A stretch of DNA of 64,000 nt from assembly GCF_011386835.1 (NCBI RefSeq), contig NC_088797.1:29388001-29452000 (forward strand). The letters are read 5' to 3'. Of this stretch, positions 1 through 64,000 are shown piece after piece. The notes beneath the pieces are model-generated. The model was not told the origin of the DNA. It worked only from the letters and a program-made list of their open reading frames with translations, and searched no databases. Source of the DNA: Chrysemys picta bellii (lineage: Eukaryota). The position numbers were made by a program, and so were the translations under genes. Positions within the stretch are counted from its first letter, which is position 1, and each line of letters begins with the position of its first letter.

Positions 1-107
1 GGAGTGGGTGACGTTGGGGGGACTAGTTGGGGGGCCCAATCCTGCACTGGGTCAGGTTTCCCTCCCACTCTGAGAACCTCCCCTCCCCTCCCCCCGCTGC
101 TCTCCAG

Positions 108-965
108 CCAGAGAAGAGACTATGGCTACTCCCCCTGCTGGTGGGCCTGCGCTTCCTGTTTGTGCCCCTGCTGATGCTATGCCAAGCCGAGCCCCGCACC
201 CGCCTGCCCGTGCTCTTCCACCATGACGCCTGGTTCATCCTCTTCATGCTGCCTTTCTCGCTCTCCAATGGCTACTTCGTCTCGCTCACCATGTGCCTCG
301 CCCCCAAGTGAGTGCTGGGCAGGGTCGGGGCTCAGTAGGGGGCGCTCTCCCAATGCAATCAGTGCTGAGCGCAATGCCCCAGGGTGCTGCTAGAGGGCGC
401 ACTGCTGCACTGCAGGAAACCAGGTGGGAGGGTCTCTAGAGGGCACTTCCCCCTCGCAGTCAGTGCTGACCCCAATGCCCCAGTGTGCTGCTAGGGGGCG
501 CTGTACTGCACTACAGGGGGAGGTCTGTAGGGGGCGCTCTCCCAGTGCACTCAGAGTGGCATCTCAGCACCAGGAGAGGGATCCTGATGTAAACAGCTCT
601 CACAGTTAGGGTGACCAGACTTCCTGATAAAATCGGGACCATCCTGATTTTGAGCTGTTTGTCCCTCGTCCCGACTGATCTCTGGTTGGGACGCAATTTT
701 TGTCCCGATATTTTCTTCATCTCATCTGGTCACACTACTCACAGCCCATCCGAGAAGTGGCTGCATCTCAGTGCTGGGTTTCTCTGCATGTTGGGGAGTG
801 GTGTGTGGTTCTCAGCTGTGTCCTCCCCGCCACCCTCCTCTCTCGCCCCATAGGCAGGTGCTGCCGCAAGAGAGCGAGCTGGCTGGAGCCATCATGACCT
901 TCTTCCTGGCACTAGGACTGTCGTGTGGGGCTGGGCTCTCCTTCCTCCTCAAGGCCCTGCTGTGA
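108..965 (+). CDS. SLC29A2: Equilibrative nucleoside transporter 2, last two coding exons (108-307, 854-965)
   Basis: Spliced translation PEKRLWLLPLLVGLRFLFVPLLMLC...SNGYFVSLTMCLAPK/QVLPQESELAGAIMTFFLALGLSCGAGLSFLLKALL* matches the ENT2 C-terminus (TM9-11). Acceptors AG at 106-107 and 852-853, donor GT at 308. Candidate poly(A) signal AATAAA at 2442-2447 is followed by a GT/T-rich tract. Confidence 0.93.
333..545 (+). repeat. Intronic tandem repeat carrying five same-orientation CTCF-like motifs
   Basis: (C/G)TAG(G/A)GGGC(G/A)C(T/A)-type motifs at about 333, 387, 433, 488 and 525 lie within a degenerate repeat that also repeats cagtgctga-c-caatgcccc. Confidence 0.55.
607..737. mobile_element. 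Non-autonomous hAT (Tip100-like) MITE
   Basis: Terminal inverted repeats TAGGGTGACCAGA / TCTGGTCACACTA, flanked by an 8-bp near-duplication ctcacagt (599-606) / ctcacagc (738-745). Confidence 0.75.
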
Positions 966-1806
966 TCCCCCCTCAGATTCATCCCTTCATCTTCCAGCAG
1001 CTCGTCTGAGTGCACCCCATCAACCTGGGGGGCTTGGAATAGGAGGGATGGGGGGGGCTTTGCATAGGAGGGGGGCTGGTACCTCCTGACTTCCCCCTTT
1101 CTTTCCATGGGCATCATCTCAGCCTGGTGAGTGTAAAGATTAGTGTCCTGCCCCCCCCCCCCCCAAGTCTCCTGTTGCAAGGCAGATACCCCATTAGGGG
1201 TTGCCCCCCAGCCCTATTCTGTTCCTCACCACCGTTCCATAGGAATTCCAGCAAAGGGAATGTCTATAGAATGGTGTGGCAGGGGAGGAAAGGGTTAATG
1301 TAAAGAAGTATCTGGGGTTTTAATGTATTTATTTGTGGGGCTCCTGGGCTGATTTTGGCTGGCTCCTTAGCCCAGGTGGGGGGCTGAGCCCCATGCGGTG
1401 TCATGGGCTACACAAAGGGACACCACAGCATACCACTTCTCCTGGAGATTCACGTAGAGCCCAGGCTCCAACTCCTGCCCCTTCGCCCTGGGGTCGAGGA
1501 AGGGGAGGACCCCAAGGGTTGCTGGGGCTTTGCTTCTGCTGCAGAAACGCACATCCAAGCCAGACTGCTGGCTGGGCTTTAAAGGGTTAAATATCCCCTC
1601 TCTCCTGACCCCCAGAAAGGTCCTAGTTCCTGGATGGAGGCTACTGCCCTTTAGAAGGAATATTGTATAATGGGTAGGACAGGAGATGGGAGCAAGGTCA
1701 CCTGGGTTCTGTCCCCAGCTCTGGGAAGCACGTGCTGGCCAGTTGATTGTAAACTCCTTGGGGCAAGGTCTTGTCTGTGCTCTGAAGTGCCTAGTTATGC
1801 TCTAGG

Positions 1807-1978
1807 TCAATGGTTCTTAAACTTCCGTACTGGTGACCCCTTTCACACAGCAAGCGTCTGAGTACGACCCCCCCTTAGAAATTAAAAACACTTGTTTATG
1901 TATTTAACACCATTATAAATGCTGGAGGTTTGGGGGTGGAGGCTGAGAGCTCGCAACCCCCCATGTTTGAGAACCCCC
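1807..1978. mobile_element. hAT-Charlie-like non-autonomous DNA transposon remnant
   Basis: Ends caatggttcttaaac...gtttgagaacccc resemble CAGTGGTTCTCAAAC-type inverted repeats; the interior is AT-rich. Confidence 0.55.
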
Positions 1979-2119
1979 CCGCCTTAGGTGCTAGATAAAT
2001 AATAGTAGTTAGAGTAGGTGCGGCAATTCCTCTCGCAGGCATCAGTAGCCCAGCCGCTAGCAGGCGGCTTTGTGCTACTGGAAGAGCTCAAGGGCGGCTC
2101 GTGGTCAGACCTGGGTTTG

Positions 2120-2215
2120 GTTCCCTGCTGTGCCCCAGATTCCCTGTGTGACCTTGAGCACGTCCCTTAGCCTCTCTGTGCCTCAATTTCCCCATCTGTA
2201 CAATGGAGACATTAG
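2120..2215 (+). mobile_element. MIR/CORE-SINE fragment
   Basis: tgtgaccttgagcacgtcccttagcctctctgtgcctcaatttccccatctgtacaatgg is a MIR core signature. Confidence 0.7.
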
Positions 2216-2972
2216 CACTGCCCTGGCCTCCCCAGGGCACGAGGACATGTTCAGTTCATGTTGTGAAGCGCCCAGATACCATGGTGGCAGGTGCTATAGA
2301 AATTCTCATGGGAGAGAGAAAAGGACATGGTGGCATTTTTCCCCTTTGGCTTTATTGTGTGCATGGGGCTGGAGTGGCTGTTTTATTGTATTTCATTGCC
2401 TGCTTTTGGCTCTTTTTAATAAGTTTGATTTTTATTTTTTCAATAAAAGTGCTGTGAGGTTTTTTTACAAGGATTCGTCTTGGCCTCTTTGTGTTAACTC
2501 CCCATTTGCTGCTGAGAGCAATTGTGGGGTGGCTGGGAAACCAAGGCTAAGCGGGCAGGTATTCTGTAGCTGTACCCTTGGGCTCCTCTTAGCTGATACT
2601 GCCCAGGGCCCCTATTCTGTTCAGCCTAATTCTTTGCCAATCTTCTGTTGTTTGCTGGACTCAACCCCCTGCATCAGCTTCCCAGACAATCTGAGCGTTT
2701 CATCCAGCCCACCCTGTTGGGAGAATGAGTCTGTTGGGTCTCAGCCCTGTTCCTTGCAGCACTGGGGCTCATGCCAGACCCATACCCCTCAACAGACCCC
2801 AAGCCCCCACTTTCTTCCCTCAGATGGGGTTCCTGCAGGGAAGAGGGGATATCCCACGCTGGGGCTGCTGGTCTGGCCCCTCTCCAGGATCTGTGATGAA
2901 TTGAGAGGGGACTGGTGGTGGTGATGGGGAATGGTGTAGTTCTATGATGGCACTGCCTGAAGCAAAGCATCA

Positions 2973-3066
2973 CATAAGAACGGCCACACTGGGTCAGACC
3001 AATGGTCCATCTAGCCCAGTATCCTGTCTGCCAACAGTGGCCAATGCCAGGTGCTTCAGAGGGAGT
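2973..3066 (-). mobile_element. CR1 LINE 3' end fragment
   Basis: cataagaacggccacactgggtcagaccaatggtccatctagcccagtatcctgtc is the reverse complement of a CR1 3' terminus. A longer copy lies at 27827. Confidence 0.7.
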
Positions 3067-4043
3067 CCATGGGAGGGATGTGCCCCCCAGCATGCGGTAC
3101 TCAACATAACCACAAACTCTGGCATGGAAAATAGATTCCTGACTTCTGTTCCCAGATCTTGGAGCAGAGTGGGGGCTAGTGGTTAGAGCAGAGGGGCTGA
3201 GAGCCAGGACTCACTGGGTTCCAGTCCCTATTCGGCCACTGATTGTTTAGGTGAGTTCCTCCCCAGCAATCTGCCTCAGTTTCCACATCTGTCAAGGGGG
3301 AGGACACATTGAGGCCCAATTATGCTTAAATTGCCTCCACTTCAAGGGGACTGAAGCACACAGCTGACATGTGGGTGCTGTGCTGTGGTTCAGGGGCTTG
3401 GACACTAGTCATTCAGTGCCACATTAACGACAGCCCCAAATCCCAGCTTTCCTATCCAAAACCGACTCCTCCGGCTCTTGGGGGCTCCCTTCCCCCAGGC
3501 TGATCCTTTCATCCATGTGATGCAACCCCCTCTGGAAAATGAGTCCCAAGTGGGGATTTCTACCCCCCCCCACCATCCAGAGGCACACCCATCCCATCCA
3601 GGGGTCTCCCATTGGCCCCTCCAGTGAGTGACAGATCCCCTGCCATCTGCCTTCATCTAAGCGGGGGTTGTTGCCCCCCACGAATAGCTAGCTTGCTTTC
3701 ATATTCCTAGGGCAATGTATTGGGGAGTATAATACAGTTCCCAGCCCACCACCCAATAGACACCCCCCCATTCAATCTACTGTGGGTTATCGGGGTTCCA
3801 ATGTGTCATTTCACCCACCCGTTGGGCCCCCTGATACTGAGGGGGGATTTTACTGCACACACCTCTCCCTGCCAGCGTTAACCCCAGGGGCTGAGAGGAG
3901 ACTTTATTGCATGAAAGGAGGAGAATGAGACAAGTTGAACAGCAGACGCTGCTCTCATACCCTTAAGGCTGCGAACACCCCCAATCCCTTTCTTCCAGAA
4001 CCAGTCCAGAAAATAATGCACTGCTAACCCTCCTCTTCTTCCC

Positions 4044-4048
4044 AAAAA
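4044..4048 (-). terminator. Pol III T-run terminator of the tRNA gene
   Basis: TTTTT on the minus strand begins 5 nt after the tRNA 3' end. Confidence 0.8.
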
Positions 4049-4053
4049 GGGAG

Positions 4054-4135
4054 CGACGAGGGTGGGATTCGAACCCACGCGTGCAGAGCACAATGGATTA
4101 GCAGTCCATCGCCTTAACCACTCGGCCACCTCGTC
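4054..4135 (-). tRNA. tRNA-Ser, anticodon GCT
   Basis: The minus strand reads GACGAGGTGGCCGAGTGGTTAAGGCGATGGACTGCTAATCCATTGTGCTCTGCACGCGTGGGTTCGAATCCCACCCTCGTCG (82 nt). It has a paired acceptor stem, A box, GCT anticodon, long variable arm and T-arm GGTTCGAATCC. Confidence 0.98.
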
Positions 4136-4624
4136 TCTCATGTTGGGCTTAATCTGCCATCCCAACCATACCCCTGAGTGTGTGTGCGCGAGGGCAAGAG
4201 TGCACAGGACGGGGAGGGTCTGTGTGTAGGGAGGGTTGATTCCCCCTGCGCTGCCTTTTGCACACACCCCCTTGCCCGGACAGCCCCCGCTTCCTGTCCC
4301 CCCTTGCCCCATCCGAGCGGGACCCCGGATGCAGCCAGGGGCGCATGAGCCCGTCCCGGGCAATGGTCAGAAAACCACCTCCCGACACCCCCCCTGCGCC
4401 CCCCTGTCCCTGGCGGGCGGGGCGCGGTGGCGAGTCGGCCTGCAGTGGCTCCTCCCTAGGGCAGGTGGCGCGCTGCCGCAGCGACGGGCGCCTCCATTCC
4501 CGGCCCCCGGCCGGCTGCATGGAAGGGCTGGGAGCTGCAGCCGCCCGCTGCCTGCGCCGGTCCCCCCTGGCGAGCATGGGCGCAGCGCGCCGGGCCTGAG
4601 CGGGGAGCCCCGGCCGCGGCCGGC

Positions 4625-6758
4625 ATGCAGGGCCCCGCCAGATGCTCCTTCTTCAAGGCGCTGCTGTGGGCGCTGGCGCTGGTGGCCCTGCTGCAGCTGC
4701 TCTACCTGTCCCTGCTCTCGGGGCTCCACGGCCGCCAGCAGCGCTCCCGCTACTCGGAGCTGTTCGGGGGGCGCCGGGGCGAGGCGCCCGGCCGGCCCAG
4801 CGAGCAGCAGAAGGAGCAGCTGAAGCGCGCCCTGGCCAGCGGCGGGCGGCTGGATGCCAGCGGCCAGTACCGGATCTACACGGACATGCTGGGGCCCCCG
4901 GAGCGGGCGGGGCGGGCGCCCGACCTGGTGCTCGCCACCCACACCAGCCTGAGCAACCTGCACCAGCTGCAGGAGCTGGTGGGGCGCTGGCAGGGTCCGG
5001 TCTCCGTGGCGCTTTTTGCGCCGGGCCCCGCCGAGGTGCGGCTGGCCACGCTGATGCTCTACGCCTTGGGGGCGCTGTGCGGGCCAGTGCGACAGCTGGT
5101 GAGTGCCCACCTGGTGTGCCACTCGGGGGACCTGGCCGCCTTCCCCGAGTTAGAGGACCGGGCGGAGTTTGCCCGGCTCAAGGCCTGTGGGGATGTCTTC
5201 GCCAAGCTGGCACGGGCTGGGGCGGGCCGGCGTAACTATGCCCTGGGTGCCAACGCTTCGTACCCCAACAACCTGCTGCGCAATGTGGCACGGGGGGCAG
5301 CCACTGGGCACTACACGCTCGTGCTGGACGTGGACATGCTGCCCAGCGAGGGGCTGCGTGAGGCCTTCCTGGCACTAACTGCAACCTTGGGTGCTGAGGG
5401 GCCACCAGGCGTCTTCGTGGTGCCCGCCTTTGAGATCCGGCACACCCGGCGCCTCCCAGGTGCCAAGGCTGAGCTGCTGCAGCTGTATCAGGTGGGGGAG
5501 ATCCGGCCGTTCTACGAGGAGCTCTGCCCACGCTGCCAGGCCCCCACCAACTACTCACGCTGGCTGAACCTGCCTCCGGGCAGTTCCCTGAATATTGCCT
5601 ACACCGTGGAGTGGAGGGACCCCTGGGAGCCCTTCTACATCAGTGCCAACTCTGTGCCACCCTATGATGAAAGATTCAAGCAGTATGGGTTCAACCGCAT
5701 CAGCCAGGTACCTGCCTCACCGGCATGGGGAGGCATTTGTGCCATGGGAGCCAGCCCCAGATATACGCCCAGCCACCCCAAGAGATGGAGCAGGGTGTCT
5801 CTGACCCGGGGGTGAAACAAGTCTGGGAAGTCTCAGCCGGGTGCTCTCCTGATCACTGGGCACCTCAGGCCATGCTCACTGAGCCTCATAGAGGGCACCC
5901 GAACATGGCCCCATGAGACACATGGGCAGGGTGTGAGGAGTGCATATTTCCTTCCCTGCAAGGGGGCTCTGGCCCTGATCCAGGCCTAGCTCAAGAGTAC
6001 TTGGTGGCTAGTGGGGAGAGACAACACGATGTAGGGGACGTTGTGCTGCAGAGAGCAGGTGGGGGGTTCAGTAAGAGGCACTCTCACCTTGCAGTCAGTG
6101 CTGTTTCCAATACCCAGGGCTGCACCAGGGGGTGTTGTACACCCTGAAGTGGCATCTGTCCAATGAGATGTAAAATGGGCCTTGGCCCCTTGTGCTCACT
6201 AGTGACCATTTGTCACTTTTCCTACAGCTTCCATCCAGTGGAGAATTTCCACTTCCTATCCTGAACTGTAGTGTTCTGTGAAGCTGTGAAATAGCCCCCA
6301 CATCCTACACTGCATCTGAGCACCGGGTGAGGGATCCCTGTATAAAACAGCTCTAATGCCCCACCCCGGAGGCGGCTGCATAGCCCCTGCACCGCAGAAG
6401 TGGTTGCATCTTAGCACTGGATGAGGGATTCCTGTATAAACAGCCCCCACACTCCACTCTAGAGGTGGCTGCTTTTCAGCCCTCAATGTAACAGAGTGTG
6501 GGACACTTTGGAGTCTGGTGGGGGTTACCCTGGTCTCCTTCACAGCTCTCCTGTCCCCTTTCGCAGGCATGTGAGCTCCATGTGGCCGGATACAGTTTCT
6601 CAGTGCTGAACAATGCTTTCCTGGTGCACAAGGGCTTCAAGGTGCCGAGTGAGTTCCATGCACAGAAGGATGCCGAGAATCAGCGCAACAAGATGCTCTT
6701 CCGCCAGTTCAAGCAGGAGCTGAAGCTGAAGTATCCTGGCTCACCACGCCGGTGCTGA
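4625..6758 (+). CDS. B4GAT1: Beta-1,4-glucuronyltransferase 1 (formerly B3GNT1), 2 exons: 4625-5707, 6567-6758; 424 aa
   Basis: Type II signal-anchor [18 protein letters not shown] motif VLDVDML, junction [16 protein letters not shown] and C-terminus [21 protein letters not shown] donor at 5708, AG acceptor at 6565-6566, CpG island over exon 1. Candidate AATAAA at 7599-7604. Confidence 0.96.
6110..6490 (+). repeat. Degenerate tandem repeat in the B4GAT1 intron (gaggtggctgcatctcagcac...gtgagggatccctgtataaacagccc family)
   Basis: Several related units occur here, and related copies lie at about 545-600, 18250-18320 and 40980-41150. Confidence 0.55.
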
Positions 6759-7863
6759 TGGTCCTGCCGTCTCCGGCACAGCTCCTCAGCCCTGCCTTCC
6801 CCATGACCCTTCATCTGTAGCTTTGGTGTCAGTGTTTTTGGGGGGCCCTGCCCAATCTGGGCTTGGAATGCCCCCTCCTTTCCATTGAGTCATTAATCTC
6901 CACATCGGACAGAGGTTTATAGTTGGGGGGAATCTTTCCAGCCACATCACACTGGATCCTTCACCTGCCCCAACCTGTTGCTGGGGCCATGGAGTCCTGT
7001 ATCCCCATCCCTCAAAATACTTCAGCATTCTCCTCCCCCACTTTCCTATTGAACAGCAGGCTGTCAGAACAGAGGACCTCCCCCCAGCCTATTGCCTGTC
7101 TGGGCAGAGGACAGCTGTTTCCTCCCTCCGCAGCTCCCTTGTTATGATTCTTTCCCTCCTTGAGCAGGGAGAAAGAGGCTGTTCTGGACTCAGCAGCCCC
7201 CTCTCCCTTTTTGTAGGTGGTTATGGGGTGGAAGCTAGTATAGGGATTAGAGAAGGGGGTGGGGAGTCAGGACTTGTGGGATCTTTCCCTAGCTCAGAGA
7301 GGAGAGTCTAAGGGTTAAAGAATGAGGGGCTGAAATTCGGGACTCCTGGGTTCTGTTCCCAGTTTTGTCACTGATTCTATTTGCCCTCCACCAAGTCCCC
7401 TCCCCTTTCTGCACCTCATTTTTCCCCTTTGTAAAATGGGAATTAACGCAGTGACCTACCTCCTGAGGGCAGGGGGCATGAGGCTTAATTTATGAAGATG
7501 CTCAATGCTGCTTGGATGGGACTGGCAGAGTGCTCTTACCCCACTGTAGGAAATGGCCTGGCATTCAGTCCCCCTGAGTGCGAACCTTGGGTTAGAACAA
7601 TAAAGTACTGTGGAGGCCAGGGGCGTCTCCTCATGGCTGTGTCCTGCCGTGAGTCCTTTCTGTGGTGCTGGGGGCAGTGGCTGGAACTTATCTATCCCGC
7701 ACAGAGCTTGGCTTACTAGATATAGCACTGGTAGGTGGTGCTGACTCCTCAGTGTGCCAAAGCAGGGACCCTCCTGCCAGTGCTCAGGATGGGGCGAGAG
7801 GAGCTGAGAGCCACACAGCTCTGGCTTCTCTCCAGGTACTTGGGTGATGGGGGCAGTCCCATG

Positions 7864-8195
7864 GGTGCCATGACAACATTGCAGTTGGGCACCATGGCAA
7901 GGGGCCAAAGGTACTGTGCTAAGGCTGCGCTGGGACTGGGTGCCAAGTGTTATGGCAATGCCATGACTGGTGCTCTGGCAATGCAGCAATGGCGCTGCAC
8001 CAGGTTGTGATGACATTGTCCAGGTGTCAGCAGGTCCCATGGTACCATGGCAACAACCTGACTGGGTGCCATGGTGATGTGTCACAAGCAGGTGCCATAG
8101 CAACACCAGTTCAGGGGATTCCCCTTAGCCCAACTTTGGGTGAATGTCGCTCACCTCACGCTAGGCTGTGGGCCTCCTTTTGTTGCCATGGGAAC
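7864..8195. promoter_or_regulatory. Cluster of RFX X-box-like motifs upstream of the BRMS1 promoter
   Basis: GTTGCCATGGGAAC (8182-8195), GGTGCCATAGCAAC (8091), GGTACCATGGCAAC (8041), GGTGCCATGACAAC (7864), plus several more degenerate 14-mers. Confidence 0.6.
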
Positions 8196-8269
8196 ATGCC
8201 CCATCCTCCACTATCCCATAAGGCTCAGCGCAGTGGGCAGCTGGGAACTATAGAGGCAACGGCGCTCTG

Positions 8270-8389
8270 GTTAATTGGTCTCCCTGATTGGCTGGCAGAG
8301 GATGGGGCGGAGCCAGTAGGTGTGGAGCTTCCGGGTACGGAGAAGCGAAGCGCTTACGGGAGGGAGGCCGCCGGCCTGGGCTCCCCGAG
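8270..8389 (+). promoter_or_regulatory. BRMS1: BRMS1 promoter and probable non-coding first exon
   Basis: Reverse CCAAT boxes (ATTGG), GC box GGGGCGGAG and ETS motif CTTCCGG precede a CpG-rich stretch that ends in the donor CGAG/GTACGT at 8389/8390. Confidence 0.6.
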
Positions 8390-9912
8390 GTACGTGGGGC
8401 TCAGAGCAGCGGGAGATGGATTCGTCGCAGCCTCCCTCCATGGGGTGCTGGGTGGTGCATTCCCAGCTGAGATCAATGGAAGCTGAGCTAGAGCAGAGCA
8501 GCCCAAGGGGGGAATTCGCTGTCTCCCCTGCTTCTGGAGCTTGTTGGTTCCATCCCCATTGAGTTCAAGGGAGGGCAGGCCGGCTCATTGCAACCCCAGG
8601 GGGAGAACTTACAGTGGCGGCCGGCCCAGACCATTGCAACTCAAAGGGGAGGGTTGCGGCCCTCGTATTGTGGGTGCTCAGTGATCCATTCCCCGTTTGA
8701 AACGCACTGGGGGTGCAGACCATTGTAGCCTGGGAAAGGGTGCCGTATATCCTGCTATCCCCCATCATGGGAACCTGAATGGCACCTTCCAAAGCAAATT
8801 CAAAGGAACTGGGAGAGACCAAGACATCTCGGGGGGTGTGTGTGTGTGTTTGTGAATTGTGCCCTCCTGCTGGGAGGGGGGGTCAGTGGTACCTTCCCCA
8901 ACACGGAAATAGAGCAGACAATGTCAACTGGAGGGGGAAGTTATAGTATTGGTATGTTCCTCAGTGCTCTCGAGTGAGCAGAAGATGAGATATTTCATTC
9001 CCATCAAGGGGTGGGGGGAAGAGCATTGCACATGCACCAATAAAGCCAGCAGGGAGCTGGGTCAGACTATGGTTACAGAGTGAGCAGGGGGCTGGGAGCC
9101 AGGACTCCTGGGTTCTGTTACTGTCTCTGCCTGTATTCCCAGCCTTAGAGTCCTGCTCCCTGCTAGCTCCGGTGCCCCATGGGCCTGGATTGGGACCCGC
9201 TGTGTTGGCGAGGAGGGAGCTCCAGGCTCATGGCAGCAGAACGCCGGGGTCGCCATGCTGACTCCGCTGAGGCTAGCACCCATCTCTGCAGTCACATCAC
9301 ATGTCACGACACCATTGCAATAGCAGCTACCAGCTGATAGCACCTCGCTCCCTGACAGAGCGAGTGGGTGGCTTTGTGGGGCTTCCCCCAAGGTGGCTGC
9401 ACATCACAATGCAGTGAGAACAGGGAGTCGTTGGCTCTGGTCTGGCCCCGTGGCAGGAGGATGTGGGGGAGAGGGAGAATAAGACACAGGGCCTGTCTCC
9501 TCTAGGAGACGTTGGCTCTGATCCAGCCCCGTGTGATATGTATTCAGGGCCCACATGTGGAACAAGTTGTCAGGTCTCAGTGTTGTTCCCAGTGGAGAAG
9601 GCAGTTACTTCCTTGGCCAATAGGAAGCCTTGGGGCTCAATGGGCTATGGAGACTGGGGTCCACTAGTTGAAGTAGCCCTGGGGCTGGGGTCTTGGCAGG
9701 GCTTGGACATTGGCAGGGCTTGGAGGTTGGAGCTGCCCCCTCCAGACCCATGCTCTGGGCACACAGGGGGTCCCATGGGTTGGGGGGCAGCTGTCCCTGT
9801 CCAGGGCCCCTTGCTCTGCATATGATGGAGGAGGGCAGTGGGGGGTGCAGTGAAGTAGGACCCTCCCAGGTCACCTGGCAATAATCCCTGCCATTGATCA
9901 TCCAGAGTGCCC

Positions 9913-12900
9913 ATGCCGGTGCATCCGGCGCCCAAGGAGGCGGAGGAGATGGAGGGGGACGGGGACTCGGCACCTGAGCTGAATGGCGAAGAGGAGGAGA
10001 GCGAGGAGGAGCATAGTGCCAGCCCTTCTGAATCAGAGGAAGAAAGCTCAGGTACTGGGGTGTGGAAGGGGATTTGGGGTGGGGCTTGGCCCTTCATCAC
10101 AGAGCGGTACTGGGGTGGGGGGTGGCCGTGCTTCCTGGGTAAGAGCCATGGCCCAGCCAAGTTGGTGTCCTCTCCCCAGACTCCTGGGTTCTGTTCCCAG
10201 TTCTGGAAGGCGAGTGGGGTCTAGTGGGCTATAGGGGGATGGGCCGATGAACCAGGACTCCTGGGTTCTATTATCCCCAGCTGTATGTGTGCCCCTGGGT
10301 GAGTGTCCTGACTCTGTGTGCTTCAGTTCCCCGGGTGGTCTGTGTGTGTCACTATGCCCATGGGTGAGCATGGGCTGGAAGATACATGTGCTGTGCCCTA
10401 CAGAGATGGACGAGGAGGATTGTGAGCGGCGCCGCAGCGAGTGCCTGGATGAGATGTGTGACCTGGAGAAGCAGTTTTCTGAGCTCAAGGAAAAGTGAGT
10501 CTCTTGTTGGCTTCCCCATCCCTGAGGTGCCTGTATCTCAGTGCCAGGCGAGGGATCCTGGGACAAACTGTCCCTGCACCCCACCCCAGAGATTGTTGTC
10601 TCAGTTCTGGCTGACACAGTGGGCTGGATGGGGCTGGACAGGCCTGTGCTGTGCGGGGGGTGGGTGGGTGGGCACAGCGGGACCATGCTGGGCAGGGCTG
10701 GGTGGAATGTGGGGCGGGGCTGGGTGCAGGCTGGGTGGGGTGGACAGGGCTGTGCTCAGTCCCTGCTGGTGCACCCTGCAGGCTATTCAAGGAGCGGCTG
10801 AACCAGGTGAAGGCCAAGCTGGAGGACGTGGCGTCAGGGCGGGCGGCCGAGTACCTCGACCCCCTGGGTGTCCTGCAGAACAACATGAAGATCCGCATCG
10901 AGGTGGCTGGTGAGCTCCTGGCCCTGCCCATGTGTTAGCTGTATCCCCTGCTGCCCCACAGGGGATTGGTCCCACCGCTGAGGAGTTGGGGTGCCAGGGC
11001 TCAGTACCAGGGTGTGGGGGGAGAGTGGCTATGTCCCCTGGGCTGTCATGGTCCAGGCAGGCCTCAGAGGGCAGTGACCAGCTCTAAGGGAGCAGCAAGG
11101 GTTGAAGGCTCAGGAGCTGGGGGCAGTTGGGCTTGGAGGGGAAATGACAGGGCCCAGATCCAGTGTGGGGAAGGAAGGGTTCAGGAGAAGGGATGATGGA
11201 TGGCGGGTGGGGGAGCCTGTGGGAGAGGAAGCGGGGGGAGGGGATTCAGGAGAGGCATGGGGAGGACTCAGGCCTGTGGGGTGGGGTAGGAATTCAGAGG
11301 AGGGTGCTGGCAGGCAGCCCTGGGAGGGGACTCAGGGGTAGAGAGATTCAGGCAGGTGGAGGCAAGGCCCACCTGTGGGAGGAAGGGGTGGGGCCCAGAG
11401 AGGGGAGTTGATGGCAGGGCCCAGAGGGCAGGAATTTCGCAGGGTCGTGGGAGTGATGGAGTGAGGCTGGCAGGGCCCGGACTGGTGGTGGTAGGAGGGC
11501 AGGGACTTGGACTGGGAGCCTCCTGGGAGGCTTGGGGTTAGCCAGGGTGGGCATCTCGCAGGGCTGTGGCTGGGCATGGAGGCAGAGGGGCTGGTGGATG
11601 GGCAGGGGTCACTGGTCCCCCCTCTTGCAGGCATCTACAAGGGGCTGTGCCTGGAGGTGGTGAGGAACAAGCACGAGTGTGAGCTGCAGGGAGCACGCCA
11701 GCACCTGGAGGTGAGGGCCCCCATGACCTCCCTCTGCTCCTACCCATTGCTGAGGTCCCCTGCAGGCCCCCATCTACCCCTCCACGCCCCACAGGGCCCC
11801 CTGCGTAAGCCCCCCCGAGGTGCCCCATGGACTGCCCTGCTCCCGCAGACCCTCCATCCACTTCCCAGCTCCAGATGCCACATCCTGTCTGAGCCCTGTG
11901 GCTGACTTCTGCACCCCCAGCATTCCCAGGGAGCACTGCGGGAGGGCCAGGAATGGGACCAAACGAGCCGGGTGGGAGGCTGGGAGCCCACAGCCTGGGG
12001 GTGGGATAGGGTCTGGCTGCGCCTCCAGGGCCTCCCTAGTGTTCTCTGTGCCAAGGGGGTGGGTCCATCCTGGCTGCGCCCCCGACCCCATCCTGTCCAC
12101 ACAGAGTGAGAAGCTCCTGCTCTACGACAACATGCAGAGCGAGCTGCTGGAGCGAATCCAGCGCCTGGAGGATGATCGGCAGAGCATCGACATCACCTCA
12201 GGTCAGTGAGCCCCAGGGCCTCCCCCAACTCCCCTCTCCCACTGCCGTTCTCCACGTATCTCTGCCTCCTGGCCATCCAGAGTGCCTCTAACCTGCTCTC
12301 ACTTCAGTGTGCCCCCACAATCATCCCCAGTTTGATGCCCCCTGCCACACCGCTGCTGCCCCCCATAGGGTCCCTCCCACCATTCCCCAGAGTCACACAC
12401 CCCTGCATCCCCATTACAAAGGCAGCTGTGTCCAGGGTCGCTGCACCCCATGGATCAGACCAACGGGTCCATCCTGCCCAGTATCCTAGTGTTGTTCCCA
12501 CTTTCTAGCTGTTCCTTTGCTCCATGTGTGAGGTGAGTTTGCTGGGTCTCATCCTGCCCCACGAGGGACTGGGCTCACTGCCCCCCCCCCCCCCCCACTC
12601 CTGGCACAAACCACTCCGCTCATCCCTGTCCCCAGAGGGCACTAACTTCCCCTGCACTGGCAGCCCCAGTGGAGAGAGAGGATTGAGTCCCCTTTGCCCC
12701 CCAGAGGCATCCCTGTGGGGCAGCGGGGAGGGGGAGAGTGGGCTGCTGCCAAGCAGGCCCCTCCCCCAGCCCGGTGGGAGGGACTGTCCTCTGACCCTTG
12801 TCCTTTCCTCCTGGGTTAGAGTGGTGGGACGACAAGCTGCGCCCCAAGAACAGCCTCAAGAAGTGGGATCCCTTCCGGCCCGCCAAGAGGAAGAAAGCGC

Positions 12901-15401
12901 CGCTTGTGTCTGATATCCTTACATTGGTATTCCCTCCCTCTGCTGGGCATGGGGCAGGGACCATGCTGGTGTCCCCCCCACCGCCCCCACACACACTCTG
13001 CTGGTATCCCCCGGCTGGCCATGCTGGTATCTTCTCCCCCAGAACAGACCTGTCCCATCAGTCCTGGCCCCTGACCCTTCCAGTCCCAGTGGTGATGTTG
13101 GGGAAAAGAGGGGCTGGGATGTCTGACCCAGGGGCTCCCCTCTCTGCGGTGCCCTGTGGCAGGGAATCCGGTTGGCTCCTGCCTGGCTGGCTGCTACTGT
13201 CCCCCCCCCCCCCCATTCTGATGCTGCCCCCTCCCCAAGTTGGTGTGGGAGGGAATGGGGCTAAATGATCACCATGGTTGCGTATGGCTACATGCCCTTA
13301 ACATGCCCCTCACGCCCCTACATCGTCTACATGCTGCGGGACATCGACATCCTGGAAGACTGGACGGCCATCAAAAAGGTGAGGCTGACCCACAGGACAC
13401 CTGGGTCTCTTAATAACCCCCTTTCCCTCGCACACCACCTGCCACCCCCCACAATGCCTGAGTCCCTGAAACCCCATCCCCCCGCCCCGCACATCCCTCC
13501 GCGACACTGCAGGACCTCTGAGTCCCTTAATAACCCCCACTCCCTCACACACCCCTGGCCACCTCACACAATGCTTGGGTCCCTTAAGCCCTTCCCACAC
13601 ACACATGTCCCCTGGCTGCCCCACAGGCTGCCTAGGTCCCTTAATAACCACCCCTCATACACACCCTTAGTTGTTCTGCAGAATAATAGTCCCCCTTCCT
13701 AGCTCTGCCGTTTGGGATCAAACATGTGGAAATGGGATTATTTTCATATGTATTCTTAATATGCCCTTTAAAAAGTCACCATTAGCTGGGCCAGGAGCTG
13801 GGAGCCAGGATTCCTGGGGTCTGTCCCTGGCTCTGGGAGCGTAGTGTGGGGGGGGGGGGGTCTAGTGGGTTAGAGTGATGGGGAGGGTGGGGCTGGGAAC
13901 CAAGACTCCTGGGTTCTATCCCCAGCTCTGGGTGGAGAGTGGGGACTGGGAGTCAGGACTTCCTGGTTCTGTTCACTGATGCTGAGTGAGTCCCTTACCC
14001 TGTGCCTCAGTTTCCCCATCTGTCTCACAGGCTAATGCTGCCATCCTTCCTGGGGGACCAGCATGGGTGGGGTCTGCATAGCTCTGTGAGCAGCCGCAGG
14101 GGGTGGAGCATGATCCCTGCGTAAGCCCCTTTAATCGTCTTGTCTCTCCCTACAGGCTAAAGCAGCCGTGTCGCCCCAGAAAAGAAAATCCGATGGTAAG
14201 AGTTGGGGAAGGGATAAGATATGGGGCATTTCCTCTCTAGGGGCACCAGCTCCAGTCTGGCTCCAGGGCAGAGAAGTGGCTCGCTCAGGTGTTCAGGAAG
14301 TGGGGTGCAGGGTCTTTCCACCTAGGGGTGCTGGCTCTGACCTGAATCCCAGTCGGGCCCCTCCTGCCCCTTCATGGCTCCTCGCCTGCCATCTTGCTGC
14401 CCTCCACCACCCTGCACAGATCCCCCTTGCCACTTCTGGTCTCCCCCAGTGCCTCAACCAGGACACGAGCTAACCTGGTCCAGCAGCTGCTAGCAGGGCC
14501 CATCCTCCGGGCAGGTGACCCCCCCCTCACCCCCCAGTATGTGGGGCTGTGCCTGCCCCCCCAGCATTGATCACCTCCCTCCCCCCAGTGCTGGTGAAGG
14601 TGGAGAAGCCGGGCGCCCAGTTCTCAGCCCGCTGCGAGGACGGGCGGCTGCATTATGAGGGTGAGATCTACAGCAAAGGGCAGAGCGTCATCCTGGAGGT
14701 CGGGGACGAGGCACCCGCGCAGTGAGTGGCCATGGACTGGCTGGCTGGAGGGAATGGGGCCCGGGGCCTTTTCCCTTGAGGAGGCGCTAGCTCTGATCCA
14801 GACCCAATGCGGGGGACTGGCTGGCTCAGGGGGACAGGGAATGGGATCGGGGCTGTTCTCTCTATGGGGGGTGCTAGCTCGGATCCAGCCCCAAGGCAGG
14901 GGACTGGCTGGCTCAGGGGGACAGGGAATGGGATCGGGGCTGTTCTCTCTACGGGGGGTGCTAGCTCGGATCCAGCCCCAAGGCAGGGGACTGGCTGGCT
15001 CAGGGGGACAGGGAATGGGATCGGGGCTGTTCTCTCTATGGGGAGTGCTAGCTCGGATCCAGCCCCAAGGCAGGGGACTGGCTGGCTCAGGGGGACAGAG
15101 AATTGGATAGGGGGCCGTTCTCTCTATGGGGGGTGCTGGCTCCAATCCAGCCCCAGGGCAGGGTCTGGCTGGCTCAGGGGGCGGGGAATGGGATACAGGG
15201 CCTTTCCCGTAGGGAGTGCTGGCTCCAATCCAGTCCCAGGGCGGGGCGGGGGGACTGACTGTGACCCCTGCTCTCCCCCGCAGGGCAGTGATCACGGCTG
15301 TCAGCACTGGGGAGGTCTGGCTGCGCCGGGAGGATGGCACCAAGACCAAAATCTACGTCTCGCAGCTGCAGAAGGGCAAGTACTCGGTGCGCAAGGCCTG
15401 A
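9913..15401 (+). CDS. BRMS1: Breast cancer metastasis suppressor 1 (SIN3-HDAC subunit), 327 aa. Coding exons 9913-10051, 10404-10494, 10782-10909, 11631-11710, 12105-12201, 12820-12912, 13314-13378, 14156-14195, 14589-14721, 15284-15401
   Basis: Translation [19 protein letters not shown]...[30 protein letters not shown]...[35 protein letters not shown] matches BRMS1. The exons sum to 984 nt in frame. The last two exons encode a BRMS1L-like tail ending [16 protein letters not shown]. Confidence 0.93.
12913..13313 (+). other. BRMS1: U12-type (minor spliceosome) AT-AC intron
   Basis: 5' end ATATCCTT, branch point CCCTTAAC at 13295-13302 about 12 nt from the 3' end, and 3' AC. Removing it restores PLVS-G-PYIVY. 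Confidence 0.92.
14735..15250 (+). repeat. 87-bp minisatellite, about 6 copies, in the last BRMS1 intron
   Basis: gactggctggctcaggggg recurs at 14815, 14902, 14989, 15076 and 15163, an exact 87-bp period. The related dispersed family occurs inverted at about 20420-20550, 22950-23010, 31050-31140 and 48430-48550. Confidence 0.9.
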
Positions 15402-18400
15402 GCGGGCCCTCTCGTGGCTCAGCCCTGCGGCTCGGCACAGGCCTCCTCCTGGAAACCAATGGCCCACGGACCCTCCCCGGCGCACCGAGTGGCTGGATTT
15501 GCTCTCCCCTTGCACTAGGACTCAGATGGAGAGGACTCTGGGGCCCTGCCTGGCGGGGTATTCCCATGGCCAGTGCTCCCGCCTCAGATCCCTGCAGACA
15601 GGCCAGCACGAGGCTTCACCGCTCGCTTCCCTCGCTAGGACTCTGGTGTTTGTAGCAATCTTGGGGGGCTGCACGTAAACCCCGGTGCCTGGGGCTGTTG
15701 TGCCCCCCAGGGAAATAGGGGTGCTGGTTCCAGGGGCTTCAGCAGGAAAAGCCCTGGGCCTCGGCCAGACCCCTGGAAGCGTTCACATTAAAAACCAAGT
15801 GAAACATACAAATCTTGGCCCTTTGATTCATTTCAGTGTATGCTGGGAAGTGGGACATGGGGCTTTTCTCTTCTGGGGGACGCCAACTCCGTTCCAGCCC
15901 CAGGGTGGGCTGGGGATGGGGGGTGAGTGGGGTGTCCCCTTGCTGGGGCACAGAGGGTTCCCAGCTCTAAGCCAGCAGCCCCCCCCCCTCCCCAGCTGTG
16001 TGCGCCGTCCCTTGTCTCTGAGCCCCTCCAGAACAGCTGGCCACAACCCCTTGGGGGGGGGGTCACTACAGCATCAGGGCATCCCTACCTCCAACCTGCT
16101 CTGATTCTGGGACGCACACCCTGGCTTCTTTCCCCCAAGTGGCAGCACCTTTGGGACCCCCCCAACTCTCCCAACCCGCACTGTTGCCCCTTTTCCAGCC
16201 TTCCTTTCCCTCGGGAAAGACAGGGCCCCTCACAGTCCGTGGCCAGGCCATACTGCTGGGAGCCGCTCATGTGGCCGACAACCTGGGGGCCTCGTGTCTG
16301 GGCCGTGCCCATTCTCAGCCAGGCCTCCCCCAGCACACCAAGAAGCGCAGCTGCCTGCACCCCTCCAGCGCTCCTCAGCAGAGCAAGGGGGAAAATGAAA
16401 ATGGGGGATCCTTCCCGTCCCTTCTGCATGAGCCCAGCCAGAGCTGCACCCCAACTTCACAGGCTCTGGAGAGACTACAAGGGCCTTAGAGTGAGTGGAA
16501 CTGGGTCACGGGGTGGGTGGGGGGATCTGTCACAAACCTGGGAATCCCACCCCGATCTTGGTTCTACCCCATGCTGGACTTTCAAACCCTCCTGCCAACT
16601 GCCCACAGGGGGTCTCTACTAGTCCCTCCCCACATTGGGGTTTTAGCCTGACACCCCATGAGTTGTGCAGAGAACTGATCTCCTGGATTCCAGCACCCCA
16701 CTACCCTCCCCATGGCTCATCTCCCTTCTCTGCATGCCCAGCTGATTGGGGTCTGGGATCCAGGACTCCTGGGTTCTATCCTCAGTTTTGGAAGGACTGT
16801 GGGGTCCACTGGGTTGGGGAGGGGGGTGCTGGCTGGAAGCCAGGACCCCTAGGTTCTCTTCCCAGTTGGCTGTCTGACAGTGGCAGAGTCCACGCCCCTG
16901 TTTGTGCCTCAGTTTCCCTCCTCGTAGTGGGAGCCACTGTGGCCTCCCTGATGTCAGGGTGAGGGGATAGGGCATCCGGGCAGGGCTCTTAGGTGGGGGC
17001 TGGGGACAGATACAAAACCCAAGATAAAGCAAGTCCATGGGGGATGGTGCCAAGGACCCCTGGTGTCTGGGGGCGGCCAGGCAGCTGCCAGGTTTGGCTG
17101 GCGCCCCAGACATGCTCAGAACCCAGAGCATCTGAGTCCGACGTGGGAGCGAAGGGAATAATTAATTAATAACGACACTGCAGGCAGCGAAGGGGTAGCA
17201 GGAAGGGGGCACTGCCAGGTAAGGGCTTGTGGTGGGGGGGCATTGGGATGGGGCACTGGCAGAACTCCCCCAGGATGAGCCGCGATGTCAGCTCCAGTCA
17301 CATCAAAACTTCACTCCGGGCAGGGAGGGAGCAGCCCGGCAGTTATTTATAGCTCAGGGCCTGGGGGGGGGCTGAGATGGGGGGTGGGAGATCAGGAGAG
17401 CTGGGATCTGGCTTGGTCCTGATGGATTTTCCATTTTTTGCTAATCCTCTCCCCCTCTCCGCCCCCCCCCGCTCCTCCATCTACTGCCCTGCCCCCCCCC
17501 CTCCATTTCCCTGTGATTATACACACATAAGTACACACCTGGCCTGCAGCCCTCAGATTGACCTTTCTCTCCCATCTGGAAGAGGAGTAGTGTCTCTAGA
17601 GTTTAGAGCAGGGTGCTGGGAGCTAGGACTCCTGGGTTCTATCCCAGCCCTGGGAGAGGAGGGGTGTCTAGTGGGAGGGGGGCTGGGAGCCGGGACTCCT
17701 GGGTTCTAGCTCTGGGAAGAGAGTGGGGTCTAGTGAGTAAGAGCAGGGGGCTAGGACGCCTGGGTTCTATTTTTAGCTCAGGGATTAGGGTCTAGTCACT
17801 AGTGGATTAGATCAGAGGGGCTGAGAACTTTTTCACTTGACCAGAGCTCAAAGATCCGCAGCTCGCTTGAGCACAACCCTTCTCCGTGCCTCAGTTTACC
17901 CCTGTACAAAATGGGCAAGCTGGGAGGCTGGTGTCTGTTCCTGGTCCCCCTCTGTTCCCCCTGCCCCGGGGCTGGGTTGCTGATTAGATCTGCGCCCCCG
18001 CATGGGCTGTGCCAGCCCAGACAGCTTCGCCTTGGAAACGTGACTGCGCTGCGGGGGGGGAGCCCGTCTGTCCCTGCCTCGGGCTGGGGCTGGCTCTGGC
18101 TCAGCCCGGCCCAGCCCTGTGCCAGGGCTGGGTGTGACGGTGAGTCAGAGCCGACGTGCGCATTCCTGGCCCAGGCACGAACAGCTCCCCCGTCCCGCGG
18201 AGCCGCGGCACTGTGTAGCCGCTGCCGCAGCCCGCCCTGTGTAGGAATCCCCCCCTCTCCTACTGAGCTCCCGGTACAAGCAGCCCCCGCGCACCACCCC
18301 AGAGGCGGCTGCATCTCAGCGCCCCGCCAGCGCTCCATGCCCTGGGGAGAAGCATATTCCCAGCAAGGGCCACGTGGGTATGAGTCGTGCCCCTTCCTGC

Positions 18401-18585
18401 TCCTCCTGCAGCTTCCCGGTAGCGTTTCAGGGCTGGCGTCAGGCTGGGCTGGGCTGCCCCACACTCAGCCGCCCCTGCGGGCCCCAGAGGAGTTGGTACC
18501 AGGGGAAGGGGGGCGCTAAGGGTTAACAGCAGCTCCTGTTTCTGGCAGAGGGAGCCTGTCTCCGCAGCCTGGTCACCCAGCCGAG

Positions 18586-21500
18586 ATGGAGCCCCCGGAC
18601 CAGCCAGACGGGTATGGCAGAGGGGCCTGGGGACAGGGAGGTGGGGGGGAGCCAGGACTCCTGAGTTCTATCCCAGCGAGGGGCTAGTGGGTTAAAACAG
18701 GTGGGGCTGGGATCCCGGACTCCTGGGTTCCATGCTTTGGCCCTTAGTGCTAGAGGCTCCCCGCCCTCCTCACAGCTCTGTCTGTCCCTCCTCAGTCTGG
18801 GGCGTGGCCCTGTGTACGATGTCCCAGACCCACACGTCTTCCCCCAGCCCAGACCAGCACGGGGGTCTCCGAACAACGTCAGCCTCCTGGATCGCCTGCT
18901 CCTCACCCAGTCTGTCTGGCTGCAGCTGAGCCTCAACTCTGCCACCGCCCTGCACATCCTGCAGCGTGAGCCCCCCGGGGTGAGGGCTCAGGGGTGCCTC
19001 TGCCGGGCTGGACACTGAGGGAGATGGGTCCATTGGTCTGAGGGGGGGGGGGATCATGTAGGATGGCCCCTACGGCTCATCTGGGAAGGGGAATGATACA
19101 GGGCTAGATGGGTTCATGGCTCTGACTGGGGATGGGGGACAAAACCCAGGCCAGATGGGGTCCATGAGGCTGATGGGGGGGGGGGGAATCCCACACTGGA
19201 TGGATTTATGGGTGTGTGGGGGGGAATCCCACACTGGACGGGTCCATGGGGCTGAGCAGGGAAGGGGGTGGATATCGGGAAATGTTCCAAATCCCCAGCC
19301 CCTGGTAGCCCCTGCTGATGGGTGCCCCATTCCTGCCCCAGACATTCCTGGTGCGCCGATCGAACACACACCGACGCCGGGTGCTCTGCTTGCGCCTCCT
19401 AGATGACTTGGCCCCGGCCTTCGTCGCTAGCTACTGCCTGCAGGAGAAAGCAGCAGGTAGGGATGCGTCTGCGCTGCCCTCTGCCCCCCAGGGAGCACCA
19501 CGCCTACACACAGTCCTGCATCTGGGGCCCTACTGAGCTCCCCAGCTCCTGCAGTACGGTATCCCCTAGTGCTGCACTTGGCCAGTAGGCAAGTACTGAC
19601 TGCCAGGGGAGAGCGCCTCCTAGCGCTGCAGGGTCTGAGGGGCCTTCTCTTTGCAGGCATCTCTCTAGAGGGCTCATCCTGGAGCTTCCCAGACCTGCTG
19701 CACCTGGTGGCCTCCTACTGCCAGAGCCGGTGAGTGGGAGGATGGGGGACATCCCCAAATCTGAGCCCCTGAGCTTCAGCTCTCCCCTGCTCCCAGTAGA
19801 CTGAGATCCTGTAGTGCCCGGAGCAGTGGGGGACAGCGGAGGGGTTATAGGACAGAGGGCATTGGGGCAGCCCTGGGGGAGAGAGCAAAGGGCAGAAGAG
19901 GATTGGGGAAGTGCCCAAGGGGGAGGGGCAGAAGGGAATTGGGGGAGTGCCCGGGGGGGAGGGGCGGGGCAGAAGGGAATTGGGGGAATGTCCCTGAGGG
20001 AGGAGGGAGCCCTGGGCCTGTTGTCAGAGCCTGATGCACTGTCCCCCTAGGGAGGTTCTCCCGGTCACCCTGCGCCTGCCCCAACCCATCCAGCAGGCGG
20101 TGTCGCACAAGGAACTGGAGGCCATTTCCCACCTGGGCCTTGGTGAGTGACACCCCCCACAGCCCTTCCCCCTGGACCCCTCCCTCAGCGTCCCCCCCGA
20201 CATCTCAGTGGCCCCTACACTGATCTCCCTGATCCTTCCTCTCCCTTCAGTCCCCCTGGTCCCTCCCTGCCCATCCTCTCTCTGTGCCCCATTTCCACCC
20301 CATTACCCCCATCCCCACAGCCACTCCCCTTCCCCCATCACCCTGCACCTCCTCCCTGCACCCCCCAGGTAGCTGGGAAATCCCTCCCATCCCTTCCTCC
20401 TCTAGTTCCCCTCCCCCCCGGCCTGGGGCCAGATTGGAGCTGGCACTCCCTAGAGGGGAAAGGCTCATATCCCATTCTGCCCCCCTGAGCCAGCCAGACC
20501 TCCCACCTTGGGGCTGGATCAGAGCCAGCGCCCCCTAGAGGGGAAAGCCCATGTCCTCTCCTCAGTGCTGACCCCTCGTTTCCTCCCCCCTCCCCAGAGT
20601 TCTGGAGCTCTTCTCTCAATGCCAAGGACCCCCCGGAGTCGCCTGAGCCCCCACTCTGTGAGGATGCTGCCCCTGCAGCTGGCCAGCTGGGTGCAATCCC
20701 CACGCGGAGCCCAAGGGAGCTGGACTGTGGCCTGGGCAACGGGGCGCTGGGCTTCCTGAACCCCCTGTTCCAGGGCAGGGATGGGGGCTCACGGCGGGAC
20801 GACTTCAAGCGCAGCATTAAAGTGCGGGTGTCCACCGAGACCTCCAGCCCTCTCTCACCACCCCCCAAGCCACCGCCCCCCATCCCTTCCAGCCAGACTG
20901 GGATGCTCCCCACCCCGCGCCGAGAGCCGGGCCAGTACACATCGCTCAGCATGTCGGGGTATCGGGTGCCCCAGCGGGCTGGGGAGCCCCTTAATCCCAA
21001 GCCAGCCGGGAGCAGCCTCCCATCCCTGCAGGAGCTGGACAGCGGGTCCCCCAGTGGCTCAGAGAGCGAGGGGGGTGGGGGTCCTCGTGCCCCCTCACCT
21101 CCTGCCCAGCGCCGCCCCCGTGCCCCCCTGCGCTCCATGAGCGATGCCGTCCTGGCAGTGCTGGCCCCTGAGAAACAGCTGGCACGGGCCGTGGAGGGGC
21201 TGGCGCGGGACCGGAGCACCAGGCTGGGAGCCAGCATCCAGGATTTCCTGACCCTAGTGAGGGGTGGCGGGGGGGAGTGGCGGTCCAGCCACGAGCTGCT
21301 GAGTCCCGTCCGGACCTTCCTGACCCACACCAAGGCCCAGCTGCTGCACAGCCCAGCCCTGGAGCTGCCGAGCCCCACGCTGCTGCCTGACCACAGGCTG
21401 GGTGAGTGGGGCTGGGGGGAGGGATCCAGGATGCCTGAGTTCTATTCCCAGCTCTGGGATGAGTATGGGGTCTACTGGGTTAGAGCTGTGGGGCTGGGAG

Positions 21501-24424
21501 CTAGGACTCCTGGGTTCTGTCCCCAGCTCTGGGAGGCGAGTGGGGTGTAGTGGTTAGAGTAGGGGTGGCTGGGAGCCAGGACTCCTGGGTTCTAAGAGTA
21601 GGATGGAGTCTAGGGGGTTGGGGCGGGGGGGAGCCAGGATGCCTGGGTTCTATTCCCAGTTCAGGAAGGGGAATGCGGTCTAGTGGGTTAGAGCTGGGGC
21701 GGGAGAGGAACCAGGACACCTGGGTTCTGTTACCAGCTCAGGGAGGGGAGTGGGGCCTAGTGGGTTAGAGCAGTGGGGCTGGGAGCCAGGACTCCTGGCT
21801 CTGGCCCATGTAACCCACTCCTACCCCGCAGACGCTGTGCTGGAACGGGCCCTACATCGTTGTGTGCTGAAGCCTCTCAAACCAGTGCTGGCATCACGGC
21901 TGCGCAGGCTACGCGTGGCAGATGGGTCCCTGGGCCAGCTCCAGGAGAACCTGCGGCTGGTGCGGGAGCGGGGCCCTGGTGCCTTCCCAGCACGGGCGAC
22001 CCTGCCTAGCCCCCATGACACCCAGCGGGCACAGCGCAAACTGCTGCAGCTTCTGCATGCCTATTCGCCCAGCACCCAGGTGACACTGCTGCTGCAGGCC
22101 TGCAAGGGTGTCTACCGAGCCATGGGGGCAGCCCCGGGTACGGATCCCTTCATCCCTTCCCCCCTCCCCTCCTTCGCCCACGTGATGCTGCTCCTGCAGG
22201 GCTGTAAAGGTGTCTGCAGAGCCATGGGGGGTCCCCCTAGCACAGCCTTCCCGCCCAGCCTAACCTGCATGTCCCCTCCCCCTCCGCTCTTCCTCGCCCA
22301 GCACCCAGGCCTAGGAGAGCATCTCTGCAGCCATAGATCTGTCCCCAAGTACAGACAACCCCCATATGGCCCCCTGTTCCCCAGCACCATTCCCATATCA
22401 CCCAGCCTGGCCCCCTCCCTCACCTCCAACCTACTCATTCCTACAACCTCCTGATCCTCCCCCCATCCCCATAACCGACCCCTGTGTCCCTCCCCCATCT
22501 CACATATCCACCCAGGGCCCCCCCACCCTCCCCAGTCCCCCCGCCTGTGCACCTCACCCCATGCCTCCCTGGATTCTGGGATCCCTCCCCCATCCCTGCC
22601 CAGCCTGTGCTCTCCATGCTGCCCACAGCCCCCTGTTGCTGGGAGCCCCCCTCCCCCAGCTTGTGCTCCCAATGCCGCATGCATCCCCTGCTGCCGGGAC
22701 CCCCCCTCCTGATCCCCCTATGTTCCTGCTACATCCCTGCCAGCACCCACTCACTTGTCCCCTCTTCCCCTCAGATGGGAGCTATGGGGCGGACGAGTTC
22801 TTGCCGGTTCTGAGCTTCATCCTGGCTCAGTGCGACCTGCCCCAGTTGCTCATGGAGGCTGAGTACATGATGGAGCTGATGGACCCCAGCCAGCTCCTGG
22901 GGGAAGGTAAGGGAGACCCCTAGGCCCTCCACTACCCTTTTTCCTTGTCCCCCTGAGCCAGTCAGTCCCTGGGGCCAGATCAGAGATGGTGCCCCCTAGA
23001 GGGGAAAATCCCTGAGTCCGTTTACTTCCCTAAATGGGAGGGACCCACCTAATCCTCTGAACGTGAGCTCTGCGATCCTGGGGTGTGTAAACAGGGGAAT
23101 CTCGACTAGGAGAAGGGAGGTTCTGTTACCTCCGTGTGTGGCGCTGGTGCGGCTGCTGCTGGAATCCCGCGTCCAGTCCTGGTGCTCACAATGCAAGAGG
23201 GATACTGGTAAATTGGAGGGCTCAGAGAAGAGCCACGAGCATGACTAAAGGCTCAGAGAACAGGCCTCAGAGTGAGAGACCCCAGGAGCTCGATCTGTTT
23301 AGTTTGACAGAGAAAAGGCTAAGAGTGATCCCAGTCCAAGTACCTACGTGGGGAACAGAAACGGGAGAGCAGACGGCTCCTCAGTCTAGCAGCCAAAGGT
23401 CTAGCAAGAGCCAAGGGCTGGAAGCTGAAGTTGGACAAATTCAGACTGGCAATAAGGTGCACCTTTGTAAGTGAAGGGAATTAATCAGGGGAACAACCTC
23501 CCACGGGCTGCATTCTCCCTCGCTGGCAGTGTCTAAAGCAGGGTGGGATGTTTTTCTGAGATCCGTGCTAGTTCCTCCAGGAATCAATTCAGGGCAGCCC
23601 TGTGCAGAGAGGGGGCCAGCCTAGAGAATCCCCATGGGCCCTTCTGGCCTGACAATCTACGCCCCATCCTCCCCCAGGGGGCTATTACCTGACCACTCTC
23701 CAGGCCAGCCTGGCCCTGCTGGGGCGTTTCCATGAAGAGGAGCCCATGGAGCTGCGCCCTGATGTCCAGAGAGCCCTGAGTTGGCGGCACCAGAGCCCCT
23801 CAGGGCGGCCCCCTGGGAGCCCATGCCAGGTACGTGGGGAGGTGCTCTGGGGGGAGTCATTGACGGGGACTCCCTGCTACCCACCCAGTCCCTGCCCCCT
23901 CCCCTCCCTGCTATCCACCCAACTCCCGACCCCTCCTGACCCCTCCCCTGTCTACTCTCCGCTCCATCCCTACCCTCTTCCTTACCCCTCCCCACTGCCT
24001 GCACAGTCCCCCCATCACCCCTCACGCCTGCTCAGTCCCTATCCCCCATGTCACCCCATCTGCCTCAGTGCCCACTCAGTCCCTGCCCCCATCCCAATTG
24101 ATCCCTGCCACTCTTAGTCCCTCCCCCCGCCACATGCCCACTAAGTCCCTGACTTGCTCTGCCTTCCAGGACCCACCGCCTGAGAAAACCCAGGCCCCCT
24201 GCAGTGGGTGCCACTCCACCACACCTGCGCTGGGAGCCCAGGGGACGGTGGAGCAGCTACAGAGGCACCCCACAGACAACAGTCTCCCCCTGCACCCTGA
24301 GGGCCAGCACCAGCCCCAGGAGCACCCGGCCCAGTACCGCCACCCCGGGGAGATGGGACCTGGGCCGGGAACCCCACACAGGCTGCTCCGCGAAGCGGCT
24401 GTCGACCTGGATGAACCCCTCTGA
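18586..24424 (+). CDS. RIN1: Ras and Rab interactor 1 (SH2, RH, VPS9). Exons 18586-18611, 18796-18979, 19342-19456, 19657-19729, 20051-20142, 20598-21401, 21832-22137, 22775-22906, 23678-23829, 24170-24424; about 712 aa. Start codon and last exon are uncertain.
   Basis: Motifs PVYDVP, SLLDRLLLTQSVWLQL, TFLVRRSNT, SHKELEAISHLGLEFWSSSLN, KRSIKVRVSTETSSPLSPP, LRSMSDA, GADEFLPVLS and GEGGYYLTTLQASL match RIN1. All junctions are GT-AG and in phase (2139 nt). The gene is syntenic with BRMS1. Confidence 0.88.
21425..21800 (+). repeat. Tandem array (about 5 x 73 bp) of a MIR/tRNA-head-like unit
   Basis: Unit ggactcctgggttctatcccagctctgggaggggagtggggtctagtggttagagcagggggctgggagcca; many more copies occur across the window. 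Confidence 0.8.
23050..23610 (+). mobile_element. Degenerate CR1 LINE RT C-terminal fragment in a RIN1 intron
   Basis: Contains the CR1 ORF2-end signatures cctgggg-tgtgtaaacagggg, gtccagtcctggtgc and gggctggaagctgaagttggacaaattcagactgg. Confidence 0.75.
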
Positions 24425-25649
24425 CCTGGGATGCCTGGTTCTGTCCCAGCTCTAGGAGGGGAGTGGGGTCTAATAGGTTAGAGCAGGAGGGCTGGGAGTG
24501 AGGTCTCCTGGGTTCTAGTCCAAGCTCTGCTGTGACTGGCTTTATGACCACTTCCCTCTTGGTGCCTCAGTTTCCCCCTTATGTAAAACAGGGTGAATAA
24601 GACCTGCAGCAGTGTGGAAGGGATGTCTGTCCCAGGTAGCCCCTCCCTGTTCCACTCTCGGGGGGAGGGGATTCTGGGGGAGCCTTTTCCTCACTCTGGG
24701 GGTGGGGCAGGGAGTATCAGCTTGTGACAATCACTCCTGACTTGAATAAGAGTCCGTTAAATGCCAAAAGAGAGAGCAAGAGAGAGAGAGAGGGAGATTC
24801 TTTCTCTAGTGACACAGATGATCAATGTACATACATCAGGGGGATTTGCTGGCACAAAAACCTCTTCTGCTGATGGTATTTTTGTAGGGCCTACTTTATT
24901 AAATATTTTTTGGGGGGGGGAATTAATTTTTATTTTTTATTCTCCCAAAAGCGACATGGCTGGTTTGTCCGAGCCCTCAAATTTACAATTTGTTCATATA
25001 TTACAAGAAAAGGAGTTCTGTAACAAAATGCTCTTGTATCAATATTATTGTAGGGCCTACTTTATTTACTATTTGTAAAAAAGATTTACTTTGTTTGAAG
25101 AGTGGCATTCTTTGTTTTTAACTCGAGTCTGTTTTTTTTATTTTCTGAAATTCCATATGTTTTTGATAAATACAAACACAAAACTCTCCTGTTGATATTA
25201 TTGTAGGGTCTGCTTTGTTGGCCGAACAACGTCCAATCTGTTTAGCTGTCTCTATCTGTAACAAGATAACTTTTGAACACTGTGTACAATCAATTCCAAC
25301 GTTTCCAGGAACATTCTAGGCATCAATGGGCAAGAGCCGATGGATGTTGGTGAAAATCAGATAAACCAAAAGGGGAAAATGGGAGGCCCCTGGAACTCCA
25401 GCATCTGATAGCAGAGCCATGGCTTCAAGTCCCTCTGCTGCTGACAACGATTAACACCTTCCAGCACAACACCCCCCATCATCTCAGCTCTGCCCAGCCT
25501 TCAGGTGGAGTTTGAGACGTTGACACCCTGTGTGACTGAGTTCCTGGACAGACAGAGAAGAAATGAAAATGGTGGGAGAGGAGGAGGGACAGACAGTGCC
25601 CCTGGCATGGGTGGAAATAAGGGGGCTCTGGTGTGAGGGGAAGGCAGAC

Positions 25650-25960
25650 AGACAGACCCCTTGGCAGGGAGGAGAATGGGGGCCCCTGGTATGGAGGGAA
25701 GGGGGAGCTGACAGACCCATGGCAGGGGAAAGGGGGAGCTGACAGAGCCCATGGTGGGACGGGAATGGGGGCCCCTGGTATGGGGAAAGGGAGAGCTGAC
25801 AGAACCCGTGATGGGGGGGAAGGGGAACCCCTGCTGTGGGGGGAGGGGGAACTGACAGAGCCCATGGTGGGGGGGGGAAATGGGGGCCCCTGGTATGGGG
25901 GAGGGAGGGCAGACAGCCCCTGGCAAGGAGGAGCTTGGGGGAGGGGCAGGGAACCCCTGA
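25650..25960 (+). repeat. G-rich degenerate minisatellite
   Basis: Repeated gggggcccctggtatgg..gggagctgacagag-cccatgg units. Confidence 0.7.
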
Positions 25961-27826
25961 ACGAGAGGGGAATGGAGGGTGGCACCCAGGCAGCTGGGGA
26001 CGGGGGAAGGAGGGATGCCAGGAACCCTGGTGGGGGCGATGAGCTCGGCCGACACCAGCTGTGAAGCGGGCGCCCTGGCGGGTTTCACTGCGGTTTTCCC
26101 CCAAGGCACCATGCCCAGCTCTGTCTGTGGCTGGACACCGAGGCTCTACGCCCAGCTCCCCGGCCTGTGGCGGCCTGCCTGTCGGGCGAGGGCCTTGCAG
26201 CAATGGCACAGCCTCAGGGACGTGCCTAGCACCCGGGGACAGAACCCCAGTGGGAGGGAAATCAGGCCCATCTGGCGGGGTAGGCAGAATGGGGACACTG
26301 GTGCCCCCTGCTTAGCACATCACAGGCAGCAGCTGCTGCACTGAGTGGGGCACTGGCCTGGAGTCCGGCAGCACGTGAGGCTTTTGAGGGGAAGTAGGGC
26401 TCCGGGGGGCGAGGAGGAGTGTGGGGATGGGAGAGGCAGCCAGGACTGGAGGGATGGGCCCCACTGACTGCAGGGAGCTGGCACAGGCTATGGGGCCAGG
26501 TCCCCCTGGCCTGAGCACTGCCCCCACTTTGGAGACAGACAAGTCATGAGTCATGGGCTGACTCCTAGCCAAAGGGCCCTGAGTCATCACTCCACTGTCC
26601 TAGAGCCCAGCCCCAGACATGAGTTCAGAGCGGTTCTCTCAGGTATCCCAGTGCTCCCGGGACAGGGACTCTCATGCTCCCCATATGCCCTGTTACTCCG
26701 ATCCCGGGGCCCTTCTCCTAATCCACACAGTGTCCCACAGTGGCCCAGTTGGGATCCCTGGGGCCCATCTAGGGGACACGTCCTCGGGTGCTGAGCTCTC
26801 TGAGGGCTAGGCCAGGCCCCCGCCCTCCTTCCTGGGATAAGGATATATTTGGAGTCAGATCCTTTCCCTGTGGGCTGTATCTGAACACTTCTATGGCCAG
26901 GCTGAGGAGTCTCTCATGAGCTACTGCGGGGCCTGGCACAAGGCGGGGTTACTGCCGGAAGGCTGGCTGAAGGCCTCAGCCCCTGCCAAGCCACGCCAGA
27001 TGGAGTCTAGGGCTGCCGGCGTGGACTTGGCTCACGACCGATACGTCCGTCCTCTTCACTCCACAAATGATGGGACCCTGCTGGGCCACGCAGCCTCTTG
27101 CCCTTTTGTGATGCCACCTGCCAAACTGCATCTATGCTGCATGCAAGCTCAGCTGGGGACAGCCTGCAGCCCAGACTGGATGGGAGCACTCCTACCCAGG
27201 GTTCCCTCCTCTCCCAACTGGGGAAGCACCTGGCTGCAGTTTGGGTAGGAGTCCCCTTCGCCCCAGCCCTTCCGACAGGAACAATATTGCTGGAGGCATC
27301 TGTGCTCGATTGGGGAGCCCACCTGGACCATCACGTAGTTCAGGGCAAGAAGAGTTGCTCTGATGGATCTCAGAGCAGGGCACAATGCGAGGATGTTCTC
27401 CAGACCGGCCATTCCAACCGGTCCGTTCCTATCACCACAGACAATATGACCATGCTATAAACGAGCAGGGGGAGGGAGCTCCTCTCTTTCCCGTCCCCAT
27501 GGTCACAACAGATGTCGATCCACCCACCCCATTGCTTCCCAGAGTACTAGGACACAGCAAACAGGACACCGTGCTAGTTCTCCTACTGGCACCCACGTGG
27601 CCGAGGCAATAGTGGTTCCAAGATCCTCTTGGTTTGTCCACTTGTTGTCCCATCCCATTCCCTCTGCTGCCAGGGCTCCTCTCACAGAACAAGAGAAGGG
27701 CTCGTTCCCCCGAGCTGTCCTCCCTCCACCTGACCACTTGTTTCTTGGCTGGGTGTCCGAGCTAGAAACAATAGGCAGCGCACAAACAGGGACACAAAGT
27801 CTCTTGCTCAGCAATAGAAAGGACTG

Positions 27827-28143
27827 CATAAGAATGGGCCACACTGGGTCAGACCAATGGTCCATCTAGCCCAGTATCCCGTCTCTGATAGGGGCCAGTG
27901 CCAGATGTGTCAGTGGGAATGAAAAGAACAGGGCAATTATCAAGTGATCCGTCCCCTGTCGCCTAGTCCAGCTTCTGGCAAACAGAGGGTTAGAGACACC
28001 CATGTGATGGGGCTGTGTCCCTGACCTTCTTGACTAATAGCCACTAATAGATCTATCTTCCATGAACTTACCTATTTCTTTTTTGAACCCAGATATCCTT
28101 TTGGCCTTCACAACATCCCCTGACAATGAGTTCCACAGGCTGA
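27827..28143 (-). mobile_element. CR1 LINE 3' fragment inserted in the DIRS element
   Basis: cataagaatgggccacactgggtcagaccaatggtcc...ggccttcacaacatcccctgacaatgagttccacagg is the reverse complement of a CR1 RT end and 3'UTR. Confidence 0.8.
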
Positions 28144-28250
28144 TTCCATGAGGAAAGTGGGCAGCTCCAAGTGGAAAGGATCCATGGCTTGGCGGGACCA
28201 GCTCGAGCTTGTACTGGGGCAGTCTCGCGTAGCTGACAGTCTGGACTCTA

Positions 28251-29053
28251 GTATCAGAGGGGTACCCGTGTTAGTCTGAATCTGTAAAAAGTAACAGAGG
28301 GTCCTGTGCACCTTTAAAACTAACAGAAGTATTGGGAGCATAAGCTTTCGTGGGTAAGAACCTCACTTCTTCAGATGCAAGTAATGGAAATCTCCAGAGG
28401 CAGGTATAAATCAGTAGGGAGATAACGAGGTTAGTTCAATCAGGGAGGGTGAGGTGCTCTGCTACCAGTTGAGGTGTGAACACCAAGGGAGGAGAAACTG
28501 CTTCTGTAGTTGGATAGCCATTCACAGTCTTTGTTTAATCCTGATCTGATGGTGTCAAATTTGCAAATGAACTGGAGCTCAGCAGTTTCTCTTTGGAGTC
28601 TGGTCCTGAAGTTTTTTTGCTGTAAGATGGCTACCTTTACATCTGCTATTGTGTGGCCAGGGAGGTTGAAGTGTTCTCCTACAGGTTTTTGTATATTGCC
28701 ATTCCTGATATCTGACTTGTGTCCATTTATCCTCTTGCGTAGTGACTGTCCAGTTTGGCCAATGTACATAGCAGAGGGGCATTGCTGGCATAGGATGGCA
28801 TATATAACATTGGTGGACGTGCAGGTGAATGAGCCGGTGATGTTGTAGCTGATCTGGTTAGGTCCTGTGATGGTGTTGCTGGTGTAGATATGTGGGCAGA
28901 GTTGGCATCGAGGTTTGTTGCATGGGTTGGTTCCTGAGTTAGAGTTGTTATGGTGCGGTGCGTGGTTGCTGGTGAAAATATGCTTAAGGTTGGCAGGTTG
29001 TCTGTGGGCGAGGACTGGCCTGCCTCCCAAGGTCTGTGAAAGTGAGGGATCAT
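28251..29053 (-). mobile_element. 5'-truncated Penelope-like element with GIY-YIG endonuclease
   Basis: The minus-strand ORF NVIYAILCQQCPSAMYIGQTGQSLRKRINGHKSDIR...VGEHFNLPGH...RETAELQFICKFDT..GLNKD is a Penelope-type GIY-YIG domain. The terminal sequence gtatcagagggg..cgtgttagtctg..cataagctttcgtggg is of the turtle type. Confidence 0.9.
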
Positions 29054-31334
29054 TTCCCTGGGCAGCGATTAGTGCCCCCCAGCCCCATGTAGACAGTTTG
29101 TCGGTATTCTTCCACCATACCAACTCCCCATTTCCCTGGGAGTATTTCCACCTGGAGTGGAACCTGCCCCAGTCTGGGACCTCAGTGCAGTGTGAACCGG
29201 TCTGATGAGATCACTCTTTGAACCATGCTCTTTTCTTCACTGACCCAGGAAAGCCCCCTGTCCTGCAGCAATAACATCAGCAGGAATGGTGGGGGGACTA
29301 GGGGCTCTTACAGCTGACCCTCCTTATACAGTTTTGTTCCCAGACAAGGAGTCGCTCAGGCCACACCCTAAGTTCATACCCAGAATTGTGTCTGAATGCC
29401 ATCGATCCCATTCACGCCATCCATTTACCCAAGTGTCACACGAGGGCCTGCCCCTTTAAGGCCCAGGAGGCCTTGGACCAGTTGGCCCTGTTCAGTTAGC
29501 TGCAGCCTGCTGGGTGTGGGCCTTAAGAGGAAAGAAGCCCAGCAGAGCAGAGTGGAGTGTAAGGTGAGGGGGGGAAGGTGTCTGGGTGTGGCTGCTTGGG
29601 AGGGGCTGTGGGGGCAGATGGGAAGCATGGCTGGCCTGGAAGCTGAGCACAGCAGGTGTATGTGAATTAGAGGAAAGAGGACAGATCCCTTGGGAAGGAA
29701 GGAGTGGATCCAGTTGGGAACTGGGGCAAAGACTCATTGGGAGGGTTGTTGATTCCCAAGATAGGGTGGATGTCTGTTAATGAGTTAGCTGGAGGGCCAC
29801 ATCACTGCAGCCTGTCATCCCTATGGCAGGAGTAGGCTGAAGATTGTTGTGGGGAAACTGAGGCAGAGTGTGCTGCCATGCAGGGCTTCGCTGTGAGGGA
29901 CTGCTCTGCGGTGGTGAGTCTTGTACTGCTGTGTGGTATCTGAAACGTCACAGAAACGGGGGAGGCCAAGAAACACACGTCATGGATTTGGAGACCTTTA
30001 GCCTTTTCCCCCCAGACACAAAACCATGCGGCCCTCCCTGAGCCAGTCTGTCTCGTTGGCTGGGGGAATGGCAGGTGCTGTGGTCTGAGCTGCAGCTGAC
30101 GTGTCTTGAGGCTGCCACACAAGATCCCCCAAGCACGGTTAGAGCTCATTTGACAAGGGCTCAAGGTGTCCTTCGTGGGCCACCTGAGGAGCGTTCCTGG
30201 AGCTGAGCCACCACATGTGGTTCTATCCATACCCTTCCCGGGTACTGCAGATGGGGCAGGCGATTCTCCTGTGGGTGGCAGGCAGGGCTCGGAGCCCTGC
30301 TCGGGAGGCCCCTGGAATGTAGCATGCATTGGGACAAGCACTGGAGGAAGATAGGGCAGTTATCTGCAGTGGCAGGGATTCTTTGCAATGTGTTGGCCCT
30401 GTGTCTGTTCCACATCCTGCCCCCCTTCCCCTCTGCTGTGGAGCCTGCTGTCTGCTCTGGGAGCCCTGCTGGTGAAGGCACTGGTCCACTCCACCTCCTC
30501 GAAATGGAGCATGGGGTAGTTGGGGTGCAGGTGTGGACCAGAGGGGCGCTGCTGGCAAAAATATCTGCTCTGGGAGGACTGTGGCACCGGGCACCTCTAG
30601 TGGAATACGCCCGGGGCAGCACTTCTCAAAAGCCCATCGCTGCTGTCCAAGGAAGGAACCTTTCTATGGCTTCCCTAAGGTCCTGGTGGTAGGTACGGCA
30701 ATGTAAGAGCCAGTCAGCGCACACACGGGGTCCGGCTGGAGCACTCCCGGTCTCGTTTCAGCACCAGGATACTTCCTGCCCCTGGTGAGGGTGCAGCTGT
30801 ACCAGGATACAGGATAGCTGTACACAAGGGGAATAGGATAAGTGGGGTTAAAGCACCGTTATCCTGGGATAACAGGATCCACCTGAGGGGCTGTCCTGGG
30901 ATAACTGTGTCACTACAAAATCAACCTCTGTGTGCGCCCCCACTCCCAACATTGTTCTACTGAGGAAATCCACTGTGTGAAGCGCCGGGCCTAAAGAAAT
31001 CCTGGAGTGGTTTGGTGCCAGAAAGACATGGTCATGGTCTGTGCCCCTGAGCCAGTCCCCTGCCCTGGGGCTGGATTGGAGCTGGTGCCCCCACGGGAAA
31101 AGGCCCATATCTCATTCCCTGCCCTCCTGAGCCAGCCGGTGGGAACCGGCACCCAAAAGACATTAATTGAAATGTTAAATTCATCATTGAATCAACTGAA
31201 TAGAGTCCAGGTGTAGTGCTGCGATCACGCCTGCAGGGGGCAACATCACTCCATCCGTATCCTTAAACAGGGATTGTAACTCAGTTATGAATTTGGAGTG
31301 TTGTAAGGACAGCCCAGGTCTGGGACAGCAGAGG

Positions 31335-31605
31335 CTGTGGGGTGGGATTGAGGGGCTCTGGCGGAGCTGAGGGGGGAGCCCAGGGCTGGGATTGAGGGGC
31401 TCTGGCGGATCTGAGGGGGAAGCCCAGGGCTGGGATTGAGGGGCTCTGGCGGAGCTGAGGGGGGAGCCCAGGGCTGGGATTGAGGGGCTCTGGCGGAGCT
31501 GAGGGGGGAGCCCAGGGCTGGGATTGAGGGGCTCTGGCGGATCTGAGGGGGAAGCCCAGGTCTGGGATTGAGGGGCTCTGGCGGAGCTGAGGGGGAAGCC
31601 CAGGG
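31335..31605 (+). repeat. 44-bp minisatellite, about 6 copies
   Basis: Unit ggctgggattgaggggctctggcggagctgaggggggagcccag. Confidence 0.9.
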
Positions 31606-33027
31606 CAAAAGGCAGTGGGTCAGGATGAGAGTGGGGAGCCCAGGGCTGGGATACAGAGGGGCTGCAAGCTGGACTGGAAGAGCATCGGCAGAGCTGTGTG
31701 CATTGGGCCAGGCTGCAGGATCTTTGGCAGCACCGGCTACAGCAGCTGACGCCCTGTGACTGGCCCAGTTCTATCCCTGGGCACTGACCCCTGTCCCCGT
31801 CCCACCCACCCTCGTGCTCCGGCCCCAATTCCCTGCCCTTGCGTCAGCCTGTCCATGGGCCAGCGGGGCCGGGAGCAGCTGGGGCTGCTGTGAGCTCATG
31901 TGGGGAGAGTGTGGAGCTCTTCCCCACCCCTGATTGCTGCACTTCCCCTGCACCATGGGGCCTTTCCCCTCTGGCACCAGCTCCCATCCAGCCCAGGCCG
32001 GGGGGGGGAGGGGGACAGGACTGGCTGGCTGGCTGGCTCAGGGGGGTGGGAAATGGCACATGGGGCCTTTTCCTTCTAGTTCATTTGCCCCATAAGAGGT
32101 AAGTTTGCCAGGTCACAGCCTGGTCCCTAGCAAGGCAGGATCTGCCCTCCACAGGGGCAGTAGCACCCTTGTGCCTCCTGGAGTGGACCCTGCATGGCTG
32201 GGGAGTGGGGAGAGGGTGACTGAGGGGTGGGGAGGGCTGTGGGGGGGTTGCTCTGAGCAGGTGAGACTAGGGCACGTTGGGTGGACAGGGTTCCTGCAGG
32301 GCGGGGAGGGGGCACATTAGATTGGGGGAGAGGCTATGAGTGTTAGGGGATCTTCTGTGCGTTTAGGGATGTGGGGTTCCTGCAGATGTGCTGGGGGGCA
32401 GGTTTCCTGCCAGTGGGGTATGTGGGCTGTGGGGGAAGATGCTCTGTGTATGTCTCTCCTCCATGGGGACATACACAGAGCTATGAGGAGGGGTGGGTGT
32501 TTTGGTGAGTGGCAGCTGTGTGGGAGAGGAGCTCTGTGTCCTCCCCCCGTCACTCCCTGCTGGCTGTTGGGCTCTGGGTTTGCTCCAGGCTGAGCCAGCA
32601 CCGCCCAGGCCCAGCAGACGCTGTGTGAACCCTGAGGCCCCACCCTGCATGGCGGTCTGGGGGGGGGGGGATGAGCTCATCCAATGGGGGCTTGGAATAG
32701 CACATGCTGTTTGTCCTGTCCTGGAGCAGTGGGGGGGGGGGGGGGCAGCACTCAAAAGGACGCTGCCAGAGGGACTATGGCCCTGAGACACCCCCACTCC
32801 ACCGGGGAAAGTAATGTCCCTGCTCCCAGCCAGGCCCTCACTCAAAGCAGAGACAGGCCCAGGTGTCCTCTGAGTGGACGAGCTCAAAGTTAAATAGTGA
32901 GTCCCCACCCCACTCCCACAGGGGGGGCTCTCGCCTAGTAGTCAGGGCTGATCCTCGGGCCTCAGGACAGTGCTGGGGGCTGCTGCACTGCAGGACTGGG
33001 GTTTGTGCAAGTATCCCACCTCTGTTG

Positions 33028-33176
33028 GGGAGGGATAGCTCAGTGGTTTGACCATTGGCAGGTTGTGAGTTCAATCCTTGAAGGGAACTGGGGTAAAAAT
33101 CTGTCTGGGGATTGGTCCTGCTTTGAGCAGGGGGTTGGACTAGATGACCTCCTGAGGTCCCTTCCAATTCTATGAT
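33028..33176 (+). mobile_element. Tortoise-type Pol III SINE (tRNA-derived head plus CR1 tail)
   Basis: The head gggagggatagctcagtggtttga...gttgtgagttcaatccttga is joined to the CR1 3' end ggttggactagatgacctcctgaggtcccttccaa..ttctatgat. Confidence 0.85.
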
Positions 33177-36100
33177 CTGGGGTGGGGCAGGGGGGCTGTT
33201 CATATGGGGGCTGTTTATAGAGGGAGCATGGGGGGACTGGAGTGAGGTCTGTTGTGGGGGCTAGAGGGGATCAGAATTGCCTCCCCCAGTCCATCCTGCT
33301 GTCAGTGCCTCCCTTTGGGCTCTGAGTTGCTCCCCCCACACACTGTCTACTAATCCCTAACCCCCATTCTTCCTTTAGCAGGCAGAACTGGTATCTCCCC
33401 TCATAAACCCCATCAGGGGACCCCAGCCCCCTTTGGGCCACAGGAAGAAGATTCCAGGCCCCCCATCTCTGTGTCAGTGGCAGCATCCACGCTTCCCACT
33501 CTGATGTTAATCTGTATACGCAGGATGCTTCTCTCATCCCTCAGTCTCACCACAACTTTGCCCCCGCCCAGGAGTCAGCCCCCTACATCTGTGGGGAATG
33601 GGACACAAGGTCTTTCCCTCTATGGGGGGTGGGGTGAGCTGTTGTGGGACAGGATGGAAGGACTGTCTGGATCGGGCCTGTAGGGTTTATTGGGTGGGGA
33701 GGGGGGAGTCTCCATTCCTGTTTCTGCTGGATCCCTTGTCAGCAAGCTCCTGGCAGCCCGGATGCTGGGTGCCTGTGTGGGAGGAGGAATCATGGGGTTG
33801 TGTCGTTGTCGCTGCGGGTCACTCAAGGACAGAGAGGGATGGCTGGAAGCTGCCACCCTGTTCCTTCCTGTCTGTGACCCCCTGCTCACCCCTGAGCTAT
33901 ATTTATCCACTCTGGGAAGAGGTTGCTTGCTTTCCTTTCCTGCTGGGGCCACATTCCCTGGGAACTCAGACCCCAGGGGGCTGGGAATCCAGCCTGGACT
34001 ACGCTCTCCCTGCTGCTAAGCAGGGTCTGTCCCACACTGCACAGGGCTGAGGGACCAAACCACTGGACTGCAGGAAGGAAACAATGGAGCCTAGTACTTC
34101 ATAGGAACCAGGACTCCTGGGTTCTATGTCCTGGCTCTGGGAGGGGAGTGGGTCTAGTGGTTAGAGCAGGGGGCTGTGAGTCAGGACTCCTGGCTTCTAT
34201 GTTCTGGCTCTGGGAGGGGAGTGGGTCCAGTGGTTAAAGCAGGACTCCTGGGTTCCATTCCCTGCTCTGTGATAGACTTTCTTTCACTCCCAGACAGCTC
34301 TGAAGAGGTCCATATGGAGGGGAGTCCCAGCTAGTGGCACCCAGTGTGTACTGGGGGGTACTGACCCAGCTTGGGTTAGAGGAGGGGAGCTCCAGGCCCA
34401 GCAAAGCCTGGCACATGATCCCATTCTTGCTCTCACTGCGCCCCCTCCCCCCCATGGGCGCTCCAGCTGCTGAGCAAATCCAGATGTTGTTGTGGGTCCA
34501 GCCGGCCTGTGTCGGGTGGGGTGGGTGTGAGCAGGGAACGCGTGAGCCCATCACATTCCTGCTGTGATGACTCACTTTCCCTGGGGTGCTGGGGTGTCCT
34601 GAACCACCTCTCCCCTTAACACTCCACCCCGACTAGAGCTGGGTTGGAACCCAGGAGTCCGGGCTGGGTCGGTGCTGGCTCTGTGCAGGAGAGGCAAGGC
34701 TGCGAGTGCCCCTCTCAGCCCGTCGGCCTAGTTAGCATGGCAGCGCGTGTGAGTGTGACCAGCTACAGGCACGGAGGGGATGTTTAATGCACTGTTTCCT
34801 CTACACACCCGTGCACACACATACACCAACATGTACACAGAGCCGCTCACCGATACGCACTCTCACCCGCACTCGCCTGCCCAGCGCACTAGTTGTGGGG
34901 CACATGCCATATCTCTCGCACACCAACCCCGTGAGGGCTGGGAGCAGGTCTCTGGGCTACAATCCCCCAGGCCTGGAGGTGCTGGGATGGCTGAGCAAAA
35001 CCAGGGCTGGGTCATACAAGAACAGGGCGCATTCGAAGGGGACACACACACACGCCCAGCCTCCAGGTCTGCCTGGCTCCCAGGGGGAGTTTCCCCCAGG
35101 TCTCACCAAGGGCGCAGGAACAAGTGGGGGAGCTGAGAGCCATTGAACCAAACTGTAACTCTGGGTATGATGGAAACCACTTCAAGCCGAGGGGTGCAGC
35201 AGCACCCCTTGTTCCAGCACCTATGGGTCTCACCTGTAGCCACTCATAGGCCCCCTGGCCCCACCACACCGCCCTGCCCCAGTGGCTGTCCTCTAAGAGG
35301 AGGGTAGATTGGAGTCAGCACCCCAAGAGGGAAAAAGCCCCCTTTCCCATGCCCCATCCCCTGGGAGCCAGTCTCCCCTCCGCCCCAACACACAAATCCT
35401 GGGGTCAGATGGGAGCTGGCACCCCCTGGAGGGGAAAGGCCCCAATGTCCCATGCAAAGCTTGGCCCTGCTCTCCCATCCCATCCTTTGGCTCTTTGCTC
35501 AGATACTTTCCTGGTGACGTGCAGGTCCTGGCCTGGCTCCTCCCAGACTGTCAAGCCTCAAATATTCCCCACTCCACCCCCCGACCCGGAGATAGACAAG
35601 GGGGGACTTCCCCAGGGACTCCTTCTTCCTCCGACCACCACAGCTGCATCCCTCCCCCAGAGAAGGGACAGAGGCAGGGCTGGGCTGCAGGGCTGGAGTG
35701 AGGGGCAGTGCCAGGGAGGCTGGGAGTCAGGGCTCCTGGGTTCTATTCCAGCTCGGTTGGGCGACCCCCTGTGAGCAGCGTGTGGGCAGTGCGGAGGTGG
35801 GGCGAGCTGTTGGGGGACAGGATGGATGCGCAGTTGCTGGGCTCTGGGGCAGCAGTGGGGGCACAGTGCCACATGGCGCTCGTGCCCCCCTCTGGCTGCT
35901 GATGGCTCTACCAGGCGCCGGAGCAGGTCCCATAGGACTGAGACAGGAAATGGGTTTAGCAGGGAATGGGCCTTGCTCCTTGCAGAGCCAGCGCTTTCTC
36001 CTGAGCACAGCTCGACCTCCAGCTCTGATGGTGCCCCTCAGCCCCAACCGCCAGCCCCCTGTTATCCCAGCATTGGGCTCCCCCACAGCTTTGCTGCCCC

Positions 36101-36799
36101 TCAGATATCCCACCATGACACGCTCCTGAGAGACCCTACAAAAACAAAGCCTGACAGAGGGCTACCGAAAGCGTCCTTAGCTCTGAGCCGAGGGGGTTAA
36201 ACGCAGTTGAACAGGACGGTACAAAGTGGGAGCTGGCAGCGTGCCCAGCCCTTCCCAGCCTCACTTTGCGCTTCTCTTCCCCACTGTCAGCCCCCATCTC
36301 CCCTCCACACACACTGTCACCTCCCCCAGTACCCACTGCACCCTCCCTCCCCCTTAACTGGTCATTTGCAGTCCCTATGATGGGACGGGGGCTGGATACT
36401 CATTAATCCCATTCACCCTAATGAGGCAGCGCCTGCTCCTGCCCCACCAGCGATCCTGTCACCGAGCCATGGCTGAGCCACAAGATAGCCCCTCCCTGAA
36501 CCAGAGGGAACCCAGGAGTCCTGGCTCTCAGACCTCCCTCTCTAACGCTCAAGACCCCACTCCCCTCCCAGAGCTGGGGATAAGGGAGGGGAGGGTAGAG
36601 CTGGGTCGCTCAGCTTCCCTTTTGTTGTGTCCAGGGCCAGATTTCACACTCACTCCCACATGCCCTCACAGGCGTGAACCAGCCCCTGATTTCCTCCCAC
36701 ACCGCCACAGCCCCCCACTGGCTAGCCAAACTCTGACCGGTTGCATGTCCCTCGCACACCCAGCTGGGTGCACACCCACACTTGTGCACATGCACTAAC

Positions 36800-37170
36800 C
36801 ATTTGCACACTCAAATGACACTGACACACACACAGACATTCCCCTGCACCTGGCTGTGCACACTCACACCGCACAGACACACACAGACATTCCCCCGTAC
36901 TGGCTGTGCACACTCACACTGCACTGACACACTCACACTGCACTGACACACACACATACATTCCCCCGCACCTGGCTGTGCACACTCACGTTGCACTGAC
37001 ACACACACTGACATCCCCCCACACCTGGCTGTGCACACTCACACTGCATTGACACACACACACACACATGCCGACATTCCCCCGCACCTGGCTGTGCACA
37101 CTCACACTGCACTGACACACACGCACACTCCCCCACACCTGGCTGTGCACACTCACACCGAACCAGCCTG
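36800..37170 (+). repeat. CA-rich minisatellite, about 50-bp unit
   Basis: Repeated cacctggctgtgcacactcacactgcactgacacacac..acattccccc. Confidence 0.85.
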
Positions 37171-38209
37171 CTTTTCCCATCAGGCTCACACACAGAACCA
37201 GCACACACGCACACACCCCCTATGAACTCACAAACACACACTCACCCTGCATGCTTCCCTGGCAGTGGGGCTGAGCTGGGGCAAGAGTGATGGGCACAGC
37301 AAGGGCTCCTGTATCTCCATACTCAGACAGACCCTGGGGTCCCCCTCCCCCAGCTGTGCTGATGACCCTCAATCCCAACCCACAGCCCCCTGCTATCCCC
37401 ACTCTGGGATCCTGTAAGATGAGCCTGTGCCTCCCCCATATCTCTGCTCGGTGGGGGAGGTGGCAGGAAGCTGGGGGGGTGGAGAGGGGGCTGTAGCTCC
37501 AGCCAAGACAAACAGACTGCCTGGGCTGCTCCTCTGCGGAAGCCTGAGGCCTGGGCCTGGCTGATTTCCAGGGGCACAGGGATGGGCCAGGCTACCTACC
37601 TGGGTCTCTGCCTCAGGTGGGCAGCTCAGGGCTGGGGTAGCAGGGGGCTGCGGGTCGGGATTGAGGGACACTGGCAGAGCTGTGGGGGGAGCCCAGGGCT
37701 GCGATAGCCGGGGGCTGCGGGTCGGGATTGAGGGGCACTTGCCGAGCTGGGGGGGGGAGCCCAGGACTGGGATAGCAGGGGGCTGAAGGTCAGAGTGAGG
37801 GGCATTGGCAGAGCTGGGGGGGTGTTCCCCAGTTCCTCGTTCTGGCTTCCGCTGCTGAGCCATGGCTGGGACTCACTGGGTGGTCCCGGCACTTCCTTTC
37901 CCAGCCCCCCTTCAGCTCTGCCCCCTGCCCGACCTGGATCTCTGCTCCCCACCCCCACTGCTGGGACAGGCCTCAGGCTTCTGCAGAGGAGCAGCCCAGG
38001 CAGTCTTTGGGTCCATGCAGTGGGGGAAGGGTATGGGGTGGGCTGCAGGCTGGCTTATTGCACCCCACGGCCAGGGGTCACGAGTGACTTGGGGGGAGCC
38101 AGGACACATGTTCAGAACGAGTCCTTGGGGGCCACATGGGTCCTCAGGCTTCTGCACGTGTGTGAGATCCCTGCATGGGCGCAGTCACGGCCCTGCTCCT
38201 CCTGACATG

Positions 38210-38850
38210 CCCACCCGCCCGCACGGGCGTCCGCCCGGCCCCTCGTGCTCATGACGTACCCGCCCGCTCATGACGGGCATCCACCCGGCCCCTCGTGCAC
38301 ATGACGTACCCGCCCCCCCCCCCTCACAGGCGTCCGCCCACCCCCTCGTGCTCACAACGCACCCGCCCGCACGGGCATCCGCTCGGCCCCTCGTGCTCAT
38401 GACGTACCCGCCCCCCTGCCCTCACAGGCGTCCGCCCACCCCCTCGTGCTCACGACGCACCCACTCGCACGGGCATCCGCCCGGTCCCCCGTGCACATGA
38501 TGCACCCACTCGCACGGTTGTCCGCCTGGCCCCTCGTGCACATGACGCACCCGTCTCCCTGCCCTCACAGGCGTCTGCCCAGCCCCTCGTGCTCACGACA
38601 CACCCGCTCGCACGGGCGTCTGCCCGGCCCCTTGTGCTCACGACACACCCGTCCGCATGGGCGTCCGCCTGGCCCCTTGTGCTGACGACGCACCCACCCA
38701 CACGGGTGTCTGCCCGGCCCCTCCTGCACACGATGCACCCGCCTGCACGGGCGTCAGGCCGGCCCCTTGTGCACACGACGCACCCGCCTCCCCACCTGCA
38801 TGGACATCCGCCCGGCCCCTCGTGGTCACGACGTGCCCACATGGGCGTCA
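38210..38850 (+). repeat. CpG-rich 45-bp minisatellite, about 13-14 units
   Basis: Unit gcacgggcgtccgcccggcccctcgtgctcatgacgtacccgccc, with length variants. Confidence 0.85.
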
Positions 38851-39963
38851 ACTTGGTCCCTTGTGTTCCGATGAGGCCATCCACCCACACAAGTGTCTGC
38901 CTGGCCACCGGGCAAGCGTCTCCCCACCACGGTGAACAGGGACAAAACTCCTTTAAACCCCCCACTGGTGAAGGACACCCCATCCCCAAGAACGGAGCAC
39001 CGGTATGGGTCACTCTCTGCAAGTGCTTTGGGGGGGACACTGGGGGCCTCTATGGGGGAAAGATTTGGGGTCATCACAGGGGAGATGACAAGGATTGGGG
39101 CAGTGGGCTGTGGGGAACTGGGGGGAGCATGGGGGGCTGGGCTGAGGGATTATAAGGAGCCATAGGAGGGGTATCAAGGAATGGGGGCCTGTACTGAAGG
39201 ACGGCAGTGCTGTGGGGGTGGCCTTGCCATGCGGGGCCATGGTGTTGGGGGGGGGGGCCCTGGGGGCAGGTATTGGGGCTTTGCTGGGTGAATGGTGGGG
39301 GTGGAGTGGGGGTGTCATGGTTGATGAGGGAGGCAGGGGACTGTAGGAGTGGATATCAGGGCTGTGCCAGGCCAGTGGGGGGGGGGGCTGTACTCTGGGG
39401 GAGGCCAGGAGGGGTCTTTGGGACAATGGGGGGCCATGCTACAGGGGGTGAGGGGAGCCAGGCCGTGGAGGGGTCCCTGTCCCAACCACACAGCCCCATC
39501 TGCTCTTCATTAGGCCCCACAGAGCTGGGATTCTTCTGGCTTCTCCTCCCGTCTGGCTCTAATTAACCCTTCTCAACACTCCCCCCCTCTCCCCGGCACA
39601 TTCCTGTCCATCTGGGGGGGGGGGGGGGGGGGGAGGAACGCAGGGAACTGGGGGAAGGGGGGTGGGGGGACAGTATGTTGGGGTTCAACCTGCCTGCCCC
39701 CAAATACACCCCCCATAAACATGCAGAGTCAGCCCTGCCCCCACCCACAACTCTGCCTCTGCCAGTGCCCCCTAGTCCTGACCCACAGCCCCCTGCTATC
39801 TCAGGCCTGGGTCTGTCCCACATGCAGGCTGTGTCAGGAGGGGGTATGTGTGGGGGCGCCATGTTGTCGGCACCTGAAGGCTGCAAACCCCCTTAGCTGA
39901 CCATAGCTGGGGGATGCCGGCTTCTCCCAGCAGGGCCCAGGGTCTATGCAGCTCCCTGATCCA

Positions 39964-39978
39964 GCCAGCAGGGGGCAG
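39964..39978 (+). promoter_or_regulatory. CTCF-like motif
   Basis: GCCAGCAGGGGGCAG is a close match to the CTCF core consensus; motif evidence only. Confidence 0.45.
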
Positions 39979-42595
39979 GGCGAGCACACACTTACACTAA
40001 CACTTGCACAGACACACAATGCACACACACACCGCCTAGCCTGCTCACTGTCGCATTTATAGAGTTTGCTCAGCCCTGATCCAGGAAAATCCATGGAGGG
40101 ACCATCGGCGGGGGGGAGGGTGCGTGAGCACATGCACATCTCGGGGGGTGAGGGTGTTCACCTTGGTGTGGGTGCGTGTCAGTGTGCATGTGTGCTTGCA
40201 CCAGTGTGTGTGTGCATGTGTCTCGAGGGGGAATGCATGTGTCTCTGTGTGTGGTCACACTGGTGTGTGTGCATGTTTGTATGTGCATGTCTGTCTGTGT
40301 GTGTGCGCGCTCGCACCAGCGTGTGCGCACATGTGTCTCCAGGGTGGGGTGTGCGTGTCTCTGGGTGGGTGAATGCATGTTGGTATATTGCACATGAGCG
40401 TGTCTCGGGGGGGGGGGTTGTCAGTGCGCGTTAATGTCTCTGGGTGTCCGTGTGTCTTGGCACGTGGGGGAGCTGGAGTTCAATTGGGCACAGACATTGG
40501 GAAACTCAATCAGTTGAAGGAGCCAAAAATCTCCTTCCCTTCCCCCCTGCCCCCTTCCTCTCCTGGCCCCCCCATGCCTCCTAGCACCCCTCCCACTCCA
40601 CCCCCCCCCCAAGGTGCCTGGGGGCCGTTGTTTGCCAAGTGTTTGCGTCAGGCCAGAGTCTGTTTCCAGTTTGTGCTAACAGGCCGGGCGGCTCTGGGGC
40701 AGGGAGCCCAGGAAACCTTCCCCCATCCGGCTGAGGTGGGGGGCTCCCTGGGCCCCCGCAGTATTAACCCTTCACTGCATGGTGGGCTGGGGGTGAGGAA
40801 GCCCAGGCCTGGGATAGCAGAGGGCTGTGGGTCAGGACTGGCAGAGAGGGAGGGAGCAGCCCAGGACTGGGATAACAGGGCGTATTTCCCTGCGTAAGAA
40901 GCTGTAGAACATTTAATCCATAGCCAGACTCAGTTTAAAATATTTACTAATGGTTTGTACACATTGTATACAGAGAAATCACTTCCCTGCCTCTGAGATG
41001 CTGCCACCTCTGGGGTGGCGCATGGGGGCTGTTTACACAGGGATTCCTCACCTGGCACTGAGATGAAGCCACTGCTGGGGCTGAGCATGGAGTAGGGATC
41101 CCTCACCCCGCGCAGAGATGCAGCCACCTCTGGAGTGAGGTGCAGCAACTGGGTAACTGCTCATTGCAGGATCGTTTAGGGCAGGAAGTGAGCCTCTACC
41201 TCTTCTCACAGCCTCCTGGAGGTCTCCCATCCACAGACCTGCCCCCGCTTAGTGTAAGAGCTGAAGACAGCCCATCTTACAACGGGACAGGGGGATGGGA
41301 TGTTCCTGGCTTTAGTGAAGGGTTAAGTGGGGGAGCCATGTCCCAGCCCACCCCAGTGGGACACAGACTCTGGGGGACCATCGCTCGCTTGGTGGGAAAG
41401 GCCCCAGGGGAGAGGGGAGTTGGTACAGGGAGCTTCCTGCCACCAGGAGCTTTAATTACAGAGGCAACAGCAGACACAAACATCCCTGCCTGCTCCCAGG
41501 GAGACCCATGAGTAGTGGCCTCCCCCCAACTCTAACCCACCAGCCCCCACTCCCCTCCCAGGGCTGGGAGCGTCCTGGATGGCCAGGGGGCTGAGTGTGG
41601 GGCTCGGTAGCTTATGACCCCCACAGATTTCTCACACAATGCCAATTCCAAGGTTTCCATCATGGAGTCAGGGGTTGACTCCCTCCCTCTCAGTAAAACT
41701 GTTTGGGAATAGAACCCAGGAGTCCTGACGCCCAGCCCCCCACCCCAGTAAAGCTGTCCAGCTGCAGGCAGTGCGGGCTCCACCCCTTTATTGTGAGAGC
41801 AACACACGTTAAGAATGGAACAGCATCTGGGGGCCCCCTGAACATCCACGCCCCCCAGAGGCCCCCCACATTATCTCCCCAAGACCTCCCACAACCCCCA
41901 TTCTGAGCCCCCCATGACTCCCCCCTTCCCCTAGCTCCAGGCCCCCACTTCCCTCCCCTCTTGGCTCCGTGGCCCCTAGTTCCAGAGGTCTCTCAAGTCC
42001 TGCAGGCACTTCTCCATCCCTGTCAGTTTCTCAAAGCTTTTCTGGGGTGGGGGTAGCAGTGGGTCCCATCAGAGGTTTCCCACAATCAGAGCAGTGGGGG
42101 TGGCTCCTGTGTCCATTTAGCAGAAGTCCAAGGAGCAAGATAAGGAGGAACCCAGCCCTGGAGATGAGGGGGGGGGACGTGTCCCAGGCAGGGTGCAGGT
42201 GATCCATGTCTCTGCCCTGGATCGTGGGGCCCAGTCCTAGTCCTAGTGCCAGCCCTGGGGTGAGGGTGATTCCATCTCCGGGACAGCCACTGCGCAATTC
42301 CAGGGGACCATCTGATGGAGGCAGGACAGTTGTGGGGGGACCATGCTCCAGCTGGGGAGTTGGGAAATAAATGAGGGTCCATGTTCCAGCCAGGGGGCAG
42401 GGTGGCTGCAGGGCCCTTGCTCCAGCCAGGGCGTCGGCCTCCATGTCCCAGCCAGGGGCTATGGGGTGGCTCCAGGGTCTCAGCTGGGGAGGGGTGCAGG
42501 CCAGTCCTGGCATCCCAGCCAGGGGGTCTCATCTCCCAGCTGAGGTGTGTGGGGGGGCGCGTCCTGGTCCCTTTGTGTTCTGGGCCCCCACAATC

Positions 42596-44851
42596 TCAGA
42601 CGCTGGTCCGGCAGGTGGTCAGATGGGCCCCTGCAGGGGGGTGGGGAGGCCCCTTGCTCCCCGCACTGGTGACCCAGCGGTAGCACTGTGTGACGCTGCG
42701 GCTCTTGGCCCTGGCACCACAGCGGGTGCAGTACACGATGCCCAATGCCACCATGATCACCAGGAAGACGCAGAGGGGCACCAGCAGTGCCACCAGCAGC
42801 CACCGGTCATCCCGCTTCCTCCGTGCCCGCTCCCCACCTGGAGAGGTGCTGGGGTCCTCCGAAGGGGGCAGCGGAGCCCTGGCCCTGTCTGCTGAAGGGT
42901 CCCCTTCCCCCGCACTGTAGGGTGAGGCAGGAGCACCAGGGGACCTTGGAGATTTGGAGCTTGGGGGGCTGGTGCTGGGGGTTGGGGGGCCAATTGTGGG
43001 AGTGATAGCGGGGCTGGTGTGGGGAACTGGGGGGCTATTGGTGGGCTCTGGGGGGGCAGTGGATGTGGGAGGGATCAGGGTGGTGGTACTGGGGATTGGG
43101 GGGCTGGTGGTGGGGTCCAGGGGACCAGTGGTTGTGGAAGGGATTGGGGGGCTGGTGGTGGGGTCCAGGGGACCAGTGGTTGTGGAAGGGATTGGGGGGC
43201 TGGTGGTGGGGTCCAGGGGACCAGTGGTTGTGGAAGGGATTGGGGGGCTGGTGGTGGGGTCCAGGGGACCAGTGGTTGTGGAAGGGATTGGGGGGCTGGT
43301 GGTGGAGGGGCGAGGGGCTGAGTGGCCAGTGCTAGGGTGTGGGGCTGCAGGAGAGAGATCAGGGGGCGAAGCAGTGGGGTCGGGGAACTCCTGGATCAGG
43401 CTGAAAGGCTCGTCCGTCCCCAAAACCTGCAGCACCTCCGCCCCCCACTCCTGCTGGTTCCTGAAGTGTGGGTAGAAGGTCTGCTGCCTGGTGGCCAGCG
43501 CAGGGGGCTCTGCCAGGGGGGCACAGCTGATGCGGTCAGCCTCCAGCTCGTAGCCCTCGGTGCAGTAGCACTCAAAGCCGCCCACGTAGTTGACGCACAT
43601 CTGCTGGCAGACGCCGGGGATCTGGCACTCGTCGTTGTCGACACAGTGCTGCGGTGCCTCCTCGGCCGGGCTGAAGCCCAGGTGGCACAGGCACAGGTAG
43701 GAGCCCTCGGTGTTCTCGCACTGGTGCTCGCACGGGGCGGTGTTGCATTCATCCAGGTCGGCGCAGCCCCCGGCCTCGTCGTCCTCGTAGCCCACCTGGC
43801 AGCGGCATTGGAAGCCGCCAGGGAAGTTGTCACACAGCTGCTCGCACGGGCCCGTGGCACACTCATCCGTGTCCTCGCACGTGTGCCCGTCACTGGCCAG
43901 CGTATAGCCCACGGGGCACAAGCACCGGTACCCTCCGTCCTCTCCTGGCACGCACTGAAACTGGCAGGGGTGGTTCTGGCAGCCATCGGCTGGGGCGCAG
44001 GAGCGCCCGTCAGGCAGTAAGGCGTGGCCGGCGTGGCACTCGCAAGAGTAGCTGGGACCCTCATCCACGCACAGCTGCTGGCAGCCCCCATTGTCACCCT
44101 CACACCAGTCCCCCAGCTCCTCCCCGCACAGGGGCTCCTCCTTGGACCAGCCCACGGAGCCGTCGTCCCGCTGCATGCACAGCACCGAGACAGGGGCTGC
44201 GCCACCACAGGCCACGGACGCCACTGTGCCGAAGGGGATGTGGCTCAGGGTGCTGCTGACTTGGCCGAAGGGTGTTGTGTAGCTCACGGGCCCCGTCTCC
44301 TCCGTGGCCAGTCCGTGGCACATGCCGGCAAAGCCGAAGCGGCACAAGAAGCCGTCCACGGGTAGGGTGCACGAACCCTCCAGCCACTGGAAATTCTCCT
44401 GCGTGGCCAGGCCATAGCTCAGCACCACGCAGCGCGAGGCCGAGCAAGCGGTGCCCCCGGCCGGCTCGGCCTGCGCCCAGTTGGTGTAGAGCGTGTCTTG
44501 GTCGCCGGTGGTCCAGGTGAAACCACGCAGTGGGCGCTGGGGGAAGCACTGGCGTGGCTGGCGCTGCAGCCCGATCCAGAAGAGCCGCCGCTGCCCTGTA
44601 CCTGGGCCCGTGGCCTGCAGCAGCTCCGCCACCTGGGCGGCCTCCTCATGGCGCTTGAGCGTGGCCAGGTTCCCGCCACGCTCTCGGCAGCTCCGCCAGG
44701 ACTCCAGGAAGCTGCGGCGTTGGAAGAAGACAACGTAGCAGCCCTCAGGACCACAGGCAGCCTCGGGCCCCGGCCAGGCAGCCTCAGGCCCTGGCCAGGC
44801 GCCCCGCGCCGGCCCCACCAGCCCAGTGAGGAGCAGCCAGAGACGCAGCAT
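42596..44851 (-). CDS. CD248: Endosialin / TEM1, single exon: C-type lectin, sushi-like, EGF repeats, mucin stalk, TM, PDZ-binding tail. An upstream in-frame ATG lies at 44896.
   Basis: Signal peptide MLRLWLLL, FWIGLQRQPRQC..RPLRGFTWTTGDQDT, EGF/cbEGF repeats, RDDRWLLVALLVPLCVFLVIMVALGIVYCTRC and C-terminal TCRTSV. The ORF is intronless. Candidate AATAAA (minus strand) at 41787-41792. Confidence 0.96.
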   Translation of the reverse strand: MLRLWLLLTGLVGPARGAWPGPEAAWPGPEAACGPEGCYVVFFQRRSFLESWRSCRERGGNLATLKRHEEAAQVAELLQATGPGTGQRRLFWIGLQRQPRQCFPQRPLRGFTWTTGDQDTLYTNWAQAEPAGGTACSASRCVVLSYGLATQENFQWLEGSCTLPVDGFLCRFGFAGMCHGLATEETGPVSYTTPFGQVSSTLSHIPFGTVASVACGGAAPVSVLCMQRDDGSVGWSKEEPLCGEELGDWCEGDNGGCQQLCVDEGPSYSCECHAGHALLPDGRSCAPADGCQNHPCQFQCVPGEDGGYRCLCPVGYTLASDGHTCEDTDECATGPCEQLCDNFPGGFQCRCQVGYEDDEAGGCADLDECNTAPCEHQCENTEGSYLCLCHLGFSPAEEAPQHCVDNDECQIPGVCQQMCVNYVGGFECYCTEGYELEADRISCAPLAEPPALATRQQTFYPHFRNQQEWGAEVLQVLGTDEPFSLIQEFPDPTASPPDLSPAAPHPSTGHSAPRPSTTSPPIPSTTTGPLDPTTSPPIPSTTTGPLDPTTSPPIPSTTTGPLDPTTSPPIPSTTTGPLDPTTSPPIPSTTTLIPPTSTAPPEPTNSPPVPHTSPAITPTIGPPTPSTSPPSSKSPRSPGAPASPYSAGEGDPSADRARAPLPPSEDPSTSPGGERARRKRDDRWLLVALLVPLCVFLVIMVALGIVYCTRCGARAKSRSVTQCYRWVTSAGSKGPPHPPAGAHLTTCRTSV
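43092..43305 (-). repeat. Coding 48-bp VNTR (PSTTTGPLDPTTSPPI x4 plus partial) in the CD248 mucin stalk
   Basis: Identical units start at 43092, 43140, 43188 and 43236, with a partial copy at 43284. Confidence 0.95.
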
Positions 44852-46730
44852 CGTCCTGGCGCCCACGGCTGCCTGCTCGGCTCTGCGCCTCCGCATGGAG
44901 CCCCTGCCCTTCTCTTCCCCTCGGCGGGGAGGGGCAGGATGGGACAGTGCCCGCCCCTGCCCTTGTAAGGCAGAGAATTGGTCCCAGGCCCAGGGAGAGG
45001 GGGAGACAAGCTGGGAGGGGCAGCTGTGGGGATCGTGGATGGCCTGACCCAGAGGATGGAGGCAGGGTATGTGTGTGTGAGACCTTCCCTTGTGTGCAGC
45101 TGGATGAGAAATGCAGATCCCACTCCTCTCCGAGAAATGGGATAGATCCCCGGAGTCCTGGCTCCCAGCCCCCCTGCTCTAACCACTAGACATACCACTC
45201 CTCTCCTAGGGCTGGGGCTAGAACCCAGGAGCCCAGACTCCCCGCCACAGTGAATCTGCAGAGAATGGGTGTGTACAGTGACCATATGCTGTGGCTCACA
45301 CTGACACACACATACAAAGACATGTGCATATGCACACAACACTCACACACACTCTGCATACACTGCTACATCCCCCCCGCCTGCCCCAGTCCCAGACCTA
45401 GTTCAGCCCTTTGTTCCAGAAACCTGGAGGCTGGAACACTGGGCTGGAATTTGGCTCCTCACTCCCCCCGCCCCCATGCCCGGCTGGGAGCAGGGAGAGG
45501 CTCAGCGTGAGTTTCCTCCCCGCCATCCTCTCCAGGCCCTCATGCTGCTCAGGGCGATTCCCACGGGGAGCTGAGACCCTCAACAGGGAGCTGGTCCCAG
45601 ATTGGGGGAAGTCAGTGTGCACGTGGGTGTGCATGCAGAGGAGAGTGAGTGCATACAAAGGTGCGCATTGCATGGGCGAGAGCGGGAGCGTGGGGGGTGG
45701 GGACATAGAGGGATCAGAATTGTTCCTAGCCCTCACTTTCCCACACGTGTGAGTACCCCCTTGTGCAGCTTAGTTTGACATGCATGCACATGTGCACACC
45801 CATGTGCACTCTTGTGTGTGCATGCTGTGCACACACACACACACAAAAGCTCTCCTGTGCAAGCTCAGTTTCTTGTACCTTCTCACTTTCCCATGAAAGC
45901 ATACCCCTGTGTGTACACACATTCCTGGGCATGCACACCCATCTGTACACATACCCTCCCATGCATGCATTTTCCTGTGCATGTGCATACATACCCTCCT
46001 GTTCATGCACGTGTTCCTTACTTCGTCATACACACACTGGTGTGACCATTGTCCCATTGCACACCTGCACATATGCATGCATCCTCCCATGCCACCACAC
46101 ACCCATGCTACCACATTGTGTTCGCTGCTCCCACTCACAAATGTGTGTGCCATGCATGTGGCATGCACACCTGAGCATTTGCACATGTGCACTCACTTGT
46201 GAGCATACCCCTGGGCATTTGCACACGTGCTTTTCCACACACTCCTACCTGCTCACCCTGTCTGCTAAGCCAACTGGCAGTCCCTGGGGGCTCCATTCCT
46301 GGGGAGGCCGAGGCCAGCAGCACAGGTTCGCGAGGCTCTGGAACTCCCCCCAAGGCCAGGCGAGGGGAGACAGGGAAGGGTCGGAGCTCTGCAATCCAGG
46401 AATCCGGGGCTGCAGCCCCGACTAGGGGCAGGGATCGCAGCTGTCTCTGCTGTGAACCAGGTGTGCGTGTGCCTCTGTGTGTCAGGGGGTCGTGGTGTGC
46501 ATCTCTGCACGGGGGGCTGTGTGTGTTTGGCGGGCTTTGTGGCGGGGGTGTGTGGTGCATCTCCGGGGGGTTGTGTGTTTCGGTGTGTGTGGTGTGAGCC
46601 GAGCAGGGGAGGGTACAGTGGGCCCAGCCGCGGGGGCTGCAGGTCGGATGGAGCCGCAGCGCGGAAATGCATGGAATTCCTTGTGTGTGGGAACCAGGAG
46701 GGGGGCGGGCGTGGGACGTAGGGCCTTTCT

Positions 46731-46745
46731 CCGCTAGGGGGCGCC
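46731..46745 (+). promoter_or_regulatory. CTCF consensus motif in a CpG-rich patch upstream of CD248
   Basis: CCGCTAGGGGGCGCC. Confidence 0.6.
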
Positions 46746-48109
46746 AGCTCTGCTCCCCTCCAGCCCCAGCTGCGGGGAATGGCTGGCTCAGGGAGGTGGG
46801 GGGTGGGACACAGCCCCTCCTCCGCCCCGGCACACCGGCTCCGATCCAGCGCCCGTTCAGGGCCCGCCGAGAGGTGAGTTTTCTGGGTCTCAGCCGCCCT
46901 GGTCCCTGTTGGGGCAGAAGCCCCCGCCCCATAGGTAATAACCACACCCCGTGCTAGTGGCCCCACGAGGGGGGAGGCATCCCAGGCAGACGCTATGGGA
47001 GCTCTCCCGCCCCCTTTCCTCTCGTTTTAATCCCCCCCCCCCCCGGTTTCTGCTTGGTTGTTTTAAGAGACTCCAGAAACACTGGCCTGTGGCTGATGGA
47101 GTTGGGCCCCGCTGGATCCGCTTGGGGCTGGGGGAGACACTGACCCCTAGACCCCACCAGGTATTCACCCCCCACCCCTTCAGCCTGGTATGCCGCCCGG
47201 CCCCGATCCCTGTGAGACGGGAGGGATGGGGGCCAGCCCCTCCCCCATTTTCATCCCCTCTCTGGACTCTCTGAGGCCGGGGGGAGGCTCTATACTGGGG
47301 GGGGGTGTGGCTGATTCTGCCCTGGGTCCTGGTTCCAGGCTCGGGGGTGGGCGGGGACAGGGGCTCCCCAGTTAAGGGGCCTCTGTGCTGGGACAGAGAT
47401 GTGGGTTGAGCACCACCTGGTGGCAATGTTAAGAACTGAGAGCCAGGGCTCCTGACTTCTGTCCCCAACTCTGAGAGGGGAGTGGTGTCTAACGGTCAGA
47501 GCATAGGGGATGCTGGCAGCCTCTGCACTCAAGTGACATCAGATTTACCACAGGGCAGACAGGGAAATGTACGTGTGAATCACTCCGACGTAGTTAGTCT
47601 TGAAGGCCTGTGCTGCCCCCTGGCAGCCTGGGGCTGACACTGCCCAAGCCCTATGGTCTGTAAGAGCAGCAGGATTCCTATTTAGCAACAAGGATTATTC
47701 TTGGCATTTGTCGTCCCCATGGCCTTGCCACCCCAGGACCTCACAGCCCCTGATAGATCCCAGCGACCTGAGCCACAGCGCCGGGACAGGAAATGCTCAG
47801 ATTGACCCTTCAGACAAAGGGCCACACTGGGGGCTAGGTGAGCATCCCCCACTTCCCTCCCACAGCTGGGGATAGACCCCAGGAGTCCAGCTCCCCTGCT
47901 CTAACCACCAGATCCCACTTCCCCCCCAGAGCTCGATCGGGATAGACCCCAGGAGTCTATTTACACACATGTCGTTCCCATCTTCATCACAGGGGGCCTG
48001 TGTGTAGCGCAGGGCAGGAGGGAGCTGAGGGGGATAGGCCTGGGCACCTCCTACATAAATCGAGGCCCCCTCCACCAGTCACTGTCACCCCAGCTGCAAG
48101 CAGGCATCT

Positions 48110-48123
48110 GTTGCCATGGCAAC
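48110..48123. promoter_or_regulatory. Perfect palindromic RFX X-box
   Basis: GTTGCCATGGCAAC. Confidence 0.65.
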
Positions 48124-49411
48124 CCAATGGCAGTAATCAGAAAAACAGGCCCCCCCACACACACACTTAAAAAGGTTCCCTTGGCCAGGAAACAATCATG
48201 GGGGGGCTCAGAGTTCCAGACCTGGACATGCCCTCGTGCCCCATGGCTGGCAGCCCTAGGGACTCTGTGTCATCACAGCAGCCCCCCGCCCAGAGCATCT
48301 CCCGTTATGAGTATGGAGGGAGCAGGGGAGCCACCCCGAGGCCTGACTCCTGCCCCTAGGGATGGGGGCAGATCCCCCAGGGAGGCCAGATTCAGCACTC
48401 ACAGTTACATGGCTGCTTGGTCCCACTAGGAGCTGGGCTGGGACCCTCCCCCACAGTCAATCCACTCATGGGACACAGAACAGGGACCAGCGCCCCATAG
48501 AGAGGAAAGGCCCCATATCTGAGCCAGCCTGTGGTTGAACCAGAGCTGGGACATACACTTCTTCTCATCCCTCCCTCCCCAGCAGAGACAGGAGACAGAG
48601 ACACTAAGAAGCAAAAACAATTTAAAAATCAGGGTAAAAAAACCCATTTACAGGTTTGTGTGTGCGCGCGGGGGTGATTTCCCTCCGCCACGTTTAATAC
48701 AGAGAATGCATCGCATGGGAATCCTGCCCCAGGCCCAGCAAACACTCCATGTCTGCACCCCAGCATTGCAGTGTGGAGACGGGGAGGCATGGAAAGAAGT
48801 GCCCCCCACCCCCTGAAGCTGGCTACACTCCCCACCCCAATTCAGTTTGTTGTGTCATTGATCCCTTTATTCCTCCCCTCAAATTTCCCCCCCAACACTC
48901 CCTTATTTGCTTCCCAAGGGCCAATCCCACAGGGATGGGGGGGGGCAGCTAGCCCCTCCCCCTGGTCCCTACAGCACATCCCCCAGGGTGTTAGCCAGGC
49001 TGCGGAGTGGGGGACTACCTGGCCTCACTGATCCCTCCCCAGCAGGGGCATCTCCCTGAGATCCAGCCCGAGACAGCCTTGTGTGAACCCCACTCTCTCC
49101 TGCCTCTAGCAGGCTGCTCCAGGGGAGGGAAGACATCACTGGCGTGGCCAGGGCAGAGCCCAGGAATTGGGACGGAGAGTGCCCTGGGCCTATGAGAGAG
49201 GCACACCCTCCCTTTCCCCACCCCACCCAGACCCAATCCCCTGGTACCATAATTATTCCCCCCTCCCCACCTCAGAAGAAAAGTTCCCAAAAGAAGCCCT
49301 GTGATTGGTTGGCCTGTTAGAAAGGCAGAATCAAGGCGATATTGACAGGGAGGAAAGGGTTAATGAAGAGATGGGGCGGCTGAACTAGTGGGGGGGGAGA
49401 CGGGGGCGTCC

Positions 49412-52400
49412 CTATCGCACAGTGACCCCCAGCTTCTCCAGGATGCGGGTCCCCTTTTCCAGGTACTCGGCTCGCTGCAGCCAGAAGGTATCCTTGTCCT
49501 TCATGATGTCGGCCAACACAGCGCCCCCCAGGAACACCATGTGCTTCCGCCGCGGTGGGTCCTCGATCCGGATTTTGAATTTCTGCAGGGGAAGAGAAGA
49601 CCATTTATTAAAAACGGGATCCCCAGGATTCAAACCCAGAGCCAGGAGAAGAGGCTCCGCCCCCTTGGCTATGGGAGGAGCCCGACTGGTCTCAGGCACA
49701 GGGTCAGTGGGATCAGGATTTCACCCCTGGATTTTCAGGCCAGAAGAGCTGTTCTGAACCCCTGCATCACCCCTGGGCAAATCCCCCTCACAGGGCAGGG
49801 GCCTCCTTGGCCCCCCATGCAGGTCAGTTGCAATGGATTGTGGGTGGCATTGGGGAGCTGAGCTGGCCTATCCCACACAGGGAGGAGACTGTAGGCCCCA
49901 TGCCCATTGCAAGAGCTAGGGTCCAGTGGGGCAGTGCCCATGCATCTCACATGGTGCCCACTCACCGACAGCTTCTCCACGTCGCCCTTGAGCACCCGCT
50001 CCAGGTAGAGCTGTTTGATCTCACGCTCCAGCCGGGAGGGCAGGCCCGGGTACATGGTGGAGCCGCCTGACAGTACAATGTGCTTGTAGAACTCTGCCCT
50101 GGGGAGAGGGATGGAGTGAGACAGACAACACCCCGTGGGAGGGGTCCTCGAGGCTCAACCCCACTGCATCCCCAGGATCTCCACTCCACCCCCAAACAAC
50201 TTCCACCAGGATCCCCCCCAACAGGCTTACCCCAGTGATTGCCTCCACTCACCTCCCAACACCCTAGGATCTTCCCAGCAACCCCCCTCCAATCGGCCCC
50301 CTGGGATCCACCAACAACCTCTCAATCCCCAATAACATCATCACCTCCCCTACTAGCTCACTCACACACACACAAAATCCCCATCAATAGTCTCGCCTTC
50401 TAGGCCGGCAGCCCCCCTCCCCCCCCCGCAGCGGCCCAGTGTTGAGGGAGGGGCTCCAGGCTCCACTTCCCACCCCCTTGCTCACCTGGTGTCGATATCA
50501 GCCGCCTGGATGGTGTTGAAGAGCAGCTCAGCCACACCCACACCCTCCACATTGATGAGGTGGGGCTGGAATAGGGCCTCGGGTGCCTCAAACCGCTCAC
50601 CCCCCACCTTGATCACACGCCCATCAGGCAGCTGGGGGGGGAGCAGAGGGAGAGGCCATCAGCAACACTGCCTGAGTCTGCAGTGAGCCTGAGCTGATGG
50701 CTCCAAGTGGGAGAATTGCTCCAGGCATCCCAATGAGGTGTTAACTCCCAGCCCCACTGCGCTAAGGTCCCCACCATTGCAGCAAGGGTCTCTCAATGGG
50801 GCAGGAGTGACCCACCCATCCACCAAGCAGAGACACAGCCCCAGCAGCTCCCTCACCATATAGGACTCCACCAGCACTGTGGTCTCCTGAGCCAGCTTCT
50901 GCTCCTGCTCAATGTTGTACCCCACGTAGCAGAGCTTCTCCTTCATCATCCGCACCGTCTCAAAATCCGCAGAGTGGTTAAAGGCATAACCCCGCAGCAA
51001 CAGGAGCTGCCAGGAGGGGGAGACACAGTCATGGGGGAACCTGCAGTACCAGCAGCTGCCAGAGGGGGAGACCATACTAACAGGAGCTGCTGGGGCCCCA
51101 CCCCCTCCCATAAAGGTCCCACCCCTCACTCTGGCCTCCTGTGAGGATCTGGGGACGATCTAGGCACTCTGAGTGGGGGCAGGAACTGGCTGCCTGGCTC
51201 CTTCCCACACAGGACCCTCCCTTTGGGGTGCAGCCTTTCACCTGCGTGACGCCCTGTTCGCCCCCACGGTGGGCGGAGAGTCCGAAGGCCGGGGGCAAAG
51301 CGGTAACACAGAGCGGCGGCGACGCGAGGCACTCGGCACAGCATCGCCCTAGACAACAGACTGGCCCCCCCAGGAGAGCTGGGTAGCGGGGGGAGACGGC
51401 CTGGGCAGCGAGGTTGCGGGGCCGGGCTCGCCTGGTGCAGCTGAGAGGGAGTCACCTGTCAGAGGAGGCTGGACGGTTATGAAGGGGAGGAACTGAGCTC
51501 TTGGGAGGTTTGGACCATTTTCGACAGAGTAGCCTTGAGGCAGGGGCCCTGCCTGAGTCCAGCTGGGTGGAGGCCTCCCCAGGGAAGGGGAGCTAGTGGC
51601 AGGCACTGTAGGCAGGAGGTCGGGTCTGCAGGGTCTGAGCTCTCTCTGCTGCGCGTGATGAGGTACAAGAGCAGCAGGTGAGTCTCGGGAGGCTTAAGAC
51701 ATCCAGGGACCCCGGGGCGTGGATTCCCCTCACAGCAGTCCAATGGGCAGCTAGCAAATCTATGACACACCCTCACCCAACTCTCACCTTGATGAGGTAG
51801 CGGGTGATGTCCCGTCCCGCAATGTCCAACCGCCGGGTGAGGTGGGGCAGGGAGAAGCCCTCATAGACAGGGCAGATGTGGGTCACACCATCCCCAGAGT
51901 CCACCACCACCCCAGTCAGCAGGCCTGAAGTGGAAGGGAGAGGTTACTGTGCTGAGAGGCAATACGCCTATCTACCCTGGTATCCCACCTCCAAAGGCAC
52001 CAGGACTGGCCACTTCAGAGGAAAGGTGACAATGGCCCCTTAGTGGCCAAACAGGAAATAACATGCCCAGAGGGGATGTCTCCCGTGCCCGCCCTCCCAA
52101 AGCAGGGCTCCCCTGGTCATTCCCTGCACTTCCCACCCCAAACCCTGCTCAGCTCTCAGCCTCCAGGGCATCCACTGGCAGTGAGTTCCCCAGGCCAGCA
52201 ACCTGGGCAACTGGTTCATTCACCTGCCATATGGCAGGGTAGATTTCACCACTGTGACACCTTCCCCTGCATTCTCTCTACTGCCCCTGACTCTGCCCTC
52301 CCCTCTCCTCTCCCCAGACCTCTTGCACCCTCCCCCTCTGGCCCTCCCATACCTCACCTGCTCTGCCCCTTCCATTCCCCTTCATGCCCCCACCCCCACT

Positions 52401-55400
52401 CCAGCCCCAGCGCCCCCTCACCCTGGGCGTAGAGAGTCAGCACGGCCTGGATGGCGATATACACGCCTTCAAACTGGTACGTCTCGAACATCACCTGGTG
52501 GGAGAGGAGATATCATGGGCACAGCCCTGCCCCTGCCCTTCAGCCCCAACCTCCTGCCCCTGCTACCCAGCCCTGGGCGCCGCACCCGACGTCCCTCAAG
52601 CTCTGCCAGTGCCCCTCAGTCCCACCCTGCAGCCCCTCCCCCTGGGCTGTGCTGATACCCCTCAGTCCCAACCTAGCCCCCTGCCCCCCCAGGCTGTGCT
52701 GATGCCCCTCAGTCCCACCCCACAGCCCAGCCTGACCTCAATGATCTTCTCGCGGTTCTTGGTGGGGTTCATGGGGGGCTCGGTGAGCAGGATCTTGCAG
52801 CTGCGGGGGTCGACGTTGAGTTTCTCGGGCCCAAAGGTGTAGTCCCACAGGTACTTCATGTCATCCCAGTTGCGCACGATGCCGTTCTCCATGGGGTAGT
52901 TCACCTCCAGCATGGAGCGCAGCTCGCTGGCCTCATCCCCTACCATCAGGTCCTGGGATGGGCAGGGGGCAGATTTGAGACACTAGCCCTTTGGCTAAGC
53001 CACCACCACAGGCCAGGGCCCCTCCCTCCAAGGAAAGGCTCCCCTTCAAAGCCCCCCTCCCCTTACCTGACCCCTGTGGGACATGCCCCCCCTGCCAGAG
53101 CCTGACCTTGATCTCGATGTTGCCCACGCGGGCGGTGGAGCGGATGATGGGGCGCCCGACCAGCGCGGGGAAGATGTGCTCAGGGAAGTTGGAGCCGGCA
53201 AACCCGCACTTAACGAACTGGGGAGAGAGAGAGGGAAATGAAACAGGTGACAACCCCCCAAGTCTCTGCCCAGCCACACAAGATCCCCCCGACCTGGGGA
53301 CCAGGCCAAGCTGGGGGGAGAACTGCCCCATTCCTCCGTCCAGCTGGTTTAAAGACACCAGGGAGACATGCTGGGGGCCACCTGGCTACTACTGTTACCC
53401 TCGCAACACCTAGAGGGTGTTCTGAGGTGGAGGGGGGGTCCCAGGCTAGCTGGGCCCACCAGGATGACCGGGGGTAGGGAGCAGAAGGATACCAGGCTGG
53501 GTAGTCACTGGAAGTATCACCCTTTAAATCCCTACAGAATTTCTCCCCTCAGCCCCAAATCCTCTTGGCCCAGCCCTTAGCCCCAGACACCCCTGCCCCA
53601 GGGGGAGGGAGCCAAATTGCTGCAAAGAACTGTGTCCAATGCCCCGTGGGCTGGCCTGACCCTCCCTGTCTGCACCCCAAGCGCCAGCAGGAGGTGCTAA
53701 ATGCATACAGGGTCACTAGCCCCACCTCCGTCCCCCTCCGCCCCCCCCAGTCATGGAGGGAAGTAGCCCTGGGCGCAGAGTCTAGAGGAAGTGACACTTC
53801 TGCTTTTGTAGACACTCACCACTCCCTCCCCCCTTCTCCCCCCCCCATGGCAAGGGAGAGGCTCCATCAGTATCCCCATGTAGGGAGATGTGTATGCCCT
53901 GCTATTACGACTATTAGGGTAGTGCCTAGAGACCCTGTAAAGCAGTGGTTCAGCCAAGCAGGGCCGGCGTTAGACTCGCTAGGTCCCAGGGCAGAAAGTC
54001 GAAGCCCTGCTGCATGGGACTGCAGCCTGGGGCCCCGAGCCCCATCACCCGGGGCTGAAGCCAAAGTCTGAGCAACTTAGTTTTGTGGGGCCCCCTGTGG
54101 AGTGGGGCCCCAGATGATTGTCCTGCTTGCTACCCCTTACTGCCAGCCCTGCAGAAAAACAGTTGTTTTGGCCCAGGAGGGTCGTGGAGTTTTTATAGCA
54201 TGTTGGGAGGGCCTGCAAAAGAAAAAGGTTGAGAACCCCTGCTGTAACGGCCTAAGATAATATCCCTTTAAATAGTGTGAGAGTCCTTTCGGGGTGCTCA
54301 CCGTGTTCTAAGGCTTTAGAAGTCAGAGCAGCAGTATGAGAGCAGGGCCCCCATTGTGCCAGGTACTACCTAGACCTACAGTGAGAGACAGGCCCTGCCC
54401 CGAAGAACTCTGTCTGAACAGACAAGGGGTGGGAGGGGAAACTGAGGCCCAAAGAGGGGAAAGCTCCCACCCAAGGTCACACAGGAAGATGGTGGCATAG
54501 CTACAATTAGAGTCCTGAGTCCCAGTCCCACCCCCACTACCCACTCAACCATGCTGCTTAATTTTGTTCCGATCTGTGGATGACCTCATTACCCATCTCA
54601 GTGCCCTGCCACCTCTCCAAGCCTGGCCTCCTGAACACCCAATGACAGCGAGCTCTGCAAGTTAATTAGAGTTTGTGTAAAAGCACTGGGCCTGATCCTC
54701 TCACCTGCCCTAGGGGATTAGGCCCTCCAGGGTGGCAGGCAATGGACCCATTACTCCCTCTGAGCAGTGTAAGTTTCACCCAACGCTCCTTGGTTCCCAG
54801 ATTAGGCAAGAGTGTCCCCTAGGCCTTCCTCACTCCCATTAACCTGTGGAACCCTCTGCCACTGGACGCAGCTTGCAGATTAATTCTGCCTCATGTTGAA
54901 CAGCAGGCCCAGGCAATCATAGCAAAAGCACTGGCAGACTGGCCCTGCCTGCTGTGGGAGCGTGAACCCTGCAGCGAGCGAGCGGATGTGGAGAAAGAGG
55001 AAATGCAAGAACTGAGCCTGCTTCTGCTAGCACAACACATGCACTCACACCAGCAGAGAGGCACCCGCAGACCCAGCCTGCAGGAGTCAGGCACATCCCC
55101 TCTGGCCCTATCGCTCCTGGCAGCACCCTGTATTTCTGGGCAATCTCCCCTTCTGGCTACAGACTCTGCGTGGCCAAAGCCTCTAGAACAACAGCCCTTA
55201 CAGAGGAATCTCATTTCTGATTCCTTTTACAGGCACTTTCCTGGCATCCTCCCTGCAAAGGAGTTTTGCTTCATGTTTCATTTACAAATTACCTTCCACT
55301 TTGGCATAATGCAGGCCTGTCTCCCGTTTAACCCCCAAGTGAGCAAGTGTGGGCGGGGCTGCCATCCTGCCAGGCACTGCACAGATCCAGACCGAGATCA

Positions 55401-58337
55401 GGGCCCCTATTGTGCCAGGCGCTGAACAAACCCTGACCGAGATCAGGGCCCCCACTGTGCCAGGCACTGCACAAACCCTGACCAAGATCTGGGCCCCCAC
55501 TGTGCCAGGCACTGCACAGAGCCCCTCCCCCCTGGCTGAATTGGGACCCCTTGTGTTGGGTGCTGCACGCAGCTGAGATCGGGGCCCTGGTGAGGACAGC
55601 CAGGTTGTAGACACTTCTGACAAACGCTTGGATAGATCCAGCAAGCAGTGTCGGAGTTCCCTGCCGAACACACAGCATAGCTGTTAACCTGCGGAACTCA
55701 CATGGCAATTGCTAGACTGGCTCAGAGTCAAGGCCCCTCTAGCCCAGAATCCTGTCTCTGACAGTGACCATTGTCAGTGGAATTGGTCAGTAGAAGGTGT
55801 AAGACTCCTCCAGTAGGCAATGGGGAATAATCGGCCTCACATTAGCCTCCCCCTGCTCTCTCACTAATGGGTAGAGATTAGCTCAAGCCCTGGAGCCTGA
55901 GGTTTCATCCCCTGCCAGGATTTGTGTCAGAATCAACAATTCCAACTCTGCCGATTCTGCTTCTCCACAGAAATGACCAATCCCTTCTTGGACTTTGCTG
56001 CGTTTTCAGCCTCAGCAATGTCCTGTGGCTGTGAGTCCCACAGGCTAAATACGCCTTGTGTGAACAGCATTGCCTTCTCTCAGCCTTCACCTCGTGGCAA
56101 AGCTCTCCAATGAAGCAGGTTAAAAAGAGTTTCTCACTTGGAAATATAGAAGAAAAGGCTCTTACGATGTTCACTGTAATGTACATCGCACACAGAGGCT
56201 TCTTTACAGACAGACAGAGGAGTGCCTATGGAAGTGGGGGTCTGCCCCACGCAGGTGATGAGAGGGTTAATGTGGGCCTGAGAGCCCAATTAACACAGCT
56301 GGCTGCACCTGGAAGATGGGCCAGGCCTCAGTGAAGATGAAGCTCAGCTGGGGGGGAGCCGGATGGAGCTATAAAAAAAGGAAGTGGGGTGAAGCTAAAA
56401 AAAAGGTGGAAGAACTCTACATCCTGGTGGGGGAGGGGGTGAGACATGAGAGTGCCTTGAGTGGCCTAGTAAGGATCTGATTGGGGATGGGGGTGCTGAG
56501 AAGGCACCACATTGAAGCAAGTTCCTGTGGCTGACCTGACCCAAGGGTAGGGCCCAGATCTCTGGGAGCTTGTTAAAGAGCCCAGAGGGGAGCTGGGGAT
56601 GAGGCCTGAAGAAAGGCTAAGGGGTAGGATAGAGACCAGGGAGACAGTGACAAGGCATCTGATAGCACAGAGCTTGGCTGCATATGCTAGGGGCCCTGGA
56701 CTGAACCCCCACAACCAGCCCCTGGGGGGAGGTAGTGTGAGGCCTCTGAGAAGGGGATACAGGTGATTGAAAGAGAGGCTGGTGTGCAGGGCTGTAGGGA
56801 CCACAGAGCCTGGAGTTGAGCACCAAAGATCCAGCGTAAGGATGGGGACTGCTGTCAGTTTAGCTTTTGGTACCCAAAAGGGGAGGGGTAGAATAGAGGT
56901 GTGAGCTGGCTGAGTGGTGAGAAAAGGAACTCCACCATGGTTGGTGTGACCATGGGTAGGGGAAGTAGCAAGGAAAGAGCTGTTACTCCTCAGTTCTCCA
57001 CAAGGGAGAGCACCAGAGTGAGCCCACTCTCCTACAGGGCTAGACAGGACTGAAAGGAGATTTTCTAGTCAAGGAGGTCATCACTACCCTGCCTTGAGAA
57101 TCCAGCTCCGGGGGGGGGGGGGGTGTTTGCCCCCCCACTGCTGGGGGAGGCTGTTCCAGAACCTCCCTCCTGTGAGGGGCACAAACCTTCTTCTCACTTC
57201 TAGCCTCAGCTGTTCCCTGGCCAGTTTAACCCCATTTGTTCTTGTGCCCACTTAAACTTCAAGAGCTCTTCTCCCTCTGGGGTTTCCTTAGAGGGAGCAA
57301 GCAGATCCCTTCTCTGGCCAGGCTGAAGCGACTCAGCTCTTTCAGGCTCCTCCCCTAAGATCGGCTCTCCATTCCTCTGATCAGCCTAGGAGCCAGTTTC
57401 TCTGTTGAATGGGGTGAGCAGAACTGCACACAGTAATTCCTGATGTGGTCTTACCACTGCCTTGTCTAATAGTATTAATGCTTCCCCCTCACCAATGGAG
57501 GTGCCTTGCTTACACTGGATATACAAAGTCCCCCCTACACAAAGCAATTCAGCAGAGGGGATGAGTCAGGGTGGGCTGATAGCTGAGATTCCTGGGTTCT
57601 ATTCTTGGCTCTGCCCCTGAGCTGCTTTGTGACCTCCAGCAAGTCCCTTTTCCTGCCTCAGTTTCCCTTCCTACCCTTTGTCTATTTAGATGGTGAGCTC
57701 TGCAGGGCAAGGACTGTCTCTCACTGGGTGGCTGGGCAGCACCGGGCACAAGGGGTCTCGAAGCTTGGTCAGTGGGTCTGGCACAAGGGCCCTTGATTTC
57801 AGGCTGGGAGTGCAGTTCCCACCGTAATGCAAATAAGAAACTGAAATGGGCAAACAGGAAGCGCCAACGCTGAGATGCTGGCGGAGTCGCTGGGCCCCTT
57901 CCCCACCCGGGCCAGCACCGCCGGGCGAACCCTGTCCGGCCAGGGGAACTGCCGGCCAAGCCGAAACAGTCACCGCACCCACAGGCCACACTGGCCCAGT
58001 TACTCCATCTGCTCCTCCACCTCCCTCACCGGAGAGCCAGGACCCCGCACCGCACCCCGGGGAGCGGAGCGGGGCGAGGCTCTTCCGGCGGCTGCAAAAC
58101 CCTTTAAGCCGATTGCTTCTTGCCGGTGCCAGTGGGAGGGCCCGATCCCCCCCCCCCCTGCTCCTTCCGGGGCCCGATCCCCACCCCGAACCGCGGTGGC
58201 AGCGAGACTGGGCCGGGTCTAGGTCCCGAGCCGCGGCTCACGGCCGCCCTTGCACCCAGCCAGGGGTGGGGCCGAGGCTGCACACTCACCCCCGTGCCAT
58301 TGTCGCACACCACCACCCTGCGGCCCTGGCTGTCCAT
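49412..58337 (-). CDS. Actin-related protein 2 paralog (ARP2-like), 394 aa. Exons 58337-58290, 53217-53107, 52952-52737, 52494-52422, 51924-51788, 51006-50857, 50631-50486, 50098-49966, 49582-49412
   Basis: [39 protein letters not shown]...[30 protein letters not shown]...LEKLGVTVR*. The nine GT-AG exons (48, 111, 216, 73, 137, 150, 146, 133, 171 nt) are in frame with no stops, and exon 1 sits in a CpG island. No symbol is given because orthology to ACTR2 itself is doubtful. Confidence 0.95.
53943..54241. mobile_element. Probable nested hAT MITEs in ARP2-like intron 1
   Basis: Outer ends cagtggttc...ttgagaacccctg; inner element cagggccggcgtt...tgccagccctg at about 53959-54150. Confidence 0.5.
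55366..55525 (+). repeat. About 45-48-bp tandem repeat x4
   Basis: gtgccaggcactgcacaaaccctgaccgagatcagggccccc recurs. Confidence 0.75.
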
Positions 58338-59434
58338 GGGGGCTCCGCCTCTCGCTGCCCTGCGCCGTCTGAGCCACGGAACCGCGGTACTAGCCCAGTG
58401 ACCCGGCTCCCAGCGCAGGAAACCAGCCCCGCTGATGTAACGTCCTGGGCTGGGACCGCGTCGGGGGCGGGGTGTGTCTGTGTGCGACGCGCTGCTGCCC
58501 CCTGCTGGGGAGAATCAGAAAAGTGTGTGGGGCGGGGGCAAAGCGGGAGGCGGGGGGGGGGGGGGCACTGCCTTTCCCTCCGCGGGAAAAAGCTGCTTTC
58601 AGTATTCACCTTGCAGGTAGAGCCACACACACAGCGACAGCCCGGGGACTCTTGGCGGTTCATGCCGGGGGTCTGCTTCTTGGGGCGGCCAAGGGGGGAG
58701 AGGTCATACTGTCTGGGTTGCCCCCATCACCGCAGGGGCTCAGCACCTCTCTCTCCACCCTTCCCCCCAGGAGGCAGGGCAGCGCTGTGAGCCCCACTGC
58801 ACAGAGGGGGGACTGAGGCCCAGTCTACACACCCCGGCCTGGCCCACAGCAGCTGGCTTGGGCTAATGGGGCCCTGGTTGCAGGGCTGTAAAATTGCTGT
58901 GTAAACATTCAGGTTTGGGCTGGAGCCGAAGCTCTGGGACCCCAAGAGGGGGGAGGCTCCCCTGGCTCCAGCTGGAGCCGGAATGCCTGCCCAGCGAGTT
59001 TACAGCCCTGCACCCTGTGGGCGTCTACTTGCTGGGCAGACATACCCTGGGGCTCTAGATTCCTAGCGCTTAAGGCCAGCAGGGACCGAGATCATCCACC
59101 CTGATCTCCCGTCTAGCACAGGCCTGACCTCTCACCCAATTCCCCCTCTATTGAGCCCCAAGACATAGTTAAACCAAAGCATTTCAGTCTCCAGAGACTA
59201 ACCTGTTGTGAGCCCCAGGCAGATAACAGGGGAGGTTGAGGGGCCCCCAATGCCCGGGGCTAATGCAGTGGCAGGGAATTGCTGAGGTGAGTCACGCCCA
59301 GCGGATCCCAGCAGGCGACCTGTGCCCCATGCTGCAGAGGGAGGTGAAATCCCCCCAAGGTCCCTGCCAATCTGACCTGGGGGAAATTCCTTCCCATCCC
59401 CTAGCCTGGTGATCAGCTGGACCCTGAGCATCTG

Positions 59435-59704
59435 CAGGAGCGGTGCCAGGGTTTTTGGCGCCCTAGGCGGGAGTCCTTCCACGCTCCCAGTCGTCGTCGG
59501 CAATTCTGCGCGGGGGGGTCCTTCCGCGCTCCCGGTCTTCGAGGCACTTCGGAAGCGGGTCCCGGAGTGAGTGAAGGACCCGCCACAGAATTGCTGCCGA
59601 AGACCCGGAGCGTGGAAGGACCCCCCGCCTCCGAAATGCCGCCCCCCCAAATCCTGGCACCCTAGGTGACCGCCTAGGTCACCTAAATGGAAGCGCCGGC
59701 CCTG
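59435..59704. mobile_element. hAT-type MITE with perfect 8-bp target-site duplication
   Basis: AGCATCTG at 59427-59434 and at 59705-59712. Ends CAGGAGCGGTGC / GCGCCGGCCCTG, and the interior carries long inverted repeats. Confidence 0.85.
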
Positions 59705-60559
59705 AGCATCTGGGCAGCCTGCACCAGCTTGGCAGCGAGAGAAAAGATTCTGTGAACAGGCTCAGAGTCCAGTGCCCACCTTTCCTCACCCTCCTCCTGG
59801 TGTCCTGTCTCCAGCTGTGGCCAGCCCTGATGCTTCAGAGGAAGATGGGGGTGGGGGGAGAGGGGAGAGGGGAACCAACCATTCAACCAACCCAGAATGG
59901 ATCTGGTCCATTGTGCATCAGCCAAAAAAGTGACTTGGCCAAGGGGACACCAGGAAGCTGGTGGGAAAGGGAAGTGAAGCCAGGCCAGTGCCCTGGCCCC
60001 TGAACCAACCTTCACTGTCCTCCTCCGAATGGGCAAAGAAGGATACAGGAGGCCAAGGAAATTTTGAGGAACAGTTAAGAGTTTGCAGAGGCCACTGGCC
60101 CCTCAATGTGTCCCCAGGTCCCCGTAGTGGAGATAGGGCAGAAACCCAGCTCGAAATCCACGGGGAGTTCCTAGTGTGTGGGGGAGGGTCCACATACCGC
60201 CCCCCCCATGAGCATCACTGCTCAGCAGGAAGTGGGGACCAATGCACAGACTCTCATGCCCCCCAACCCACAGCAAGCGCCCTGCCCCCCAGTCTAGCTC
60301 TGCTCCCCCCCGTCCAGCTCTGATCAGCTCAGTTCCCTAATTCAGCTTCAGTCCCCTCAATACAACTCTAGCTTCCCTCCTCCGGATCAGCTCAGCCCCC
60401 AATCCAACTCTAATCCAGCTTCAGTGCCGCCATCCGGCTCTGCTTCCCCCGATCAACTCAGCCCACCCCCGCTCCGGCTCCGATCCCCCCCCCCCAGTTC
60501 TAGCCTTTTCCATCCCTTCTCGCACCTGCATAGTAATAAAAGCGCCTCGCCCCATCCCC

Positions 60560-60838
60560 CCACGAGTGACGCAGCGGCTGCGGGCAGGGGGTGCACGCGT
60601 GGCTGGGGGGATCCCTGCCTGCGGTGGGGTGGGGGGGAGGCGGGGGCAGGGCAGGGAGGGGCGGGGGTGGCCGTGGTGGTCTCGGGGCCTCCCCCACTCA
60701 CACCCCGCCCCGGGGGGAGGGCAGTTCCGCTCCAGCACTGCCGGCGGAGACAGCAGCAATGCAGGGCTATTCATCCTGGCGGCGCGACGCAGGCGGCTGC
60801 TGAGCCAGGCTGCGGGGGAGCTGGGGCCGCGCCGAGGG
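60560..60838 (+). promoter_or_regulatory. PELI3: CpG-island promoter and probable non-coding first exon of PELI3
   Basis: CpG-rich, with GC boxes and a TGACGCA half-CRE, ending in the strong donor GAGGG/GTAAGC at 60838/60839. Confidence 0.55.
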
Positions 60839-61101
60839 GTAAGCGGGGGGTGTCGGGGCTGCTGGGGGGATTACATGGGGGGGACAGAAGCAGAGGGGCG
60901 GCTGGAGATGGGAACCTCAGTGTCAGCCAGGGTCACCTCCTCTGTCCTTCCCTTCACAGCCCTGCAGCCATCCCTCCATCCCTCCCTCCCCTGTCCTGTA
61001 ACCCTCCCTTCCTCCATCCCTAGTCCTGTAACCATCCCTCCCTCCCCAGTCCTGTAACCATCCCTCCCTCCCTTCCTCCATCCCCAGCCCTGTAACCATC
61101 C

Positions 61102-61230
61102 NNNNNNNNNNNNNNNNNNNNNNNNNNNNNNNNNNNNNNNNNNNNNNNNNNNNNNNNNNNNNNNNNNNNNNNNNNNNNNNNNNNNNNNNNNNNNNNNNNN
61201 NNNNNNNNNNNNNNNNNNNNNNNNNNNNNN
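61102..61230. other. Assembly gap (N run) following a cctgtaaccatccctccc tandem repeat
   Basis: Run of N. The repeat at about 60960-61101 runs into the gap. Confidence 0.99.
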
Positions 61231-62889
61231 GTTTCTCTCTCTCCTTGAGATCTGATTGCACCATCAGTTCCCCTCCTTGTCTCACTAACACACGCGTTTG
61301 TTGTCTGGAGGGGAGGAGGTTGTTTCTTTTGCACCATGTGTGCTAGAGCCAAACCAAAGGGTCAGATAGGGACACCTCCACAGCTACATCCCTTCCCGCC
61401 TCCCAGCAGCCCCCAGTCACTTAATCCCCAGCCCCTGATCCCGGCCCCCCTCCCTCCTATCTCACCCCTGACACAGACACCCGTCTGTGGCTTGGGGACC
61501 AAATGGCTCTCTGCGCACCCACACCAGGGCTGCAGTCCGGGTCTGGCTGGAGGAGGTGCGGGGATCACCTGGCTCCCGGGCAATTGCTGCCAGCAGCTGC
61601 AGCAGCCACTGCCCCCTCCCTGTTTGTGTGTGTTTGGGGAGCCGGTTGTGTTGCTGGGGGGCGGTGCCTGGGAGGGGAGCCCCTTGCTCTTCTCCATGTG
61701 GGTTGTGTTGGTGGGAAGGGAAGCGCCTGCTCACCCCACTCCTGTGTGTGCTGGGAGGGAGTTGTGGTGGCATTGTGTTGGAAGGGGATCCCCTGCCATT
61801 TGTGTGTGTTTGGGAGTTGTGTTGAGTGGGAGGGCAGCCCTTGTCCCTTCCCTGTCTGTTTGTGTTTGGGGAAAAGAAGTTGTGTTGTCCTTGTGCACGT
61901 GTGGGGAGCCCCTTGCAGCCCTGTGTGTGTGTTGGGATAGGGTTGTGTTGTTGAGTTAGAATGTCTCTCCCTGTGATGACACCAGGAATTGTTGTGTTAT
62001 GTTGTTTTGGTGAGGGTTGTTTGGCTTCTTGCTTTTCAAAGGGGGTGGGGTGAAGGATGTTTATCCTGCGTGTGTGTAAGGGATGGGTATGTGGTGTCGG
62101 GGGGTGGGGGTGTTGCCAGGTGTGTCTATGTCTACTGTTTCAGGTGTGTAGTATCGGGGTATGTGTCTGCGTCATTTCAGGTATGTCTGTGTGTAGTGAC
62201 GGGGTGTCTGTGTATGGTGATGGGGTGTCTGTGTGTGATGCTGGGGGTGTCTGTGTGTCATTTCAGGTGTGTGTGTGGATGGTTGATGTTACAGTTGAGA
62301 TATTAGAAACAGATGTTTCCTCCCCCCATACAGATATGTACAGACCAAAGAAACCAGTCCGTAGACTCTCGCCTTCCCTCCCAGCCAGTGGGCCTCTCCT
62401 GTCCATGGGCAGGTGGGATGACGATTGGGAGGCACCGCATTGTGGTACCCGATGGGTCCCTGCAGCTACCCACATCCCGAGCCTCAATGCCCACAGCTAC
62501 CCCTACATCCCAGGGAACCCCACAGATCAGCGATCCCACGTGCGTCCCCTACATCCTGTGCTGCTCTGGGGGGATGAGAAAACTCACTATCCTCGTCCCT
62601 TCCCCAGGTTCCTCTGCCTCGCTTAGGCTTCACTGCCTGGCATAGCTAGCCTTGTGTGGCATGGATCCCATTGCAGGGGAAGGCCGGAGAGCCAGCATCT
62701 GGGGGCTGCACAGGCCTCTGCACATGGGCAACCCATGGCAATCCATAGGGGCAACTCAGAGCAGGGAGGGTTTTGGCCTTCAGGATCAGCTGGTGAGGGG
62801 GCGAGGGGGAATAGGATGTGGGGTCTTTCCCTTCTAGATGGCTGGCTCTGACCCAGCCTGAGTGAGGGGGGACCAACTGAAGGGAAAGT

Positions 62890-63124
62890 GTTTTCCTGGT
62901 AACAAGAGGGGTATTAAAGATCTAAAATGTCACTGTGATGACAGGGATTCCAGTTCAGGAATGTTGCCATGGAAACAATGGGGTTGTTATGGTCTGGAGC
63001 ATCGCCATGATGATAGTGGATATCAGAAATCAGGGATGTTGCCATGGTAACATGGGGTTGGGAGAGCTCAGGAGTGTTGCCATAGTGACAAGAGGTTAAG
63101 TGTTAGGGGCATTGTCGTGGCAAT
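62890..63124. promoter_or_regulatory. Cluster of RFX X-box-like motifs in the first PELI3 intron
   Basis: GTTGCCATGGAAAC (62963), GTTGCCATGGTAAC (63038), GTTGCCATAGTGAC (63076), plus degenerate copies at 62890, 62929, 63001 and 63111. Confidence 0.65.
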
Positions 63125-63339
63125 GTCAGGGTGGGGATGGACAAGGGAGGGGGCAGAGTCCTGAGCTGCCCAGCTTTCTGTGTTCCTGTTAGACATAGGG
63201 GAGGTGGGAGGAGAAAGGGGCGGGGAGGTTAACACTTTACCTGCCATGTGGTTGGGACCCACTTCCTTCCTCCCTCCAGATGCACACCATCCACCCATCC
63301 AAATACAGTGGATAATCAGCTGAACATGAGTAAACAGGG

Positions 63340-63745
63340 TAGTCTGAAATAGGAGAAGGGAGGTTCTGTGTGGCGCTGGTGCGGCTGCTGCTGGAATCCT
63401 GCATCCAGTTCTGGTGCCCACGATGCAAGAGGGATGCTGATAAATTGGAGAGGGCTCAGAGGAGAGCCACCCAGAATGAATAAAGGGCTGGAAAACATGC
63501 CTTGTAGTGAGCGACTCCATAAGCTGAATCTGTTTAGCTTAACAAAGAGAAGGTTAAGGGGTGACTTGACCTCAGTCTAGAAGTACCTAGGTGGGGAACA
63601 GCAATGTGATAATACAGAGCTCTTCAGCCTCGCAGCCAAAGATCTAACAAGAACCAAGGGCTGGAAGTTGAAGCTAGACAAATTCAGAGTAGAAATAAAG
63701 TGCAGATTTTTAACAGTGAAGGTAATTAACCATTGGAACAATAAC
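63340..63745 (+). mobile_element. Degenerate CR1 LINE RT-end fragment
   Basis: Highly similar to the 23050-23610 copy (ggcgctggtgcggctgctgctggaatcc..., gggctggaagttgaagctagacaaattcag). Confidence 0.75.
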
Positions 63746-63853
63746 TAGATGGGGGTGTAGGGGGATGGATGGACAGAAGGGTAGATAGAGAGATGGGATC
63801 TAAGCCCCAGGTTGCATTAATTATCACTTCATCCCCTCTTCTTTCTCTGCAGG

Positions 63854-64000
63854 ATGGTGCTGGAGGGCAGCCCCGAGGCCGTCAACTCCCAGTCCCTGGA
63901 TCTGCGGCGCTCCTGCCCCAAGGGCTCCCGGGTCTTCCCCTCTGCTGGAGAGGGCTCCCTGCTGAACAAAGAGGCGGTGAAGTATGGAGAGCTCATTGTG
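63854..64000 (+). CDS. PELI3: E3 ubiquitin ligase Pellino 3, first coding exon (runs off the window)
   Basis: The acceptor ctttctctgcag/G is followed by MVLEGSPEAVNSQSLDLRRSCPKGSRVFPSAGEGSLLNKEAVKYGELIV. MVLEG and KYGELIV are the PELI3 N-terminal signature. Confidence 0.88.
   Translation, partial: MVLEGSPEAVNSQSLDLRRSCPKGSRVFPSAGEGSLLNKEAVKYGELIV

Follow-up and report, generated by a model that had tools for sequence, protein, structure and literature searches.

An Expressed Second ARP2 Gene in Chrysemys picta bellii, Probably an Ancient Duplicate of ACTR2

Analysis of a 64,000-nucleotide stretch of Chrysemys picta bellii DNA (hereafter, the window) revealed an intact gene for actin-related protein 2, here called ARP2L, distinct from the canonical ACTR2 of the same genome. 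We consider it probable that ARP2L is a functional second ARP2 that arose as a duplicate of ACTR2 before ray-finned fish and tetrapods diverged, with the early vertebrate whole-genome duplications as its most likely origin.

Gene Structure of ARP2L

ARP2L is an intact nine-exon gene located on the minus strand at 49412–58337 of the window. Its coding sequence of 1185 nt encodes 394 amino acids and a stop codon, and all eight introns show GT..AG borders. The first-pass annotation had described a complete gene of this structure with a CpG-island start, located between CD248 and a head-to-head PELI3, and both its structure and its position were borne out by the features listed below.

20489..22920, plus strand: RIN1-type gene exons; domains RIN1 and VPS9
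42596..44896, minus strand: single-exon CD248-like gene adjoining ARP2L downstream, 766 aa (ORF with Lectin_C, THBD and EGF domains)
48611..49411, minus strand: ARP2L 3' UTR, about 750–800 nt (RNA contig ends at 48611–48660; ATTAAA signal at 48698)
49412..49582, minus strand: ARP2L exon 9, coding part and stop, with seven paralog-specific residues at 370–385 (gene model, RNA contigs)
49966..50098, minus strand: ARP2L exon 8 (gene model, RNA contigs)
50486..50631, minus strand: ARP2L exon 7 (gene model, RNA contigs)
50857..51006, minus strand: ARP2L exon 6, with Y202, Q235 and T237/T238 (gene model, RNA contigs, residue comparison)
51788..51924, minus strand: ARP2L exon 5, with the DSGDG phosphate-binding loop (gene model, RNA contigs)
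52422..52494, minus strand: ARP2L exon 4 (gene model, RNA contigs)
52737..52952, minus strand: ARP2L exon 3, aa 54–125 (gene model, ARP2 chain match, RNA contigs)
52953..53106, minus strand: ARP2L intron 2, only 154 nt, without a D-loop microexon (microexon search, RNA contigs)
53107..53217, minus strand: ARP2L exon 2, aa 17–53, with the D-loop (...IEIK) at its end (gene model; joint 52951/53106 in four RNA runs)
58290..58337, minus strand: ARP2L coding exon 1, ATG at 58337, 16 codons (GT donor; exon 1–exon 2 splice in RNA contigs)
58000..58499, no strand: CpG island over ARP2L exon 1 and promoter (GC 0.72, CpG o/e 0.72)
63854..64000, plus strand: first coding exon of PELI3, divergent from ARP2L and cut by the window end (softshell-turtle Pellino start)

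The splice between exons 1 and 2 was seen in RNA contigs, where the loose end behind 53218 corresponds to window positions 58291–58320. The 5' UTR continues upstream of exon 1. The transcription unit extends over 9.7 kb, with a coding span of 8.9 kb, versus 42 kb for ACTR2 of the same genome.

The window is identical to CM062324.1 of GCA_011386835.2 (100% over the 22.3 kb compared), whereas the canonical ACTR2 (P0341) was found on another chromosome of that assembly, CM062320.1, so that the window gene is not the sole ARP2 of this genome. The eight intron positions are all common to ARP2L and this ACTR2, and the retained introns exclude a retrocopy, as the first-pass annotation had argued. An assembly artefact and contamination were likewise ruled out: besides the introns, the RNA is spliced and the synteny is conserved in a second turtle.

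Sequence Comparison with Canonical ARP2

Exons 3 and 9 of ARP2L matched solved ARP2 chains with E values of 3e-43 and 2e-28, respectively, well above actins, and PF00022 was present in the annotated 394-aa product. The full-length protein is 93–99% identical to vertebrate ARP2. In the database searches, exon 3, a related full-length protein, and orthologs were queried as proxies for the spliced 394-aa protein.

Canonical ACTR2 (chains in PDB 1K8K and 6YW6; P0341) resembles ARP2L in its length of 394 aa, in its nucleotide-binding loops, and in Y202, T237, and T238, all three of which are kept in ARP2L. The two proteins of the same genome nevertheless differ at 26 of 394 residues (93% identity), none of them in the DNGTG and DSGDG loops, and they belong to separate clades and different chromosome blocks. 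The substitutions noted in the first-pass annotation were recovered: the "about two dozen" changes correspond to 24 mismatches with mouse-type ARP2, the C-terminal cluster of seven to seven changes within residues 370–385 relative to solved human ARP2, and the L>Q just ahead of the phospho-regulatory ETT motif to L235Q, two residues before the conserved T237/T238. By the actin alignment, the 370–385 cluster would presumably map to subdomain 1, on its barbed-end face.

A further difference concerns the D-loop. ACTR2 of the same genome contains a D-loop microexon (NNKKM), located in its counterpart of ARP2L intron 2. No such microexon was found in the introns of ARP2L, where only chance candidates without RNA support occurred, or in any fetched protein of the ARP2L clade, and the teleost zgc:101810 clade described below is likewise without microexon isoforms. 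Lacking the alternative microexon, ARP2L is expected to be made only in the short D-loop form.

Phylogenetic Position and Orthologs

With eight invertebrate sequences as outgroups, ARP2L is placed among the vertebrate ARP2 genes, and the vertebrate part of the tree divides into three lineages separated by short internal branches. The canonical ACTR2 clade (support 98/89) does not include ARP2L, in agreement with the initial view of the gene as a sister of ACTR2. A sauropsid ARP2L clade was recovered at 99/94, and bichir and sturgeon attached to it at 88/80. The node linking this larger group to the teleost zgc:101810 clade had a support of 55/0. The tree was built without the ZFIN genes actr2a and actr2b, and ARP2L was sampled from turtles, lizards, snakes, and ray-finned fish. 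The 90%-identity clusters used merge the ARP2 paralogs, because ARP2 proteins are so similar, and part of each cluster was covered. One tunicate ARP2 fell among the outgroups; P0231, a sequence seemingly closer to ARP2L, proved to be an ARP2 of this tunicate type.

Tetrapod and ray-finned members occur in the ARP2L group as well as among the canonical genes, and one copy in each clade was found in Acipenser (a genus represented by two species) and in Albula glossodonta (one species). The tree places the ACTR2/ARP2L duplication earlier than the divergence of ray-finned fish and tetrapods, each lineage having the two copies. A recent duplication or translocation of ACTR2 specific to reptiles, which the 93% identity between the two proteins might suggest, is very improbable: a sauropsid-only duplication was rejected by the AU test (p=0.00165), synonymous sites between ARP2L and ACTR2 of the same genome are saturated, and the bichir and sturgeon genes group with ARP2L, the sturgeon gene lying in 11q13-type synteny.

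ARP2L persists in turtles, in lizards and snakes, and in bichir and sturgeon. Its orthologs in Pelodiscus (XP_006129766.2) and Hemicordylus (XP_053133866.1) differ from it by 5 and 8 aa, respectively, and are both named "actin-related protein 2-B-like" by NCBI, which agrees with the suspicion that the gene might already carry an ACTR2-like annotation. The snake orthologs ("actin-related protein 2-like") are strongly accelerated, with 35 differences, and the protein of Polypterus (bichir), under the same name, differs by 16 aa. These reptile, snake, and bichir names were assigned automatically and are no guide to orthology.

Zebrafish zgc:101810 (LOC493612, NP_001007773.1) and its relatives form a clade spanning teleost orders, a non-canonical ARP2 lineage that the tree puts on the side of ARP2L, with about 55 aa differences from ARP2L. 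This clade most likely represents the same gene as ARP2L; the joint node is weak (55/0), and the case comes mainly from synteny. In Nelusetta and Brienomyrus, the zgc:101810-type gene and a RIN-family gene stand tail-to-tail, which is also the turtle arrangement if CD248 is disregarded. A SIX homeobox gene also flanks the teleost genes and was not seen in the turtle window.

Conserved Synteny and Origin of the Duplicate

A distance of 5.5 kb separates the ATG of ARP2L from the first coding exon of PELI3, whose sequence closely resembles the beginning of the annotated Pellino gene adjoining the ortholog in the softshell turtle Pelodiscus, where the order Pellino/ARP2L/CD248 is identical to that of the window. 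Once CD248 is set aside, the RIN1-type gene of the window is convergent with ARP2L, the same layout as that of the teleost pair; the teleost RIN-family neighbour showed 38–54% identity to the window RIN1 pieces in a comparison made without RIN2 or RIN3. In Acipenser, DPP3 adjoins ARP2L. The comparison of paralogous blocks sets ARP2L, found beside PELI3, CD248, RIN1, or DPP3, against canonical ARP2, found beside a SPRED gene in Takifugu (pufferfish). The block CD248-RIN1...PELI3-DPP3 is taken to be the counterpart of human 11q13.2, and PELI1 and RAB1A are presumed to be the neighbours of ACTR2.

An ohnolog is consistent with the 11q13-type synteny (PELI3, CD248, RIN1, DPP3) of turtle, sturgeon, and teleosts. 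The first-pass annotation had inferred that ARP2L is the whole-genome-duplication sister of ACTR2; the ancient duplication, the 11q13-type synteny, and the position outside the ACTR2 clade agree with this, and a whole-genome duplication is the probable source. An ancient small-scale duplication before the bony-vertebrate split, placed by chance within an 11q13-type block, so that ARP2L would be no ohnolog, appears unlikely to us. Such an event would be compatible with the present data in two respects: they set no date for the duplication with respect to those of the whole genome, and the paralogous pairing was tested directly only for PELI3 next to ARP2L and for canonical ARP2 next to a SPRED gene. 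However, on established human maps the families adjoining ARP2L (Pellino, RIN) have their paralogs spread over this paralogon, and a three-way division of the tree, with internal branches as short as those seen, is expected for duplications near the base of the vertebrates. The retention of all eight intron positions, which makes ARP2L a DNA-level copy, was also counted against a small-scale event.

Expression and Selection

Expression of the gene was confirmed by RNA contigs from four runs, belonging to three studies and two species, in which all ARP2L exons were joined at the predicted borders. In about ten further RNA-type runs, 30–38% of the words were present, about the share of exons plus UTR, and the softshell-turtle ortholog was found at full length in RNA contigs. 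ARP2L is under strong purifying selection, with dN/dS about 0.02: the ratio was 0.025 in the comparison with Pelodiscus (dS 0.23) and 0.016 in that with Hemicordylus (dS 0.89). Between turtle and lizard, ARP2L accumulated 8 protein differences versus 3 for ACTR2, a rate about three times faster.

These values bear on the view that ARP2L, although transcribed, is redundant or decaying and has no role of its own. The snake orthologs have evolved much faster (35 differences from turtle, versus 8 for lizard), as such a view would allow. We nevertheless regard it as highly unlikely, given the low dN/dS in both the turtle–turtle and turtle–lizard comparisons, the intact reading frame with all key motifs kept, and a persistence from before the divergence of ray-finned fish and tetrapods that is unexpected for a redundant gene.

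Proposed Role of ARP2L in the Arp2/3 Complex

With 93% identity to ACTR2, the ARP2L protein would be expected to take the Arp2 position in the seven-subunit Arp2/3 complex, joining ARP3 and ARPC1-5 in nucleating branched actin, and to give rise to an isoform-specific complex, and alternative Arp2/3 complexes containing ARP2L may accordingly be envisaged from the sequence. Three main changes set the protein apart from canonical ARP2, namely the seven-residue cluster within the last 25 residues, the polar residue 235 beside the phospho-threonines, and the restriction to the short D-loop form. It is possible, although we advance this only tentatively, that ARP2L defines a separately regulated, tissue-specific class of Arp2/3 complexes in non-mammalian vertebrates, with a short D-loop, a polar residue beside the activating phospho-threonines, and a remodelled C-terminal surface, which mammals have lost; an ancestral, alternatively spliced ARP2 would then have been divided between two genes, with ACTR2 keeping the D-loop microexon. 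ARP2L is not known from mammals and was presumably lost there.

Isoforms of Arp2/3 subunits are known from mammals (ARP3/ARP3B, ARPC1A/B, and ARPC5/5L) and from Drosophila, which has testis paralogs of the Arp2D type (PMC12632905; PMC7038667). Like ARP2L, they are paralogous subunits that could diversify the complex. Here, in contrast, it is ARP2 itself that is duplicated, and in vertebrates; moreover, the Drosophila Arp2 paralogs are young and fast-evolving, whereas ARP2L is ancient and highly conserved. Arp2 diversification has been called unique to flies in a 2025 preprint. No discussion of a vertebrate ARP2 paralog was found in the searchable literature, in which queries for "actr2b" were swamped by the activin receptor. 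ARP2L is publicly annotated and present in gene trees but apparently unstudied, and the advance would lie in its recognition and characterization rather than in the discovery of a new sequence.

A strongly conserved, expressed second ARP2 older than the bony-vertebrate split would add a fourth variable subunit to ARP3, ARPC1, and ARPC5 in reptiles and ray-finned fish. In addition, ARP2L provides a natural experiment for two presumed tuners of Arp2/3 activity, the D-loop microexon and the T237/T238 region. Zebrafish zgc:101810 makes the question of a second ARP2 directly testable, and this zebrafish ortholog is included among genes with known epidermal expression in the list of a preprint (10.1101/2020.12.13.422569).

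Gene Structure and Identity of ARP2L

The second ARP2 gene of the window, ARP2L, comprises nine coding exons on the minus strand, running from 58337 down to 49412, with a joined coding sequence of 1185 nt (394 aa and a stop codon) and GT..AG ends in all introns. Its exons 3 and 9 matched solved ARP2 chains (E values of 3e-43 and 2e-28, respectively), with actins far behind, and the complete 9-exon, 394-aa ARP2 with canonical splice sites proposed in the first-pass annotation was thus borne out. Exon 1 lies inside a CpG island at 58000-58499 (GC 0.72, CpG o/e 0.72), as expected from the CpG-island start described earlier.

Features of the window around ARP2L
4625-5815, B4GAT1-type open reading frame
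13265-13699, plus strand, open frame without a Pfam match
about 20.5-22.9 kb, plus strand, RIN1-type exons
42596-44896, minus strand, downstream of ARP2L, CD248-like single-exon open reading frame of 766 aa with C-type lectin, thrombomodulin-like and EGF domains
from 63854, plus strand, upstream of and divergent from ARP2L, first coding exon of PELI3, closely matching the start of the Pellino gene beside the softshell-turtle ortholog

The CD248 frame downstream and the divergent PELI3 exon upstream agree with the claimed position between CD248 and PELI3, head-to-head with the latter. Where about two dozen substitutions had been estimated, 24 differences were counted between ARP2L and mouse-type ARP2; the C-terminal cluster of seven was located at residues 370-385, with solved human ARP2 as the reference, and the L>Q change is L235Q, two residues ahead of T237/T238 of the phospho-regulatory motif. 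The earlier observation is confirmed in every checkable detail.

Two ARP2 Genes in One Genome

The CD248 frame was matched exactly in record CM062324.1 of the NCBI assembly GCA_011386835.2, and a 22.3-kb locus fetched from this record was 100% identical to window positions 32596-54896. In the public annotation of this record, the ARP2L position is already occupied by an actin-family gene of 394 aa, as had been suspected. A search for a separate canonical gene found ACTR2 on another chromosome of the same assembly (CM062320.1); its product, P0341, is common to other emydid turtles and shows only 5 residue differences from mouse-type ARP2. The two genes of this genome differ in 26 of 394 residues and 269 of 1182 nucleotides, with a synonymous divergence too saturated for a Nei-Gojobori estimate. 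All eight intron positions are common to both genes, and therefore ARP2L is not a retrocopy, as had been argued from its retained introns. Introns, synteny and RNA together exclude both a retrocopy and an assembly artefact.

Phylogeny of ARP2L

ARP2 proteins were gathered via exon 3, a full-length relative, and eight opened clusters, and a maximum-likelihood tree of 59 sequences was rooted on eight invertebrates. Mammals, amphibians, reptiles and the canonical teleost copies formed a canonical ACTR2 clade (98/89). Outside it, the sauropsid ARP2L clade (99/94) grouped with bichir and sturgeon (88/80), and a teleost clade contained zebrafish zgc:101810 (99/99); a branch with ARP2L and this teleost clade on one side had negligible support (55/0). 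A constraint uniting reptile ARP2L with reptile ACTR2 was 27 log-likelihood units worse and was rejected (AU p=0.00165). One copy of each type was found in the single species Albula glossodonta, and in two Acipenser species between them. The tree, the AU test and the presence of both copy types in fish indicate that the duplication is older than the divergence of ray-finned fish from tetrapods. The proposal that ARP2L is a recent duplication or translocation of ACTR2 is rejected on the grounds of the AU test, synonymous-site saturation and the orthologs in fish.

Nearest relatives of the window protein, with their NCBI names and differences from it
P0327, Pelodiscus: actin-related protein 2-B-like, 5 differences
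P0351, Hemicordylus: actin-related protein 2-B-like, 8 differences
P0338, Polypterus: actin-related protein 2-like, 16 differences
P0164, P0166 and P0267, snakes: actin-related protein 2-like, 35 differences

The automatic names ("actin-related protein 2-A", "2-B", "2-B-like", "2-like" and "zgc:101810") are applied across the canonical and paralog clades and are therefore useless for orthology.

Synteny of the ARP2 Genes

Gene order around ARP2 genes
Pelodiscus: Pellino gene (divergent), ARP2L, CD248-like gene; order identical to the window
Acipenser: ARP2L adjoining a Peptidase_M49 gene (DPP3)
Nelusetta and Brienomyrus: zgc:101810-type gene tail-to-tail with a RIN-family gene (assigned to family level, not to RIN1 specifically)
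Takifugu: canonical ARP2 adjoining a WH1+Sprouty (SPRED) gene

If CD248 is disregarded, turtle ARP2L and RIN1 show the same arrangement as the teleost zgc:101810-type and RIN-family genes. Established human maps place CD248, RIN1, PELI3 and DPP3 together at 11q13.2, and ACTR2 next to SPRED2 at 2p14, not far from PELI1. A whole-genome-duplication pair, as previously suggested, would be expected to show such a distribution; less probably, ARP2L may stem from an ancient small-scale duplication. A small SIX-family homeobox gene (256-259 aa) was present directly upstream of the teleost paralog at the zebrafish (L006) and filefish (L009) loci; no SIX gene was seen in the turtle window.

Expression of ARP2L

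RNA contigs from four RNA-type runs, covering two closely related species and three studies, were aligned to ARP2L. The contigs skip precisely the seven introns between exons 2 and 9 and run on from exon 2 into sequence unique to 58291-58320, which is exon 1; thus all eight splices are RNA-supported, and the gene is transcribed and correctly spliced. The contigs reach about 750-800 nt beyond the stop codon, ending at 48611-48660, with an ATTAAA signal at 48698. About ten more small runs (five studies) contained 30-38% of the sampled words of 48600-53300, roughly the share of exons and UTR, contig depth giving no ranking of expression level. The softshell-turtle ortholog was assembled at full length in RNA contigs. 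One lead on tissue use comes from a preprint (10.1101/2020.12.13.422569), which lists the zebrafish ortholog with genes whose epidermal expression is known and found it enriched in a cell cluster of the basal epidermis.

In the 3' UTR, contigs departed from the assembly in two places: two runs had 19 nt inserted behind 48851, and three runs had one additional G behind 48936. These are either polymorphisms or small assembly errors. Tandem repeats occur in intron 1 (55368-55518, 45 nt x3.4) and intron 3 (52610-52717, 47 nt x2.3). In two runs, unusual contig joints of low depth and loose ends at 52599-52635 coincide with the intron-3 repeat, probably owing to copy-number variation.

Selection and Residue Differences

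The dN/dS ratio of ARP2L was 0.025 against Pelodiscus (dS 0.23) and 0.016 against Hemicordylus (dS 0.89), indicating strong constraint. Between turtle and lizard, the ARP2L protein has changed about three times faster than ACTR2 (8 versus 3 differences). A decaying redundant copy is contradicted by a dN/dS of about 0.02 and by the retention of ARP2L since before ray-finned fish and tetrapods diverged. Snake ARP2L is much accelerated, with 35 differences from turtle versus 8 for lizard, while snake canonical ACTR2 differs from that of turtle in only 2 residues; these sequences suggest relaxed or changed selection on ARP2L in snakes.

Comparison with outgroups placed changes on both branches: canonical ACTR2 fixed T/S102, L321 and N370, and sauropsid ARP2L gained R7, Y87, E/D134, Q/R235, Q374 and L379, with R7, D/E134 and Q235 common to sauropsid ARP2L, bichir and sturgeon. 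None of the 26 ARP2L-ACTR2 differences falls in the DNGTG or DSGDG nucleotide-binding loops or at Y202/T237/T238.

The D-loop Microexon

ACTR2 of this genome contains a 15-nt D-loop microexon (NNKKM) with good splice sites at 28354-28368 of its fetched locus (L007), within the 6.5-kb intron between exons 2 and 3. In ARP2L, the equivalent intron is only 154 nt long; it contained no credible microexon candidate and had no RNA support for one. The orthologs of softshell turtle, lizard, sturgeon, filefish and zebrafish yielded no canonical-like candidate either. In a set of about 140 fetched proteins, vertebrate microexon forms (N[NKS]KKM) were confined to the canonical clade. According to a 2025 preprint (PMC12632905), conservation of this microexon spans more than 600 million years, and in flies it changes how Arp2/3 functions.

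Proposed Function of ARP2L

ARP2L is an intact and ancient gene under constraint, and it is transcribed with correct splicing. Its protein would occupy the Arp2 position of the Arp2/3 complex, which would give these animals two kinds of complex. Functional differences are likely to lie in the absence of the long D-loop form, in the polar residue 235 beside the activating phospho-threonines, and in the seven-residue cluster at 370-385. By alignment with actin, this cluster would belong to the barbed-end face of subdomain 1, which binds the C-helices of activators and the first subunit of the daughter filament.

The gene is publicly annotated under inconsistent automatic names; a literature search found no paper treating it, only gene lists, and the same preprint describes flies as having "uniquely" diversified Arp2 (PMC12632905). 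On these grounds, ARP2L is a real and already annotated gene that has apparently gone unrecognised as one of the Arp2/3 subunit isoforms, a known class, and it is readily testable in zebrafish.

Other Features of the Window

The open frame at 13265-13699 is presumably the C-terminal part of BRMS1, which fits the order B4GAT1-BRMS1-RIN1-CD248 of human 11q13.2. Between RIN1 and CD248, a 256-aa open frame (28443-29210, minus strand) with a weak GIY-YIG nuclease domain match (E 2e-5) may be a mobile-element remnant. A second GC-rich stretch at 60500-61230 (GC 0.71, CpG o/e 0.50) abuts an assembly gap of 129 N (61102-61230) and may represent a promoter or 5' exon belonging to PELI3 itself, in which case the ARP2L and PELI3 promoters would be separate, about 2.5 kb apart, rather than a single shared one.
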